A DNA stretch of 64,000 nucleotides, from positions 2,710 to 66,709 of the forward strand of contig JAURNR010000029.1 in the NCBI GenBank assembly GCA_030830065.1. The letters run 5' to 3'. The DNA comes from Bacteroidota bacterium. GTDB taxonomy: Bacteria; Bacteroidota; Bacteroidia; NS11-12g; UBA955. Positions 1 to 64,000 of this stretch are shown in pieces. The number at the start of each line of letters is the position of its first letter. The first letter of the stretch is position 1. The notes below the pieces were generated by a model. It made no database searches, had not been told where the DNA came from, and saw only the letters and a program-made list of their open reading frames with translations. A program made the translations under genes and the position numbers.

Positions 1-913
1 CTTCAGTAATTGCCTTATTTAACTCGTTATTCAGATAAAGAGCTTCAACATATCTAATTCTAGCAGATAGGTTATTATTTCTTTTTAGGTATTCTTCGAA
101 ATAATGAATTGAACTATCAGCATATTCTTTAATCAATTTGGAATTTTCTTCTGACGGGCGTTGCTTACTTAGGTCCATTTGATACACTTGATATACCTCT
201 GCTAACTGTCGATAAGCTGGAGCATAATCTGGATCTTTTTCAATTGCTTCACGTACTCGAACCATTGACAAGTCATAATTTTTTACTCGGCGATATACGT
301 AAGCCTCTTTTAAAAGTGGACGAGGATCGTTTGGTTCTTCGTATCCAGAAACAATAAACTGTTGAATTGCTGGTGAAAGATCAGTTTTATTGATATACAT
401 TTCAGCCTCTCCCATCAACAACTTAGTTTCAAAATCATCTTCTGCTTCAAGTAAATAGCTTTTAGCCTTTTTTGCATATTCAACTTGCTTTTCATCACTA
501 AGATTAGGGATATTCAAGTAAGCCCTTCCTATCTCCTTTTTAATAAAGCCTTGACGTCTTCTTTTCGCTGTTAATGCTTGTTGGAAAAACGCCGCCGCCG
601 CACTTTCATCCCCTTTTCTTAATGCTAAAATACCCTTACCGACATTGGATATCTTGCATTTTGGTGCTTTCAATGCACCTTGATCAAGAATTTCTGCTGC
701 TTTTTCTGTATTCCCTTTTTTAAGTTGATTTAAAGATGCGAAGTAATAATACTCTCCCTCTTTTGGTTTTTTAACTAATAACTCTTCAAATTCCTTTTCT
801 GCGTCTTCAAACTGTTCATTTCTCATGTAACGATTTGCTTCTTTAAAACTTTGACCAAATAAAGAAGTGGCAAAAAGTAAAATTAATCCTGTTAAGATAT
901 TTCTTGTTCTCAT
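1..913 (-). CDS. TPR-repeat protein with signal peptide (N-terminal ~304 aa; gene continues past the left window edge)
   Basis: Absent from the ORF track because it is open at the edge. My translation from the ATG at 913 reads MRTRNILTGLILLFATSLFGQSFKEANRYMRNEQFEDAEKEFEELL... It has a signal peptide followed by repeated A/Y/L-rich helical units (e.g. EKDPDYAPAYRQLAEVYQ). The frame is uninterrupted to position 1. Confidence 0.7.
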   Translation of the reverse strand, partial: MRTRNILTGLILLFATSLFGQSFKEANRYMRNEQFEDAEKEFEELLVKKPKEGEYYYFASLNQLKKGNTEKAAEILDQGALKAPKCKISNVGKGILALRKGDESAAAAFFQQALTAKRRRQGFIKKEIGRAYLNIPNLSDEKQVEYAKKAKSYLLEAEDDFETKLLMGEAEMYINKTDLSPAIQQFIVSGYEEPNDPRPLLKEAYVYRRVKNYDLSMVRVREAIEKDPDYAPAYRQLAEVYQVYQMDLSKQRPSEENSKLIKEYADSSIHYFEEYLKRNNNLSARIRYVEALYLNNELNKAITE

Positions 914-1049
914 TTTCACTGCAAAAAAACTAATTATATGTTAAACTATTGTAAGGAAATATTAAATACCACAAAATTGTGATAAAAAAGTTCATTACTG
1001 AACGAACTTATAATGATTCAAATTTCTTGGTTTGATGACCTTAATGTGA

Positions 1050-1982
1050 CTAATTTACATCTATTTGGATTCTACGTCCAGCAGAATTCAAAGGGAATAA
1101 TCCCGACTTTTGCAATAGTGCTTGACCCGATTGTGTGTTAGTGTAAATAACGAATCCTTTGATCAAACCTGAATAACCTTGCGACTCATAACTAAATAAG
1201 GTATGTCTGAATGGGTATTGTTTTGCACTTATTTGTGATTGAAAAGGTAGATGAAATTCATTCCTGTGGTTTTCAACTTTTAAAACTTTCAAATTTTTCA
1301 GATGTTCAATTGCCGTTGGATCTTTAGAATCAGCAATACTATTTAAACTAACCATTGCAATTGCAGGAAGGCTAGATTCTTCAAGTTGATTCAAACATTC
1401 CTCATCTCTTACAAGATTAACCAATTGGATATTTTCCCCTTTATTGCTCTCTTCCCCTTTCCTGGTATATCCTAAACTAATGAGTATTGTATCAATATTC
1501 TGGTAATCTGATGAGTTCTTTCCGGTGTAATAAAACTTAGATATATTTCTTAACGTTTTTCCATTTAACATACTCCTTATATCTGTTAATGTTAATGAAT
1601 CAATATTTGAAGCTTTTTGAGTCACAAATGCAGTTGATGTTTCCCCTAATGGAATTTTATTAACTGTGGCATTTTTCTTTTGCTTCAACCAATTAAGCTC
1701 CTCTTGATTGAATTCTTTATGAAGAAACACCCCTTGAATGGAATCGTTAATCCATAGATTTACTAATTCATTATAACTTCCAAATTGAGGTATAACATGA
1801 GCTTTGGGATACATCATCTCAAAAATCTCAATCCATTGAACAACCAATAAAGAGTCTCCATGCTCGACGCCCACCTTAATACTTCCTGCAGTAGGAACAT
1901 CATTCCCTCGACCTTCATAGTTGTAATTTTGACAACCAAAAATCAGAAAAACAATACTAAAAATTACCGCGCTTTTTTTCAT
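1050..1982 (-). CDS. PstS/PBP-like substrate-binding domain lipoprotein
   Basis: ORF track gives 1050..2021. I prefer Met14 (MKKSAVIFSIVFLIFGC, lipobox), whose ATG overlaps the upstream stop as ATGA. The body (GSIKVGVEHGDSLLVVQWIEIFEMMYPKAHV...) resembles the phosphate-binding-protein-like family of Bacteroidota. There are no ABC partner genes nearby. Confidence 0.55.
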   Translation of the reverse strand: MKKSAVIFSIVFLIFGCQNYNYEGRGNDVPTAGSIKVGVEHGDSLLVVQWIEIFEMMYPKAHVIPQFGSYNELVNLWINDSIQGVFLHKEFNQEELNWLKQKKNATVNKIPLGETSTAFVTQKASNIDSLTLTDIRSMLNGKTLRNISKFYYTGKNSSDYQNIDTILISLGYTRKGEESNKGENIQLVNLVRDEECLNQLEESSLPAIAMVSLNSIADSKDPTAIEHLKNLKVLKVENHRNEFHLPFQSQISAKQYPFRHTLFSYESQGYSGLIKGFVIYTNTQSGQALLQKSGLFPLNSAGRRIQIDVN

Positions 1983-2188
1983 TTTTGGTTGTGCTTTCTG
2001 TAAAGCCGAAAAGAATTCCATCCCCTAAAAACTCCCCAAAAAATTAGAACGGAAGCAAATACTCTTGTGCTATTATTAATGCCTAATTGCTCTAGGCCAG
2101 GTAAAGCAGGATTTAAAATCAATAAATACAAACCACCTATTAGAAATACAACTGCACTTATCAAATGGTAAATATAACCGGTCTTCAT
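1979..2188 (-). CDS. small membrane protein (2 predicted TM helices), unknown function
   Basis: 69-aa ORF with two hydrophobic stretches (YHLISAVVFLIGGLYLLIL and VFASVLIFWGVF). It is translationally coupled (ATGA) to the downstream PBP-like gene. Confidence 0.5.
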   Translation of the reverse strand: MKTGYIYHLISAVVFLIGGLYLLILNPALPGLEQLGINNSTRVFASVLIFWGVFRGWNSFRLYRKHNQK

Positions 2189-2200
2189 ATCAACAAAAAT

Positions 2201-2231
2201 AAAAAAGGCCGGAGCAAGTCCGACCTTTTTA
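2201..2231 (-). terminator. intrinsic terminator downstream of the BNR/T9SS gene (A-tract/T-tract flanked, potentially bidirectional)
   Basis: The sequence is aaaaaaGGCCGGAgcaagTCCGACCttttt: a 7-bp GC-rich stem with one mismatch and a 5-nt loop. On the minus strand a T6 run follows the hairpin. It lies 16 nt after the stop at 2247. Confidence 0.6.
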
Positions 2232-2246
2232 TAGTTTATCTTTAAT

Positions 2247-4220
2247 TTATTTAACTACCATCGTTTTTGTAACGCTGTTATTTCCAGCGATTACTGTGTA
2301 GTGATAGGCACCAGCTTTTAATCCGTTAGCATTTAATTCTAACATGTGATTACCCTTATGAAGTTGATCAAAATTGTAGTTTTGAACCAAAGCACCCATG
2401 ATATCTCTTACCTCGATTTGAACATTTCCTGGACGAGTTAGATAAACTAAAACGTTAGACTTTTGATCAAAAGGATTTGGATAATTTTGGTCAACTACGA
2501 ATACTTCACCTGTATTTGGTTTATCTACAGATAAATAGTGTAGATGACCTATTTCCCCGTTCAATATTTGAGAAACAGGGACAGCTTGATAATAAATTGT
2601 GTTTAAGAACACTTCATGGTTTGCATACAGAGCAACATTATTTTGAAGGTTTGTTCCTGGCGCATCATCTTGTTGCCACATAACATGTAAAAATTCATCC
2701 GCTTCACGAGCAACGCAAGCAAAATCATCTTCTTTATTCATAAACTGAGTTAAGTTTTGAGATTCTGCCCATGTTTCACCCCCATCAGTTGAATGAACAA
2801 CTCCAATGTCACGGAAATTACCATTCAGATCAGACAGATCGAACTCAATTGGGATACTAAATGTGCAATAAATATTTCCGTTAGGATCTATTGCAGCAGA
2901 AGGTTGTCGTAATGCTGAGGTATTCCCCAATCGACAAACCGTTGCCAAACCTGTTGGTAAAGTACCATTTTGAACTCCTGAATAAGTTGGCTGTTCTAAT
3001 TGATTGAATCCATCTTGTGGACCATCAACAGAACCACGGTCAAAAGCACCTCCAGATGCAACTAGTTTTCCTACTTCTAAATCTTCGTTCCAGTAAACAA
3101 GACCTTGTACTCCTGGAAAGAATGAATAACTTTCGTCTGTAGTATCATCATCAAATACTCTTGCCAATCCCCAGAATGCATGAACCTTACCATTCGCATC
3201 AATAATCACATCTACTGTACCATCAGCAGTATATGGAGTATCTGTCATGAATTTCTTACCAGTGAATGGCGCATAAGGGAAACTATCTGCTAGATAACGC
3301 TTCCAGCTATTACCTGCATCTTCACTTTTCCAAACAATTACACCCTGCATCAAGTCTGCATTGGCAATAGCAACTGTATTTCCACGAACATCAATAGAGT
3401 ATTGATCAGCGCCTCCGTTATTTGTTATAGATGAATCATAATTTGGCAGCATCTGATGTGAGACTTCCCAAGTTTCACCTCCGTCAACACTACGGCTGTA
3501 TACCATTGGTGCAAATATTCCATTTCTTGTTGGAGCGCGAGATTCTCCAGGAGCAGCAGAATCCGTGTAGGAACAGATCAAATGAACAGTATCACCATTG
3601 TTATCCATGCGCGACCATATTGGTTTGTAAGGATTTTCAGCTAATACATATGTTGTAGTGGATGGTCTTTCTGAAACATTTGGTGAATGAGTTCTGTAGA
3701 ACCCACCATTACTTGCATCATGACCCAAAGTAATCACGCTTCCATCTGACAAAACTGCAATATTTGGCCATCCGCTTCGCTGAGTAGGTTCAACTTTATC
3801 AGCTGAAGGAGTCATCCAATCTCCTTGGTCATTGCGATAATTGTAACCAGCACCACGACCGGGGAAACCTGCAGCTCCAGAAGGAGAAGTAGTCCAAGTT
3901 GCTACCATACTTCCCTGAGTTCCGGGAACTTTTACTAACCGATGAGGCATAGCATAGTTTGATTGCAAATCGTAGTAAGTTTCACCTATCGTTACAAAAG
4001 AGCTGTGATCCGCTGCTCTATTGGTAACTTGATTCTTTTTTGGTTTTGCAACATTGCCAGAGTTTAAGGCTTGGTCAAGAAATACCTTGCCCGCATTTTT
4101 TTCCAACTTCTGTGGACCACCATAAATTGCTCCATTCATCAATTTTGTATTGGTAGAAATCTGTGCCCCTGCCCAACCAAAAATTGATAATGAAATGATT
4201 GTTGTGTATAATCTTCTCAT
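2247..4220 (-). CDS. secreted BNR/Asp-box repeat (sialidase-fold-like) protein with T9SS C-terminal sorting domain
   Basis: Three Asp-box motifs SxDxGxTW are present (SVDGGETW, SEDAGNSW, STDGGETW). The C-terminal ~80 aa (NYPNPFDQKSNVLVYL...YHYTVIAGNNSVTKTMVVK) has the look of a T9SS CTD. The signal peptide starts at Met18 (MRRLYTTIISLSIFGWAGAQ); the track ORF extends to a GTG at 4271. Confidence 0.75.
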   Translation of the reverse strand: MRRLYTTIISLSIFGWAGAQISTNTKLMNGAIYGGPQKLEKNAGKVFLDQALNSGNVAKPKKNQVTNRAADHSSFVTIGETYYDLQSNYAMPHRLVKVPGTQGSMVATWTTSPSGAAGFPGRGAGYNYRNDQGDWMTPSADKVEPTQRSGWPNIAVLSDGSVITLGHDASNGGFYRTHSPNVSERPSTTTYVLAENPYKPIWSRMDNNGDTVHLICSYTDSAAPGESRAPTRNGIFAPMVYSRSVDGGETWEVSHQMLPNYDSSITNNGGADQYSIDVRGNTVAIANADLMQGVIVWKSEDAGNSWKRYLADSFPYAPFTGKKFMTDTPYTADGTVDVIIDANGKVHAFWGLARVFDDDTTDESYSFFPGVQGLVYWNEDLEVGKLVASGGAFDRGSVDGPQDGFNQLEQPTYSGVQNGTLPTGLATVCRLGNTSALRQPSAAIDPNGNIYCTFSIPIEFDLSDLNGNFRDIGVVHSTDGGETWAESQNLTQFMNKEDDFACVAREADEFLHVMWQQDDAPGTNLQNNVALYANHEVFLNTIYYQAVPVSQILNGEIGHLHYLSVDKPNTGEVFVVDQNYPNPFDQKSNVLVYLTRPGNVQIEVRDIMGALVQNYNFDQLHKGNHMLELNANGLKAGAYHYTVIAGNNSVTKTMVVK

Positions 4221-4313
4221 ATTCCTGAATTTATTTTTACGAAATAAACCGAAATTTAACAAAGAAACCACGATTTGACTAAGATTCTTGTAAAAAGTTT
4301 ACTTAAAAGAGCA

Positions 4314-5342
4314 CTATTTACCTCTTCCGTTGAGTATACTCACAACTGTTTCTACCAATAAATCTCCATCTGAAGCATCGCCTTTATTGATTCCTTTTAA
4401 TCGCATATCAAAGTATTTCAATTGATTCATCACCCATTCTAATTCTATCATTGGGAAATTTCTTTGAGCCGTTAAATATTCATCAACAAAATAAGGATTA
4501 ACACCAAGGAATGAGGCAACATCATGTTTTGAAAAACTTTTAAGGGCCTTCATTGACATAATTTTTGAAAAATAGGAATTCAAAACGGCTGATGTTCTTA
4601 ACATATCTCCTTTTTCAGAATTCTTTGCCATTTGATGCGCTATTTGTATAGACTTGTTGAAATTTCTTCTTGCCAAAGCACTTTGCAACTCGAATACGTT
4701 ATATTCCCGATTGAACCCTACTTGTTCATCCACATGGTTTACTCGGATAAAATCGCCATCTACGGAACCCAATAATTTATTGAGTTCGTTTAAAATAGAG
4801 GGCAAATCAGCCCCTAATAAATCTAATAATCGATTCACCGCTTCTTGATCAAGTACTTTTCCTTTCTCTTTGGTATAATTAGGAAGCCAATCTCTAATCT
4901 GATAATCTCTTAGTTTACTAAAAGTAGCAGATGTAAATTTACTTGCAGCCTTTCCTGTTTTTGACCTTAAATCAAGTTTCCCTTTTCTAAAACTTAGCAC
5001 AAGGACCGTAGTTGGTAGTGGGTTTTGCATATATGCTGCTAAACCATCTAATTCCTTCAAATCTTCTGCATCTTTAACGATTATAAGTTGGTAATCACTC
5101 ATCATTGGAAAACGACGAGCCATACTCACAATATCTTGCACATTAGTTTCCTTACCATATAAAATCGTTTGGTTAAAACTTCTGGCAGATTCGGGTACTA
5201 CACTATTCTCGATGAGTTTCGTAAGTTCATCAGTAAAATAAGTTTCTTCACCTTGTAGCACATAAACAGCAGAAAACTCTTTCATTCGAATACTACCTTG
5301 TATCGTTTGAAAACTTTTAACAGTGTCTGTACTTTTCGCCAT
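4314..5342 (-). CDS. holA: DNA polymerase III delta subunit
   Basis: The region FSAVYVLQGEETYFTDELTKLIENSVVPESARSFNQTILYGKETNVQDIVSMARRFPMMSDYQLIIVKDAEDLK is a typical HolA N-terminal domain. I use the ATG at Met12; the track ORF starts at a TTG at 5375. Confidence 0.8.
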   Translation of the reverse strand: MAKSTDTVKSFQTIQGSIRMKEFSAVYVLQGEETYFTDELTKLIENSVVPESARSFNQTILYGKETNVQDIVSMARRFPMMSDYQLIIVKDAEDLKELDGLAAYMQNPLPTTVLVLSFRKGKLDLRSKTGKAASKFTSATFSKLRDYQIRDWLPNYTKEKGKVLDQEAVNRLLDLLGADLPSILNELNKLLGSVDGDFIRVNHVDEQVGFNREYNVFELQSALARRNFNKSIQIAHQMAKNSEKGDMLRTSAVLNSYFSKIMSMKALKSFSKHDVASFLGVNPYFVDEYLTAQRNFPMIELEWVMNQLKYFDMRLKGINKGDASDGDLLVETVVSILNGRGK

Positions 5343-5361
5343 TAATTGTAATTTTACCGCT

Positions 5362-5799
5362 GTGGATCGCCTCAATTTTCCAGATTATAATCTTAAAAAT
5401 CGAATTGATGCTCAAAAAAACAGCATTTTTGATTTAGTCAGAAAAAAATTTATCCCCCTAACACCTGAGGAATGGGTAAGACAACACTGTATCGAGTTGC
5501 TCATCCAACAATATAATATCCCTACCGGACGCATTTCAGTTGAAAAGGGATTAAAATACCAGAGTCTTCAAAAAAGGTTTGATATACTTACACTTGACAA
5601 GGATGGAAGGACTCAAATATTGGTCGAATGTAAGGCACCAAAAGTAATATTAACAGAAAAAACATTGATTCAAGCGGGTGTATATAATTCAAAATTGGAC
5701 AGTAAGTATATTTGGATTACTAACGGGAAAAATCACCTATGGATGGAAAGAAAAATGGAAAAATTTGACTTCATTTCATTTCCAACGCAGATAGGTTAA
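5362..5799 (+). CDS. type I restriction enzyme HsdR N-terminal domain-only protein (stand-alone PD-(D/E)XK-like domain)
   Basis: LNFPDYNLK...IFDLVRKKFIPLTPEEWVRQHCIELLIQ...RFDILTLDKDGRTQILVECKAP matches the small HsdR_N family commonly found divergent from holA in Bacteroidota. A GTG at 5362 gives the family-typical N-terminus (MDRLNFPDY) and removes the overlap with holA. The track start is a GTG at 5323. Confidence 0.65.
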   Translation: MDRLNFPDYNLKNRIDAQKNSIFDLVRKKFIPLTPEEWVRQHCIELLIQQYNIPTGRISVEKGLKYQSLQKRFDILTLDKDGRTQILVECKAPKVILTEKTLIQAGVYNSKLDSKYIWITNGKNHLWMERKMEKFDFISFPTQIG

Positions 5800-5805
5800 C
5801 CAAAT

Positions 5806-6576
5806 TTAACGTAAGTGAAAAAAATACTCGTTAGCTCCTTTCAAAATTTTAACCCAGTCATCAATGGTTGAATTTCTGTAAGGGTCAAAATCATAAACCC
5901 ATTTATTCCAGTTCATTTCCCCAGAATGCAAACAAAATAAGTAATCATTAGCCTTAACTTGTGCATCTAAAATAAAATCTACACCATCAATAATTCCACT
6001 TCCTTCTATTTTATAATCCCCTACAATAGTTTTGGCATTAGTTTCCCAGATATCTTCAAATTTCAACGAATCGCATATGATGGTGGTGGTAAACTCTGAA
6101 TTGGTAAATAGAGATTGGCTTTTTAACGTTGAATAACCATTAGATTGAAATATATGTTCACTAGAACCTTGTAGATAGTACCATTTATTGTTCAAATAAA
6201 CACCAAATGAATCCAACCATGTTGTTGAAAGCTGATAATGTTTCTTTTCCTGATTATCTATTGTTTGTTGAATTTGTAATTTACCTCTTCTAATTAACCC
6301 ATCTGAGCAGCCAAAACCTTTGCCAAAATCAATAACAACAACTTTAGTAGCTTGAAAATTTAGTGTATCAATGTTCACCGTTTTAGGAATTAATTGAAAC
6401 TCCAAATTCAAATTAATTTTATTTAGTAAGTGGTGATTGGTCAATTCTATGTAAAGGGAACGAGCCACAAATTCAACAGAATCAACATCTTGAATTTCGT
6501 CGTTCTTCCTACAGGAATTCAGGACAAAAACGAAAAACAATGTAACTGTTGTAATTTTAAAACACAGATTCCTCAT
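5806..6576 (-). CDS. hypothetical lipoprotein
   Basis: Signal peptide plus lipobox (FVFVLNSC). No recognisable catalytic motifs. 4-nt overlap with the upstream lipoprotein gene. Confidence 0.55.
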   Translation of the reverse strand: MRNLCFKITTVTLFFVFVLNSCRKNDEIQDVDSVEFVARSLYIELTNHHLLNKINLNLEFQLIPKTVNIDTLNFQATKVVVIDFGKGFGCSDGLIRRGKLQIQQTIDNQEKKHYQLSTTWLDSFGVYLNNKWYYLQGSSEHIFQSNGYSTLKSQSLFTNSEFTTTIICDSLKFEDIWETNAKTIVGDYKIEGSGIIDGVDFILDAQVKANDYLFCLHSGEMNWNKWVYDFDPYRNSTIDDWVKILKGANEYFFHLR

Positions 6577-7433
6577 GGGATAGAAATTTCAAACTCTTTA
6601 CCCCCTCTAATAACCTTTACGATGTTATTACATGCTTGATTATCAAATTCATCATAATCGATTAGAAATTGATCCTCATCAGACTTGAATGTAAATTGAC
6701 CCGAGTGAAAAAAGTCGGAACATCCATATTCAATATTTTTTTGAAGAGGAACATCTATATTTAGTAACGCATTTTCACTATCATCAATATCAAATTCTAT
6801 ATTTCCTCCAAATTTAATTTGATCACCTAATAATCCTGGAGTTGACTCCCCTTTTTCCCATGAGCAGAAAAGATTCAAGTGCAGATAAGATTCGAATTTC
6901 TCATCCTCAACTTCTAGTTCACTGGATGAAATTTCCAATCCATTTATTGTTCTTTCCGATTGAATAGAACCATGAATTTTCATTTTATTTCCATTTACAG
7001 AAGTAATTTCAAAACCATCTTGAATCTCAATATTTGACGAACTTCCTACTTCTCTGTAATTGTAGTCAGTATAAATAATAACTATACCATTACGTAATTT
7101 TCTATCTAAGGCATTACTGGTATTATTGAAAGTAATTTTTAGTTCTATACCATCACCATCAATATATGAGGAATCTAAAATTTCAATATCGATATTTAGC
7201 TCTTCTTCTAAAGAATCTGCTAAGATTTTAGAATAGTTTAGATATTCATTTCGAGACTGAATATGATCTAAAATCTCCCAAGTAGCACTAACAGAGTTTA
7301 AACTAGCAACAACACCTCTAGGAATATTTAATTTAGTTTCAGGCTTATCAAAAATACGTTCACAAGCTCCCAACAAAAGAACTATCGTAAGCAATGCGCT
7401 TACCCTAAACGATGATGAAAACCAATTAATCAA
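6573..7433 (-). CDS. hypothetical lipoprotein
   Basis: Signal peptide plus lipobox (IVLLLGAC). Acidic, beta-rich sequence. The C-terminal segment FLIDYDEFDNQACNNIVKVIRGGKEFEISI resembles a motif seen in uncharacterised Bacteroidota lipoproteins. Confidence 0.55.
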   Translation of the reverse strand: MINWFSSSFRVSALLTIVLLLGACERIFDKPETKLNIPRGVVASLNSVSATWEILDHIQSRNEYLNYSKILADSLEEELNIDIEILDSSYIDGDGIELKITFNNTSNALDRKLRNGIVIIYTDYNYREVGSSSNIEIQDGFEITSVNGNKMKIHGSIQSERTINGLEISSSELEVEDEKFESYLHLNLFCSWEKGESTPGLLGDQIKFGGNIEFDIDDSENALLNIDVPLQKNIEYGCSDFFHSGQFTFKSDEDQFLIDYDEFDNQACNNIVKVIRGGKEFEISIP

Positions 7434-7478
7434 AAGCTTTTATTAATACGACAAATATAAGTTAACTATCCCCTAAAA

Positions 7479-8666
7479 TTAGTCATATTCATTAAGAGTA
7501 TCTAAAATCATTTTACAAACCCATTTAATCTCTTCATTAGAAATTATCAACGGTGGGGCGATTCTAATGGCATTCATATTAAATAAAAACCAATCTGTAA
7601 AAATACGTTTAGCCAATAATTTTTGATTAAACTCAACAATATTTATATCAGTTGTTAAATGACACGCTAAGAGTAATCCACGGCCCTCAACTGTTTTTAC
7701 TTTTTGATGAACTAAGAGTTCTTTAAATAATTGTGACTTCTCCTCAACTTTTAGTTGTTTAATGTTTTGGAAAACCCAATTATTTGCTGCAAAACCAGCA
7801 GCTGCAACTACAGGATGTCCACCGAAAGTTGTTATATGTCCTAATATAGGGTTGTGTGTAAAAGAGCTCATAATTTTTTCGGAAGTAACGACAGCCCCCA
7901 TTGGCATTCCTCCACCTAGAGCCTTGCCGAGCAAAATAACATCAGGTTCAATTCCATAATGCATGTATGCAAAAGGCTTCCCGGTTCGGTAAAAACCCGT
8001 TTGTATTTCATCTACTATTAACAGAATATTATTTTTAGTACACCATTCACGAACATATCTGACAAATTCTAATGTAGCGGATAATGCGCCACGCTCAGAT
8101 TGAATAAGTTCCATTACCACTGCCGCTATCCGAGATGGCTGTATATCTATTAGCTCATGTAAATTATTTTGATTAATGTAATAAATACCATTTAATAAAG
8201 GTTTGTAACGTTCTGTAAAATAGGAGTCATTCATTAAGGATAAAGGCCCTTGTGAACTACCGTGGTATGAATCATTTTGTGCGACAAATCCACTTTTCTT
8301 TGTGTATCGCTTAGCCAGCTTCATAGCTGTATCTGTAGCTTCCGAACCGGAATTCACGAAATATACACTATTCAAATTAGGAGACATATTTGAACATATC
8401 CAATGAGCATAATTAACTGTTTGGTCGTGTATTACCTCCCCATATACCATAACATGCATATTCCGGTCAATCTGATTCTTAACAGCATCAAGAACGTCAG
8501 GGTGTTGGTGTCCTACATTACTCACAGAAATACCAGCAATTAAATCTATGTATTTATTACCGTTATTGTCGTATAAATACATACCTTCCGCATGATTAAT
8601 AACTAATCCGATGGGTTCGGGGTTCGTTTGTGCAAGATGTTTTAGAAAAAGCGAGCGAATTTGCAT
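7479..8666 (-). CDS. class-III PLP-dependent aminotransferase (acetylornithine/ornithine aminotransferase family)
   Basis: The full-length 395-aa ORF carries GISVSNVGHQHP, NSGSEATDTAMKLA and DEIQTGFYRTGKPFA, which are class-III aminotransferase signatures. Confidence 0.8.
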   Translation of the reverse strand: MQIRSLFLKHLAQTNPEPIGLVINHAEGMYLYDNNGNKYIDLIAGISVSNVGHQHPDVLDAVKNQIDRNMHVMVYGEVIHDQTVNYAHWICSNMSPNLNSVYFVNSGSEATDTAMKLAKRYTKKSGFVAQNDSYHGSSQGPLSLMNDSYFTERYKPLLNGIYYINQNNLHELIDIQPSRIAAVVMELIQSERGALSATLEFVRYVREWCTKNNILLIVDEIQTGFYRTGKPFAYMHYGIEPDVILLGKALGGGMPMGAVVTSEKIMSSFTHNPILGHITTFGGHPVVAAAGFAANNWVFQNIKQLKVEEKSQLFKELLVHQKVKTVEGRGLLLACHLTTDINIVEFNQKLLAKRIFTDWFLFNMNAIRIAPPLIISNEEIKWVCKMILDTLNEYD

Positions 8667-8687
8667 AAGGTTAAATTAGTACAAAAA

Positions 8688-8717
8688 TAAAAAGCTCCGG
8701 TTAACCGGAGCTTTTTA
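8688..8717 (-). terminator. intrinsic terminator of the HU gene
   Basis: Perfect hairpin AAAAGCTCCGG-ttaa-CCGGAGCTTTT. On the minus strand it is followed by TTTTTATTTTT. It lies ~20 nt after the stop at 8736. Confidence 0.8.
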
Positions 8718-8735
8718 TAAAATTAAGAGAAACTC

Positions 8736-9008
8736 TTATTTAACGTTGTTAGTCAACTCAGCACCTGGCTTGAAACGTACAACAGTTTTTGCTGGAATAT
8801 TGATTTCAGCACCTGTTTGTGGGTTACGTCCCTTACGTGCTCCTCTCTCAGAAGTTGAGAAAGTTCCAAATCCAACTAAAATTACTTTGTCGCCTGATTT
8901 TAAAGCGCCAGTAGTTCCATCGACGAAACTGTTCAATGCAGTTTGTGCTTGAGTCTTGGTGATACCAGCATCTGCTGCCATCTTTCCGATTAAATCTGAT
9001 TTGTTCAT
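8736..9008 (-). CDS. hup: HU family DNA-binding protein
   Basis: 90-aa protein: MNKSDLIGKMAADAGITKTQAQTALNSFVDG...GFGTFSTSERGARKGRNPQTGAEINIPAKTVVRFKPG. This is the canonical HU/IHF fold sequence. Confidence 0.9.
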   Translation of the reverse strand: MNKSDLIGKMAADAGITKTQAQTALNSFVDGTTGALKSGDKVILVGFGTFSTSERGARKGRNPQTGAEINIPAKTVVRFKPGAELTNNVK

Positions 9009-9040
9009 TGTATTAATAAATTTGGTTTAGTTATCAGTAC

Positions 9041-9071
9041 CAAAAGTATGAAACTCCACGTTATATGCAAA
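9041..9071 (-). promoter_or_regulatory. candidate Bacteroidota sigma-A promoter of the HU gene (TTTG-N19-TACTTTTG)
   Basis: The minus strand reads TTTGCATATAACGTGGAGTTTCATACTTTTG. This fits the -33 TTTG / -7 TAnnTTTG consensus with a 19-nt spacer, ~33 nt upstream of the ATG at 9008. Confidence 0.45.
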
Positions 9072-9140
9072 TGCTAAGTGAAAAAAATAGTTATAAAAAT
9101 TATACACTTACTATTAACAAATTTAATTATCAAGTATCAA

Positions 9141-9656
9141 TTAATCTTTAATCAATTGATTTACTGCAACATACAGTATATTACTAGGAGTGCTTTTATT
9201 CCAAATAATTTTAGATTGTGAAAAGAAATTCACTCTATTTTCGTGAATTTCTTGAAGTTTTTTACGTATTTCTTCAACCGAAAGGCTTTCAAACATGGGC
9301 CTCAGAGCGAAAGAATTCTGAATTCTCTGTAAAATTATTTCTTGATCTGTGTTCAAAAAAAGGGTTAAACCATGATTTAATACCCATTTCATATTGTCTG
9401 AATGGGCAACAGTACCACCCCCACAGGATATTATCCTTTTTTCAATTTGATCTGATTCTCTCAAAATTTGAGTTTCTAGATTTCTAAAAGATTCTTCTCC
9501 GAATTCTTTGAAATATTGATAAATACTTAAACCTGTTTTTTCGACTATTGCTTCATCTATATCAAGGAATCCAACTCCCATTTTCTCAGCCAACCATTTC
9601 CCAATTGTTGTTTTACCAGAAGCGGGCATTCCTATTATATATAAATTTTTCTTCAT
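9141..9656 (-). CDS. aroK: shikimate kinase
   Basis: From Met25: MKKNLYIIGMPASGKTTIGKWLAEKMGVGFLDIDEAI...SCGGGTV, containing the Walker A and shikimate kinase motifs. Its ATG shares one base with the upstream TAA stop. The track ORF extension to 9728 overlaps the permease gene. Confidence 0.85.
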   Translation of the reverse strand: MKKNLYIIGMPASGKTTIGKWLAEKMGVGFLDIDEAIVEKTGLSIYQYFKEFGEESFRNLETQILRESDQIEKRIISCGGGTVAHSDNMKWVLNHGLTLFLNTDQEIILQRIQNSFALRPMFESLSVEEIRKKLQEIHENRVNFFSQSKIIWNKSTPSNILYVAVNQLIKD

Positions 9657-10705
9657 TAATGTTTTAAACGAGGATCGATCCAAACATACATTAATTCTGT
9701 TAATGAGTGAATAATGAAAAACACACATGCTGTGAATAATACTCCACCCATTACTATTGGAAAATCACTTTGCTGTAGTGCTTCAATAGTTACTTTACCT
9801 AATCCTTTCCATTGAAAAATATATTCAGTAAAGAAAGACCCTGCTAGCAAACTACTAAACCATCCTCCTATAGATGTTATTATTGGATTTAATGCATTTG
9901 GAAAAGCATGTCTCCAAATGACTACACTTTCATTTAACCCTTTTGCTTTCGCTAATTGAATGTAATCTTGGTTTAAAATTTCAACCATAGTATTTCGTGT
10001 TAACTGAATAAAAACAGCTACTGGTCTAATACCTAAAGCCACCGCTGGGAGTATCAGATGATCCAATCGCAATGAATAATTTTCTCCTAGCGCATCTAAT
10101 TCATAAAGCGAACCAGTCATTGATAGGCCCGTAAAGTCATGTAAAACAAACCCAAATATCCAGGAAAAGAGCATTGCTGAAAAAAAAGAAGGAATAGAAA
10201 TTCCCAAAGTCGAAAACCCCACAATGGTATAATCTAATTTTGAATTCGCCTTAAGCGCGGCCAATACTCCAAGAGGAATACCTATTATTCCTGCGACAAT
10301 TAATGCAGCTAAAGCAAGCACGGCGGTACCACCAAATGCTCCCCATAAAATAGCTGAAACTTGTTGTTGAGTTTGAAAGGATTTTCTCATGTAAGGTAAT
10401 TTTACCCACAATTGATAATTATTACTTGGAGTAAGGCAAAGACCTTTTATTCCTTTGGGTGTTTTGGATTCTGCGTAAATTGAAATTACTGAAACATCAT
10501 TGAGATATCCCAAAGCTTGAACATAAACGGGCTCATCTAATCCTAGTTCTTCAACTATAGCTTCACGGGTACTATTGTCTGTTCTTTGTCCACTTAATAT
10601 TTGTTCAGGACCTGGAAGGGCTTGGAATAGAATAAAAACTAGCAAAACTAAACCTACTACTACCGATAATAATTGTATTATTCTAGAGAGTAGATTTTTA
10701 AACAT
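9656..10705 (-). CDS. ABC transporter permease, DppB/OppB (peptide/nickel) family, orphan
   Basis: The N-terminus MFKNLLSRIIQLLSVVVGLVLLVFILFQALPG and a multi-TM body match binding-protein-dependent permeases. Start taken at Met10 (track: 10732). Confidence 0.7.
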   Translation of the reverse strand: MFKNLLSRIIQLLSVVVGLVLLVFILFQALPGPEQILSGQRTDNSTREAIVEELGLDEPVYVQALGYLNDVSVISIYAESKTPKGIKGLCLTPSNNYQLWVKLPYMRKSFQTQQQVSAILWGAFGGTAVLALAALIVAGIIGIPLGVLAALKANSKLDYTIVGFSTLGISIPSFFSAMLFSWIFGFVLHDFTGLSMTGSLYELDALGENYSLRLDHLILPAVALGIRPVAVFIQLTRNTMVEILNQDYIQLAKAKGLNESVVIWRHAFPNALNPIITSIGGWFSSLLAGSFFTEYIFQWKGLGKVTIEALQQSDFPIVMGGVLFTACVFFIIHSLTELMYVWIDPRLKH

Positions 10706-10718
10706 AAATTCATTGCAA

Positions 10719-12209
10719 TTATTTAATGGCACTTAGTTCTTCCACAGATGGAAGATTGTTTCCACTCCACTTTTTAATCACCGTACTTCCTTTGAATAAA
10801 TATAGTGTTGGATTGTAACGCGCCATAGTCATTAACATTTTTTGATCTGCAGCATAAAACACAAATGGCAGTCGGTATTTTTCTTTAAACTGTTTGGCAG
10901 GATCTAATGACGAAGACGATAATGCATAAAAGGCCCATTTCTTATTCTGTGAAGTATGATATAAATCTATCATGTCTCTTAAACTGCCAGTATCCATTGT
11001 ATTCAAAAACGGTGCTATAAACATTAGTTGGTATCCCCCAAAATTCAACATTTCATCTTTTAAATCGGTACCAGATTCTTGATCGTAAATGGCAAAATCA
11101 TGAATAGGCGATTTATATCCTTCAATAATTAATTTACGATCCTGACGGATGAACTTAAAGCCGTCCTTTACTGCTTGGCTGTATCCCTTAATATCCACTT
11201 TAACAGAGTCGCTTCCTTTTTGCATTACAAATTTTATTTCAATACTGTCAGAAGCTCTTTCTCCATCTGGAATATTTTCCATTACATATTTTATATCATT
11301 TCCAACCTTATATGGAAGAAAATCCCATACGGGAAGATATTGATAACAATAAACTCCAAAGAATAATGTTCCAATAGAAAACAGCACCATTAAACCATCT
11401 GCTTTATTTTCTCTTATCAGGCAAACTGATTTTTTTCTAAAGAGAATGAGAAATAAGATAATAACAGACAATACAACATCTTTTTTGAACGAATCCCATG
11501 GTTTCAATTTTAAAAAATCTCCAAAACAACCACAATCAGTTACCTTATTAAAATAGGCCGAATAGAATGTTAAAAATGTAAAAAAGCCAATTAGCAATGC
11601 TGTTATTAATAACACCCAATTGATTTGCCATCCTAAAACCAACGCAAATCCTAAAATAACCTCAAGCGCACAGAAGAGAACGCTAAAATACAAACTATAA
11701 TCTTTACACGATTTAAAAAAACCATTTAACGCCGATTGTTCCTTTATATAAGTATTTAGCTGAACAGTCCAATTTTTTGTTTTTATTGTATCAATTTCAA
11801 AGTTAGCCGTCAATAATTGCTTATCACCGTTCTCCTTGAGTAAAACTAGTTCAGCTTTTTGCAATATTGTGTTACTATCTAGCTCAACTTCAGATTCTAA
11901 ATACATTTCATTCCCGTATTGCCACCTAACGGCAAATCCAGATGCGGAATCGCCCGAGACCGAAGCAGATATATTCTTTTCGTTATCAAAGGTATATAAT
12001 GTATATGTAGCCGAGTTTGAAACACCATCATGGTTGTATATTGTAAATTTTACTGAATCCTGAACTGTTGCTACATCATCAGCAAACACATCGAAATACT
12101 CATCTAGCTTAATTGCGAAACCAGACGGGTCATTTAATTTTACCGCACCCGAAAAAATAAATAAGGCTCCTGTTAAGACTCTAAGAAAATTATAAAAATA
12201 CTTCATCAT
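10719..12209 (-). CDS. DoxX/MauE-type membrane protein with C-terminal thioredoxin-like domain (BT_3928-like), carrying a ~120-aa loop insertion
   Basis: N-terminal LRVLTGALFIFSGAVKLNDPSGFAIKLDEYF, a CGCFG motif (VTDCGCFGDF), five hydrophobic helices and a soluble C-terminal ~200 aa. Confidence 0.6.
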   Translation of the reverse strand: MMKYFYNFLRVLTGALFIFSGAVKLNDPSGFAIKLDEYFDVFADDVATVQDSVKFTIYNHDGVSNSATYTLYTFDNEKNISASVSGDSASGFAVRWQYGNEMYLESEVELDSNTILQKAELVLLKENGDKQLLTANFEIDTIKTKNWTVQLNTYIKEQSALNGFFKSCKDYSLYFSVLFCALEVILGFALVLGWQINWVLLITALLIGFFTFLTFYSAYFNKVTDCGCFGDFLKLKPWDSFKKDVVLSVIILFLILFRKKSVCLIRENKADGLMVLFSIGTLFFGVYCYQYLPVWDFLPYKVGNDIKYVMENIPDGERASDSIEIKFVMQKGSDSVKVDIKGYSQAVKDGFKFIRQDRKLIIEGYKSPIHDFAIYDQESGTDLKDEMLNFGGYQLMFIAPFLNTMDTGSLRDMIDLYHTSQNKKWAFYALSSSSLDPAKQFKEKYRLPFVFYAADQKMLMTMARYNPTLYLFKGSTVIKKWSGNNLPSVEELSAIK

Positions 12210-12751
12210 TATTGGTTGTTTTTATCAATTCTGATTAAAGCAAATATCGCATAATTCATTATATCTTGGTAGTTTGCAACCACTCCTTCACTCGCAATTG
12301 TCTTTCCTTTATTATCCTCGATTTGTTTAATTCTCGAAAGCTTAACTAAAATCATATCAGTAAAACTACTTATACGCATTTCTCGCCATACCTCACTGTA
12401 ATCGCTATTTTTTAGTGTCATCAGATCTAATGTAGTTTGCGCCCAATAATCGTATCTGCTCATTAACTTATTCAAAGATGTATCTTCATCGTAGTTATTT
12501 TCTTCAGATTGAATCATTGCCATTAAAGCGTAATTAACAATTCCCATGAATTCCCCGTAGATATCATCTCCTACGTTATTGGAGCCGGTGCTTTCGATAT
12601 TTCTAATTCTTTGAGCTTTAATAAAGAGCTGGTCAGTTAAGCTGCTTGGACGGAAGAGTGTCCAAGACGGACCATAATCGGTATTTTTGGCTGAAAAAAT
12701 TTTCTTACAATTTAAAATTACCGCTTCGTATTGATCCTTAGTTTTCGACAT
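12209..12751 (-). CDS. DUF1599 domain protein (tandem duplication of the domain)
   Basis: Two internally repeated modules: KNTDYGPSWTLFRPSSLTDQLFIKAQRIRNIE and KNSDYSEVWREMRISSFTDMILVKLSRIKQIE. Each is followed by a Y..IMNYA(L/I)(M/F)A(M/L)I helix. Confidence 0.65.
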   Translation of the reverse strand: MSKTKDQYEAVILNCKKIFSAKNTDYGPSWTLFRPSSLTDQLFIKAQRIRNIESTGSNNVGDDIYGEFMGIVNYALMAMIQSEENNYDEDTSLNKLMSRYDYWAQTTLDLMTLKNSDYSEVWREMRISSFTDMILVKLSRIKQIEDNKGKTIASEGVVANYQDIMNYAIFALIRIDKNNQ

Positions 12752-12821
12752 TCAGACAAAGATATTAATCGTAATTGTTAAATCATCGATTATTAACTAT
12801 ATTTCAACTAGCAATTATTTC

Positions 12822-15800
12822 ATGGAATCATTTAAAAAACTATTTAGCAATCTTAACAAACAGCAGCAACAAGCCGTTAGTACCATTGAAGGTCCAGTTA
12901 TGGTTATTGCTGGACCAGGAACAGGGAAAACTCAAATATTAGCAGCAAGAATTTTAAATATTTTAGAGAAAACACAAATCGCACCTGAAAATATTCTATG
13001 TCTTACCTATACAGACGCCGGTAGCAATGCCATGAAAGAACGATTAAGCCAGTTTATGGGAACTGACGCTTACAGAGTAAATATTCATACATTCCATAGC
13101 CTATGCAATAAAATAATTTCTGATTACCCTGAACACTTTTCAATGAAAGAGCTGCGTGTGATGGATGATCTGGAAAGAATTGAATTAATTGAATCCATCA
13201 GAGACTCACTCCCACATGATTCTAAACTAAAAACCTACTCTGAATATAACCAAAGTACTCAAGAAACGTTCCATAAACTTTGGAATATAATGCAGGAATT
13301 AAATCTTTCACCTCAGTTACTCACAGAATACGTTGATGAGTTTAAGAATATTGAAATATTTAAAGAAACATTCCCAGACACACTGTATAAGAGAAATTAC
13401 AAAGAATTCCAAGTAGGTGATCTTAATGAAAAAAAAGCGAAAGATTATTTTGATAGATGGGAAAAACTCATAGAAGCAGCAGAGCTTAAATCAAAATACA
13501 CCCAGATCAAAGAAGAAAAAGGAGTTTATGAATTCAGTGACATGATTGACTGGGTCTATAAAAAGTTAAGTGAAGATGTAGATTTTAAGCATGAAATTCA
13601 AGAGCGCTATCAATATGTATTAGTTGATGAGTTTCAAGATACTAGCAAGATACAATCTGATATCTTGGATTTACTAATTGACTTTTGGGATGATAATCCC
13701 AATTGTTTTGTGGTTGGAGACGACGATCAAAGCATCTATGCTTTTCAGGGAGCCCTAGTTTCGAATATGTTGCGTTTCAAGACTAAATATGAGAGGAATC
13801 TTGAGGTAGTAATACTAACCGAAAATTACCGAAGCTCACAAGAAATTTTAGATGCTTCTGGTAGGCTTATTTCGAAAAACCAGGAGAGGTTAGTTAATTC
13901 TAATCCTGCTTACAATAAAACTTTAATAAAAGGCCAAAATGGTCCTAATGAAAATTACTCAAATATACCATTTCGAATTCAACAGTACGGAAACAAATTC
14001 CAAGAGGCTGCAAGTATATCCTACGAAATAAAGGATATGATTGAAAATCAGGGTATTAATCCGAATGAAATTGCTCTATTATATTCTAAACATAAAGCAG
14101 CTGAAGAATATATTGAACTTTTCCGCGAGCTTGATATACCATTTGTTTTAAATAAGAGCATCAATATTTTAGAAGAACCAATAATACATCTGCTTGAAAA
14201 CTGGTTAAATTATTTACAGGCAGAAATCAATGTTCCCAATTCGGGCGAATATTTGTTATATCCAATTCTATTGAGCGAATTATATTCATTCAACCCTTAT
14301 TCGCTGAACAGGTTATCATCTCACATCTATAAACTTGGTAGAGAAAAATACAAAAAGACACAAACGAGATATACTTGGAGAGAGCATATCCACTTAATAC
14401 TTCACGACAAAATTAAATATGACTATTTAGAAAAAAAAGAAAAAGAGACACTCAAAATATTATGGAATAATAAAGAAAAATGGATTAAGCTGGCAGCAAC
14501 AGAAAATACAAACATACTTATATCGATGATTATTTCCGAAGGTGGATTTATAGAGTATGCCGCAAAATCTTCAGATTCTATATGGAATATGGAAGTTCTA
14601 CATTCCTTTTTAGAATTTGTAAGATCACAATGTGAAAGAAACCCTAATCTAAGTTTACAAGAATTAATGACAAAATTTAGGGCTATGGAACATTCTGGAG
14701 TTGCTGTAAAGCTAGAGAAAAGACTTGGAAATTCTTCCGGTGTTCAATTTTACACAGCACATTCATCAAAAGGTTTAGAATTTCAATACGTATATATTAT
14801 TCAATCTACATCCAATATGTGGGTGAGTGCGAGAAATGCAGCTAGTCCATACAGGATTAAGAATCTTCTTGAAGCTCACAAACGTAGAATCGCCGGTTCC
14901 CAAACTGAAGACCAAATATTGGAAGAAAAACGACGTTTATTTTTTGTTGCAGTAACACGAGCTAAAAAAGAAGTTAGAATATCATATCCTGCAATGAAAT
15001 TTGGCGCTAGAAGCAATACTGAACAAGCAGCAGTGTTTATTGGTGAGTCATATCCCAATTTTTTTTTAGGAAAAGAAATAAAATCAGAAGAAATTACCCA
15101 CGATGCGCAAACAAAGGCACAGAAATATATTCTAAGTCACAATGGAAAACCGTTCTTGAAAAAGGTTCAGAAAGAGTGGCTAGAAGAGAGAATTGCTGAA
15201 TTTGTATTTTCTCCTTCTTCTCTAAATAGTATATTAAAGTGCGGAATTCAATTTTTCTATGGTCAACTCGTTAGAATACCTTCCCCGCCAAGTGAATATG
15301 CTTCTTATGGAACAGCAATGCATGGGACTCTCAGGAAATTAATTGAAGATTGGGTAAAAAAGAAAAAATGGCCTACTGAAGAAGAATTTACGGAAGTTTT
15401 CGAGTATCAGATGAGTAAGGAAAGAGGGAATTTTACAGACAAACAGTTCAATAACAGACTGCAACAAGGAAAGTCAATCATTCCAAATTTTCTTGGTCAA
15501 AAAAAGGAGGATTACATGGATTACCCCGATGTAAAAACAGAGTTTCCCCTAAGATCTATGATAGGGAATGTTTCATTAAAAGGGAGTATTGATAAACTTA
15601 TTATTAGAGGCCACCAAGTAAGTGTAGTAGACTATAAAACCAGCAAGCTAAGTAATATAAAAAAGCATACTGAAGTACCCAAAACTAATGAACCCAAAGA
15701 TATACCAAGTTCTTATTGGTTTCAAATTGGGGTATATGCATTGATGATTAATGAAAATCCCGAATACAGATGGAATTGTAGTACAGGCGCAATTGAATCA

Positions 15801-16013
15801 TTGATTGAGGATGAGGATGGAATATTTAATAACTATCCACTCCAATACACAAAAGATAACTTTGAATTAATACGCGCATGGATAATGATTGCGCAAGATT
15901 TACTGGAGAGTAAGGAATTTTTAAAGGGGTGTGGAAAGGAAAATTGTACTTATTGCAATTTTGCGTTGGAAACTGGATTAGCGGAAATTTTCAAGGATGA
16001 TAATTCTAGCTAA
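12822..16013 (+). CDS. UvrD/PcrA-family ATP-dependent helicase fused to a C-terminal RecB/Cas4-like PD-(D/E)XK nuclease with a 4-Cys cluster (AddA/AddB-like)
   Basis: Helicase motifs: AGPGTGKT (Walker A), VDEFQDTS, VGDDDQSIYAFQGA, LTENYRSS, AHSSKGLEF, VAVTRAK. Nuclease motifs: GSIDKL, VVDYKTSK, QIGVYAL. Cys codons lie at 15240, 15930, 15945 and 15954 (LKCG ... GCGKENCTYC). Confidence 0.8.
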   Translation: MESFKKLFSNLNKQQQQAVSTIEGPVMVIAGPGTGKTQILAARILNILEKTQIAPENILCLTYTDAGSNAMKERLSQFMGTDAYRVNIHTFHSLCNKIISDYPEHFSMKELRVMDDLERIELIESIRDSLPHDSKLKTYSEYNQSTQETFHKLWNIMQELNLSPQLLTEYVDEFKNIEIFKETFPDTLYKRNYKEFQVGDLNEKKAKDYFDRWEKLIEAAELKSKYTQIKEEKGVYEFSDMIDWVYKKLSEDVDFKHEIQERYQYVLVDEFQDTSKIQSDILDLLIDFWDDNPNCFVVGDDDQSIYAFQGALVSNMLRFKTKYERNLEVVILTENYRSSQEILDASGRLISKNQERLVNSNPAYNKTLIKGQNGPNENYSNIPFRIQQYGNKFQEAASISYEIKDMIENQGINPNEIALLYSKHKAAEEYIELFRELDIPFVLNKSINILEEPIIHLLENWLNYLQAEINVPNSGEYLLYPILLSELYSFNPYSLNRLSSHIYKLGREKYKKTQTRYTWREHIHLILHDKIKYDYLEKKEKETLKILWNNKEKWIKLAATENTNILISMIISEGGFIEYAAKSSDSIWNMEVLHSFLEFVRSQCERNPNLSLQELMTKFRAMEHSGVAVKLEKRLGNSSGVQFYTAHSSKGLEFQYVYIIQSTSNMWVSARNAASPYRIKNLLEAHKRRIAGSQTEDQILEEKRRLFFVAVTRAKKEVRISYPAMKFGARSNTEQAAVFIGESYPNFFLGKEIKSEEITHDAQTKAQKYILSHNGKPFLKKVQKEWLEERIAEFVFSPSSLNSILKCGIQFFYGQLVRIPSPPSEYASYGTAMHGTLRKLIEDWVKKKKWPTEEEFTEVFEYQMSKERGNFTDKQFNNRLQQGKSIIPNFLGQKKEDYMDYPDVKTEFPLRSMIGNVSLKGSIDKLIIRGHQVSVVDYKTSKLSNIKKHTEVPKTNEPKDIPSSYWFQIGVYALMINENPEYRWNCSTGAIESLIEDEDGIFNNYPLQYTKDNFELIRAWIMIAQDLLESKEFLKGCGKENCTYCNFALETGLAEIFKDDNSS

Positions 16014-16731
16014 TTCCTGTATTCAAATCTAATTTTCTACAAGCTTTCTCTGAACAAAGTTCCTCGGCTTTTTTTCTACTTTTATTAGATTCTGTAAACC
16101 AGTTTTCGCCTTCAACTTCCAAAGTTACCCGGTGCCTATCGTCTTTTTTTGTTTCATCAAATTCATGAATCCAATTAATACTTTTCTGCTGTTTCTGGGC
16201 CCATTTCATGAATACTGCTTTATATGAAACTGCTGTAGACATGAGTTTATCAATATCTAAATATTGATCAACAAGTCGATGAATAATGAACCATTGTGCT
16301 TTCTTATAACCTCTATCTAAATATATGGCTCCAATTAATGCCTCAAGCGCATTACCACCAATACTTTTCATCGCACTTCGGTTTCTCTTTAATTCATCTT
16401 TAACGTTCATATATTCCAATAGACCCATTTTTTTTGCTAAATCACTCATTTGCTCGCGATTAACTATTCGGGTTCTCATTTCAGTTAGGAATCCTTCATC
16501 TCTCTTTGGGAATCTATTAAAAAGTACTTCGGCAATAACGGCATCTAGAATAGCATCACCTAAAAATTCAAGTCTCTCATTACTCAGATGAATAGTATCA
16601 GAATGAAATGAGTTGATTTCCCCAACTGAGGAATGAGTTAAAGCCTCTTTATAAATGGCATGGCGTATAGGACGAATTCCCGTTAAACGGTAAATCCATC
16701 GTCGTAAATCATTATGAAACAAAATACTCAA
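16006..16731 (-). CDS. rnc: ribonuclease III
   Basis: ERLEFLGDAILDAVIAEVLF is the RNase III signature. A C-terminal dsRBD-like region follows. The stop overlaps the helicase stop (CTAGCTAA). Confidence 0.9.
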   Translation of the reverse strand: MSILFHNDLRRWIYRLTGIRPIRHAIYKEALTHSSVGEINSFHSDTIHLSNERLEFLGDAILDAVIAEVLFNRFPKRDEGFLTEMRTRIVNREQMSDLAKKMGLLEYMNVKDELKRNRSAMKSIGGNALEALIGAIYLDRGYKKAQWFIIHRLVDQYLDIDKLMSTAVSYKAVFMKWAQKQQKSINWIHEFDETKKDDRHRVTLEVEGENWFTESNKSRKKAEELCSEKACRKLDLNTGIS

Positions 16732-16737
16732 CGAAGG

Positions 16738-17991
16738 TTAATCCTCGTATTTTTTGAAGATAACAGAAGCGTTATGACCTCCAAATCCAAAAGTATTACT
16801 AAGAGCAGCTCTAACCGTTTTACGTTCTGCTTTGTTTAATGTTAGGTTCAATTTTGAATCTATTTCAGGATCTTCAACTTTATGGTTAATCGTTGGGGGT
16901 ACTATGTCATCTTGAACTGCCATGACACAAGCCACAGCTTCTACTGCCCCGGCACCACCTAATAGATGTCCTGTTTGGCTCTTTGTAGAGCTTATGTTTA
17001 AATCATACACATCTTCTCCAAATACCGACTTTATTGCTTTAATTTCAGCAATATCACCTAATGGAGTACTAGTACCGTGTACGTTTATGTAATCGATGTC
17101 TTTTGAAGACATGCCGGCCTCTTCCAATGCCATATTCATTACGTTCATTGCACCCAAACCTTCAGGGTGTGGCGCTGTTAAATGATACGCATCAGCAGTC
17201 ATTCCACCGCCAACCAATTCAGCATAAATTTTTGCACCTCTAGCTTTAGCATGTTCAAGATCTTCGAGAACTATTGATGCACCTCCCTCTCCCATTACAA
17301 ATCCATCACGAGTTTTATCGAATGGACGTGAAGCAGTAGCGAAGTCATCATTTCTCTCACTTAATGCCTTCATGTTGGAAAATCCTCCAACAGACGGTTC
17401 ATTAACGCATGCTTCTGAACCACCAGATACAACAACATCTGCTTTTCCTAAACGGATAAGATTAAAGGCATCGATTAATGCATGTGTTGATGAAGCGCAA
17501 GCGGAAACGGTTCCATAATTTGGACCTCGAAATTTGTGTTTTATTGATATAAAACCTGCCGCTATATCAATAATCATCTTAGGAATAAAAAAAGGCGAGA
17601 AACGCGGAGTTCCATCGCCCTTTGAATGATCCATTACCTCTTTGTAGAAAGTCGTTAAGCCACCGATTCCCGCACCCCAAACTACACCAATTCTGTCTAG
17701 ATTGTGGTTTGCATTTAAAAATCCACTATCCGCAATAGCTTCATCTGAACAAACCATAGCATATTGAGTGAAGGGATCCATCTTGCGCACTTCTTTACGA
17801 TCAAAATGAGCAGCAGGATCAAAATCCTTCAATTCACATGCAAACTTTACTTTGTAATTGGTGGAATCAAAACGCGTAATAAGACCTGCACCACTGGTAC
17901 CTTCTACTAACGCTTTCCAATAATCTTGGAGATTGTTTCCAATGGGTGTAAGAGCACCCATCCCTGTGACAACAACCCTCTTGAGTTGCAT
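16738..17991 (-). CDS. fabF: beta-ketoacyl-ACP synthase II
   Basis: 417-aa KAS II with active-site context VSACASSTHA, HGTSTPLGD and GHLLGGAG. It sits directly downstream of acpP. Confidence 0.92.
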   Translation of the reverse strand: MQLKRVVVTGMGALTPIGNNLQDYWKALVEGTSGAGLITRFDSTNYKVKFACELKDFDPAAHFDRKEVRKMDPFTQYAMVCSDEAIADSGFLNANHNLDRIGVVWGAGIGGLTTFYKEVMDHSKGDGTPRFSPFFIPKMIIDIAAGFISIKHKFRGPNYGTVSACASSTHALIDAFNLIRLGKADVVVSGGSEACVNEPSVGGFSNMKALSERNDDFATASRPFDKTRDGFVMGEGGASIVLEDLEHAKARGAKIYAELVGGGMTADAYHLTAPHPEGLGAMNVMNMALEEAGMSSKDIDYINVHGTSTPLGDIAEIKAIKSVFGEDVYDLNISSTKSQTGHLLGGAGAVEAVACVMAVQDDIVPPTINHKVEDPEIDSKLNLTLNKAERKTVRAALSNTFGFGGHNASVIFKKYED

Positions 17992-17995
17992 AGAT

Positions 17996-18232
17996 TTAGT
18001 TCTTGTGTTCCTGGATGTAACTTACAGCCTCTCCTACTGTTTGGATCTTCTCTGCCTGATCATCTGGAATGCTAATATCGAACTCTTTTTCAAATTCCAT
18101 AATTAACTCCACTGTATCAAGTGAGTCTGCTCCTAAATCATTAGTGAAACTAGCCTCCGGATTTACTTCGGCTTCATCAACGCCCAACTTATCGACGATG
18201 ATAGCGGTTACTTTTTCTGCAATTTCTGACAT
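17996..18232 (-). CDS. acpP: acyl carrier protein
   Basis: 78 aa with the phosphopantetheine attachment motif [13 protein letters not shown]. Confidence 0.92.
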
Positions 18233-18279
18233 GGTTAGTATTTGATTTTTGCGCTACAAAGAAACATTTTTTTCTTGAG

Positions 18280-18756
18280 ATGCCGACGAAAAATTTATTT
18301 TTGTGTGTAAAATTGTCTGTAAAACGCTACAAATCGTCTGTATCCCTTTATGGTAGTGACTTCGTGATTGTTGGAATTCACACGAATGAACCACCATATA
18401 AACTATCATGGTGTCTAAATGACACTTTTATGTGGGATTTTGTGTGCGAAAAAGTACCATTTGCGGTAAATTTGCCTGAGAAATTAGTATCAATGCATGC
18501 AGAATACCACTATCAAGGATCAGAATTGAACCCAAGATTATGGTTATTACAAAATCAGGGTTCTGAATTACGACTGGTAAATCAAAAACCTATTCCCGAT
18601 TACTTTCTCATTGTTGAAAAGGAATTTGCCGAATTAAGAAATTGGGAAGAAATGATGAGAAATGTAAACGGTGTTCAGCATGCTTATACATATCCAGAGA
18701 AAATTGCTCAAAAAATGCACTGGGTATACAACTTAAAACACTTGATAAAAGAATAA
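18280..18756 (+). CDS. IPExxxVDY family protein (uncharacterised; start codon uncertain)
   Basis: DFVIVGIHTNEPPYKLSWCLND ... KPIPDYFLIVE, together with the position between acpP and pyk, match the Bacteroidota IPExxxVDY family. An in-frame TTG downstream of the track ATG could be the true start. Confidence 0.5.
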   Translation: MPTKNLFLCVKLSVKRYKSSVSLYGSDFVIVGIHTNEPPYKLSWCLNDTFMWDFVCEKVPFAVNLPEKLVSMHAEYHYQGSELNPRLWLLQNQGSELRLVNQKPIPDYFLIVEKEFAELRNWEEMMRNVNGVQHAYTYPEKIAQKMHWVYNLKHLIKE

Positions 18757-18757
18757 A

Positions 18758-20188
18758 ATGTTTGTCGACAACTTCAATAAAACTAAAATCGTAGCGACCA
18801 TTGGTCCTGCCAGTAGCTCAGAAGAAAATTTAGAAAAATTAATTCTTGCAGGAGTAGATGTATGTAGATTAAACTTCTCGCATGGAGCACATGAGATCCA
18901 CAAAGAAGTTGCTGATCGAATCAGGAAAATAAATAAAAAATTAGGTACACATGTTGCAATACTTCAAGATCTTCAAGGACCGAAACTACGAATTGGCAAA
19001 GTTGATGGTGTAATCAACCTAGAAGCGGGGAAAACAATTCTAGTAACTACTGAAAAATCACTGTCAACTGCAGAAAAGCTTTCTGTAAGTTACGAAAAGC
19101 TAGCAATAGAAGCGCGTGTAGGTGACCGAATCCTTTTAAATGACGGTAAATTAGAATTAAAAGTTACCGAGATTATTTCTAATACACTACTGAATACCGA
19201 AATAATTAATGGTGGAGATTTAACTTCAAATAAAGGTTTTAACCTACCCAATACACTTATTAGTGCTCCTTGTTTAACTGAAAAAGACATCGCAGATCTA
19301 GAATTCGGATTGGAGTTGGATGTAGATTGGATTGCACTTTCTTTTGTCAGAACTGCAGAAGATGTAATTTTCTTAAAGAACTTAATCTCTCAAAAAGGTG
19401 GCAGAGCGAAGGTCATCGCCAAAATTGAAAAACCAGAGGCTATTGAAAACTTCGATAGTATTGTAAAAATAACTGATGCGGTAATGGTAGCAAGAGGAGA
19501 TCTAGGTGTGGAAATTCCTTTACAGAAGGTGCCTATGGTACAAAAACAGGTTGTTCAAAAATGTTTAGAAAACGCAAAACCTGTAATTATCGCTACACAA
19601 ATGATGGAAAGCATGATAGAAGATAGCATGCCTACGAGAGCCGAAATTACTGATGTTGCTAATGCAGTTTTAGACGGGGCAGACGCTGTGATGCTGTCAG
19701 CAGAAACATCAGTTGGTAAATATCCTATTCGAGTTGTAGAGATAATGAATAGTATTATTGCTGACATCGAAAAAGAAGAAGATGCTTATTACAAAGGTGT
19801 TAAACCAAACTCTAGTTCACCAACTTTTCCAAGTGATGAGATCTGCTTCACTGCCGTAAGAATGAGCGATCATTTGTCGGCATCTGCAATTGTAGGTATG
19901 ACAAAAAGCGGATATACAGCTTTTAAAATTGCGAGTTACAGACCTGAAGCTAACGTTTTTATTTTCACAGATAATGTACCTTTGTTAAATACATTAAATT
20001 TGGTTTGGGGAGTTCGAGGATTTCATTACGACAGATATGTTAGTACTGATGAAACTTTCGAAGATGTTATTAGAACTTTAAAAGATAACAAAGTTGCACA
20101 GATTGGCGATTTTGTTATTAACTGCGCCAGCATGCCCCTCAAAAAGAAGCAAAGAACTAATACAATAAAAATTAGTTTAGTTGAGTAA
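18758..20188 (+). CDS. pyk: pyruvate kinase
   Basis: TKIVATIGPASSS, CRLNFSHG, MVARGDLGVEIP and ATQMMESM are canonical PK motifs. The protein is 476 aa. Confidence 0.92.
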   Translation: MFVDNFNKTKIVATIGPASSSEENLEKLILAGVDVCRLNFSHGAHEIHKEVADRIRKINKKLGTHVAILQDLQGPKLRIGKVDGVINLEAGKTILVTTEKSLSTAEKLSVSYEKLAIEARVGDRILLNDGKLELKVTEIISNTLLNTEIINGGDLTSNKGFNLPNTLISAPCLTEKDIADLEFGLELDVDWIALSFVRTAEDVIFLKNLISQKGGRAKVIAKIEKPEAIENFDSIVKITDAVMVARGDLGVEIPLQKVPMVQKQVVQKCLENAKPVIIATQMMESMIEDSMPTRAEITDVANAVLDGADAVMLSAETSVGKYPIRVVEIMNSIIADIEKEEDAYYKGVKPNSSSPTFPSDEICFTAVRMSDHLSASAIVGMTKSGYTAFKIASYRPEANVFIFTDNVPLLNTLNLVWGVRGFHYDRYVSTDETFEDVIRTLKDNKVAQIGDFVINCASMPLKKKQRTNTIKISLVE

Positions 20189-20189
20189 T

Positions 20190-20702
20190 TTATCCTTTAG
20201 GTTTTTTATAAACGGGAACTGTACTACAAGGTTCTCCGTACATTATAGACTGAGCAATTGGCATTAGTTTTTCAGTAATCTTCATGTAAGCTGAAGGACT
20301 TACATGTACATCTCCACAACCTTTAATCACAACCCTTTCACCTTCATATTGTTTCCAATCTTCTTTTTCAATCTGTCTTGCCCACAATTCATTAGCCATT
20401 GCTTCAGGAGTCCCAAAATAAACAGAACGTGCAATTCCAGTTAATTTTGAAGAAATCAGCATAAAAGCCCATGTAGGAATGATTGCATCTACACTAGAAA
20501 AAATAGCAACATTTGCATTTTGAAACTGTTGCCAATTAAAATCTTTAACCAAAGCTCTAAAATCTTTCTCTTTTAAAACCATTTCCATAAACAAAGCTTG
20601 TTTGATGTCCCATGACATCATTTCGCCTTCAGGAATAATTTTTTCCAGATTTATAGTTTTAATTCCAGAATTAGCAACTCTATTGACTAATGCATCATCC
20701 AT
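20190..20702 (-). CDS. DUF2480 family protein
   Basis: LVNRVANSGIKTINLEKIIPEG...DIKQALFMEMVLKEKDFRALVKDFNWQQF resembles the Flavobacteriia DUF2480 family. Assignment is from recall only. Confidence 0.55.
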   Translation of the reverse strand: MDDALVNRVANSGIKTINLEKIIPEGEMMSWDIKQALFMEMVLKEKDFRALVKDFNWQQFQNANVAIFSSVDAIIPTWAFMLISSKLTGIARSVYFGTPEAMANELWARQIEKEDWKQYEGERVVIKGCGDVHVSPSAYMKITEKLMPIAQSIMYGEPCSTVPVYKKPKG

Positions 20703-20750
20703 AATTCAAATTTAACCACAAAAGGAACATCAGACAAAGAATACACGAAG

Positions 20751-21245
20751 TTAAATTTTACTCAAATGCAGAACTGTTTCACCCGGATTAGTGACTGGTG
20801 AAATTTTCAATAAGTCTATCGACTTGTAAGTGAATCTCCATGTTCTATTAAATAATTCAAACGGCTTTAGTCCAGAAATATTAAGTGTTAGTCTCGAATA
20901 ATCTTCATTAGTCTGCCACGTCCCCACATATTTTGTTCCATTTGCCAGTATTTCTAAGGGCCCGTTGAAAAAGGTTTCTTTTTTCAGGTTTATTTCGTAA
21001 TCGGCGTAAGTTGGAGTTATATTATTTCCTGTGCTATCGATAGCTAGAGTAATTTGGGTTGGTTTATTTAAAACATAATATTCAAATAAAAGACCTAGTG
21101 TATTTTGACTAGTATCCAAATCGCTGGTATCAATTTGTTGCGTATCATTATTCACAGTGTCAGTTTTTTTACAAGACCAATTAGGAATAAATGCTAAATA
21201 AATTAGCAATAACCAAACTGTAATTAAACCGCCGTATTTTAACAT
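20751..21245 (-). CDS. hypothetical lipoprotein
   Basis: Signal peptide with a Cys (FIPNWSCKK). 164 aa, beta-rich, no recognisable motif. Confidence 0.5.
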   Translation of the reverse strand: MLKYGGLITVWLLLIYLAFIPNWSCKKTDTVNNDTQQIDTSDLDTSQNTLGLLFEYYVLNKPTQITLAIDSTGNNITPTYADYEINLKKETFFNGPLEILANGTKYVGTWQTNEDYSRLTLNISGLKPFELFNRTWRFTYKSIDLLKISPVTNPGETVLHLSKI

Positions 21246-21319
21246 ATTACACCAAAACTATAATAAAATGAAATAATCTACAAATTGGAATTACGTCCTC
21301 ATTACTGCATTTTTGTTGT

Positions 21320-23128
21320 ATGATAAGGAAGGCCCTAATCCTGATAACTATATTTATGTTCAGTAGCAAAAGCAAATCACAGATCAACTACAAAGTAGAA
21401 ATTAACGCTCCCCACACGCATTATGCGCATGTTACTTTAGAATTTCCAGTAACTGCTGGAAGTCAAAATATTGTTGGAATTCCTGTTTGGACACCAGGAA
21501 GTTATCTAATTCGTGAATTTGCCAAGTCTATTGAATCAGTTTCAGTTAAATATCAAAATGGACATAGTATTAGAGTAAATAAATTAACAAAAAATCAATG
21601 GGAATTTATCTCCGAAAATGACGGAACTATTTCAGTTGAATATGATATTTATTGCCATGAATTTAGCGCCAGAACAACCTACATTAATGCAGAGCAAGCC
21701 CTATTAAATAATGCATCCTTGTTGATGTTTATAAAGGGCAGAGAAAATCAAGGCGGCTTTGTTGCCATTACTTTCCCTGAAAATTCTTGGAATAATACAG
21801 AATCTTCCTTGCCAAAGATCAAAGAGACATCTAAATCGGTAAGTTTTGAGTTTGATAATTACGATATTTTGGTTGACTCCCCCATTCAACTAGGTAATTT
21901 TGATACTTTTGATTTTGAAGTTGCCGGTGTAAATCATCGAGTTGCATTAGTAGGATATAACAATGCCGATCAGCAGAAATTGCGTAACGACATGAAAACG
22001 GTTTGTAGTACCATGTTCAATATTGTTGGAGAATTTCCTTGTGAACATAAACCGTGTAGATCTTATCTGTTTATTATTCAAAATGTTGAATCCGGAGGAG
22101 GTGGCATCGAACACTTAAATAGTACGGTTCTAGTCATGCCGAGACTAGCCTATGCCAATCCTAATAGATATCAATCATTTCTTAATTTAGTGGCCCATGA
22201 ATATTTCCATTTATGGAACGTAAAACGCATACGCCCTATTGAACTTGGACCATTCAATTACAACGAAGAAAACTACACGCACTCCCTGTGGGTAGCAGAA
22301 GGAATAACTTCTTACTATGATGAATTAGCTCTTTATCGAGCTGGCTATATAGAAAAAGAGGAGCTGTTAAATATCCTAGCAAAGTATATCAACAGACACG
22401 AAAACAGACCAGGGAAAGATTACAGCAGTTTGAGCGAAATGAGTGTAGACGCCTGGATAAAAGAGTATAGACCAAATGAGAATTCAGCAAACAGCACTTA
22501 CTCGTACTATTCAAAAGGATTTATTGCTGGTATGCTGTTGGATATGAAAATTTCAGAAGCGTCAGGAGGTAAAAACAATCTAGACGATGTATTTAGGAAA
22601 TTGTACAAAGAATTCTACTTGGCAAAATCTATTGGCGGTAAAATTGGAACTGGATATACTGTTGAAGAATTTGAATCAGTTTGTTCTAATGTTGCAGGTA
22701 GTGATTTGAGTACTTTTTTTGATCTTTGGATAAGAAGTAGTGTACAGCCAGATTATGCAGAGGCTTTTGACGCAGTCGGTGTAAATGCCATTATTAACAA
22801 CGTTGATTTGGCAGATTGGGGAGTTCGAACTAAATCGAATAAAGTAGAATATATTAATCGAAATGGCATGGCTCGAATAATTGGACTTAATGTTGGAGAT
22901 GAAATTTTATCATTAAATATGCTTCGCGTAAATGATGATCTAAATTCTCTTTGGTCATCATTGGGGCAGCCGAATGAAGTTGAAATTTTATATTCTAGAG
23001 ATGGCATTATTGGAAGAGCTTCTTCAAAAGATTTTAATCCACTGAAAAGTTTTGAAATTGAATTATCACCACAGGAAAATATGAGTTCAAAAAAGTTAAA
23101 GGTTCAAGGATCTTGGTTAAAACGATAG
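21320..23128 (+). CDS. M61 family (glycyl aminopeptidase-like) metallopeptidase with C-terminal PDZ domain
   Basis: Signal peptide, an HEYFHLWNVKRIRP zinc motif (HExxH) and a PDZ-like segment GLNVGDEILSLNMLRV. Confidence 0.8.
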   Translation: MIRKALILITIFMFSSKSKSQINYKVEINAPHTHYAHVTLEFPVTAGSQNIVGIPVWTPGSYLIREFAKSIESVSVKYQNGHSIRVNKLTKNQWEFISENDGTISVEYDIYCHEFSARTTYINAEQALLNNASLLMFIKGRENQGGFVAITFPENSWNNTESSLPKIKETSKSVSFEFDNYDILVDSPIQLGNFDTFDFEVAGVNHRVALVGYNNADQQKLRNDMKTVCSTMFNIVGEFPCEHKPCRSYLFIIQNVESGGGGIEHLNSTVLVMPRLAYANPNRYQSFLNLVAHEYFHLWNVKRIRPIELGPFNYNEENYTHSLWVAEGITSYYDELALYRAGYIEKEELLNILAKYINRHENRPGKDYSSLSEMSVDAWIKEYRPNENSANSTYSYYSKGFIAGMLLDMKISEASGGKNNLDDVFRKLYKEFYLAKSIGGKIGTGYTVEEFESVCSNVAGSDLSTFFDLWIRSSVQPDYAEAFDAVGVNAIINNVDLADWGVRTKSNKVEYINRNGMARIIGLNVGDEILSLNMLRVNDDLNSLWSSLGQPNEVEILYSRDGIIGRASSKDFNPLKSFEIELSPQENMSSKKLKVQGSWLKR

Positions 23129-23138
23129 TTCTGTTAAA

Positions 23139-24218
23139 ATGAATATAATTTCTAAAGGCGAATTATTAAATCTGACCCAACAGATTTTTGAACAAGCGGG
23201 TTTTACAGAAAAAGATGCTAATCATTGTGCAGATGTGCTGGTTTTTGCAGATGTTCGTGGCATAGATAGTCATGGAGTTGCAAGAATTCCAGGTTATTTA
23301 AGACTAATTGAAGCTGGAAGAATCAATCCTAATCCTAAATTCAAATGGAATATTAGAAAGAGTACTACAGGAACTCTTGATGCTGATGGAGCAATAGGAC
23401 TTATTTCTGCATCAAAAGCTATGGAAAGAACAATTGACATGTGTGATCAATTTGGTTCAGGTTGGATAGCGATAAAAAACTCAAATCACTTCGGAGTAGC
23501 TTCTTACCACGCTACTTTAGGATTTGCCAAAAAATATATGGGTTTTGCAATGACCAACGCAAGCCCACTAGTAGTACCGGCTGGTGGTAAACAAAGAATG
23601 CTTGGGACAAACCCTATTTGTATTGCCATCCCTGGAAAAGATGGCAATGACTTTATCCTAGACATGGCAACTTCAGCAGCTGCAAATGGGAAATTAGAAA
23701 TTGCCCAAAGGAGTGGACTAGGAATTCCAAAAGGATGGGCTATTGATAAAGATGGTATTGAAACCCAATCTGCAGATGCATTAAAAAATGGTGGAGCATT
23801 ATTACCCTTGGGGAGCAGTGATGAAACTGGAATGCATAAAGGGTTCGGACTAGGTAGCTGGGTAGATATTTTTTCGGGAGTTTTATCGGGCTCAGCATTC
23901 GGACCTTGGTGTCCCCCATTTGTTGCATTTTTAGAGTCCAAGCCTAATGCACCTGGTAAAGGTTTAGGTCATTTTATAGGTTGTTGGGATTTGGATGGAT
24001 TTCAAAATTCAGATGTGATCCAAGAAAATTTAAAAATTTGGAAAGAATCATTTATTCAAAGCGAACCTGTAAATTCTAAAATTCCTGTAATGGTTCCTGG
24101 AGATCCAGAAAAAAAACTTCAACAGAAACGAGAAAAAGAAGGTATTCCATTAAATTCGAACGTAATTAAAACATTAGAGAAAATTTGCTCCAAAAATCAT
24201 ATTAAATCACCGTTTTAA
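23139..24218 (+). CDS. Ldh_2 family oxidoreductase (malate/L-lactate/ureidoglycolate dehydrogenase type 2)
   Basis: DVRGIDSHGVARIPGYLRLIEAGRINP, NSNHFGVASYH and GTNPICIAIP are typical of the Ldh_2 family. Confidence 0.75.
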   Translation: MNIISKGELLNLTQQIFEQAGFTEKDANHCADVLVFADVRGIDSHGVARIPGYLRLIEAGRINPNPKFKWNIRKSTTGTLDADGAIGLISASKAMERTIDMCDQFGSGWIAIKNSNHFGVASYHATLGFAKKYMGFAMTNASPLVVPAGGKQRMLGTNPICIAIPGKDGNDFILDMATSAAANGKLEIAQRSGLGIPKGWAIDKDGIETQSADALKNGGALLPLGSSDETGMHKGFGLGSWVDIFSGVLSGSAFGPWCPPFVAFLESKPNAPGKGLGHFIGCWDLDGFQNSDVIQENLKIWKESFIQSEPVNSKIPVMVPGDPEKKLQQKREKEGIPLNSNVIKTLEKICSKNHIKSPF

Positions 24219-24439
24219 TGGAAAAACAACAAAGAAATAAACTTATTGTAGCAATTCTATTTATTTCATTAATCACAGTTGCATCTGTTTGGGCATATAT
24301 TACAATTCTCATGCCTGTACGAGAGTACCGTAAAACTACAGGTAAAAAGTATACACAAAAGAAAGCTTATAAAACAGAATACCTTAGAATTCAAGATTCC
24401 TTACTGGAGGCAAAAAAGCTCAAAAACCAGCGAAAATAA
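24218..24439 (+). CDS. small single-pass membrane protein, lysine-rich tail
   Basis: 73-aa ORF with one TM helix (LIVAILFISLITVASVWAYITIL). Its ATG shares one base with the upstream TAA. Confidence 0.4.
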   Translation: MEKQQRNKLIVAILFISLITVASVWAYITILMPVREYRKTTGKKYTQKKAYKTEYLRIQDSLLEAKKLKNQRK

Positions 24440-24461
24440 AATTCTTAGAGACTTGGTTACT

Positions 24462-25796
24462 CTACCCGAACCATTTCTCTACCAAAGATTTTGCAAATGT
24501 CTTATCATTAATCTTTTCTTCAAGATCGTTATCAATGATATGTTGAATGAATTTATCATTCTTCTCCCCCGCTAAAAGTGCCTCGCGATATGGGTCATTA
24601 CTGAAAGTTACACGCTCATATTGAGTTCTGTATTCACCGGGCAATGCATCAACTAACTTTTTCTCTATGGATTTTTTATGCAAGAAATCGGGTAACCCAA
24701 CTAAGTCTCTCATTTCAACAAAATTTTGTATTGCTAAATCTGCAATAGCATCCGCATTTGGCTTTCTGCTTTTTTGATACTCATTTAATATATTGTTCCA
24801 ATCACCACCAATTTCTTCAATACATTGATCTAAAATTACACAATCCTCAAATGAGCAGTTCATTCCTTGACCATAGAAAGGAACAATAGCATGAGCGGCA
24901 TCGCCCATTAAAGCTGACCTATTCTTAACCCAAGGGTAAGTTCTCATCGTTGATAAATGACCAATTGGGTTATTTCTAAAATCCTCTAAAAGTTTGGGCA
25001 TCATAGAAATAGAGTCTGGAAAATAGGTTTGGAAAAATTCCATTACTTCTTCGTCATTGTTTAAATGCTCAAAACTGACTTCCCCCTCATAAGGGAGGAA
25101 TAATGTACATGTAAAGTTTCCCCCAGGGTTGGGCAGGGCAATCATCATAAATGAAGAACGCGGCCAAATATGTAATGCTTTTTCTTCCATTTGAAAAGTG
25201 GAATTAGGACCAGGAACGATCTCCAATTCTTTGTAACCATGCGATTGATAGTCTTGAGAAAAATCATGTCGTGGGTTGCGAATCATAGCATCTCTCAATG
25301 CAGAAAATGCTCCATCCGTGGCTAAAAACACGTCTCCTTTAACATCATATTTTTCACCTTTTTCATTTTCAAAAGTTGCTATATTTTCATCCAAATTTAT
25401 ATTAACACACTTTTGATTAAAGTACATATGAATATTGGAATATTTATCTGCAAGTTGGAGTAGTTTGATATTCAACTCCCCGCGTGAAACAGAATAAATG
25501 GCTTGATCATCTCGACCGTATGCTTGGTAGTTCAAATCTCCAGAAACACTGTGCATCATTCTACCATACATCGGGATGGATATGGATAAAATTTCATCTA
25601 CGAGTCCCACTTTTTCAAGGGCAGTAATTCCTCGCGTAGAAAGTGCTAAATTAATACTTCTACCTCCTTGGTATTGACCAGTTCTCATATCATCTCGTCG
25701 TTCATAAAGATGCACCTCATAACCACGTTTAGCCAAATAAATTGACATTAAACTTCCCGCTAATCCGCCACCTACTAAAACAATTTTTTCACCCAT
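24462..25796 (-). CDS. kmo: kynurenine 3-monooxygenase (FAD-dependent)
   Basis: KIVLVGGGLAGSL (GxGxxG), GRSINLALSTRGITALEKVGL and LMGDAAHAIVPFYGQGMN are present. Start taken at the ATG of MGEKIVL (track: GTG at 25817). Confidence 0.8.
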   Translation of the reverse strand: MGEKIVLVGGGLAGSLMSIYLAKRGYEVHLYERRDDMRTGQYQGGRSINLALSTRGITALEKVGLVDEILSISIPMYGRMMHSVSGDLNYQAYGRDDQAIYSVSRGELNIKLLQLADKYSNIHMYFNQKCVNINLDENIATFENEKGEKYDVKGDVFLATDGAFSALRDAMIRNPRHDFSQDYQSHGYKELEIVPGPNSTFQMEEKALHIWPRSSFMMIALPNPGGNFTCTLFLPYEGEVSFEHLNNDEEVMEFFQTYFPDSISMMPKLLEDFRNNPIGHLSTMRTYPWVKNRSALMGDAAHAIVPFYGQGMNCSFEDCVILDQCIEEIGGDWNNILNEYQKSRKPNADAIADLAIQNFVEMRDLVGLPDFLHKKSIEKKLVDALPGEYRTQYERVTFSNDPYREALLAGEKNDKFIQHIIDNDLEEKINDKTFAKSLVEKWFG

Positions 25797-25861
25797 AGTT
25801 ACAAATTTAGCAATCACATTGAGGATTCCTTGAAAAATAATGCCATTTTTGTTTAATCAAG

Positions 25862-26485
25862 ATGCGTTTTTTTAGAACTCCAAAATGGTTTCGACTCTTA
25901 TGGCCTCAATATGAGTGGAACATTAAAAATGCAACAAAATCTATATATTTAACATTTGACGATGGCCCTCACCCCGAAATTACCCCTTGGGTGCTTGATG
26001 TGTTGGATAAATTCAATGCAAAAGCAACATTTTTTGTCGTTGGAGAAAACGCAAAAAAATATCCGCAAACTATTGATAAGATAATTGAAAAAGGCCATAA
26101 AGTAGAAAATCATACATTCCATCATGTGAAAGGATGGAACACCTCTATTTCAGAATATGAAAAAAACATTGTTGAGTGTGATAGCTGTATACCATATAGA
26201 ACCACGAAATATTTTCGTCCTCCGTATGGTAGGATTACCCAGAAACAAGGAAAACAGCTAATAAATAAAGGGTACCAAATAGTTATGTGGTCTCTACTTA
26301 CCTACGATTATGACAAAAAACTCAACCTTAAAAGAGCATCAAAAGCTATAAATTCCAAAACTCAGTCCGGCGATATTGTGGTTTTTCATGATAGTGAGAA
26401 AGCAGAAAAACAGTTGAAATTTCTACTCCCAAAGTATTTAGAAAATATTAATTCAAAGGGGTTTGAAATATTAAGTTTACCCTAA
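25862..26485 (+). CDS. polysaccharide deacetylase (CE4 / NodB homology domain)
   Basis: All core CE4 motifs are present: TFDDGP, HTFHH and RPPYG. Confidence 0.8.
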   Translation: MRFFRTPKWFRLLWPQYEWNIKNATKSIYLTFDDGPHPEITPWVLDVLDKFNAKATFFVVGENAKKYPQTIDKIIEKGHKVENHTFHHVKGWNTSISEYEKNIVECDSCIPYRTTKYFRPPYGRITQKQGKQLINKGYQIVMWSLLTYDYDKKLNLKRASKAINSKTQSGDIVVFHDSEKAEKQLKFLLPKYLENINSKGFEILSLP

Positions 26486-26494
26486 AAACTGTTT

Positions 26495-27634
26495 ATGGAG
26501 ATTTTGAAGATTCTTGAATTCTTGATATTTTTAATAGGTGTAAGTTACATTCTAATACAATGTTGGCAAACCATCACTCTGATACGATATAAATCTATAA
26601 ACACAGATTATCGGCGCAAAGAATCAGAACTTCCAACTGTCACTATTTTGGTTGCTTGCAGAAACGAAGAACACAACATTGAAAATTGTTTGCGATCGTT
26701 AATTGATCTAAACTACCCAAAAGAAAAATTAAAAATACTTGTTGGCAATGACCAAAGTGAAGATAATACATTAAAAATTGCTCGGCAGTTTGAAAGCAAA
26801 TATGATTTTATCCAGGTTATTGATATTCAAGAAGACTCTACTGGTTTAAAAGCAAAATCACGAGTGATGGCACAATTGGATAAGCATGCAGTAGGAGACT
26901 ATTATTTAGTTACAGATGCTGATGTATGTGTTAATTCCAATTGGATTTTAGGCTTACTATCAAATATGAACGAAGAAATTGGAGTTGCAAGTGGTACAAC
27001 GATGGTAAAATCTAATGGTATTGGAGGATTGTTTCAAGAAATTGATTGGGCTTATTTCATGGGACTATTGAATGTAATTTCCTATTCTGGTGTACCAGCC
27101 ACTGCTGTTGGTAATAATATGATTATTAGAAAAGATGCTTATTGGCAAACTGGGGGATATAGCAAAATACGTTTTTCAATTACAGAGGATTACAAATTAT
27201 ACAAGGAAGTATGTGATAAAGGATGGAAATGGAATAACATAATGAATAACGATGTGTTAGGTTATTCAGAAAAAACAAATGGTTTTATCCCATTATTACA
27301 TCAGCGAAAAAGATGGTTATCTGGAGGCAAAGAGCTACCATGGTATTGGTGGATATTGTTTGGGATTTATGGTGCATATTATTTTGTATCAGTTGCATTA
27401 GTTTTAATCTTTCTATTAAAATTTCCAGTTGATAATTATCTACTATTAATTCCGGTTATAAAGTGGGGATTACAAAGTATCCAAATCTTTAATATTTACA
27501 GACATTTATCTCAAAAGCCCCCTAACCTATTAAAATTAATTATTTATGAATTTTATTTAACCTTGATAACTATTTCAACGGCAATATTTTTTGTTCTTCC
27601 TGTAAAAACCAATTGGAAAGATAGGAAGTATTAA
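26495..27634 (+). CDS. membrane-bound processive family-2 glycosyltransferase (D,D,D,QxxRW type)
   Basis: GT2 core: ILVACRNEE, NDQSEDNT, VTDADV, ITEDY and QRKRW (27302-27316). It is flanked by N- and C-terminal TM helices. Confidence 0.75.
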   Translation: MEILKILEFLIFLIGVSYILIQCWQTITLIRYKSINTDYRRKESELPTVTILVACRNEEHNIENCLRSLIDLNYPKEKLKILVGNDQSEDNTLKIARQFESKYDFIQVIDIQEDSTGLKAKSRVMAQLDKHAVGDYYLVTDADVCVNSNWILGLLSNMNEEIGVASGTTMVKSNGIGGLFQEIDWAYFMGLLNVISYSGVPATAVGNNMIIRKDAYWQTGGYSKIRFSITEDYKLYKEVCDKGWKWNNIMNNDVLGYSEKTNGFIPLLHQRKRWLSGGKELPWYWWILFGIYGAYYFVSVALVLIFLLKFPVDNYLLLIPVIKWGLQSIQIFNIYRHLSQKPPNLLKLIIYEFYLTLITISTAIFFVLPVKTNWKDRKY

Positions 27635-27659
27635 TTACAAACTTTAAAATATTCAGGAT

Positions 27660-27676
27660 TTCCACAACATGTGGAA
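27660..27676. repeat. short perfect inverted repeat TTCCACA-aca-TGTGGAA between the GT2 gene and DUF4290-murA
   Basis: Read directly from the sequence. It lies 26 nt after the GT2 stop and ~50 nt before the next ATG. No T-run follows, so its role as a terminator is unproven. Confidence 0.5.
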
Positions 27677-27725
27677 TTGATTACCATAGATAAAACCAAT
27701 AAGTTCCTTTTAATTTGTATTTAAT

Positions 27726-28385
27726 ATGCAATCGATTCAAGAGGATTATAACACCCAACGTGAATTGCTAAAGATTTCAGAATACGGAAGAAGTATTCAA
27801 GACTATGTTCAACATATCAAAACAATTGATAGTAAGGAAGAAAGGACAAAATGGGTTGAAGCATTAGTCAGTGTCATGGCTACATTAAATCCGGAGATTA
27901 AAAAACAATCGAATTATCAAGAGGTTTTATGGGGTCATGTTTATCAAATTAGTGATTTTAGTTTAGATATTCATTCTCCATACCCCCTACCCACAGCGGA
28001 AGAAGTTCAAAGGAAACCTGCCGCTATTGGGTATCCAAACACCGTTATTAGATTTCGATTTTACGGGAGAAACCTCCAAAATATGATTGAAAAGGTTACT
28101 GAAATTGAGGACGAGAACCTGAAAGAAGATTTAGTTAACCTTATTGCTTCATACATGTATAATTCTTGTAAAATTTGGAATGATGAAAATCTAAGTAATG
28201 AAGTATTAGCTGAACACTTAAGTACCCTTTCAAGAGGTAAATTAAGAATTGCAGGAGCAGATCTAGTGGTATCAGCTGATGCAAGTAAAAACGTACACAA
28301 ACGGAATAATAATTTCAATAGAAATTCAAACTTTAGAAAAAATAAAAAGAACAATAATCGAGGTAAAAACTACCGTAGATATTAA
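27726..28385 (+). CDS. DUF4290 domain protein with basic N/R/K-rich tail
   Basis: YNTQRELLKISEYGRSIQDYVQHIK...ERTKWVEALVSVMATLNP plus the position directly upstream of murA match the Bacteroidota-typical pair. The tail is KRNNNFNRNSNFRKNKKNNNRGKNYRRY. Confidence 0.65.
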   Translation: MQSIQEDYNTQRELLKISEYGRSIQDYVQHIKTIDSKEERTKWVEALVSVMATLNPEIKKQSNYQEVLWGHVYQISDFSLDIHSPYPLPTAEEVQRKPAAIGYPNTVIRFRFYGRNLQNMIEKVTEIEDENLKEDLVNLIASYMYNSCKIWNDENLSNEVLAEHLSTLSRGKLRIAGADLVVSADASKNVHKRNNNFNRNSNFRKNKKNNNRGKNYRRY

Positions 28386-28390
28386 TATCC

Positions 28391-29704
28391 ATGTCTTATT
28401 TTGAAATTGAAGGTGGTCATCACTTAGAAGGAGAAATCACCCCACAAGGAGCCAAAAACGAAGCACTTCAGGTATTGTGCGCTGTATTATTAACGGCAGA
28501 TATCGTTACTATTAAAAACATCCCCGAGATCAGAGATGTATTGAAATTAATTGATCTACTTCGCGACCTCGGAGTTAAAATTGAACGACTATCAAAAGGA
28601 GAATATACATTCCAAAGTGATAATGTAGACTTAGCCTATTTAGATAGTCAAGATTTTAAAAAGAAGGGATCTGCCTTACGTGGCTCAATTATGATTGTAG
28701 GTCCTTTGCTCGCGAGATTTGGGAAGGGGTATATACCTAGTCCTGGTGGCGATAAAATCGGCCGTCGGAGACTGGATACGCATTTTGAAGGTTTTATTGC
28801 TTTAGGGGCAGAATTTGAGTTCCTCAAAAAGGATAGTTTCTACAAAGTACATGGAGATAAACTAAAGGGAACGTTCCACCATTTAGATGAAGCCTCTGTA
28901 ACAGGAACGGCCAATATTTTAATGTCTGCAGTTATGGCAAAAGGCATAACAACATTGTACAATGCAGCTTGTGAACCATATGTTCAACAACTGTGCAAGA
29001 TGCTTGTGCGAATGGGAGCTAAAATTGATGGTATTGGTTCAAATAAATTAATTATTGAGGGAGTAAATACAATGAATGGCTGCGAGCACACATGTTTACC
29101 CGATATGATTGAAATTGGTAGTTTTATAGGAATGGCTGCAATTACTCAAAGTAATATCACATTAAAAAATTGTGGCATCGAGCATTTGGGAATAATCCCC
29201 AAAACATTCCAGAGACTTGGTATCAATTTAGAAATACAAGGAGACAATATTCATATACCTGGACAGGAGCATTACGAAATAGATAGTTTTATTGACGGCT
29301 CAATACTAACAATTTCGGATCAAATATGGCCAGGATTCACGCCCGATCTTATTTCTATCGCACTTGTAACAGCAACTCAAGCTAGAGGAACAGTATTAAT
29401 ACATCAGAAAATGTTTGAGAGTAGGCTGTTTTTTGTAGATAATCTTATCGATATGGGCGCACAAATAATATTGTGTGATCCGCATCGTGCGACTGTAATT
29501 GGTTTAGATCGTAAAACACAATTAAGAGGAATAACCATGTCTTCACCAGATATTCGTGCAGGAGTGGCCTTATTAATTGCCGCTATGAGCGCAAGAGGAA
29601 AAAGCACTATAAGAAATATTGAACAAATTGACAGAGGTTACGAGAGAATAGAAGAACGTTTGAACCCCCTAGGAGCTCGTATTACACGATTTGAAACTAA
29701 TTGA
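28391..29704 (+). CDS. murA: UDP-N-acetylglucosamine 1-carboxyvinyltransferase
   Basis: 437-aa protein: PQGAKNEALQVLCAVLL, GGDKIGRRRLDTH ... IEQIDRGYERIEERL. This is a full-length MurA pattern. Confidence 0.92.
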   Translation: MSYFEIEGGHHLEGEITPQGAKNEALQVLCAVLLTADIVTIKNIPEIRDVLKLIDLLRDLGVKIERLSKGEYTFQSDNVDLAYLDSQDFKKKGSALRGSIMIVGPLLARFGKGYIPSPGGDKIGRRRLDTHFEGFIALGAEFEFLKKDSFYKVHGDKLKGTFHHLDEASVTGTANILMSAVMAKGITTLYNAACEPYVQQLCKMLVRMGAKIDGIGSNKLIIEGVNTMNGCEHTCLPDMIEIGSFIGMAAITQSNITLKNCGIEHLGIIPKTFQRLGINLEIQGDNIHIPGQEHYEIDSFIDGSILTISDQIWPGFTPDLISIALVTATQARGTVLIHQKMFESRLFFVDNLIDMGAQIILCDPHRATVIGLDRKTQLRGITMSSPDIRAGVALLIAAMSARGKSTIRNIEQIDRGYERIEERLNPLGARITRFETN

Positions 29705-31151
29705 TATTGGTAGTAAATCCCATGTAGAAATTCATACCAGAGTATTTCGAAACTCTAAAAGCTGATAAAATATTATCGGTCCCGAAATACAATGAATGTA
29801 TCCGAAGAAATCCACCAAGTCCAAAGTCATTGTAGTTATGAAATGAGGATATAGGAAGACTTAATTCAAACCATTTATGTTCAAATCTCGGAACTATTAC
29901 TAATGAACTATTTTCTAACCAATTATTTTCTCCTTGGAATTGAACTCTTTGTTGCCATAGCATCCCCACATATAGATTTTTAAATACTTTGTAGTCTGCT
30001 TGTAGTTGTACCGAAGATGGGAGACTGACTGTAGTTTTTTCAGTACTTTCCTTTAATGCTCCTGAATTTCGTGCATATTCTATTGTGTATTGTAATACCG
30101 CATCAGACCCTTGCGATGCTGCCGTTATAAACTCAGGTTCTAATAAAGACATTTCTACTGGGATGGTTCCATCTATTGCATAGTTTTTATTTGAATTATT
30201 ATATGTAACGTCACCAATATCTAATATTGCCAATCCTACTTTAAGATTATAATCCTTTGCATTAACCCCATTTTGTAAGTCAGTAGACATATTATGCCCA
30301 AACTCCATTGCTATGCCGGCATCAAAGCCTAATCCAAAGCCACGAATACTACCAAAATTTGGTAGACTTCCAGAAATTGCTCCTTTAAAAATCTGATTTA
30401 AAAGATTATTATCTGTATAACTCATATTCATAGTCCCAGATTCTAATCGAATTGAGTTAGCGCCATCTACAGAAAAGTTAACTCCGGTATTTTTTAAATT
30501 AAAACTTCCTAAACCCAGAATGCCTTTTAATGCGCCGCCAATTGACAAACGATAGGCTTTAGTATTTACTACACGATACGAAAGCACCGCTGATATTTCT
30601 TGATATGAATTTGCACTAATGTCTAATTTATTTGCAGCAAACTCAGCGATATCCAAGGGTGCAGTTGTATCTAGCAACTTTGTTACCCAAGAAGCCATTT
30701 CAGGAGACATTTTATTTATGGTAAAATTGGATCTCGTACGAGTGGCCGTGGCCCAAACGAGCCTACCATAAGTGTTTGCATATGATGGGCCCCTATATTC
30801 TAAATTCATTGCACCTGAAATTTCATTTACTGAGTTATCAGAATTTAACCAATTTTTATCCCAAGCGATGTCTCCATTAGCATCACGATACTCATCGCCT
30901 ACAGAACCAGTTGCTAAACTCCACAATGAAAATGGTGCCTCCAAGGAGAGGTAGTTATTATTCATATCAAAACCAACAGCGGAAATATTTGCAGATCTCC
31001 TTGACGGCATTAATCCTGCAAGCGCTGGGTTTGTATAAATCGAATTCACACCACTAAAATTTGACCCTTGTAAGCCAAAAAACATTTGTGAAAATACATT
31101 TTGAACGAATAAAGTTGAAAAAGCAAATAAGCTTAACTTCAGTTTTGTCAT
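29697..31151 (-). CDS. putative outer-membrane protein with weak PorP/SprF-like N-terminal motif, unknown function
   Basis: From Met20 (MTKLKLSLFAFSTLFVQNVFSQ, signal peptide). The terminator of the upstream gene lies inside the longer track ORF (to 31208), so the extension is rejected. NSIYTNPALAG recalls the NPAYAG motif of PorP/SprF proteins. The sequence alternates G/S/N/Y in a beta-rich pattern. Confidence 0.5.
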   Translation of the reverse strand: MTKLKLSLFAFSTLFVQNVFSQMFFGLQGSNFSGVNSIYTNPALAGLMPSRRSANISAVGFDMNNNYLSLEAPFSLWSLATGSVGDEYRDANGDIAWDKNWLNSDNSVNEISGAMNLEYRGPSYANTYGRLVWATATRTRSNFTINKMSPEMASWVTKLLDTTAPLDIAEFAANKLDISANSYQEISAVLSYRVVNTKAYRLSIGGALKGILGLGSFNLKNTGVNFSVDGANSIRLESGTMNMSYTDNNLLNQIFKGAISGSLPNFGSIRGFGLGFDAGIAMEFGHNMSTDLQNGVNAKDYNLKVGLAILDIGDVTYNNSNKNYAIDGTIPVEMSLLEPEFITAASQGSDAVLQYTIEYARNSGALKESTEKTTVSLPSSVQLQADYKVFKNLYVGMLWQQRVQFQGENNWLENSSLVIVPRFEHKWFELSLPISSFHNYNDFGLGGFLRIHSLYFGTDNILSAFRVSKYSGMNFYMGFTTNIN

Positions 31152-31164
31152 TTTACGAAAATAA

Positions 31165-31193
31165 AAAAAGGCGCTGATAATCAGCGCCTTTTC
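31165..31193 (-). terminator. intrinsic terminator after the T9SS cargo gene
   Basis: Perfect hairpin AAAGGCGCTGA-taa-TCAGCGCCTTT. On the minus strand it is followed by a T7 run. It lies ~20 nt after the stop at 31212. Confidence 0.8.
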
Positions 31194-31211
31194 GGTATTG
31201 TTATTCAATTA

Positions 31212-32558
31212 TTATTGTACAATAAACTTCGAGGACTGAGTTCCAAAGTTTGAAATTACGGAAACAGTATAAATACCTGCAGTGAAGTTTTCTGTTGAAA
31301 TAAGCATTTCGTTAATTCCTTTGTTATAAGCTCCCTCATTGATAGTTGACACTACCTTACCATTTATGTCACGAACTATTGCGTGAACATTAGAGCTCTT
31401 CTCTAGATTGAAAAGCACCCCTACTTCAGAGGCCGTACTTGCTGGATTCGGAACAACCTTCAACTGAGAAATTCCATTATTGAATTTACTCACTGACATA
31501 TTATCTGTGGTAATTGCAAAATCACAATCTAACATTGTAGTTGTAGTGTAAGCTGTAGTCGGTAGATAAGATTTCCAACCATTAATTGTTTGTCCATCTG
31601 CAATGCTAGAAATTGTCCAGAATGTATTGTTTAATCTCCATAATGTTAAAATGTCTTGCGCATGGTTTTCCCAATAAGAAACACGTACACCATAACCGTT
31701 TAACTTTGGAGTAAAGCTTGCAGGATCATTCCAGTTGATGAATGTATCACCCAGGTTTGGCTTAATCATTGGTTTGAATGTAATAGCAAATCCAGTTACG
31801 TTGGCTGAGACATCAGCACCTGAAGTTGATAGTGAGTTAAAATTTTCTGGAACCATTTTAACCAAACGACCGAACAATTGACCCTCTTCAAAATTAACAG
31901 AGTCTGCCCATTCAGTTGTTAACAAAATAGTGTCTGTTGCTACAGCTGCAGTATTTAAACGGGTGGACGGTACATATTTGTCTACATCTGGGCTCATATT
32001 ACGATTTGAACCATTACGAGTAAAAGCACGCATAGTCATACCATTAAAATCAAAATATTGAACAAAAACAGTATCGACTACCTCTTCATTACCATTTCCT
32101 AAATCCACAGAATCTGTGTTTCTTACATAAAATTGTAAGAAGTAAATAGTATCAATTTTATATGGATTGTATCGAGTTAAAACGGGTTTACCAATAGCAA
32201 AATATGAACTATCTTTTGGATCAAAAGAGGATCCCAAAACGTGAACAAAATTATGTGAAGGAGATGGCTCATTTGTAGTTTGATCTGTGTAGATAGTTAC
32301 CGCATTAGAATCCTCAGAAATCCAACGTACATAGGATGAAGGGTTTCCTAACATCCAATTTTCACCATAAGCAGAAACAAAGCTGTAAACATCCGACATG
32401 CTTTCTGCACGTGTAACTACTTTTTTACCTGTCGCTTTATCCACGCTAATAATACCGGGGTTCATATCTTCGGCATAAATTCGCGGACCTTGAAGTGCTT
32501 GAGCACTTAGAACTGCACAACTTAATGCAGCGAATCCTGTTAAGAGTAATCTTTTCAT
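31212..32558 (-). CDS. secreted protein of unknown function with T9SS C-terminal sorting domain
   Basis: Signal peptide MKRLLLTGFAALSCAVLSAQA. The C-terminal KVVPNPASTASEVGVLFNLEKSSNVHAIVRDINGKVV...GIYTVSVISNFGTQSSKFIVQ looks like a T9SS CTD. Confidence 0.7.
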   Translation of the reverse strand: MKRLLLTGFAALSCAVLSAQALQGPRIYAEDMNPGIISVDKATGKKVVTRAESMSDVYSFVSAYGENWMLGNPSSYVRWISEDSNAVTIYTDQTTNEPSPSHNFVHVLGSSFDPKDSSYFAIGKPVLTRYNPYKIDTIYFLQFYVRNTDSVDLGNGNEEVVDTVFVQYFDFNGMTMRAFTRNGSNRNMSPDVDKYVPSTRLNTAAVATDTILLTTEWADSVNFEEGQLFGRLVKMVPENFNSLSTSGADVSANVTGFAITFKPMIKPNLGDTFINWNDPASFTPKLNGYGVRVSYWENHAQDILTLWRLNNTFWTISSIADGQTINGWKSYLPTTAYTTTTMLDCDFAITTDNMSVSKFNNGISQLKVVPNPASTASEVGVLFNLEKSSNVHAIVRDINGKVVSTINEGAYNKGINEMLISTENFTAGIYTVSVISNFGTQSSKFIVQ

Positions 32559-32680
32559 TTCGATAGTATAAGAAATTAATTTACTTCAAATATAATGGTT
32601 AAGACTCGATTTTCACCAAAATCAGTAGTTCTAACCATTACTTTAGATGCTATTTTTTTTGTAATAATTACAAAAGACGA

Positions 32681-33385
32681 TTAAATATCCCCTTGAATAG
32701 GTCGGATTAAAATTTCCTCAATATTTGAGAATTCATTTATTTCATAGGCATTATAGATTGACTTGGCCACATCTGATGCTCTCATAAATCTTGATTCAGG
32801 AATTCCCGCTTCAGACCATGAATCAGTATAAGTAGCACCTGGAAGTATAGCACTAACCCTTATTCCATCAACCTTACCTTCTTCTCTAAGTGATTTTGAG
32901 AAACCCATTAATGCATACTTCGAAACTGAATATCCTCCACCTGCAGCATAAGCAGTAATACTAGCAATACTGCACATATTAAATATGTGTGATCTATCAT
33001 TTTTTGGAAAATAGTTCCATAACCCTCTAGTAATATGGTATGCCGAAAAGAAATTTAAATCCATTTGGTATTTCATTTGCCCTTCAGGTTCATCTATCAA
33101 TCTTCCTGGCTGAAATGTACCTGCATTATTGACGAGAACATTTACATTTGAGGTTTTGGATTTCACAAAATCTACAAAATCTAAACAATCTTTTTTAATA
33201 GATAGATCCGCTTTAAAAAAATCTACTGAGATTTTTTTTTCTGATGTTAAGGATTGTGCAAGCTTTTCAAGTGATTTTTGATTTCTTCCACAAATAATAA
33301 GGTTAAAGCCGTGGCTTGCAAATTCATGGGCAACGGCTTTACCAATACCTCGACTTCCTCCTGTTATAATTGCTATTTTATTCAT
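32681..33385 (-). CDS. SDR family oxidoreductase
   Basis: TGGSRGIGKA (TGxxxGxG), NNAG and YSVSK (YxxxK) are present. Confidence 0.85.
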   Translation of the reverse strand: MNKIAIITGGSRGIGKAVAHEFASHGFNLIICGRNQKSLEKLAQSLTSEKKISVDFFKADLSIKKDCLDFVDFVKSKTSNVNVLVNNAGTFQPGRLIDEPEGQMKYQMDLNFFSAYHITRGLWNYFPKNDRSHIFNMCSIASITAYAAGGGYSVSKYALMGFSKSLREEGKVDGIRVSAILPGATYTDSWSEAGIPESRFMRASDVAKSIYNAYEINEFSNIEEILIRPIQGDI

Positions 33386-33415
33386 AACTATATTTTTAGA
33401 GGAAGTTGCTAAAAT

Positions 33416-33721
33416 TTAGTCTTCCTCGTCGCTGTCATCTACATCCTCGGACATAGAATCAGAGCTTGAATCTTCTGTTGCATTCGATCTGATTAAATCA
33501 TCCAAATCTTCATCTGACAAAATCTCCTTTGCTCGAGCGCTCAATTTAACTAAATAAATTCGATCTTCGGTTTCCATTCGAACGGCGGTAATAATTTCGC
33601 CCTTAGCGTTAGGAAATCGAATCGTTTGGCCTACAATCCCTTGAGGGAATGTTTCACTGAAAAGCTCCATCAACTCTGGAGAGAGCTTTTGATAATCTAT
33701 TACGACTTTCGGCTTGTCCAT
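33416..33721 (-). CDS. small conserved hypothetical protein with poly-acidic/serine C-terminal tail
   Basis: 101-aa ORF: a ~75-aa globular part followed by EDSSSDSMSEDVDDSDEED. It lies downstream of rho. Confidence 0.5.
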   Translation of the reverse strand: MDKPKVVIDYQKLSPELMELFSETFPQGIVGQTIRFPNAKGEIITAVRMETEDRIYLVKLSARAKEILSDEDLDDLIRSNATEDSSSDSMSEDVDDSDEED

Positions 33722-33827
33722 GACCGTTTATAAATTGTCGTAAAATTAATTCCATTACAGCAAATGAAATCACAACAATTATTCACAAAATAATCAACAC
33801 TTTTTTAGTGTTTAATTTTCTTGAATT

Positions 33828-35483
33828 CTATCCATTCATGGATACTAAGAACTCAAGATTATCTTGGGTATTGTGCATGTATTTCAGGAAAGTATTCATT
33901 GCTTCTTCTGGGTTCATATCAGCCAAGTAATTCCTTAATACCCACATTCTCTGTAAAGTGCTCTTATCAATTAACAAATCTTCACGTCGAGTACTTGAAG
34001 ACATAATATCAATTGCGGGATAAATTCTCTTATTAGACAAACGTCTATCAAGTTGGAGTTCCATGTTTCCCGTTCCCTTAAACTCTTCAAAAATCACCTC
34101 ATCCATTTTTGACCCAGTTTCTGTAAGAGCTGTGGCGATTATAGTTAGAGAGCCGCCATTCTCAATATTTCGGGCCGCACCAAAAAATCTTTTAGGTTTA
34201 TGTAATGCGTTAGCGTCAACACCTCCGGATAATATCTTTCCTGATGCCGGTTGCGCCGTATTGAATGCTCGTGCTAATCTCGTTATTGAGTCTAATAAAA
34301 TTACCACATCATGACCAGATTCAACCAAACGCTTAGCTTTTTCAAGAACAATATTTGTTAACTTCACATGTTTATCAGCGGGCTCATCAAATGTGCTAGC
34401 AACTACCTCTGCTCTCACACTTCTAGCCATGTCTGTTACCTCTTCAGGACGCTCATCTATCAGCAAAATCATCATATATACCTCTGGGTGATTTTTTGCA
34501 ATAGCATTTGCAATACCTTTCAGTATCCATGTTTTACCTGTTTTTGGTTGAGCAACAATTAACCCTCTTTGACCTTTACCAATGGGTGATACTAAATCAA
34601 TTATTCTATTTGAGTAAGATTTTGGATCATCGCATAAATTTAATTTTTCCTCTGGAAATAATGGTGTTAAATGTTCAAATGCAACACGATCACGAACTTC
34701 CTCAACGCTTTTACCATTAACGGAATCTATGGTAACTAAGCAGAAATATTTTTCATTGTCCTTTGGAGGGCGAATACTTCCTTTTATTGTGTCACCAACT
34801 TTAAGACCATTTTGCTTAATCATGTAACTAGGAACATAAACATCATCAGGCGAGGCCATATAATTATAGTCTGGAGAACGAAGAAAACCATAGCCATCTG
34901 ATACTGTTTCTAATACTCCCTGCGTTGTAACTACTCCTTCCATCTCCATAATAGTATTAAGCAGTTCTTTGCGTTTTTTATCTTCTTGATATTCTTCTTT
35001 TTCTACTTTTTGTTCACTATCGGACTTAGCATCAGAATCATTGGAATCATTATCTTGACGCCTATTCTTACTAATAATTCTACGCTTTGGCTTTTCCTGA
35101 GAATCTGATTGTGCAACCTGGTTATTATTAGATTCAGTGGCTTCATTAAAATCCTTTCTGATTCTATCAGGCACCGAATTCTCGAAATTTTCTGTATCTA
35201 ACGAATTAGATTCTTCTTCAGTATTGCTTGGATTATTTTCATTTTCATTGGACACAGCTTTAACCACCCTTTTACGCTTTCTTTTTTCCTTGGGTGTTTC
35301 TGCGGAAGTCGATAGATTTGATACAGCAGATGATTCGTTATTTGAATCTGCGTTAGCAATATTGGTTATTGCTTCAATAAGTTCATTCTTTTTTTTCTGT
35401 GAGGCATTTTCTACACCTAAAGTTTCTGCGAGAGTGCGCAATTCGGCAACACTCTTCTTCCTAAAGTCGGGAGATTCCGTCAT
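33828..35483 (-). CDS. rho: transcription termination factor Rho with large low-complexity N-terminal insertion
   Basis: Rho_N helix bundle ([29 protein letters not shown]), a ~130-aa N/S/E/K/D-rich insert, then the CSD-like RNA-binding domain. The ATPase core contains [16 protein letters not shown] and [13 protein letters not shown]. Confidence 0.92.
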
Positions 35484-35614
35484 AATAACTACACTAATCT
35501 AAATAAGGAATTTTCAATAAATTTTTTTTGAGATGTCAAGAAGTGAGAAACTCTCTTCTAACTGTGTGCAATAATAAACCAAAAAACTAAATTCCAAAAA
35601 AAAGTAGAGAATTT

Positions 35615-36316
35615 TTAATCGTACTGCTCGAAAAAATATTGTCTGCGATTAAATCCTAGTGCTTTTAATTCATTTCTTGCTTCTTTACACATTTCTTTCC
35701 ATCCGCATACATAAATGCGGGCATCTCCCAGTGATTTCAGTATACTTTTATACTGAGAATGCACATAACCTGTCGATATGCTTGGTAGCGACTGACGGCT
35801 TAAAACAGGAATAAATTTAAATCTATTTGAATTTACTACAATTTCTTCGAAATACTTGCGATACAAAATATCACTTTCAACCCTGTTGCCATAAACCAAA
35901 TAGATTTCATTATTCGACTTTTTAAGAACCTCGTGTATCATACTCAAAAATGGAGCGATGCCCGTTCCCGTAGCGACAAAAACATGAGGAAGACTTAAAC
36001 TTATGTCATCACTTTTTATTGTAAAATTACCTTGGGGTTGGCTACATCCAAGGGTATCTCCAACTTGTAAATTAAATAACCAAGGTGTAAAAACTCCATT
36101 TTCGTTAAGCGCAATACATAATTCTAGTTCTGTAGAGCTTTGCATAACAGAAGCGATTGAATAACTTCTATTTCTATTTGGATACTCCCATTTCTCATTT
36201 TCTAGCACAACAAATTGACCAGGTAAAAATGCATCAAAGGAAGAAGAAACTGGCTCTAAAAAAAAGCGCTTTACTCTGGGGCTCTCTTCTATAATTTGAT
36301 GAATTCTAACTTTCAC
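35615..36316 (-). CDS. ferredoxin-NADP reductase-like FAD/NAD(P)-binding oxidoreductase
   Basis: RSYSIAS (RxYS FAD motif) and GTGIAPF (NAD(P) motif) are present, in a two-domain 233-aa layout. Confidence 0.75.
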   Translation of the reverse strand: MKVRIHQIIEESPRVKRFFLEPVSSSFDAFLPGQFVVLENEKWEYPNRNRSYSIASVMQSSTELELCIALNENGVFTPWLFNLQVGDTLGCSQPQGNFTIKSDDISLSLPHVFVATGTGIAPFLSMIHEVLKKSNNEIYLVYGNRVESDILYRKYFEEIVVNSNRFKFIPVLSRQSLPSISTGYVHSQYKSILKSLGDARIYVCGWKEMCKEARNELKALGFNRRQYFFEQYD

Positions 36317-36366
36317 TTCTACAAAGAAACATTAAAAATAAAAATTGGTTTCGTATTTTCGTCCGA

Positions 36367-36720
36367 ATGCAGTGGACAACCTATTTATGGATGGCTTTAG
36401 GAGGTGGCCTAGGCACACTACTCAGAGGGGTAACAAATAAATGGCTCCCATTTGAAACGTCATCATTTGCTTGGGGCACCTTTTCAGTTAATATGATTGG
36501 TTGTTTTTTGATTGGTTTTTTATGGGGGAAAATTGAATCAGTAACATTGAAATATTTCTTAGTGACAGGAGTTTTAGGTGGACTCACTACATTCTCCGGA
36601 ATGGGATTAGAGTTATTCCGTTATTTCAACGATAAAGCCTTTGGTTTAATGGCCATTTATGGATTTTTATCCCTGGCGATTGGTATATTTATGGTATGGT
36701 TAGGGCAAAAGTTGGTTTAA
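36367..36720 (+). CDS. crcB: fluoride efflux transporter CrcB
   Basis: 117 aa with 4 TM helices and the GGLGTLLRG and GVLGGLTTFSG motifs. Confidence 0.85.
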   Translation: MQWTTYLWMALGGGLGTLLRGVTNKWLPFETSSFAWGTFSVNMIGCFLIGFLWGKIESVTLKYFLVTGVLGGLTTFSGMGLELFRYFNDKAFGLMAIYGFLSLAIGIFMVWLGQKLV

Positions 36721-37967
36721 TATTTATCTTTCTTTTGGGATGTTCTCAAATCCTATTTGGTAGTAAAATTCTAATACCGATGGATGAATCCCAAAAAAAT
36801 CATCTAAAAGCCTATGGCATTGCTTATTGGCTATTGGAGAAACAAAATACTGAAGTATTGTGGCTTTTGAATTATCGGGGAGGAAGCTTTTCAACGGAAT
36901 ACAGTTCATCAATTGAAACAGAATGTAAAACTAGAGGGGTTTCTTTTGAAGTTATTTCAGAATCGGAATCAAATTCCATTGAAACTACAATTTCTAACCC
37001 ATCGGTAAATATGAATATGGTGAAACTTTTAACTGCTCCAAAAATTGCAGTTTATTCACCGAAAACCAAACAACCATGGGACGATGCAGTAACACTAGTT
37101 TTAACATACGCAGAGATACCATATACAGTTATTTACGACGACGAAGTATTGAATAACAAACTGCCTGAATATGACTGGCTTCACTTACATCACGAAGACT
37201 TCACTGGTCAATACGGTAAATTTTGGGCTTCATACGCAAATGCTCCGTGGTATAAATCTCAAGTTGAAGAAACAGAGTCAATGGCAAGGAAGCACGGTTT
37301 CAGCAGTGCTCGGGAGTTAAAACGTGAAGTAGTAAGAAAGATTCGTGACTTTTGTCTGGGTGGTGGATTTTTATTTGCGATGTGCAGTGCCACAGATACC
37401 TATGACATTGCACTTGCCGCACAAGAAACAGATATCTGTGAGGTGATGTTTGATGGTGATCCTGCTGCTCCCAATGCCCAAAGCCAGCTCAACTATGAAT
37501 CTTGTTTTGCATTTAAAAACTTCACATTAGAGAATAACCCCTATGTTTATGAATATTCCGATATTGATGTAAATCCTGTATTACGGAATGTAAAAGAAGA
37601 AAATGATTTATTTACACTATTTGATTATTCCGCAAAGTGGGATTTGATACCAAGTATTTTATGTCAAAATCATACCCGAACAATTCGTGGATTCATGGGT
37701 CAAACAACGGCTTTTCACAAAGACTTAGTTAAAAGTGATGTTTTAGTGATGGGTGAAAATGCGTTACTCGAAGAAGCAAGGTATATCCATGGGTCTATGG
37801 GAAAAGGAACTTGGACTTTTTACGGAGGCCATGATCCTGAAGATTATCAGCATCATGTAGGAGAACCACCCACAGATTTAAACTTACATCCCAACAGCCC
37901 TGGCTACCGTCTAATTTTAAACAATATACTATTTCCGTCTGCTCAAAAATCAAAACAGAAAACTTGA
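36696..37967 (+). CDS. conserved secreted protein of unknown function (family I recall being annotated as asparagine synthetase B in Bacteroidota, probably wrongly)
   Basis: Signal peptide, then KILIPMDESQKNHLKAYGIAYWLLEKQNTEVLWLLNYRGGSF, PWDDAVTLVLTYAEIPY and YDWLHLHHEDFTGQYGKFW. It overlaps the crcB 3' end by 25 nt and the next gene by 4 nt. Confidence 0.45.
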   Translation: MVRAKVGLIFIFLLGCSQILFGSKILIPMDESQKNHLKAYGIAYWLLEKQNTEVLWLLNYRGGSFSTEYSSSIETECKTRGVSFEVISESESNSIETTISNPSVNMNMVKLLTAPKIAVYSPKTKQPWDDAVTLVLTYAEIPYTVIYDDEVLNNKLPEYDWLHLHHEDFTGQYGKFWASYANAPWYKSQVEETESMARKHGFSSARELKREVVRKIRDFCLGGGFLFAMCSATDTYDIALAAQETDICEVMFDGDPAAPNAQSQLNYESCFAFKNFTLENNPYVYEYSDIDVNPVLRNVKEENDLFTLFDYSAKWDLIPSILCQNHTRTIRGFMGQTTAFHKDLVKSDVLVMGENALLEEARYIHGSMGKGTWTFYGGHDPEDYQHHVGEPPTDLNLHPNSPGYRLILNNILFPSAQKSKQKT

Positions 37968-39811
37968 TTCGTAAATCCTCATTTATTACACATTTACCAT
38001 TTGGGATAATCCTAATTCTTGCAGCAATTCTCAGAATATGGGATATTCATGAATTCCCTATGGACTCTGATGAGTTGGGATCATTGTTTAGGGCATTAGA
38101 AAACCCTGATTTCAGTAATCATATTGCAAATGGAGTGATGATTGATGGTCACCCGGCTGGAGTTCAAACAATAATCTGGGTGTTAAGCTCATACTTCAAA
38201 TCTGAAGTTTCATTTAAAATCGTTTGGCTGTGCTTTAGTCTACTAAACTCAATATTGATATATACATTAACCACAAAGCTTACTAATAGACCTATTGCCT
38301 TATTAAGTTCTATTTTTTGGAGTTTTCTACACTTTCCAATCGATATGAGTATCTGGGTAAGGCCATACGAGATGGCCTTATTTTTTGAATTACTTTTCTT
38401 TTATTCACTTTTGGCGCTGCCAATTAAGAGAAAATACCATTTTATCGTTTTAGGAATTAGTTTGGGGTTAACTGGGTACATGCACTATTTCGCATTACTC
38501 ACTTCAATTATAGGATTATTAGTTTTCACTAAATTGGGTAAAAAACAAGAGATTTTCAATTCATTGAAAATTCTTGGTATTGCCGCATTATTACAAATTC
38601 CAGCACTTGGTATTTGGTCGCAACATTTTTTTAATGAAAAAGGGCTTAGTTGGCTTGGCAAACCCGAAATAGGATTCTTGTTTGATCATTTGTATTTCAT
38701 CTTTAACCAATCAAATTTAGTTAGTCTTAGTATCTTGATATTAGTAGGTATTTCTATCCATTTTCATTTGAGAAATAATTGGGAAAATATCCCCTGGAAG
38801 TTGCTTTTTATATTTCTCCTTGCCTTTGGTGTGGTTTGGGGATATTCATATTGGATAAAACCAATTATTCAACATCATGTTCTTTATTTCATGCTCCCCT
38901 TTTTGTTAATATTCTTATCGCATTGGATCATTAATGCCTCACCAAAATGGTATCGAATAACAATTTTATCTATTTTACCTTTAATATTAATTCAAAGTTT
39001 CCTGATAGAAAACAATCATTATTCAAACTGTAAACTAGACAAATATCACTCTCCTTTATTACAATTGTCCGTTATTAAATCTAACAATACAAAAACTCCA
39101 ATTCTATTTGATGGGCCTCAAGATATTATTGATTACAAACGCAAGCAATTTCCAGAACTAAATCTGATAAATGTAAATACTTTTGATTGGGACAATTGCT
39201 ACAATCAAATTGCTGAAGAATCTATGGATTCATTCTATGTGGTAACTAACTCTGGAAGTAATGACCGATTCCTACCCTATCTAACTGAAGTTTTCAACCC
39301 AATTCATATTCCACTTACTCAAAATGGATTTTATACTTTTCCAGGTAGTCAGATCAATTTATTTTCAAAGTCGAATCACAACAAAGAACCTTACAACTCG
39401 AAAAAAATAAGCATTAAGGCGGACAGCAATTATTTACTACCATTTTCTGAACTTGCAACTAAGTTTAATGGTATACAAAAAAATGACTTGATTTATATCA
39501 GATGCATAGATTCTCTGAAGGGCGAAAGGCATTTAGTATCTGCAATTTTTACGCCTATTTTCAACAAGGCTTTAAGACAAAATGACTATCGATTTACTTC
39601 AAACACAAAGCGCATTAATGACTCCATTGTAATCCATTCTGTTAAGTTGAGCGATATTCCTAATTGGAATAATGAGAGCACACTCAGGATTTCATATGAA
39701 AACAAGAATAGCAGTACTTCCAACTACGAATTTGATATGAGTATTACAATGCAAAAGGGGAATCCCTTTTTATATGGAATACCCCCGAATCAAATACTGT
39801 CGTTGAATTAA
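37964..39811 (+). CDS. GT-C fold membrane glycosyltransferase-like protein (GT39/ArnT-like) with C-terminal soluble domain
   Basis: About 11 hydrophobic helices. The first-loop acidic motif FPMDSDELGS is placed like the DE motif of ArnT/PMT enzymes. A ~250-aa non-membrane C-terminus follows. The TTG start overlaps the upstream stop. Confidence 0.55.
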   Translation: MIRKSSFITHLPFGIILILAAILRIWDIHEFPMDSDELGSLFRALENPDFSNHIANGVMIDGHPAGVQTIIWVLSSYFKSEVSFKIVWLCFSLLNSILIYTLTTKLTNRPIALLSSIFWSFLHFPIDMSIWVRPYEMALFFELLFFYSLLALPIKRKYHFIVLGISLGLTGYMHYFALLTSIIGLLVFTKLGKKQEIFNSLKILGIAALLQIPALGIWSQHFFNEKGLSWLGKPEIGFLFDHLYFIFNQSNLVSLSILILVGISIHFHLRNNWENIPWKLLFIFLLAFGVVWGYSYWIKPIIQHHVLYFMLPFLLIFLSHWIINASPKWYRITILSILPLILIQSFLIENNHYSNCKLDKYHSPLLQLSVIKSNNTKTPILFDGPQDIIDYKRKQFPELNLINVNTFDWDNCYNQIAEESMDSFYVVTNSGSNDRFLPYLTEVFNPIHIPLTQNGFYTFPGSQINLFSKSNHNKEPYNSKKISIKADSNYLLPFSELATKFNGIQKNDLIYIRCIDSLKGERHLVSAIFTPIFNKALRQNDYRFTSNTKRINDSIVIHSVKLSDIPNWNNESTLRISYENKNSSTSNYEFDMSITMQKGNPFLYGIPPNQILSLN

Positions 39812-39813
39812 TT

Positions 39814-40695
39814 TTATAGCCTAGGCTTAACAATGGTAAATACTCGTGACAAGTTAAATCCTAGTCGTATTCCTACATTGTTCCACTGCTCAGTTGTATT
39901 ACTAATAAATTGTGTTTCGTTTAAACCAATGCTGTTGGTTAGCTGAAACTGAAATACATGCCCCCCTGTTTCAACATCCATTCCCACAGAAAAACTATTG
40001 TACACATTGCCTTTGTTCGTTAACACAGGTATGTATTCAAGGTTAATACTGCTCCTTGGAGTGATTTTTTGACGCATTCCAATTCCTAATGCCCATTGCT
40101 GTTCATAATAAGTCCATGGTCCTGTGGTGATAGGATTTCTTGCATTTGTTAACCATGTTGGTGCAATTTCTACCGATAAATCTTCGGTAAATTTTCTACC
40201 AATAATTAATTGACCAAAGAATGATGATCTATCTAGTTGGGTTTTGGAATCGTGTGCAGAACCGAGTAAATATTGAGCTCCTCCAAGGGCAATTAATGTA
40301 ACTGGAATAGAGTTATCTGTATTTTGCTGAAGAATCCGATACTTTAAAAAGGCATCTAAATTTTTATTTCCTAGAACATTACTTCTTCCCATAGAAATCA
40401 TCAAATTATCAACTATTCCATATTCTAATCCAAATCTAACGGTGGCTTGATCAAGACCAAAGGCTTCTACCGGGCCATTATTGATTGAACCAAAACGATG
40501 CATCATTTTAAAATCAAGCACACCAAAATCTGTAATTTCTAAACTCTGAAGGTTCACTACTTTGGTTGTTTTGAAGGCATAATCAACCGGATATACTTGT
40601 TTTTCTTCATCTCCAAGTAAATCAAAATCATCATCTTGGGCATTGAGGAAAACTGTATTCAAAAAGAATACTGCAATTAATAATTTTCTTACCAT
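39814..40695 (-). CDS. DUF5777-type outer-membrane beta-barrel protein (paralog B)
   Basis: Signal peptide MVRKLLIAVFFLNTVFLNAQ. Motifs MMHRFGSI, GRSN and GGHVFQFQLTNS are shared with the upstream paralog. Confidence 0.6.
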   Translation of the reverse strand: MVRKLLIAVFFLNTVFLNAQDDDFDLLGDEEKQVYPVDYAFKTTKVVNLQSLEITDFGVLDFKMMHRFGSINNGPVEAFGLDQATVRFGLEYGIVDNLMISMGRSNVLGNKNLDAFLKYRILQQNTDNSIPVTLIALGGAQYLLGSAHDSKTQLDRSSFFGQLIIGRKFTEDLSVEIAPTWLTNARNPITTGPWTYYEQQWALGIGMRQKITPRSSINLEYIPVLTNKGNVYNSFSVGMDVETGGHVFQFQLTNSIGLNETQFISNTTEQWNNVGIRLGFNLSRVFTIVKPRL

Positions 40696-41615
40696 CTTCT
40701 TATTAAATTAAAGCCCAAACAAAATTGATCTATACTTGCGAAAGTGGGATCAGTTACTAAAAAGTACGGTTCATTCATTGATCTAGAGTTCGTAAGATTA
40801 ATTTGAAAAACGTGGCGTGGGGTAAAATATTCAAACCCAATTCCATAGGAGGGTGTTGATTTTTCGTAAGGCTTGTTAATTCCTTGAATAATGGTGCTCG
40901 CCTCCGCCGTCAAAGCTAATTTTGGAATTAACTGTAATCTAGAATACGCGGAAATTACAGGCATGGTATTCGACCTATCACTAGCATCAACCAAATTAAA
41001 GTGAACCACTCCTGGAGATACTCCGAGAACTAAATTTTCACCCGCTTGATAAGATGCGAGTAGTTGATTGGTAAACATCATTCGATGCGTAAAGAAATAT
41101 GGATCCAGTCCCCAATCTGCATTTCTCCTGCCGTCCACGGCTAAATCAGACAACAAACTCAATTGAAACTTCTTATCAAAACCACCTATTAAATTCCATT
41201 TGGCATAGGAGTTATAGGTTTTTTGAAGTGATGATCTCCCTGCTCCAATTGTTAATCTATTACCTACGGCAAAATCAAAACCAATACGCATACTGTTGAG
41301 GTTATCAATACCCCAAAGGTTTTCTGCTCCAGAGGAGATGGTTCCAAAACGATGTTGTATGGACACTTCAAAAGTCCCTTTTGGTAGTGTTGCAGTTGTT
41401 TGTCCGGTAATTAGCCTTAAACTTTTAAAGTTGGCACTTGTTTCAGGCAGTGGTTTATCGAAGTCAGCCACTTTAACTGGAGCTTGCTCCACAATTATAT
41501 TTACAGAATCTGAATTATTCTTCTGGGTATATGTATCATTATTTCCTCCAAACAATGAAACGATGGGCGCCAGGATATAGGTTGCAAACCATTTAGATAT
41601 CGATATTGTGTTCAT
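40689..41615 (-). CDS. DUF5777-type outer-membrane beta-barrel protein (paralog A)
   Basis: Motifs IQHRFGTI, GAGRSS and PRHVFQINLTNS are present. It has an ATGA overlap with the upstream cytochrome gene and a 7-nt overlap with paralog B. Confidence 0.6.
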   Translation of the reverse strand: MNTISISKWFATYILAPIVSLFGGNNDTYTQKNNSDSVNIIVEQAPVKVADFDKPLPETSANFKSLRLITGQTTATLPKGTFEVSIQHRFGTISSGAENLWGIDNLNSMRIGFDFAVGNRLTIGAGRSSLQKTYNSYAKWNLIGGFDKKFQLSLLSDLAVDGRRNADWGLDPYFFTHRMMFTNQLLASYQAGENLVLGVSPGVVHFNLVDASDRSNTMPVISAYSRLQLIPKLALTAEASTIIQGINKPYEKSTPSYGIGFEYFTPRHVFQINLTNSRSMNEPYFLVTDPTFASIDQFCLGFNLIRRW

Positions 41616-41989
41616 GGTTTCATTCCTTGATTAATCCAAGATTGTATTAAATTAATTTTACAATTAGAGAGTTTTGAATCATTTTTTGGCATGTTACTCG
41701 CAGTTCCATCCCAAAGTATAGAACCCATAAATTTGCCTCGATTTTGGTTTACGTAATCAACCGTTGTTTGAAAATCATATATCTCAATACCCGCTGAAGG
41801 ATTATTTCCTGAATGACAACGAGCACATCTCCTTGAAATAATTTGTTCGATATTTATCCCATATGTCACTGAAGAAGTATCGCATTCATTATCGCCATAC
41901 AAATCTTCAACATTATCGTTATAACAAGCTGAAATAACTGTAACAAAAACAATTAAAACAACGGCTATTTTAGTTTTCAGGACATCCAT
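41612..41989 (-). CDS. small c-type cytochrome-like lipoprotein (one PSCyt1-like module, CxxCH)
   Basis: From Met12: MDVLKTKIAVVLIVFVTVISAC (lipobox). It carries CARCH (CxxCH), an NMP Met candidate ligand and the C-terminal LIQSWINQG. It overlaps the upstream gene by 20 nt. Confidence 0.65.
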   Translation of the reverse strand: MDVLKTKIAVVLIVFVTVISACYNDNVEDLYGDNECDTSSVTYGINIEQIISRRCARCHSGNNPSAGIEIYDFQTTVDYVNQNRGKFMGSILWDGTASNMPKNDSKLSNCKINLIQSWINQGMKP

Positions 41990-42617
41990 CTTGTATCCAT
42001 TTTTGAAGTTGTTTAATCTCACAATCGGTCATTATTTGAGAATTACCTGGAGGCATTAATGGGTAACCATTACCATATAACACACCCATTAACTTTCCTG
42101 AAGTTCCGATAGATTTCATTGCAGAATGTAAACTCAAATCTAAATTACCGGAAGCCCCTGGGTAGGTATGACATCCTATACAATACTTTGTGACTAAGGG
42201 AGTAACTGCTTGAGAGTAGGTATACACATTTGAATCGCAATCGCTGCTGCAGTTCATGCCATTTTCTGCCCCGCCTGCAATCCAGGCTTTGATAATTGCT
42301 TTTTGATCGGCTGACATAGGATTTTTCGGTGGCATTTCATTTTCTAAAATTACCTCATATAATTCAGAACCGTCAGGGTTACCTGCTTTCACTCCTTTTC
42401 GGGTGATTGTTGCGTAATTAGTAAGGACATATCCATCTTCTGCTGTAGCCGCATCATGACAACCGCTTGTTGCACAATTGGAAACAATCAGCGGTAAAAC
42501 ATCACGTTCAAAACAAATAGAATCGGAATCTACAGTAGGGATTACTTCATGTTTACAAGACATGAAAAATAAAGGAGCAGCAAATGCAATAAAGGCAAGG
42601 CTGTTAAAAGAATTCAT
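41970..42617 (-). CDS. c-type cytochrome-like lipoprotein with two PSCyt1-like modules (CX4CH and CxxCH)
   Basis: Lipobox PLFFMSC. Module 1: FERDVLPLIVSNCATSGCHD...EMPPKN...IKAWIAGGAEN. Module 2: VTPLVTKYCIGCHTYPG...LMPPGN...LQKWIQDGC. Confidence 0.65.
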   Translation of the reverse strand: MNSFNSLAFIAFAAPLFFMSCKHEVIPTVDSDSICFERDVLPLIVSNCATSGCHDAATAEDGYVLTNYATITRKGVKAGNPDGSELYEVILENEMPPKNPMSADQKAIIKAWIAGGAENGMNCSSDCDSNVYTYSQAVTPLVTKYCIGCHTYPGASGNLDLSLHSAMKSIGTSGKLMGVLYGNGYPLMPPGNSQIMTDCEIKQLQKWIQDGCPEN

Positions 42618-42632
42618 AGTTTTGATTCGTTT

Positions 42633-43187
42633 TTACTTAGATTTTTTGGGTTCTAGTTTTGCTTCGAAATGAATGGTGATTCTATTAGATATCTGGTTAA
42701 TATTATTTTTTGGAATCGCGATTTTATAGTCGCTCAATAGTACATCAAAGTTTCCAGACATGACCACTTCATTTTTATTTTTTTGTATTGTTCCGGTAGC
42801 AGAAATTTCTTTTTCAACACCATGCATTTTCATTACACCCGATACTTTAACTTCCTGTTCTCCATCTTTGAGTTTGAAGTTTTCTGGTTCAATTACTGAT
42901 CCTTTAAAGTCGGCATTAGGATATTTGCTGGACTCCATATAATTCTCTTGAAAGTGGGTTTGCATTAATTTTTTCTCAAATTCAAAAGAGTTAACTGGGA
43001 CACGAAACTGAACTTTCCCTTTGTTGGTAAAAGCAATTGTTGGTTGATGATTAATAGCCTCGAATTCTTCAAAATCTGTTTTGCTCACAAATCTAATGTG
43101 TGCATCAGTACTTTTGTAAACTTGAGATGATGCTGCTCCTACAAAGAATATAGAAGCCATAAGGAGGATGATTGAATATTTTTTCAT
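42633..43187 (-). CDS. YceI family periplasmic (polyisoprenoid-binding-like) protein
   Basis: From Met9 (MKKYSIILLMASIFFVGAASSQ). SKTDFEEFEAINHQ..., MHGVEKEISATGT and the length fit the YceI lipocalin-like domain. Confidence 0.7.
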   Translation of the reverse strand: MKKYSIILLMASIFFVGAASSQVYKSTDAHIRFVSKTDFEEFEAINHQPTIAFTNKGKVQFRVPVNSFEFEKKLMQTHFQENYMESSKYPNADFKGSVIEPENFKLKDGEQEVKVSGVMKMHGVEKEISATGTIQKNKNEVVMSGNFDVLLSDYKIAIPKNNINQISNRITIHFEAKLEPKKSK

Positions 43188-43192
43188 TTGAA

Positions 43193-43642
43193 TTATTTTT
43201 TGATTGAACAACGACTAAAACTTACAATGATTTCAGATAATAAGTCATCGGGATCGTCTGGAAGTGATATGCCGTTAAATTTACATTGGCATGTAACTGA
43301 ATCTCTTTCTTTAATATTTTGCAAATCGATATTTTGTGAAGGATCAAAAGCGGCTCTAACGATTACCGTTTCATCAGTATTTACATCGAGTTTGATCTCA
43401 CTTTGGGAATCATCAATCTTAATCGAAGATACATCTCCGCTAAACTGAATTACTTTATCTACATATTTTGAGTTGAACAGGCTGTCATTTGTTTCAATTC
43501 CTTCATTTACTAAATCTTCAATTGATAATGTAAAATCCGCATTCCCATCTGCAATTTTAGCGGTTGGCTGAAACCAAAAGAATAGACCAGTTATTCCCGC
43601 TATCGCTACAAGAATTAAAACAATTAATCCAACTTTTTTCAT
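43193..43642 (-). CDS. membrane-anchored OB-fold protein (tRNA_anti-like family)
   Basis: N-terminal TM helix LIVLILVAIAGITGLFFWF. SKYVDKVIQFSGDVSSIKIDDSQSEIKL...DSVTCQCKFNG...IVSFSRCSI fits the tRNA_anti-like OB-fold pattern. Confidence 0.6.
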   Translation of the reverse strand: MKKVGLIVLILVAIAGITGLFFWFQPTAKIADGNADFTLSIEDLVNEGIETNDSLFNSKYVDKVIQFSGDVSSIKIDDSQSEIKLDVNTDETVIVRAAFDPSQNIDLQNIKERDSVTCQCKFNGISLPDDPDDLLSEIIVSFSRCSIKK

Positions 43643-43665
43643 AATAAGGGTTTAGTTTTGTTGTA

Positions 43666-45339
43666 ATGTTCACTTATACTAACAAAAATAAGATGATTTA
43701 CCCCCAAAAAGTTTGCATTTTTTTTACTTTTTTATTTGCAATAAATATCAATTGGGGACAGCAAGACATTGAAATTCATACTGCTAAAAAGATTTATTGC
43801 GTAAATGATTCTTTCAATAATGTGGAATGTTTTGCTGTAAAAAACGGGATTATTCAATTTACAGGAAGCATTGATTCAGCAAAAAATAAATTTCCAAATG
43901 CCAAAATCATTAAGCATCGTGGATATATATTTCCAGGTTTTAATGATGCACATTGTCACTTTCTAGCTTATTGTAGAGGCATAGAAGAATTGCAATTATT
44001 TGGCACAACGTCTAAACACGATATACGTAAAAAACTAAAAAAGTTTGCCTGTAAACATAGAAAACGTAAATGGATTATTGGCAGAGGTTGGGATCAAAAC
44101 ATTTGGCCAGAGAACAATTTCCCCACTCATAGCGACCTCAAGGGTGCCACTGAAATTCCAACTTGCTTGAGCCGTGTTGATGGACATGCTATTTGGCTAA
44201 ACAAGGCAGCTTTAGAATCTCTTAATTTAAATTACGACACTACAATAGTTGGAGGTGAAATATTAAAGCTAGCAGATGGTTCACCGAGTGGAGTATTCAT
44301 TGATAAAGCGGCAGATTGGATTCAAGAAATCATTCCAAATATGGATGAAGACCTATTAATAAAAGCGTTAAAATGTGGAACTGAAGATATTATAAAGGCA
44401 GGTATAACCTCAATTTCAGAAGCTGGACTAAGTTTTAATCAGATTAATTTCTTACATCGCATGCAAGAATTAGGGATACTGCCAATTAGAATCAATGCAA
44501 TGCTGAGTTCAAGCCAAGAAAATTTAAATCATATTAGTAAGGGTGATTTACCAAAAACCGAAAAGTTAAGGGTTCGATCAATGAAATTTTATCTTGATGG
44601 CGCACTAGGTTCCCGGGGAGCATTACTTAAACATGATTATTGCGACCGTTTACATCATAAAGGGTTACAGCTAATGGATGCTAATGAATTTAGATATTAC
44701 GCTAATTTTTTAATGCAGAAAAACTATCAAGTATGTGTACATGCAATTGGAGACAGCGCAAATAAAATTGTGATTGATGCATTCACAAATACTTTAGTCC
44801 CTGATTTTGATGCCCGTTGGAGAATTGAACACGCACAGATAGTAGATCTTGAAGATGTAAAAAAGTTAAAAAACTATAGTGTGATTCCTTCAATTCAGCC
44901 AACTCATGCAACATCAGATGCGCCATGGGCGTTTGAACGATTATGCAACTCAAAAGATGGTCATAACCCTCAAGAGGGAGCATATGCATACAAGACCTGG
45001 TTAGATTCCATGGGATATGTTGCCTTGGGCACTGATTTCCCTGTTGAAGGAATAAGTCCAATTGCTACATTCTATTCCGCAGTATTTAGAAAAGATTTGA
45101 ATGGATCTCTTGAGCAAGCATTTCTTCCCAATCAATCATTAAGTAGACAGCAAACTTTACTAGGTATGACTCTGTGGGCCGCAAGGGCAGAATTCACTGA
45201 TAATTACAAGGGAAGTATCGAAGCCGGTAAATACGCAGATTTTGTTGTTTTGAATAAGGATATCATCGAAATCGAAGAGTCTAAATTTAAACGAGTAAAA
45301 GTAAAGCATACCTTTATTGGCGGAGAAAAAGTACACTAG
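43666..45339 (+). CDS. amidohydrolase family protein (YtcJ-like metal-dependent hydrolase)
   Basis: GFNDAHCHF (HxH metal site), VHAIGD, RIEHAQ and GTDFPVE are present. The true start may be Met10 at 43693 (MIYPQKVCIFFTFLFAIN, signal-like). Confidence 0.75.
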   Translation: MFTYTNKNKMIYPQKVCIFFTFLFAININWGQQDIEIHTAKKIYCVNDSFNNVECFAVKNGIIQFTGSIDSAKNKFPNAKIIKHRGYIFPGFNDAHCHFLAYCRGIEELQLFGTTSKHDIRKKLKKFACKHRKRKWIIGRGWDQNIWPENNFPTHSDLKGATEIPTCLSRVDGHAIWLNKAALESLNLNYDTTIVGGEILKLADGSPSGVFIDKAADWIQEIIPNMDEDLLIKALKCGTEDIIKAGITSISEAGLSFNQINFLHRMQELGILPIRINAMLSSSQENLNHISKGDLPKTEKLRVRSMKFYLDGALGSRGALLKHDYCDRLHHKGLQLMDANEFRYYANFLMQKNYQVCVHAIGDSANKIVIDAFTNTLVPDFDARWRIEHAQIVDLEDVKKLKNYSVIPSIQPTHATSDAPWAFERLCNSKDGHNPQEGAYAYKTWLDSMGYVALGTDFPVEGISPIATFYSAVFRKDLNGSLEQAFLPNQSLSRQQTLLGMTLWAARAEFTDNYKGSIEAGKYADFVVLNKDIIEIEESKFKRVKVKHTFIGGEKVH

Positions 45340-45386
45340 TCATTATTATCATTGAATTATCGGATTTTTTGTGCAACCTTTGATTC

Positions 45387-46490
45387 ATGATTTCTACCCG
45401 TTTCAAGACTATTGCTATTAACCTTTGCTTTATAAGTATAAGTACTCAAATTGTGGTTTCTTGCAGCGAGACTGTTTCATACTATCAGCCTAGTAAAAAA
45501 ACCTTAATTCATTCTGTATATGCGAGTGCCCATATAGAATCAGCGGATCAATATGAACATAGAACAGAAGTTAGCGGACGATTAACTCATTATTTTGTTA
45601 AGGAAGGTGTTGAAGTTAATGCGGGAGATAAAATTGCAGAATTAGAACAACTAATTCCAAATATTAATATTTCAAATGCAAATGAGGCATACAAGTTGTC
45701 TGTCGCCAGTAAATCTCAACTTTCAGAGTTATCGATTCAATTGAGTCAACTTGAAGATCAAATGAAGCTGGATTCAATCAATCTAAGTCGTCAAAAAAGA
45801 TTATTCCAGAAAAATGTGGGCAGTAAATCTCAATTAGAAAATTTTACAATTAAAGCAAAATCAAGTAAGAGTTTATTCGAGGCTACTCGTAAGAAATACG
45901 AATTACTTGCAGAGCAAATAAAGGCTAGTATAATGCAATCAAAAAACAATTATGAACTTGCTCAAGCAAATTCGAATAAATTCTTTATTTATGCTTTCAG
46001 ATCTGGAAAAGTTTATTCATTGCCAAATGCCGTTGGAAGCATTGTAAATCGACAGCAACCTTTTGCAATTATTGGTAATAATGAAGATTTTACGATTGTA
46101 ATGGAGGTAGATGAAGCAGATATCTCAAAAATATCGGTAGGACAAGAAGTTTGGGTAAAATTAGAAGCTTATGAAAAAAGCTTTAAAGCGGAGTTAACCT
46201 CAATTAGGCCGCTTTTAGATGCTAGAAATCAAACCTTTAGAGCTGAGGCAAAGTTCATATCAGAAATCCCAACATTATACCCTGGACTAAATGCTGAGTG
46301 TAATATTATTATAGATCGCAAAGAAAATATACTTGTACTTCCTAACAGGTTAATTGAAGGAGATAGTGTGGTTTATACCCAAGATGGTGTCAAATCCGTC
46401 AAAATAGGCTTAAAAAACCAAATTGAAAGTGAAATTATTAGTGGTTTAGTGGAGTCGGATAAGATTAAAGAACCCGAAAATGGGAAATAA
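45387..46490 (+). CDS. HlyD/MacA-type periplasmic adaptor (membrane fusion protein)
   Basis: Barrel-sandwich/lipoyl hairpin (GRLTHYFVKEGVEVNAGDKIAEL), a long coiled-coil middle and a beta-barrel C-terminus. It is first in an operon with an FtsX permease and an ATPase. Confidence 0.75.
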   Translation: MISTRFKTIAINLCFISISTQIVVSCSETVSYYQPSKKTLIHSVYASAHIESADQYEHRTEVSGRLTHYFVKEGVEVNAGDKIAELEQLIPNINISNANEAYKLSVASKSQLSELSIQLSQLEDQMKLDSINLSRQKRLFQKNVGSKSQLENFTIKAKSSKSLFEATRKKYELLAEQIKASIMQSKNNYELAQANSNKFFIYAFRSGKVYSLPNAVGSIVNRQQPFAIIGNNEDFTIVMEVDEADISKISVGQEVWVKLEAYEKSFKAELTSIRPLLDARNQTFRAEAKFISEIPTLYPGLNAECNIIIDRKENILVLPNRLIEGDSVVYTQDGVKSVKIGLKNQIESEIISGLVESDKIKEPENGK

Positions 46491-47745
46491 AGTCCTGTTT
46501 AAAATAGCCAGAACCCATGTTTATGCAAAGAGAAAGCAATCTATAATTGCTTCACTTGGAGTAACTTTTGGTATTGGAACCTTCATTATTCTGATGAGTT
46601 TCATGACAGGGTTAAATGGATTACTTGATGGGTTAATTTTAAATAGAACTCCACATGTAAGAGTATATAACGAGATTCAACCTAGTGCAAAGCAAGCTAT
46701 ATCAAATAGTGAAAATTATCCTTCAGATAAATTTTTCCATAAAATTGAATCAATAAAGCCCCAAGCCGCTAAATCATCCATAAGGAATTCATTGGGTATT
46801 ATTGAAGGATATCAAAAAGATAAAAGAGTAAGAGGTATTACCCCACAAGTTTCTGCACGTGTTTTTTACAAAAGTGGCTCGGTATTATTGAATGGCAATT
46901 TATTAGGTATTAACCCTGAGGAAGAAGCACGGCTTTTCAATTTTGATGATTATGTACTGCATGGTAGTCCAACTGATTTAAAAAACAATAGTAATGCTAT
47001 AATTTTAGGTGCTGGTGTAGCAAAAAAACTATCTCTTAAAATTGGAGACTATATCCCAATGGTAAATCCCAAAGGGAAAGAATTTAAACTTAAAATTGTT
47101 GGTCTTTTCCAAAGTGGTTTAGCTGAGGTTGATAATATTCAGAGTTATGCAAATATTGCTGCCGCTCAATCTGCAGCTGGAGAAGGAACAGGATATTTTA
47201 CTGATATTCACTTTAAACTTCACAAAATTGAAGATGCGGCTCCCTTGGCCAATGAATTAGAAGAGTTATTTGGAGTTCACGCAATTGATATACATAGAGC
47301 AAATGCACAATTCGATACAGGAACTTCCATTAGAAACTTAATTACATACGCCGTTTCAATTACTTTATTGATAGTTGCCGGATTTGGAATTTATAACATC
47401 CTAAATATGCTTATTTATGAAAAAATGAATGACATCGCTATATTGAAAGCAACCGGGTTTTCGGGATCAGATGTAAAACGAATATTCATTTACCAAGCAT
47501 TGCTGATTGGCTTTATGGGAGGAAGTATAGGATTGTTAGTTGGATATGGAATGTCTCACGTGATTGATAATGCTCCTTTTGAAACGGAAGCTTTACCAAC
47601 TATTAAAACATTCCCAGTAAATTTTGATCCAATGTTTTACATCGGAGGAGGTTTATTTGCCTTAATTACAACATTCTTTGCAGGTTATTTTCCTGCTCGA
47701 AAAGCGAGTAAAATTGATCCTGTTGAAATTTTAAGAGGACAATAA
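46480..47745 (+). CDS. ABC transporter permease, MacB/LolC-E (FtsX) family
   Basis: N-terminal TM helix, a ~230-aa periplasmic MacB-like domain and three C-terminal TM helices. It ends PARKASKIDPVEILRGQ, typical of the FtsX family. Confidence 0.85.
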   Translation: MGNKVLFKIARTHVYAKRKQSIIASLGVTFGIGTFIILMSFMTGLNGLLDGLILNRTPHVRVYNEIQPSAKQAISNSENYPSDKFFHKIESIKPQAAKSSIRNSLGIIEGYQKDKRVRGITPQVSARVFYKSGSVLLNGNLLGINPEEEARLFNFDDYVLHGSPTDLKNNSNAIILGAGVAKKLSLKIGDYIPMVNPKGKEFKLKIVGLFQSGLAEVDNIQSYANIAAAQSAAGEGTGYFTDIHFKLHKIEDAAPLANELEELFGVHAIDIHRANAQFDTGTSIRNLITYAVSITLLIVAGFGIYNILNMLIYEKMNDIAILKATGFSGSDVKRIFIYQALLIGFMGGSIGLLVGYGMSHVIDNAPFETEALPTIKTFPVNFDPMFYIGGGLFALITTFFAGYFPARKASKIDPVEILRGQ

Positions 47746-47747
47746 TT

Positions 47748-48431
47748 ATGAGGAAGGAAGAATTATTAAAAGTTAGGGGAGTAAACAAATATTTTCATGA
47801 TCCCACCACTATTCAGGTATTGAAAAATATCAATTTTGACCTCAACAAAGGTGAATATGTGTCCATAATGGGGAAATCAGGATGCGGAAAGAGCACTTTA
47901 CTTTATATTCTAAGTACAATGGATACGGATTATGAAGGAGAGATTGAATTAAAAGGTATAAACCTTACAAAGCAATCGCACAATGAACTTGCTAGGATAC
48001 GTAATGAGTATATTGGATTTATTTTTCAGTTTCACTATTTGTTACCAGAATTTAGTATCCTGGAAAATGTAATGATGCCTGCCTTAAAACTAGATAAATA
48101 TTCACGACAAGAAATAGAGCATAGAGCGATTGAAAAGTTGAGATTATTAGATATACATAACCTTGCAAAAAAGAAAGCCACTCAAATATCTGGTGGGCAA
48201 AAACAAAGAGTTGCCATTGCAAGAGCACTAATTAATGAACCTTTAATAATTATGGGTGATGAACCCACGGGTAATTTAGATTCAAAGAATGCCGATACAG
48301 TATTTCACTTGTTTAAAGAGATGATTTCAGAATTTAACACTACCCTATTGATTGTTACTCACGATGAGGATTTTGCAAATAGGACCGATCGGATTATTAC
48401 AATGTCTGATGGGGAAATAATTAATCTTTGA
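47748..48431 (+). CDS. ABC transporter ATP-binding protein (LolD/MacB type)
   Basis: Walker A GKSGCGKST, signature SGGQKQRVAIARAL, Walker B IIMGDEPTGNLD, H-loop VTHD. Confidence 0.9.
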   Translation: MRKEELLKVRGVNKYFHDPTTIQVLKNINFDLNKGEYVSIMGKSGCGKSTLLYILSTMDTDYEGEIELKGINLTKQSHNELARIRNEYIGFIFQFHYLLPEFSILENVMMPALKLDKYSRQEIEHRAIEKLRLLDIHNLAKKKATQISGGQKQRVAIARALINEPLIIMGDEPTGNLDSKNADTVFHLFKEMISEFNTTLLIVTHDEDFANRTDRIITMSDGEIINL

Positions 48432-48480
48432 TATTGTTTGTGAATAATGGGATAATCGACTATTTTTGCACTCCTGAAAA

Positions 48481-48551
48481 GGTCGGATGGCCGAGCGGCT
48501 AGGCAGAGGTCTGCAAAACCTTTTACACCGGTTCGAATCCGGTTCCGACCT
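48481..48551 (+). tRNA. tRNA-Cys (anticodon GCA)
   Basis: Hand-folded cloverleaf. Acceptor GGTCGGA/TCCGACC, D-arm GCC...GGC, anticodon stem GAGGT/ACCTT with loop CTGCAAA (anticodon GCA). The variable loop is 4 nt, the T-arm is ACCGG-TTCGAAT-CCGGT, and the discriminator is T (U73, as expected for tRNA-Cys). CCA is not encoded. Confidence 0.9.
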
Positions 48552-48554
48552 CCG

Positions 48555-48576
48555 AAAGCACCCAAATGGGTGCTTT
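48555..48576 (+). terminator. intrinsic terminator after tRNA-Cys / ABC operon
   Basis: Perfect hairpin AAAGCACCC-aaat-GGGTGCTTT followed by ATTTTTTT. The 3' arm contains the stop codon (48575-48577) of the convergent VanZ gene. Confidence 0.8.
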
Positions 48577-48958
48577 ATTTTTTTAAATATTTTCTAATTT
48601 GTCTGGAGATTATAAAACCTGTAGTTAACCCGATTAAATCAGCCAATATATCGTAAAAGTCAGCAGTTCTCCCCCAATTCAAATAATACTGTAACCATTC
48701 GGAAAAAGGGATGCTTAAAACAATCCAAAAATAAAAATACAAAGGTTTAATAAATACTGAAGGCTTTGATAATTCATATAAGCTTATCCATATAAACCAT
48801 AGTGCAAAATGTACAATTTTGTCTATTGGTAAAATTATCAACCATTGAGGCAGGTCTATCGTGCTCTTTAAGTTAGGCTTGAGCAATAGGAAAAAACAAA
48901 AAAGCCCCCACAGATATGCGGAGGCACGAATAATTCTAGTTTTTTTAAGATTACTCAC
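48575..48958 (-). CDS. VanZ family membrane protein
   Basis: 127 aa with 4 TM helices. [13 protein letters not shown] and [15 protein letters not shown] resemble VanZ-like proteins. Confidence 0.6.
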
Positions 48959-49331
48959 CTACTAATGATTTGTAGTCATCAGCAGAAAGCAGATCGTTAA
49001 TTTCAGATAAATCCGACAGTTTAATTTTCACCATCCAACCATCACCATAAGGATCGCTATTGACGGTTTCAGGTGCTGAATCTAAACTACTATTCACCTC
49101 TAAAACCTCTCCAGATACGGGCATATATAAATCACTTACAGTTTTAACTGCTTCAACTGAACCAAACACTTCACCATGAGAAAGGGATTCTCCCTCCGTT
49201 GAAATATCAATAAATACTAAATCACCTAATTCACTTTGTGCAAAATCTGTAATTCCAACAGTTGCTTGATCACCTTCCACTAAAATCCACTCATGATCTT
49301 TTGTGTACTTTAAATTGCTTGGGAAATTCAT
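48951..49331 (-). CDS. gcvH: glycine cleavage system H protein
   Basis: [35 protein letters not shown] and the lipoyl-lysine context [18 protein letters not shown] are present. Confidence 0.92.
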
Positions 49332-49344
49332 ATTATTTGTGTTT

Positions 49345-50241
49345 TTATTTTTTATTCCAAATGATACCTAACAGGGTACTTAACTTTTCCTTCAAATCTT
49401 TTCGTTCAACTATAAAATCTAAGAAACCGTGTTCCAACAAAAATTCTGAGCTTTGGAATCCTTTTGGAAGATCTTTACCTATAGTTTCACGAATGACTCT
49501 AGGGCCTGCAAAACCAATAAGTGCTTCGGGCTCAGCAATATTAAAATCTCCCAACATGGCGTATGATGCGGTGACACCGCCTGTAGTTGGATTTGTCATT
49601 AATGAAATGTAGGGTATCCCAGACTTATTTAAAAGTGCTAGTTTTGCTGAAGTTTTAGCCATTTGCATTAATGAAAATGCCGCTTCCATCATACGTGCTC
49701 CACCTGACTTGGAAATCATTAAAAAAGGCACCTTATTCTCGATGGAAAAATCAATTGCTCTCGCAATCTTCTCTCCTACTACTGATCCCATAGAACCACC
49801 AATAAAGTTAAAGTCCATGCATGCAACCATTAACTTTTTACCATTAAGTTTTCCATGGGCAGTGCGAACTGCGTCGTTTAAACCTGTTTTCTTTTTGGCA
49901 ACTGAAATACGATCCTTGTAAGGAGCGGAATCTACAAATTCTAATGGATCACCACTACTCAATTCAGCATTTATTTCTACAAATTTATTATTGTCGAAAA
50001 GAATTTCGAAGTATTCGTTAGAACCAATTCTATCATGATATCCACAAGCATCACAGACAAATAGGTTGTCGATCCAATCTTTTGTTGGAAATACCTCTTT
50101 ACAACGTCTGCACTTCTCCCACAACCCGTCAGGAGTAGGCTTTTTATCCTTTGTTTTAGTTAGAATTCCAGAAAGGGTACGCAAATACCACTTTGATTCT
50201 GCAGGATCTTGGTCGAACTCGTCGAATTCGGAATGAGACAT
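49345..50241 (-). CDS. accD: acetyl-CoA carboxylase carboxyltransferase beta subunit
   Basis: N-terminal zinc ribbon CRRC...CDAC, then the carboxyltransferase domain ([26 protein letters not shown]). Confidence 0.92.
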
Positions 50242-50250
50242 AATCCGTTG

Positions 50251-51309
50251 TTAAGCGATTGTTACTGAATTATCTAAATATACATCTTGAACAGAATTCA
50301 ATAATTGAACCCCTTCAGCAAAAGGCTTTTGGAATGCTTTTCTACCTAAAATCAATCCAGAACCACCTGCTCTCTTGTTGACTACTGCTGTAGAAACAGC
50401 TTCTTCAATATCTCCTTGACCCTTAGATTCACCTCCAGAATTAATTAAACCAGCTCTACCCATGTAACAGTTTGCAACCTGGTAACGGGTTAAGTCAATT
50501 GGATGATCAGTTGTTAATTCAGAATATACTTTCTCGTGAGTCTTACCGTGTTTTGTAGCTAAATACCCTCCGTTGTTGGTTGGCATTTTTTGTTTGATAA
50601 TGTCTGCTTGAATAGTAACCCCTAAGTGATTTGCTTGACTGGACAAATCCGCCGAAGTATGGTAATCAACACCGTCTACTTTAAATCCGCTATTTCTAGT
50701 GTAGCACCAAAGAATAGTTGCCATTCCTAATGCATGAGCTTCTTCAAACGCTTGAGCTACCTCTATGATTTGTCTTGAACTATCTTCGCTACCAAAGTAA
50801 ATAGTTGCACCTACAGCAGCAGCACCTAGATTCCAAGCTTCACGTACTGACCCAAACATAATCTGGTTGTATGTATTTGGGTAAGACAAGAATTCATTAT
50901 GATTGATTTTTACAACAAATGGAATTTTGTGAGCATATTTTCTTGAATTCATCGCCAATACACCATACGTAGAAGCTACAGCGTTACATCCACCATCTAT
51001 TGCTAGTTTAATGATATTTTCCGGATCAAAATAAATTGGATTTGGAGCAAAAGAAGAACCTGCACTATGTTCAATCCCTTGATCTACTGGAAGAATACTC
51101 AAGTAACCTGTATTCGCCAATCTACCATTACCATACAATGATTGTAATGACCGCAATACTTGCGGACTGCGATTAGTTTGTGAGAAAACTTTATCGATAA
51201 AATCTTCTCCTGGTAAATGAATAGAATTCTTGGATATAGTTTTACATTCATGGCTAAGTAAATACTCAGCATCTTTTCCTAATAGTTGGGCAACGTTGGT
51301 TTGCGACAT
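50251..51309 (-). CDS. fbaB: class I fructose-bisphosphate aldolase (FbaB/DhnA type)
   Basis: The protein is collinear with my recollection of E. coli FbaB over its whole length: [14 protein letters not shown]..., [51 protein letters not shown]. Confidence 0.9.
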
Positions 51310-51361
51310 TACTTTCTAGCTTTTAGTTATTAATTTTGAGCAAATTTAACCATTTTTCCGG

Positions 51362-51787
51362 ATGATTGAGATTAAAGAGATTTCCTCCCCCTCAGAGCTA
51401 GTAGAAACTTTCGATGTGCGAAGGATAGTTTTCGTGATAGGACAGAATTGTCCACCCGATGAAGAATACGATGAGTTTGATGCTACCGCGACTCATTTAA
51501 GAGCTAGATATAATGGTCTTACCGTGGGTACATGCCGATATAGAAAAACTGATTTTGGATGGAAACTCGAACGTTTTGCAGTGCTTGATAATTATAGAGG
51601 CAAGGGCATTGGAAAGGCATTAGTGAAGGCATGTTTAGATGCATTAAAATCAGAGGGTGAAACTGTATACCTACACGCTCAAACACATGCTGAAACCTTT
51701 TATGGCGAATTGGGTTTTGAACGTACCAGTTCACTATTTGTTGAAGCAGGAATAGACCATTACAAAATGATTTTTAATGGTGGGTAA
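51362..51787 (+). CDS. GNAT family N-acetyltransferase
   Basis: 141 aa with the acetyl-CoA binding motif YRGKGIGKALV. Confidence 0.8.
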   Translation: MIEIKEISSPSELVETFDVRRIVFVIGQNCPPDEEYDEFDATATHLRARYNGLTVGTCRYRKTDFGWKLERFAVLDNYRGKGIGKALVKACLDALKSEGETVYLHAQTHAETFYGELGFERTSSLFVEAGIDHYKMIFNGG

Positions 51788-52961
51788 CTTGTTGTAAAAA
51801 AATATTGAGTTGCTCAAGATTTTGGGCAACATTGTGGTGAGCATCAATATATTTTCGGGCAGTTTTACCTAATTCAATTGCTTTTCGGTGATCTGATAAT
51901 AATGAAACTACCTGTTTTGCGAATGTTTTTGGGTCATCTGCAATGAGTACTGGATTATTATTTAGCTCAATTCCTTGAGCTCCAATTGTAGTAGATACAC
52001 AAGGAATACCTAGAGACATTGCCTGTAACAATTTCATACGAATCCCACTTCCAGCCTTTAATGGCACTACACAAACACCATGGTTAATCATAAATTCCTC
52101 GGCATTTTCCACTTCGGCATGATTGTATACTCCTTTCATGAAAAACCTATTATCGGATGCACTGAGTCCCTTACCTGCAACATGGAACTCTGCCTCGGGA
52201 TATACGCTCAATACCAAAGGCCAAACCTTTCTTAAAAACCACTCTACTGCTTCATTGTTGGCATCCCATTCCATTGAACCTATATGAAACATTCTCATAG
52301 GTTGTAACTTAGATTTTTCCCTAATTCTAAAGGGGAAGCCCGGCAAATATTGGAATATTTCAGTTTTAGAATTTTGCTTGAAATAATGAGAATCTGCAGG
52401 TGAAATACTAACAATCGCATCTACTTCATTAATAAGTGTAATTTCCTCACTCTGCAATCTATTTGTTTGTATCTTGAGGAAGCTTTTTTTAAGGGTATTT
52501 CTCGTATTTGCAGTATTTCTAGCCCAAATTTCTGACTCCACATTATGAGCACGGTAAACCACAGGTACATTTGAATTTTCTCTTATGATTTTTAAGAAAT
52601 TTGAAGAATATAGCCCTTCAATAATTGCCAAATCATAACTTCCGTTAACAAGAATTTCAATTAACTTGGTTTCCGCGGCTTCGTTTTTATATCTACTTAA
52701 AAAGTAGCTATTCTTCCTAAAAACTGTATTAATAATGGCCTGTTTCGTATTTGGGGTTGCGTCTATTTCAGCGGTAACAACTTCGCAAAAAGTAAAGTTT
52801 TCATTATGTGAACGTGCATCATTAAAATGCTTTTTTGTGTTGAAGGAGAAATAAGTTAACTCATGTGTGTTGGATAATCCTTTGAGTAGGTTATAAGTAG
52901 CCATTGCACCGCCATCGTGAAGCGGCCATGGAATTCTATTTCCTACAACTAAGATTTTCAT
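51774..52961 (-). CDS. GT-B fold glycosyltransferase (family 4-like)
   Basis: From Met10: MKILVVGNRIPWPLHDGGAMATYN. The C-terminal PLKAGSGIRMKLLQAMSLGIPCVST is typical of the GT4/GT1 donor-binding region. ATGA overlap with the upstream permease stop. Confidence 0.7.
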   Translation of the reverse strand: MKILVVGNRIPWPLHDGGAMATYNLLKGLSNTHELTYFSFNTKKHFNDARSHNENFTFCEVVTAEIDATPNTKQAIINTVFRKNSYFLSRYKNEAAETKLIEILVNGSYDLAIIEGLYSSNFLKIIRENSNVPVVYRAHNVESEIWARNTANTRNTLKKSFLKIQTNRLQSEEITLINEVDAIVSISPADSHYFKQNSKTEIFQYLPGFPFRIREKSKLQPMRMFHIGSMEWDANNEAVEWFLRKVWPLVLSVYPEAEFHVAGKGLSASDNRFFMKGVYNHAEVENAEEFMINHGVCVVPLKAGSGIRMKLLQAMSLGIPCVSTTIGAQGIELNNNPVLIADDPKTFAKQVVSLLSDHRKAIELGKTARKYIDAHHNVAQNLEQLNIFLQQVTHH

Positions 52962-54403
52962 GCCTTTTTCTTTTTCCAAAATTTCCATTTGCCTGATCCA
53001 GCAAAAAGAGAACGGTCACGGATCGCCTTCCATGTAATGAGCAGTGCTACTGGAAATAACACCAAAGTACTCATCCACATTCCAAACCACACTGGAACAA
53101 TTAGTTCCTTTCCCATTTTCTCTCCCGTTATATTAATTGCATAAAACACCACAAACAACAATACTGAGATTACCAAAGGCAGTCCAATCCCTCCTTTTTT
53201 AATAATTGCTCCCAACGGTGCGGCAATCATAAATAGCATCATTAATAAAAAGCTGTAAGCAAACTTCTTATGCAATTCACTCTGATATAATGCCACATCC
53301 TTTCTCTCATATACTTGAGTAGATGCATATCCATCGAGCGTACCTTTTACTCCCCTAGCAGTAGAAACCGCTAATGAGCGCATTCGAGACCATCGCGAAG
53401 AGTCGTAATTCTCATATATTTCTTTCTTTTTAAGAGGGAAATATTCAAAATGTGGATTTTGAGCAATATTGGTTACTGGCGCAAAAACAGGAGAATAATG
53501 TATTAATCTGCTTAGATAACCTGTATTCTTATCAAAATGCTCATCCATGCGCATGTGAAAAGAATCAATCTCAAGCAATAACTGACCGACATTCAATAAT
53601 CGATAGTCGGTAGCCATTCGTTTCTTATTTGCAAAAGTGAGATCCAAACTAGACAAATCAATTACCATTTTTTGCTTGTCGAAGTACATTTGATTAAAGG
53701 GAAGATTCTTCTTATACCCTTGAACATTGGTCATTTCTTCGTAGCGAACTCCGTTATACAGGGTGATATCCAATAACTTCTTATTTGCTGAAACCACCAT
53801 TGTTCCCCATTCCGCACGGATTACATCGAGCCTTTTTGAATCATCTTGCTTTCGTTGATAGATTAATACATCGCGCACCGTCTCATTATCTTTCTCCTTT
53901 TCTCCTACCCTAATTGCAACCCTATCAATCTGCTGATAGAACTGTCCCGGATCTATATTGAAAGCTGGTTTCTTTTTTCTAAGATCAAGCAACATGGCTT
54001 TAAACTCAAGATTCGCTTTCGGTATTACATAATTAAGAAATAGGAAGTTTGAAAATACTAAAACTGACATGAAAACGAATACCGGTCTTAGAATCCTCAA
54101 AAGAGAAATACCGTTGGCCTTCATCGCTACCAATTCGAAACTCTCTGAAAGATTTCCAAAGGTCATTAAACCTGCAACCATCACGGTTAAGGGTAATGCC
54201 ATTGGAACCAAATCTGCCAGTGATAACCAAATTAACTTTAACATGGTTAATGGCGGTATCCCCTTGCCTACAAGTTCGTCAATGTATTTCCATAAAAATT
54301 GCATTAGAAACAGAAACAAACTCAAAGCAAAGGTTACCATGAATGGCCCAATGTAGGATTTGAGTACGAGTTTGTCGATCTTTTGCAATCGGAATAAGCG
54401 CAT
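52958..54403 (-). CDS. LptF/LptG (YjgP/YjgQ) family permease
   Basis: From Met20: MRLFRLQKIDKLVLKSYIGPFMVTF is a family-typical N-terminus. It has 6 TM helices with a large periplasmic loop. The track start is a TTG at 54460. Confidence 0.7.
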   Translation of the reverse strand: MRLFRLQKIDKLVLKSYIGPFMVTFALSLFLFLMQFLWKYIDELVGKGIPPLTMLKLIWLSLADLVPMALPLTVMVAGLMTFGNLSESFELVAMKANGISLLRILRPVFVFMSVLVFSNFLFLNYVIPKANLEFKAMLLDLRKKKPAFNIDPGQFYQQIDRVAIRVGEKEKDNETVRDVLIYQRKQDDSKRLDVIRAEWGTMVVSANKKLLDITLYNGVRYEEMTNVQGYKKNLPFNQMYFDKQKMVIDLSSLDLTFANKKRMATDYRLLNVGQLLLEIDSFHMRMDEHFDKNTGYLSRLIHYSPVFAPVTNIAQNPHFEYFPLKKKEIYENYDSSRWSRMRSLAVSTARGVKGTLDGYASTQVYERKDVALYQSELHKKFAYSFLLMMLFMIAAPLGAIIKKGGIGLPLVISVLLFVVFYAINITGEKMGKELIVPVWFGMWMSTLVLFPVALLITWKAIRDRSLFAGSGKWKFWKKKKA

Positions 54404-54456
54404 GAGCAAGGCAAAGATAAGTTCTATTCCCTGACTTGTGGGAGATTTCAGATGAA

Positions 54457-55491
54457 TCAATCCAAAATCACAATACCATTGGGAATAACGCCCGTAGATA
54501 AGCGATTGGTTTCTGTTCCGCTGCTATCTAATACAATTACTTGTCCTTTGCTCACATAATCCTTTGCGTCAGTAACGAAAACTGTATTTTTTTGAGGATC
54601 TACACCTAAACCATAGAGATTAACCGCTTCGGCAATATCAATTTTTGTCCAGTCATCGAAGGAAGTTGTATTAGATTCAAACTTCATTAAACTCCCATCC
54701 ACCAAAGTAAAAAAACAGTCCAAATCAGGCAGATAAGCCAGTTGATTCAAGTTGAATCCTTCAGGCAGATCAATTGATTTTTCAATACTAAGGTTTGTAT
54801 TAATGTTAAACACAGAAGAACTCCCATCTATTGAGCTAATCCCCCACAAAGAGCCCTCTTTTGAAACGCTTAAATACTTGCATCCTGCTGCCGTTTGAAT
54901 TCGTTTAACAGTTTCAATATTTACTGGATCTATAAGTAAAACATCCCCCGAAACAGATGCTACAGCAATGTAATTATTCCAATGCACCACCTGCTCCGTC
55001 CAACCCTGAAATGAAGTTTTTTGTGAATCTAAATTTCTAATAAAACCTAATCGGCCAAGATGCTGAGTATCCAATACCATTACTCCATTATTCATTAAAT
55101 CGGTAACATACAATCTTCCGTTTGCTTCTGCCATATATCTCGGAGAAATCAAGTCCGTTTTTTGAACCTCAATAGTGAATTTCTCATCGTTTACTTTTAC
55201 GAGCTTCCCACTATTGTTAACTACAAGATATAGTGAGTTATTGAGATGAAAACCCGATTGTAAAACATCTCCTAAAGCCGACAAATTCGCCTGCTCAAAT
55301 ACTCTATCAAAATACTCCCCTGTTTGGCTATTCCAAATATCTAATCTCGCATTTTCCCAATTAAAATTACCTTCACAAAGTATGGCAACTTTTGAGTCTT
55401 GAATGCTAAAATCTTGCTTATTATTTTCGGGATGCTTGTAGCACCCATTGAGAACAAACACAAGTAAAGACCAAAGGAAGATTTTTTTCAT
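54457..55491 (-). CDS. beta-propeller surface lipoprotein (YncE/YVTN-like), BtuG-like by context
   Basis: Lipobox VFVLNGC. Repeated blade-like units are visible (LYLVVNNSGKLVKV, LYVTDLMNNGVMVLD, VFVTDAKDYVSKGQVIVLD). It is the third gene of the cobalamin-riboswitch operon. Confidence 0.55.
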   Translation of the reverse strand: MKKIFLWSLLVFVLNGCYKHPENNKQDFSIQDSKVAILCEGNFNWENARLDIWNSQTGEYFDRVFEQANLSALGDVLQSGFHLNNSLYLVVNNSGKLVKVNDEKFTIEVQKTDLISPRYMAEANGRLYVTDLMNNGVMVLDTQHLGRLGFIRNLDSQKTSFQGWTEQVVHWNNYIAVASVSGDVLLIDPVNIETVKRIQTAAGCKYLSVSKEGSLWGISSIDGSSSVFNINTNLSIEKSIDLPEGFNLNQLAYLPDLDCFFTLVDGSLMKFESNTTSFDDWTKIDIAEAVNLYGLGVDPQKNTVFVTDAKDYVSKGQVIVLDSSGTETNRLSTGVIPNGIVILD

Positions 55492-56460
55492 TTACTCTTT
55501 AATTAGTTTGGTAATCACTCTGTTACCATCAATCATAGCTGAAACAAAATATAGTCCGCTTGGTAAATGCTCGGTTGAAAATACATTTCTACTAATAGAT
55601 ACAACTGGGAAACTCTGCCCTTGCACATTAAATAGCGATAATTCTTTTACCGGTAATTCACTCTTAAAACTAAAATAGTTTTTTGCAGGATTAGGATAAA
55701 CAGAAATACTCGGTGGAGTAATGTGTTCTTTAGAATTGGTATTTTCTAACACAACCCCATCTAATGCAAAAAATGCCGGTGTATTCATTCCCCATTGTCC
55801 GTTATCTGAACTGTAAAGTTGGAAATTTAGACTATCGAAATACTCTGTAAACTCCACAAATTTCCATGTTTTTAGAATCCCCATAGAATTAGGCGTTCTA
55901 AAATCTGCCAAGTAGACCAAACTAGAATCTACTAAAACGTTTTCTGCGAAAGAATAAATTTTGAGTACAAAAGTATCCTTGTCGTTATAACTAAATTGCT
56001 TTCCTATTTGATCCCCAAATAACATACTATTAACGGCATAGGTGGTGTTGGCAATATAAAATCCTTTAATTCTCTGGGTGGGCATTTTAGGACTTTGATT
56101 CAACAAATGCGCACCATTAAAACCAACGGCATAAACTGCAGTACCTTCGGCACCACTACCTGGTCTAGCACAATACAAATGTTTAGAAAAATCGCTAGTT
56201 TCTTCAGTAGTATCGATTCTAGTAGAGAATGCCCAAGGACCGGTAGAATATCCTCCCCAACTTGTATCCCAACCCATTATCATCTCCAAATAGTAATCAT
56301 CTTGTGAAAATGAAACTGTATCTATTCTATTGGATCCGTCCCAATAATTATCGGTTCCAATATTGGTTTCAAGAATGTCAAAATGAAATTTCACTTCGTT
56401 TTGTGCAACTGAAAAGGACATGCAGAGTCCGATGATGATTAAGCTAAGTAATTTTTTCAT
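55492..56460 (-). CDS. DUF4465-like protein with T9SS C-terminal sorting domain
   Basis: Signal peptide. YWDGS...GWDTSWGGYSTGPWAFSTRIDT...GAEGTAVYAV resembles DUF4465. The C-terminal ISVYPNPAKNYFSFKSELPVKELSLFNVQGQ...GLYFVSAMIDGNRVITKLIKE looks like a T9SS CTD. Confidence 0.55.
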   Translation of the reverse strand: MKKLLSLIIIGLCMSFSVAQNEVKFHFDILETNIGTDNYWDGSNRIDTVSFSQDDYYLEMIMGWDTSWGGYSTGPWAFSTRIDTTEETSDFSKHLYCARPGSGAEGTAVYAVGFNGAHLLNQSPKMPTQRIKGFYIANTTYAVNSMLFGDQIGKQFSYNDKDTFVLKIYSFAENVLVDSSLVYLADFRTPNSMGILKTWKFVEFTEYFDSLNFQLYSSDNGQWGMNTPAFFALDGVVLENTNSKEHITPPSISVYPNPAKNYFSFKSELPVKELSLFNVQGQSFPVVSISRNVFSTEHLPSGLYFVSAMIDGNRVITKLIKE

Positions 56461-58316
56461 TATTTATTAAATTTTATTGTGCAGTTAATAGTAATACTAC
56501 GAGTAGGCATAGGCCTTCCCGGCATATTTTGATATTGTTCATTTAGTAGGTTAATAACCTCTATACCTAAAAGCATGCTGTAAATAGCAGTTGGCTTTAA
56601 TTTGATATGGTAATATCCACCAAGATCCACAGTAGAATAACTGTTTAACCAATCACTGTTATCGGTTGTAGTATATCTGGACCCGCGGTAATGATAAATT
56701 GCATATGTTTTTAAGTTTCCCTTATTCCAAGAAACTTTAAGGTCATGAGTCCAATCGGGAATAAAAATTGGTCTTGTTTTATTTAATGAATGAGAGGGAA
56801 TTGCAGGATCCTCAAGAACTACCCATGCATTTACCCAGTCGCTTTTGTAGTTGAAATTCAAGGAAGAATTTACAAATAGCATTTTCCATTTTAAGCCTAG
56901 TTGCAAACCTGAATAAGTACTAAAATTTAAATTTATTGGTCGCCATAGACCATTTGCTTGCGGTTGCCAAGAAATAGGATTCTCTAATTCGCGATAATAC
57001 CCGGTTATTGAAGGCTGGATTTCATGAATCCCAGATTTCTTCAAATAATCCAATCCTACTTCTGAACTCCATCCTATTTCATTACGCAAATTGGGGATTT
57101 CTGAGGATGGATTAACCCAAAATAAATCATTCAGAGTAGGTCTTCTAAAGCTTTTATTTATGTTAAAACGAGCATTAATTTCTTTGGTAAATGGGGATTC
57201 GACATTAAATGCTCCTGACCATACTTTTCCATTAAACTCATACCTCGAATCAAATGCAATTTTGGTACTCTTTAAATTAGTCATCCAAGCCATAAATACT
57301 GCCGGAAGGTCTCTGACAGCATCTTTGAAATAATGTACTGATTTCCCCTTTTGACGCTGATAATCAAAACCCACTAATGCTTGCCCCCAAGTATTATCCC
57401 ATGAAATTTCGGTCTGTGTAAAATACATATTAGCAAAACTGCTATCAGGGATTAATTTAAAAATTGGTGCATCGGCATAGGCAATTCTATCATAGGTATA
57501 ACCTAGTTTCTGGTTGATTTGAAGGTTTTCAAAATTCAAATTGTAATCTAGAACCGAACGCACATAGAAGTCAGATTGCTCAGCCAAAGTAGAATTCCCT
57601 ATCTCCCGAAAAACTTCACCTACATCTGTAGACCACTTTATATGACTAAATTTATTAAGCTGATGAGCAAGGGTGTTTTTTATAGTGTTTTGATGAAATT
57701 TTGTTTTATCCCAAAGAAGAGTTTCTTCACCTTTTTGGTAATTGAAGCGATTTGCGTTGTAGATTGAGCTTAACGCTACATTCCAATACCATTTTTCATT
57801 AGAGAATTTTACCGCGGCAGAAGTATGATAATTGGACATAGAATTAGCCCCAGTATTGAGGGATGCCGAGTTGTGCTTTGAATAAAACGGTTGGTTATTA
57901 AGAATTACGGTTCCGCCTACACTACCTGATCCGTACATAGATGAGTTTCCACCTTCTATGATATACATTTCATCATTTCCGTAGGCAGAAATATTATTAA
58001 AATCCATCATCCCCAACATAGGATGATTTATGGGAAGGCCATTCCATATTACTTGAGTTTGAGAAGCATCAGCCCCTCTTTTAGTGATCGTAGCGCTTCC
58101 AGCAGGACCATATTGCTTAAAAAACGTACCGGTCTCTCCCATCGCATCTGTTAATGTTAGTGCTCGGTTATTGTTGGCGATTCCAACTTTTAATCTTCCA
58201 ATGCTCGCAAAATCTGCTCTCGTTTTATTAATAAAAATAGTATCTACAGGAGTAAGTTGAAGACTATCTCCCGTGCTCATTGCACACAATGCCGTGTATA
58301 GAATTGAACCGAACAT
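56460..58316 (-). CDS. btuB: TonB-dependent outer-membrane receptor, cobalamin (BtuB-like) by riboswitch context
   Basis: N-terminal plug (TLTDAMGETGTFFKQYGPAGSATITKRGADASQTQVIWNGLPIN), a beta-barrel body and a C-terminal ...INCTIKFNK. It is immediately downstream of a cobalamin riboswitch. Confidence 0.75.
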   Translation of the reverse strand: MFGSILYTALCAMSTGDSLQLTPVDTIFINKTRADFASIGRLKVGIANNNRALTLTDAMGETGTFFKQYGPAGSATITKRGADASQTQVIWNGLPINHPMLGMMDFNNISAYGNDEMYIIEGGNSSMYGSGSVGGTVILNNQPFYSKHNSASLNTGANSMSNYHTSAAVKFSNEKWYWNVALSSIYNANRFNYQKGEETLLWDKTKFHQNTIKNTLAHQLNKFSHIKWSTDVGEVFREIGNSTLAEQSDFYVRSVLDYNLNFENLQINQKLGYTYDRIAYADAPIFKLIPDSSFANMYFTQTEISWDNTWGQALVGFDYQRQKGKSVHYFKDAVRDLPAVFMAWMTNLKSTKIAFDSRYEFNGKVWSGAFNVESPFTKEINARFNINKSFRRPTLNDLFWVNPSSEIPNLRNEIGWSSEVGLDYLKKSGIHEIQPSITGYYRELENPISWQPQANGLWRPINLNFSTYSGLQLGLKWKMLFVNSSLNFNYKSDWVNAWVVLEDPAIPSHSLNKTRPIFIPDWTHDLKVSWNKGNLKTYAIYHYRGSRYTTTDNSDWLNSYSTVDLGGYYHIKLKPTAIYSMLLGIEVINLLNEQYQNMPGRPMPTRSITINCTIKFNK

Positions 58317-58329
58317 AACGCGTATGCGG

Positions 58330-58578
58330 TTTTTGGGTATAAAGGATTGCTAGGACGAAATAATCGAACGCAGCGAGCTTTTATTCCCGAAAGCCGACTT
58401 ACTTTTTGAGCGTTGGCAGGTCTTCTGACTTCCTCGGTTGAAGCGCCTTCCCGATTTCTCAGTGGCTCAGATGCTTCTCCCAATTGTGCGAGGTTACAGC
58501 TGCGGGTACAGTCTCGGATTTACACCGAAGTTCCCTTTTCGTTTTCTATCCCAGCCGTGGATAGAAAAACCAAAACTC
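58330..58578 (-). promoter_or_regulatory. cobalamin (B12) riboswitch in the 5' leader of the btuB-like operon
   Basis: The minus strand reads ...AAAAGGGAACTTCGGTGTAAATCCGAGACTGTACCCGCAGCTGTAACC..., the conserved GGGAA / GGTG.AAATCC / CCCGC.GCTGTAA core. AGTCAGAAGACCTGCC (B12 box) lies at plus 58415-58430. A TAATTTTG -7-type box lies at 58584-58591 just upstream. Two track ORFs (58277..58483 and 58413..58682) are spurious overlaps. Confidence 0.88.
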
Positions 58579-58704
58579 AGTTGCAAAATTATATTGTTTG
58601 TTTAGTTCTTTATTGTCATTTTTTCCACACGAGTTTGTCGAAGTATTCGAATTTCAATCGATACCTATGGTGTAAACCTTAATAAACGGCAATACATTTG
58701 TTTT

Positions 58705-60132
58705 ATGCGATTGATTATCGTTCTGTTAGGGAGTATTGCAATTGCTCCAAGATCAAGTGCTCAATATTCATTGCAGCAATGTATTGAAATTGCGTTGGAA
58801 TCAAACTTAGATATTCGTCTGTCCCAATTAAATATTACACAGGCACAAATTGCAGAAGATCAAAGTAGAATGCAGCTTTCTCCCACTTTAAACGGAAACT
58901 TTGGTCAGTTTTACCAAAGTGGTAGAAGTATTGATAGATTCACCAATCAGTTTGTTCAGTCTACAGTTGGTAATACATCATTACAGATTCAAGGAGGTTG
59001 GACTTTGTTCTCTGGAGGAAGAATAATGAATGGTTTGAAGCAAAGTAAAATGAATACTGATGCGGCTAAATTAGATCATTTACAAAACCAACAGAGTATA
59101 GTTTTGAATGTGGCATTAGCCTATTTAAGTTGTTTACAAACCAAAGAACAAGTAAAGGCTGCTGAATTAAATGCAGCTACTTTATTGCAAGATTTAAAAC
59201 GCGTTGAAAAGACTTTCGCACTAGGTGCTGCAAACGAGGGAACTGTATTTGCGGCAAAAGCTCAATGGTCTGCGGCACAAGCAAATTTATCGCAGGTACG
59301 AAATCAACATTTAAATGCATTATTAATGTTGAAGAACATGCTATTAGTCCCAAGAGAAGAGTCATTTGACATTCAAACGATTAACGAAACAACACCAGAA
59401 ACATTAACATATCCAATTTCCGCTCAAGAAATGATTGATACGGCCTTATCTAGGAGGCCCGACTACAAAGCTTCACAGCTGAAGGTACAGAGTGCACAGC
59501 TTGGTATTAAAATAGCAAAGGGAGCTTATTCGCCCACACTATCTATTGGCGGAAATTTATCTTCTGTATATTCTGACAATGCCAAGTCCATAACAGGATA
59601 CAATGTAACTGGAACCCAGCCCATTGGATTTGTTCAGGGAACCAATGAAATTGTAGAAGCACCTACATTTGAGTATACGGCATCTACTATTGATTTTAGC
59701 AAACAACTGAAAGACAATTTTGGACAAAGCTTTGGAGCCACTTTAAGTGTACCTATCTACAATCAATTTCAGAATAGAAATGATATTTCGAGGTCAAAAG
59801 TTGCCCTCATTCAAAGCGAAATTAACGCTGAAAGAATTAAACAAACCATTATAAATGATGTGATGAATGCCTTGCAAAGTTTTGAGAATGCATCGAGTCA
59901 GTTTCAAGCAATGCGCGAAAATTATGAGTCACAAAAGAAGAATCTCTACTTTGTTCAAATTCGCTTCAACAATGGCCAAGCTTCATACTACGAATTGCAA
60001 TTATCCAAGAATAACGAGGTTGCCGCTGAACAGAATTATATTTCCTCCAAATATGAGTGCATTTTGAGAAAAATGATATTGGATTACATGTTCACAAACG
60101 ATTACAGAATACTCACAGAAAAAGCGAACTAA
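58705..60132 (+). CDS. TolC family outer-membrane efflux protein
   Basis: Signal peptide. YSLQQCIEIALESNLDIRLSQL is a typical OEP N-terminus. The two-repeat coiled-coil/beta-barrel organisation is present in a 475-aa protein. Confidence 0.8.
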   Translation: MRLIIVLLGSIAIAPRSSAQYSLQQCIEIALESNLDIRLSQLNITQAQIAEDQSRMQLSPTLNGNFGQFYQSGRSIDRFTNQFVQSTVGNTSLQIQGGWTLFSGGRIMNGLKQSKMNTDAAKLDHLQNQQSIVLNVALAYLSCLQTKEQVKAAELNAATLLQDLKRVEKTFALGAANEGTVFAAKAQWSAAQANLSQVRNQHLNALLMLKNMLLVPREESFDIQTINETTPETLTYPISAQEMIDTALSRRPDYKASQLKVQSAQLGIKIAKGAYSPTLSIGGNLSSVYSDNAKSITGYNVTGTQPIGFVQGTNEIVEAPTFEYTASTIDFSKQLKDNFGQSFGATLSVPIYNQFQNRNDISRSKVALIQSEINAERIKQTIINDVMNALQSFENASSQFQAMRENYESQKKNLYFVQIRFNNGQASYYELQLSKNNEVAAEQNYISSKYECILRKMILDYMFTNDYRILTEKAN

Positions 60133-60143
60133 GAAAAATAAGG

Positions 60144-61403
60144 ATGAAGAATAAAAAACTAATATGGATTTCATTATCGGCTGTAGCTGTGCTGATAATT
60201 TTAGCTTCGATATTTAAAGGCGGCAAAAAACCATTAAAGGTAGAAACCGAAAAAATAGAGGCGAAAACTATTGTGGAAGTGGTGAGTGTAACTGGAAAAA
60301 TTCAACCAGAAAAAGAAGTAAAAATCAGCCCTGATGTGAGCGGAGAAATTACTGAAATGTATGTTCAGGAGGGCGATACTGTAAAACAAGGGCAATTATT
60401 GTTAACTATAAATCCAGAAATTTACATTACCACATTAAATCAGTTGCAGGCCAATTTAGACAATGCAAAAGCTGCTTTATCTGGAGCAGAGGCCCAAGAG
60501 ATAAGAGCAAAAGCTTCGCTAAAAATTGGGAAAACCATGTTTGAAAGACAGAAAAAACTTCATGAAGAGAGAGTGATTAGCGACCAAGAGTGGGAAAATG
60601 CAAAAATGCAGTATGAGCAGCAACGAACCGAGGCTACTGTTTCGGAAAAGAATAGACTTGCATCTTCGTTTAATGTAAAAAGTTTAACTGCGCGCTTAGA
60701 TGAGGGGCAAAAAACTTTAGGTAGAACTAGGATTTATGCTCCTGAAGATGGCGTTGTTACTCAACTAAGTAGTGAAAAAGGTGAACGCGTTGTGGGTACT
60801 GCACAGATGGCAGGAACTGAAATTATGCGTATTTCTAACTTACAAACTATGGAGGTAGAGGTTAATATTAATGAAAATGATATTGTAAGAGTGAAAATTG
60901 GAGACAGCGCAGATATTAAAATTGATGCTTACAATGATCAACTATTTAGAGGAGTTGTAACTAAAATTGCAAACTCTGCAAAGTTTAATGCGGCTCAAGA
61001 TATAAACGAGCAGGTCACTAATTATACGGTGAAGATACGCATTGACAAGGGGTCTTATCAGCATTTGATTACTAAAAACAAACCACAACCCCTCTTACCG
61101 GGGATGACTGCGTCTGCAGATATTAAAACAACCGTACGTAAAGATGTAGTTGGCTTACCTATTTCGGCCTTAACCTCAAGGGTACCATTTACAGGGAAGA
61201 AGGCAAAAGATCAAAAAGAGGATGCTACTTGGGTTTTTGTTTATCGCGATGGTAAAGCAGTAGCTATAAGTGTAAAAACTGGAATTCAAGATTTAGATTA
61301 TTTTGAATGTACTGAAGGATTAAAAATTGGTGATGAAGTAATCACGGAGCCGAGCATGTCTATTGCGAAGACTATGTTAGATGGCGATGAGTTGGTGAAG
61401 TAG
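60144..61403 (+). CDS. efflux periplasmic adaptor subunit (HlyD/MacA-like)
   Basis: From Met30: MKNKKLIWISLSAVAVLIILASIF (TM anchor). Lipoyl-like GKIQPEKEVKISPDVSGEITEMYVQEGDTVKQGQLLL, a coiled coil, then beta-barrel and MP domains. The track start at 60057 overlaps the TolC gene. Confidence 0.8.
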   Translation: MKNKKLIWISLSAVAVLIILASIFKGGKKPLKVETEKIEAKTIVEVVSVTGKIQPEKEVKISPDVSGEITEMYVQEGDTVKQGQLLLTINPEIYITTLNQLQANLDNAKAALSGAEAQEIRAKASLKIGKTMFERQKKLHEERVISDQEWENAKMQYEQQRTEATVSEKNRLASSFNVKSLTARLDEGQKTLGRTRIYAPEDGVVTQLSSEKGERVVGTAQMAGTEIMRISNLQTMEVEVNINENDIVRVKIGDSADIKIDAYNDQLFRGVVTKIANSAKFNAAQDINEQVTNYTVKIRIDKGSYQHLITKNKPQPLLPGMTASADIKTTVRKDVVGLPISALTSRVPFTGKKAKDQKEDATWVFVYRDGKAVAISVKTGIQDLDYFECTEGLKIGDEVITEPSMSIAKTMLDGDELVK

Positions 61404-61510
61404 TTTGGGGGCTGGCAATTGGCTACTGGCTGCCAGCGGCAGCAAAACATCTTGTCCCTAATTAAAATAATGATTATATTATTAGCAATTAATTGTTAAT
61501 AATATTATCA

Positions 61511-64000
61511 ATGATACTCTACCATTGCCACTCTTATTTCAGTCTTCGGTACGGACTTATGAGTCCTGAAGATATTATTCGATGGGCGCAAAGCCAATCT
61601 GATTTATTAAAACAACCTGTTTCTATCCTGTTGGCAGACATTAACAATGTAAGTGGAGTGAGTAATTTTTTGCGCGAAGCGCAAAAGCACCCTCAGGTGC
61701 ACGCGCGGATAGGCGCGGAAGTACGTAATGGCGATGAAACCCTGTATATTCTTATGGCAAATACACAAACAGGATTTGCCCGAATGAATGAGTTTATCAC
61801 CCATCACATTCATCAAAATACCCCGTTCCCTTTTGCTCCTAAAGCTATGGAAGATGTGAGTGTTATTTATCCTTTTTATAAAGTCGCAGGCCTACAAGCA
61901 AACGATTTAAGTACTGGGGCATTCATTGCTATTACCCATCGCGACTTGCGAAGAGTTCCTCTTTCACATTGGAAACGACAACCTCAACGCCTTATTGCCT
62001 ATCACAGAGCCACGCTCAGAAATCAAGACGACTGGCATACTCATACGCTTTTAAGGTGCATTGCGCATAATTGCTTGCTCACCAAACTTAAACCCACAGC
62101 CCTCGGCTTCAAACACGACCTACTTCTTCCCTATTCAGAATTAATAACAAACTTCAAGAATAGTCCCACTCTCCTTTCTAACGCACAAAAAATTCTTGAG
62201 AAAGAAAACTGGTCGTTCGAGTTTAATATCCCCCAGAATAAAAAAACTTTCACCGGCGACATTGATGAGGATTACCGTTTGATGCGAGAATTAGCATTTG
62301 AAGGTATGAAATATCGTTATCCCAAATACACCTTTAATACTACCGAACGACTAGAAAAAGAAATGAAGCTGATTTACGAACTTGGCTTTACCGCCTACTT
62401 CTTAATCAACTGGGATATTTGTCGATTTGCTAGAGATAAAGGGTTCTTTTATGTGGGACGAGGAAGTGGGGCAAATAGTATGGTGGCCTATTGCCTTCGC
62501 ATTACCGACGTAGACCCCATAGACTTAGACCTATACTTTGAGCGTTTCATTAATCCATTTAGAAGTAGTCCTCCCGACTTTGACATTGACTTTTCTTGGC
62601 AAGATAGAGACACTGTTACTGGATACATCATTAATAAATACGGGTCAGAGCATGCGGCATTACTAGCCACTTACAACACCTTTCAAACTAATGCTGTAGT
62701 TCGAGAGCTAGGCAAAGTTTACGGCATCCCCAAAGAGGAGATTGATGCCTTATTAGAGCGTCCGTCTTATTATTCTCAGAAGAATTTTCAGCGTTTCACT
62801 CCAAGCAAAAACTCAATCTATAGCACTCCCGGAATTGGACATCGCACTCGTGAACGAGTATTACAGTCTGATTTTAATGTAGAAGGGGTTGAATTTGAAG
62901 ATAAAGAAACACTTTATGAGGAAATTTTAAAACATGCACATAAAATTCACGACCTGCCTAATTATAGAAGTTTGCATGTTGGGGGAATTCTTATTAGCGA
63001 AAAGAGCATATTCCATTACTCGGCATTAGACCTTCCGCCAAAGGGATTTCCAGCAGTGCAATTCAGCATGTTGGAAGCCGAAGATTTAGGATTGGCAAAG
63101 TTCGACATACTGAGTCAACGCGGATTAGGGCATATCAAAGATGCAGTAATTTATATTAAAGAAAATCGCAATATTGAGGTAGATGCGCACCGTATTCAAG
63201 AATTTAAATCCGATCCTAAAATAGCGCGATTAATTGCCATTGGAAATACCACGGGATGCTTTTATGTAGAAAGTCCGGCCATGCGGCAATTGCTTAGAAA
63301 ATTACGTTGTAGCGACTACTTGACACTAGTTGCTGCTAGTAGTGTTATTCGACCCGGTGTAGCCAGAAGTGGGATGATGCGAGCTTTTATTGAACGACAC
63401 ATAGACCCCAAAAAGCGCAAAGAAGCTCATCCTATCATGCAACAAATAATGCCTGAGACTTATGGCATAATGGTGTACCAAGAAGATGTAATAAGAGTAG
63501 CCCATGAGTTTGCTGGATTAGGTCTTGCGGAAAGTGATGTTTTACGACGAGGGATGAGTGGTAAATTCAGAAGTAAAAGTGAATTTCAACGAGTAAAAGA
63601 TCAGTTTTTTGAAAAGGCAAAGAAGAAGAAACACCCTATTACCCTAATAGAGGAAGTGTGGAAGCAGATTGAAAGTTTTGCTGGGTATAGCTTTGCCAAA
63701 GGACACAGCGCTAGCTATGCGGTTGAAAGTTACCAAAGCTTGTATTTAAAAACCTACTTCCCATTAGAGTTCTATACCGCCGTGATTAATAACTTCGGTG
63801 GGTTCTACAGAACCGAATTTTACGTACATGCGGCAAGGATGTGCGGCGCCAACATACAAGAGCCCTGCGTAAATCACAGCAATTATTTAAGCAGAATCCA
63901 AGACACTACTTTGTGGCTAGGCATGGGATTGGTACAGAGTCTCGAGCGAGGATTAATAGATAAAATTGTTAAAGAGCGTAAAAAGCAAGCATTTGAAGAT
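61511..64000 (+). CDS. DnaE-family DNA polymerase III alpha subunit, DnaE2-like (error-prone) subtype suspected; 3' end beyond the window
   Basis: Absent from the ORF track because it is open at the right edge. My translation from the ATG at 61511 gives 830 codons without a stop: MILYHCHSYFSLRYGLMSPEDII (PHP domain), GRGSGANSMVAYCLRITDVDP, FERFINPFRSSPPDFDIDF, HVGGILIS, KFDILSQRGL, IRPGVARSGM, YGIMVYQEDV, SFAGYSFAKGHSASYA. Confidence 0.85.
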   Translation, partial: MILYHCHSYFSLRYGLMSPEDIIRWAQSQSDLLKQPVSILLADINNVSGVSNFLREAQKHPQVHARIGAEVRNGDETLYILMANTQTGFARMNEFITHHIHQNTPFPFAPKAMEDVSVIYPFYKVAGLQANDLSTGAFIAITHRDLRRVPLSHWKRQPQRLIAYHRATLRNQDDWHTHTLLRCIAHNCLLTKLKPTALGFKHDLLLPYSELITNFKNSPTLLSNAQKILEKENWSFEFNIPQNKKTFTGDIDEDYRLMRELAFEGMKYRYPKYTFNTTERLEKEMKLIYELGFTAYFLINWDICRFARDKGFFYVGRGSGANSMVAYCLRITDVDPIDLDLYFERFINPFRSSPPDFDIDFSWQDRDTVTGYIINKYGSEHAALLATYNTFQTNAVVRELGKVYGIPKEEIDALLERPSYYSQKNFQRFTPSKNSIYSTPGIGHRTRERVLQSDFNVEGVEFEDKETLYEEILKHAHKIHDLPNYRSLHVGGILISEKSIFHYSALDLPPKGFPAVQFSMLEAEDLGLAKFDILSQRGLGHIKDAVIYIKENRNIEVDAHRIQEFKSDPKIARLIAIGNTTGCFYVESPAMRQLLRKLRCSDYLTLVAASSVIRPGVARSGMMRAFIERHIDPKKRKEAHPIMQQIMPETYGIMVYQEDVIRVAHEFAGLGLAESDVLRRGMSGKFRSKSEFQRVKDQFFEKAKKKKHPITLIEEVWKQIESFAGYSFAKGHSASYAVESYQSLYLKTYFPLEFYTAVINNFGGFYRTEFYVHAARMCGANIQEPCVNHSNYLSRIQDTTLWLGMGLVQSLERGLIDKIVKERKKQAFED

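Follow-up and report, generated by a model that had tools for sequence, protein, structure and literature searches.

The YceI protein family has been linked to envelope electron transfer before. The sequence-only reading of the locus described here stated that yceI of E. coli sits next to the cytochrome b561 gene yceJ, and this adjacency was confirmed when looked up. That reading did not include the role since proposed for a YceI/cytochrome b561 pair, BcnA-LcoA, in detoxifying lipid peroxyl radicals in the envelope: Burkholderia mutants in bcnA (YceI family) and lcoA (cytochrome b561) show raised lipid peroxidation, a Neisseria YceI homologue binds ubiquinone-8, and lcoA-bcnA fusions occur in alpha-proteobacteria (PMC9113575). 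The second point of reference is FoxE of the phototrophic Fe(II)-oxidation operon foxEYZ, an Fe(II)-extracting dihaem cytochrome (PMC10654088). Two further groups are the porin-cytochrome conduits (MtrCAB, PioAB/MtoAB) together with the fused Cyc2, and the KdgM/NanC type of 12-stranded monomeric specific porins.

Here we describe a cluster of six genes in a window of 64,000 nucleotides (the whole stretch of DNA analysed) that has features of each of these systems and matches none of them. The cluster is a conserved envelope module of Bacteroidota that most likely serves to transfer single electrons towards or away from the outer membrane. Like BcnA-LcoA, it couples a secreted YceI-family protein genetically to an envelope haem electron-transfer protein in many genomes, and many of its loci are linked with stress-type regulators. 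However, the partner of BcnA is an inner-membrane bis-His b561, whereas the cluster encodes lipoprotein c-type cytochromes with Cys..Cys-His followed by Met-Pro (in some loci joined or replaced by a Rieske protein), adds a DUF5777 barrel and an OB-fold anchor protein, and has no linked PsrA-type reductase.

Genomic organization of the cluster

The open reading frames of the window include six tightly packed minus-strand genes at 39814-43642, given here in the direction of transcription with their haem sites and a candidate promoter element:

43683-43690, minus strand: candidate promoter element, a Bacteroidota -7 box TATTTTTG lying 40 nt ahead of the first ATG (OB), supported by its position alone
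43193-43642, minus strand: OB, 149 aa, N-terminal membrane anchor and tRNA_anti-like OB-fold domain
42633-43187 (from ATG), minus strand: YceI, 184 aa, lipocalin-like, periplasmic, with signal peptide
41970-42617, minus strand: Cyt2, 215-aa lipoprotein with two c-type haem modules
42456-42476, minus strand: haem site 1, C-ATSG-CH (CX4CH), module 1 of Cyt2, from CxxSGCH conservation
42168-42182, minus strand: haem site 2, CIGCH, module 2 of Cyt2, from the alignment
41612-41989 (from ATG), minus strand: Cyt1, 125-aa lipoprotein with one c-type haem module
41813-41827, minus strand: haem site 3, CARCH, Cyt1, from translation and alignment
40689-41615, minus strand: Barrel A, 308 aa, divergent DUF5777 outer-membrane barrel paralogue, ending ...RRW
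39814-40695, minus strand: Barrel B, 293 aa, canonical DUF5777 outer-membrane barrel with signal peptide

The longest frames of YceI (42633-43211) and Cyt1 (41612-42022) open with TTG and GTG, respectively, and contain the ATG codons of "MKKYS..." at 43187 and "MDVLK" at 41989. With these ATG starts, the coordinates reproduce the junctions reported before, i.e. gaps of 5 and 15 nt followed by overlaps of 20 nt, 4 nt (ATGA) and 7 nt. The convergent plus-strand frame likewise ends at 39811, 2 nt from the stop of barrel B. No minus-strand terminator-like site was found inside the six-gene cluster. The proposed -7 box TATTTTTG is indeed present at 43690-43683, but motifs of its class, TANNTTTG, show no enrichment across the window (83 vs 91 expected by chance), so the box fits a promoter but is no evidence for one on its own.

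The export signals claimed earlier are legible in the translations: a hydrophobic, uncleaved N-terminal anchor in OB, signal peptides in YceI and barrel B, and the lipoboxes FFMSC and VISAC in the cytochromes. The mature N-terminus of Cyt1 (C-Y-N-D-N-V-E-D) belongs to a consensus C-Y-Y-D-x-E-E with a mean of 2.55 acidic residues at +1..+6 among its homologues. This acidic stretch resembles the functional export signal of MucG, KKEVEEE (PMC5080379), and by this motif resemblance Cyt1 might be exposed on the cell surface.

Conservation across Bacteroidota

Profile searches against Pfam upheld all four family assignments: OB belongs to tRNA_anti-like (PF12869, E 1.5e-9), YceI to PF04264 (E 4.5e-16), Cyt2 to PSCyt1 (7.5e-9) and Cytochrome_CBB3 (4e-8), and barrels A and B to DUF5777 (PF19089, E 7.5e-54 and 3.3e-74). 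The four families are also co-conserved across Bacteroidota, although in permuted order. Among the 600 pattern matches listed from species-representative genomes, 598 encode a relative, and the set recurs in hundreds of Bacteroidota species. In 55 informative loci (other Bacteroidota with enough flank), the DUF5777 barrel is accompanied by a cytochrome-module gene in 53, by OB in 45, by YceI in 45 and by all three in 40, with at least 19 arrangements that differ between lineages. The YceI-cytochrome pairing noted from the sequence recurs in 45/55 loci, while YceI is missing from ~18% of the loci that retain barrel and cytochrome.

The six genes are one conserved, jointly inherited Bacteroidota envelope module. 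That they are mere neighbours without a common function is hardly credible: across at least five Bacteroidota orders the four families have remained linked despite numerous rearrangements, and the genes in the window overlap or abut, even if the flanking genes are conserved only inside the window's clade and an orphan Cyt2 homologue occurs in Limnovirga soli. While the cluster holds as a unit, its six-gene, two-barrel layout turned out to be clade-specific and not the general form. The widespread unit consists of cytochrome(s), OB, YceI and a single barrel; two barrels with OB in first place are a feature of the window's clade alone, and barrel A was confined to this clade in the loci examined (L001-L005, L081, L083). 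The closest relative, L001 (barrel B 89% identical), has no two-module cytochrome, and neither does L083. No paper in the literature mentions DUF5777 or PF19089, in line with the earlier statement that no component is known to have an experimentally defined role in Bacteroidota.

Haem modules related to FoxE

The three haem modules on two lipoproteins had been read as copies of one module, and they are homologous: module 2 matches Cyt1 (BLASTP E 5e-11) and module 1 (E 1e-4), the latter collinear across the haem site, MPP and WI..G. The PSCyt1 pattern claimed for all three applies to module 1 by Pfam but not to module 2 and Cyt1. Cyt1 alone is sub-threshold at every Pfam cut-off; its placement comes from homology to module 2 and the conserved CxxCH/MP, and from nothing else. 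Invariant residues among 44 aligned Cyt2 homologues are the lipobox cysteine C21, C48/C53/H54, M95, C146/C149/H150 and M188-P189; for Cyt1, an alignment of 49 homologues shows conservation of CxxCH, MP, a Cys pair and W-I..G. Site 1, whose spacing the earlier reading had left vague, is CX4CH and not CXXCH like the other two, and CxxSGCH is kept in nearly all cluster-linked two-module homologues, while the CxGCH of module 2 is invariant. Cytochrome c3 (1i77) also has the string CxSSGCHD at one of its haem sites.

The AF2 model of Cyt2 (pLDDT 84) is all-helical with two domains, and the closest solved structure to its profile is FoxE (5mab, E 3.4e-6), with homology spanning F..lP, the haem site, PG.P..S, MPP and WI..GA. 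Judged from the invariant C..CH and M-P and from this homology, Cyt2 and Cyt1 appear to be real c-type haem proteins. FoxE is likewise a two-module periplasmic c-type cytochrome with His/Met haems, and the matching Met-Pro is invariant after each Cys..Cys-His site in all three modules here, so that these haems are probably His/Met-ligated and hence probably of high potential. The conserved Cys pairs may play the role of the stabilising disulfide in FoxE. In contrast, FoxE is soluble with two CXXCH sites and has FoxY (a PQQ protein) and FoxZ as partners, whereas Cyt2 is a lipoprotein with a CX4CH site, encoded with barrel, YceI and OB and without FoxY/FoxZ.

The unusual CX4CH site could also suggest a haem or cytochrome-maturation accessory, in which OB would act like CcmE, and barrel and YceI would handle haem for the CX4CH cytochrome. 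Special haem sites often require dedicated lyases in System II organisms, lipocalin-like barrels are able to bind haem, and the topology of OB (N-terminal anchor and OB fold) is CcmE-like. We consider this very improbable, since OB has no CcmE Pfam match and its family conserves only a Gly and a Cys pair, without a CcmE-like His/Tyr in the alignment, the cluster persists with CXXCH modules alone or a Rieske protein alone, and no lyase gene is linked. The profile of OB (29 cluster-linked homologues) matches the "putative nucleic acid-binding lipoprotein" 3f1z (E 5e-5).

Outer-membrane barrels and YceI

Barrels A and B are paralogous, as had been noted from their motifs (23% identity, E 4e-15; HRFG, GRS, HVFQ..TNS and GFNL.R in common). 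The invariant motifs of the family are HRFG, GRS, ETGGHVFQ..TNS and GFNL.R, together with a conserved N-terminal extension. By sequence, the barrel had no match in the PDB, and Pfam gave DUF5777 alone. The AF2 model of barrel B (pLDDT 77) has 12 strands, and its best Foldseek matches are 12-stranded NanC/KdgM porins (E 1.5e-6 to 1e-5, target TM-score 0.65-0.74), whose lumen is likewise lined with charged residues, although DUF5777 has no sequence-level relationship to them and carries its own invariant motifs and extension. Lumen-facing positions in the barrel are conserved and charged or polar (Arg/Lys/Asp/Glu/Asn/Ser).

COG4313 channels for hydrophobic compounds were also among the matches, with the highest sequence identity of these (14-15%), and among solved structures YceI comes closest to the C. 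jejuni polyisoprenoid-binding protein 5w2d (E 6e-4). The barrel might therefore import or export a hydrophobic, isoprenoid-like cargo such as a quinone or pigment, ferried by YceI across the periplasm to or from an OB-anchored inner-membrane site and oxidised or reduced by the cytochromes. YceI-family proteins do bind polyisoprenoids (PDB names) and ubiquinone (PMC9113575), and a second YceI is coupled with a sensor kinase. Such trafficking seems unlikely, as the lumen differs from the greasy paths of FadL, OmpW and COG4313 types, the conserved set has no ATPase or permease, and YceI is absent from the loci mentioned above.

Function of the module

Our preferred, still tentative explanation is by analogy with BcnA-LcoA: a module directed at the outer membrane that would quench lipid-derived radicals. 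The cytochromes would draw single electrons from the pool of respiratory cytochromes in the periplasm and pass them on at the barrel, with the outer membrane or the cell surface as their destination. YceI would carry an isoprenoid- or quinone-type lipid as radical-quenching or electron-accepting cofactor, and OB would tether or load YceI at the inner membrane. Its physiological job would be to maintain lipids or pigments of the outer membrane in the reduced state and so to quench lipid-derived radicals, with c-type cytochromes (in some lineages joined or replaced by Rieske proteins) in place of b561 and a dedicated outer-membrane barrel added. Several observations speak against this. BcnA-LcoA functions without such a barrel, YceI is only marginally similar to BcnA (5ixh, E 0.29), the association of barrel and cytochrome (53/55) is steadier than that of barrel and YceI (45/55), and the two-module cytochrome is absent in L001 and L083. 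Moreover, the modelled charged, non-greasy lumen would suit ions more than lipids, and His/Met haems would be too oxidising for full menaquinone reduction, re-reducing radicals or semiquinones at most.

The same barrel-cytochrome constancy favours a close rival, less probable in our view, in which the barrel would specifically admit or dock a one-electron donor from outside the cell. Fe(II) is the most plausible donor, and Mn(II) or reduced organics are possible ones. FoxE-like cytochromes at the outer membrane or beneath it would oxidise the donor and send its electrons inward to terminal oxidases, as a minimal porin-cytochrome/Cyc2-like or FoxE-like system. FoxE is the haem module's closest homologue of solved structure, and the Met-Pro agrees with the His/Met haems found in it and in other Fe(II)-oxidising cytochromes. 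The charged lumen suits ions, a VIT1 gene lies near one locus, and the surface-export-like Cyt1 N-terminus, together with the SprB/FN3 fusions and T9SS haem proteins described below, points outward. As in the conduits, the gene for an outer-membrane beta-barrel invariably has c-type cytochrome genes next to it, and a surface-exposed lipoprotein cytochrome is possible. However, PSCyt1-type modules are widespread, so that FoxE homology is not diagnostic of function, and FoxY and FoxZ are absent. Published conduit barrels are larger (MtrB ~26 strands, Cyc2 ~16-18), and the ~12-stranded NanC/KdgM-like DUF5777 barrel cannot house a cytochrome as MtrB does. The cytochromes are mono- or dihaem and not deca-haem bis-His, and no barrel-cytochrome fusion was found among the 150 best DUF5777 family representatives. 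Electron uptake also leaves YceI, OB and the YceI-linked sensor without explanation, and to our knowledge the carrier lineages are not known as Fe(II) oxidisers.

Variant loci and accessory genes

A Rieske lipoprotein adjoins the barrel in four Cytophagales loci (Emticicia/Runella-type). In two of them (L048, L055), a TAT-signal Rieske [2Fe-2S] lipoprotein next to barrel-YceI replaces the cytochrome gene as the sole redox protein, while L010 and Runella rosea (L086) have both; in R. rosea, a cultured carrier of the cluster, DR864_11165 is homologous to Cyt2. As the Rieske protein accompanies or replaces the cytochrome, the redox role would be the conserved property. T9SS-anchored choice-of-anchor V proteins with CxxCH or CxxSGCH were located in or beside the cluster in five loci and within ~4 kb in a sixth, and some Cyt1-type modules form fusions with SprB or FN3 repeats. 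The Rieske loci and the additional CxxCH surface proteins lend independent support to the redox half of the earlier module proposal, and the surface proteins and fusions, together with the acidic N-terminus of Cyt1, suggest an outer-membrane or surface direction.

Regulatory genes are frequent neighbours. In at least 11 loci, a second YceI gene directly adjoins a Reg_prop/Y_Y_Y/LytS-type kinase plus LytTR regulator; ~8 loci contain an ECF sigma factor followed by a putative anti-sigma gene, and five a CCP/MauG peroxidase. These neighbours count in favour of stress-type regulation and lipid sensing, as would be expected for quenching of lipid-derived radicals. The VIT1 gene, found close by in a single locus, encodes an iron transporter.

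A conserved envelope gene set

Bacteroidota rank with the most abundant heterotrophs of lakes, soils, oceans and wastewater plants. To our knowledge, the redox chemistry of their outer membrane is almost entirely unexplored. The cluster described here is a real, conserved and uncharacterised envelope gene set, so far unstudied and present in at least about 600 species-level genomes. In it, c-type cytochromes (in some loci a Rieske protein alongside or instead) are linked with a dedicated barrel in the outer membrane and with a YceI lipocalin. Two features are constant, a small outer-membrane barrel and one-electron redox lipoproteins; the YceI lipocalin and an anchored OB-fold protein (OB) usually accompany them. 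The ORF table reproduced the gene order, junctions and convergent neighbour of the sequence-only reading, with six genes head-to-tail on the minus strand from 39814 to 43642.

Genes of the cluster (ORF table)
43193-43642, minus strand: OB
42633-43187, minus strand: YceI, from ATG (longest ORF from TTG 43211)
41970-42617, minus strand: Cyt2, two-module cytochrome lipoprotein, 215 aa
41612-41989, minus strand: Cyt1, one-module cytochrome lipoprotein, 125 aa, from ATG
40689-41615, minus strand: barrel A
39814-40695, minus strand: barrel B

The junctions are, in order, gaps of 5 and 15 nt and overlaps of 20, 4 and 7 nt; the convergent gene terminates at 39811, against the end of barrel B, and no terminator-like sites were found on the minus strand inside the cluster. 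The -7 box reported upstream is present (TATTTTTG, minus strand, 43690-43683), but its motif class TANNTTTG occurs 83 times against 91 expected by chance in this AT-rich window, so the box is compatible with a promoter, proves none, and was dropped as operon evidence. A sigma-70 scan, ill suited to Bacteroidota, stayed below shuffle expectation. For the divergent amidohydrolase (plus strand) the longest ORF opens at 43666, within the putative promoter region of the cluster (43666-43692); another in-frame ATG at 43693 ('MIYPQK...'), which precedes a signal-like hydrophobic stretch, seems the more plausible start.

A scan of species-representative genomes returned at least 600 stretches, and 598 of 600 among the matches listed encode relatives. 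Eighty loci were kept (handles beginning with L), 55 of them with enough flank for neighbour counts, and partners were called by iterated searches of the six window proteins against six-frame ORFs of these loci. Titles place 79 of the 80 in Bacteroidota lineages; the exception, L018, comes from a MAG titled Methylophilus and has the gene order of the Chitinophagaceae loci L021 and L071. The conservation of the neighbourhood, proposed as a check in the sequence-only reading, was borne out by the partners' co-occurrence with the barrel.

Genes beside the barrel on the same strand, among the 55 loci with enough flank
Cytochrome-module gene: 53 of 55
OB gene: 45 of 55
YceI gene: 45 of 55
Cytochrome, OB and YceI genes together: 40 of 55

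The commonest order among these loci is Cyt2-Cyt1-OB-YceI-barrel (21 loci). The order of the window, OB-YceI-Cyt2-Cyt1-barrelA-barrelB with its second barrel, is found only in its own clade (L001-L005, L081, L083), whose members also have in common the amidohydrolase and PMT_2-like genes on the flanks. Cyt2 is absent in L083 and cleanly so in the closest relative, L001 (barrel B 89% identical), where just 119 nt (8585-8704) separate YceI and Cyt1. The gene set is kept through many rearrangements in Chitinophagales, Saprospirales, Cytophagales, Flavobacteriales and Sphingobacteriales. Persistence of this kind across five orders argues for a shared function and makes a merely coincidental adjacency of the six genes scarcely credible.

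Cytochromes and haem sites

The proposed assignments to the tRNA_anti-like, YceI, PSCyt1 and DUF5777 families all scored above the Pfam cut-offs. Cyt2 matches PSCyt1 (PF07635; 36.5 bits, E 7.5e-9, cut-off 22) and Cytochrome_CBB3 (PF13442; 33.9 bits, E 4e-8, cut-off 27), and NCBIfam gave sub-threshold matches only for the cytochromes (LIC11213_lipo and cytochrome c55x). Cyt1 matches module 2 of Cyt2 (BLASTP E 5e-11) and modules 1 and 2 match collinearly (E 1e-4), so the cluster holds three homologous haem modules. The idea of three PSCyt1-like modules thus stands as to homology and haem motifs, but the Pfam match is confined to Cyt2, as Cyt1 on its own is below the cut-offs (13.7 bits).

The haem sites read C-ATSG-CH (CX4CH) in module 1, CIGCH in module 2 and CARCH in Cyt1; cluster-linked homologues nearly always have CxxSGCH in module 1, CxGCH in module 2, and CxxCH, occasionally CX4CH, in Cyt1. 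In the alignment of 44 Cyt2 sequences the lipobox Cys, both C..CH sites, the Met-Pro after each, the WI..GA helix and extra cysteines are invariant. Cyt1 homologues keep the same C..CH / M-P pattern, and C..CH is invariant in all three modules (44-49 homologues). Because these sites are conserved, covalent haem attachment is likely, and His/Met ligation in Cyt1 and Cyt2 is a reasonable inference from the invariant Met-Pro. One haem site of cytochrome c3 (1i77) likewise contains the string CxSSGCHD. AF2 models Cyt2 with confidence (pLDDT 84) as an all-helical protein; a Foldseek search with the whole two-domain model gave no significant match (best E 3.4) and was uninformative, probably because haem is missing from the model and the two domains can take any orientation.

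In Bacteroidota, the lipoprotein export signal is an acidic run after the lipidated Cys, with KKEVEEE as the functional signal of MucG (PMC5080379); as the criterion for a surface lipoprotein we used a polar or basic residue followed by an acidic run at +2..+6. Mature Cyt1 begins with a conserved C-Y-Y-D-x-E-E (mean of 2.55 acidic residues in +1..+6), which resembles the MucG signal and not the optimal C-x-K-(D/E)2 (PMC5080379), so surface exposure of Cyt1 is possible. The N-terminus of mature Cyt2 (C-K-H-E-I/P; mean of 1.07 acidic residues in +1..+6) does not match the export pattern.

Barrels, YceI and OB proteins

Both barrels align with the complete DUF5777 profile (PF19089, positions 1-247 of 247, cut-off 23.1), barrel A at 183 bits (E 7.5e-54) and barrel B at 249.7 bits (E 3.3e-74), and are 23% identical to each other (E 4e-15). 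The AF2 model, built from a 62-sequence alignment, has 12 strands (pLDDT 77), and its best Foldseek matches are the 12-stranded porins NanC and KdgM, followed by FapF, COG4313 and OmpG; the barrel profile had no match among PDB sequences, and NCBIfam returned nothing for barrels and OB. With strand faces assigned by hydropathy, conserved Asp, Lys, Arg, Glu, Asn, Ser and Gln line the lumen, and the invariant histidines H66 and H246 lie at strand ends on the opposite face. The conserved charged lumen weakens the idea of a hydrophobic channel. A conserved N-terminal segment, AFKTTKVINLQS, has low confidence in the model and could act as a plug or bind a partner.

The DUF5777 family comprises 1146 representative clusters at 50% identity (barrel A query, E<=1e-3). 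Among the best 150 of these 1146, most representatives are about 270-320 aa long, and no cytochrome-barrel or YceI-barrel fusions were found; the single long one with a second known domain is P0243 (615 aa), in which two complete DUF5777 barrels are fused in tandem, and further long representatives are barrels with low-complexity or unknown extensions. Because P0243 joins two barrels in one polypeptide, its architecture is compatible with DUF5777 barrels acting as pairs, as barrels A and B of the window might.

The YceI protein matches PF04264 (60 bits, E 4.5e-16, cut-off 23.7), and the motif F.F..aL..eHFnENY.ES is kept in 71 cluster-linked homologues. In a Riemerella iron-limitation study, a YceI gene in another gene context was among those differentially expressed (value 1.16). 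OB matches the tRNA_anti-like family (PF12869; 38 bits, E 1.5e-9, cut-off 23.5), which also takes in the C-terminal domain of TcdC (PMC3575817). The known structure of this family is one structural-genomics entry, 3f1z, reached by the OB-family profile (E 5e-5) and not by the single OB sequence, which had no match in PDB. We know of no defined role for either 3f1z or the TcdC domain. With no CcmE match and no conserved His or Tyr, the idea of OB as a CcmE-like haem chaperone was rejected. Haem handling by the cluster is very unlikely.

Variable neighbours and the Rieske replacement

Flanking ORFs of the loci were clustered and the cluster representatives scanned for domains. In L010, L048, L055 and L086 (Runella rosea), DUF5777-YceI is immediately preceded by the gene of a Rieske [2Fe-2S] lipoprotein with a TAT signal. 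This gene comes after an ECF sigma factor and the latter's downstream putative anti-sigma gene (without Pfam match) in Runella rosea and L010; ECF sigma factors occur in about eight loci including Runella rosea, and in several of these a putative anti-sigma gene comes next. In L048 and L055 the Rieske protein stands in place of the cytochromes, and there is no cytochrome gene at all. This replacement by a different one-electron carrier speaks more strongly than any other internal evidence for electron transfer as the conserved activity.

Other redox neighbours include a CCP/MauG peroxidase (5 loci) and choice-of-anchor V (NF041895) or Reeler-like proteins, which are found in 6 loci, in three of them inside the cluster. 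These proteins combine a C-terminal T9SS sorting domain with a CxxCH or CxxSGCH motif near the N-terminus, and are candidate cell-surface haem proteins. Moreover, Cyt1-type modules occur at the C-terminus of SprB-repeat or FN3 lipoproteins: those of Chitinophagaceae have many SprB-type repeats (or an FN3 domain) and then one or two haem modules.

Genes of redox and candidate haem proteins in the loci (locus, position, product; choice-of-anchor V includes Reeler-like proteins)
L017, 5381-6298: choice-of-anchor V protein
L032, 7066-7908: choice-of-anchor V protein
L067, 8539-9393: choice-of-anchor V protein
L034, 6533-7696: choice-of-anchor V protein
L071, 6515-7705: choice-of-anchor V protein
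L080, 3228-4085: choice-of-anchor V protein
L034, 1591-3663: SprB/FN3 haem-module lipoprotein
L063, 7725-9005: SprB/FN3 haem-module lipoprotein
L029, 1374-2939: SprB/FN3 haem-module lipoprotein
L059, 8544-9593: SprB/FN3 haem-module lipoprotein
L010, 9487-9903: Rieske lipoprotein
L048, 9499-9927: Rieske lipoprotein
L055, 2393-2848: Rieske lipoprotein
L086, 6021-6467: Rieske lipoprotein (Runella rosea CP030850)

A Reg_prop/Y_Y_Y/LytS-type histidine kinase lies near the cluster in 17 loci, in 13 with a LytTR regulator, and a second YceI gene directly precedes it in at least 11 of the kinase loci. Second YceI, kinase of about 950 aa and LytTR regulator stand next to the cluster, on one side or the other, in L018 (10943-15145), L024 (2915-7393) and L049 (3294-7517), and likewise in L051, L054, L067, L071 and L073. 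Here YceI could serve as co-sensor of a hydrophobic signal.

Known systems and proposed function

The relevant precedent is BcnA-LcoA, a YceI-family lipocalin and a cytochrome b561 whose mutants accumulate peroxidised lipids; a Neisseria YceI homologue binds ubiquinone-8, LcoA is proposed to re-reduce the lipocalin-bound quinone, and the two genes are fused in alpha-proteobacteria (PMC9113575). E. coli yceI-yceJ has the same arrangement, with the b561 gene adjoining yceI. The window cluster also has a YceI-family lipocalin gene, but no b561-like gene is present in it or in the conserved neighbour families of the 80 loci. MtrB-family porins of MtrAB/PioAB form more than 20 strands around a multihaem cytochrome, whereas the DUF5777 model has 12, Pfam finds only DUF5777, and the cluster cytochromes carry 1-2 haem sites. 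Cyc2 unites cytochrome c and barrel in one polypeptide, unlike the separate genes here.

The best solved relative of the Cyt2-family profile is FoxE (5mab; E 3.4e-6, a domain-level match of only about 30 bits), which in foxEYZ serves as the Fe(II)-extracting dihaem cytochrome with His/Met ligation (PMC10654088). Cyt2 is a lipoprotein with a CX4CH site, and FoxY (PQQ protein) and FoxZ (inner-membrane transporter) are absent among the cluster genes and conserved neighbours. A reverse flow, in which FoxE-like cytochromes would oxidise Fe(II) or another external donor at a specific channel, is a close rival of the reading preferred below, though on balance doubtful. Since the defining parts were tested and found absent, the cluster belongs to none of the Mtr/Pio, Cyc2, foxEYZ and YceI-b561 systems, and we rate it as an envelope cytochrome-lipocalin or porin-cytochrome module. 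Our literature searches found no paper that mentions DUF5777 or PF19089, links YceI with PSCyt1 or LIC11213, or treats YceI plus cytochrome in Flavobacterium.

The redox or quinone/lipid-handling role first suggested holds in part and is sharpened here. Our tentative preference is that the module might pass electrons one at a time between the periplasmic cytochrome pool and the outer membrane or cell surface, YceI supplying a lipid or quinone cofactor. Its task would be to quench lipid-derived radicals, much as BcnA-LcoA does, but directed to the outer membrane. Rather unlikely is a bolder version, in which barrel, surface-exposed monohaem lipoprotein Cyt1, periplasmic-side dihaem lipoprotein and a YceI-carried quinone-type lipid mediator would form a previously unknown minimal trans-outer-membrane electron conduit, unrelated to MtrCAB/Cyc2, in hundreds of aerobic Bacteroidota species. 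Lipid or quinone trafficking by the cluster we consider improbable.

An antioxidant role would mean that the YceI/cytochrome defence against lipid peroxidation, proposed recently, reaches a second phylum and the outer membrane, and would give DUF5777 and the Bacteroidota tRNA_anti-like OB proteins a first function. A conduit would be a new and very small design for electron passage across the outer membrane, through which common freshwater, soil and sludge heterotrophs could trade electrons with their surroundings or with the lipids of their own outer membrane. Either reading makes the long-open question of YceI function testable in a new genetic context, and cultured carriers exist (Runella rosea, with its cluster around DR864_11165, Emticicia, Adhaeribacter terreus, Flavihumibacter solisilvae).

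Surroundings of the cluster in the window

Convergent on the cluster (36696-39811, plus strand) lies a 423-aa secreted protein without Pfam match, whose gene shares 4 nt with that of a PMT_2-like multi-pass membrane protein of 615 aa. The two also adjoin the cluster in the relatives L081 and L083, a conserved placement that may be mere clade synteny. A single tRNA-Cys (GCA) at 48481-48553 (plus strand) stands just past ABC-transporter genes (45387-48431). Further along, a cobalamin riboswitch (58398-58589, minus strand; Rfam RF00174, 97.6 bits) lies directly upstream of a 618-aa minus-strand ORF (56460-58316) and the genes after it, which presumably form a B12 uptake operon.
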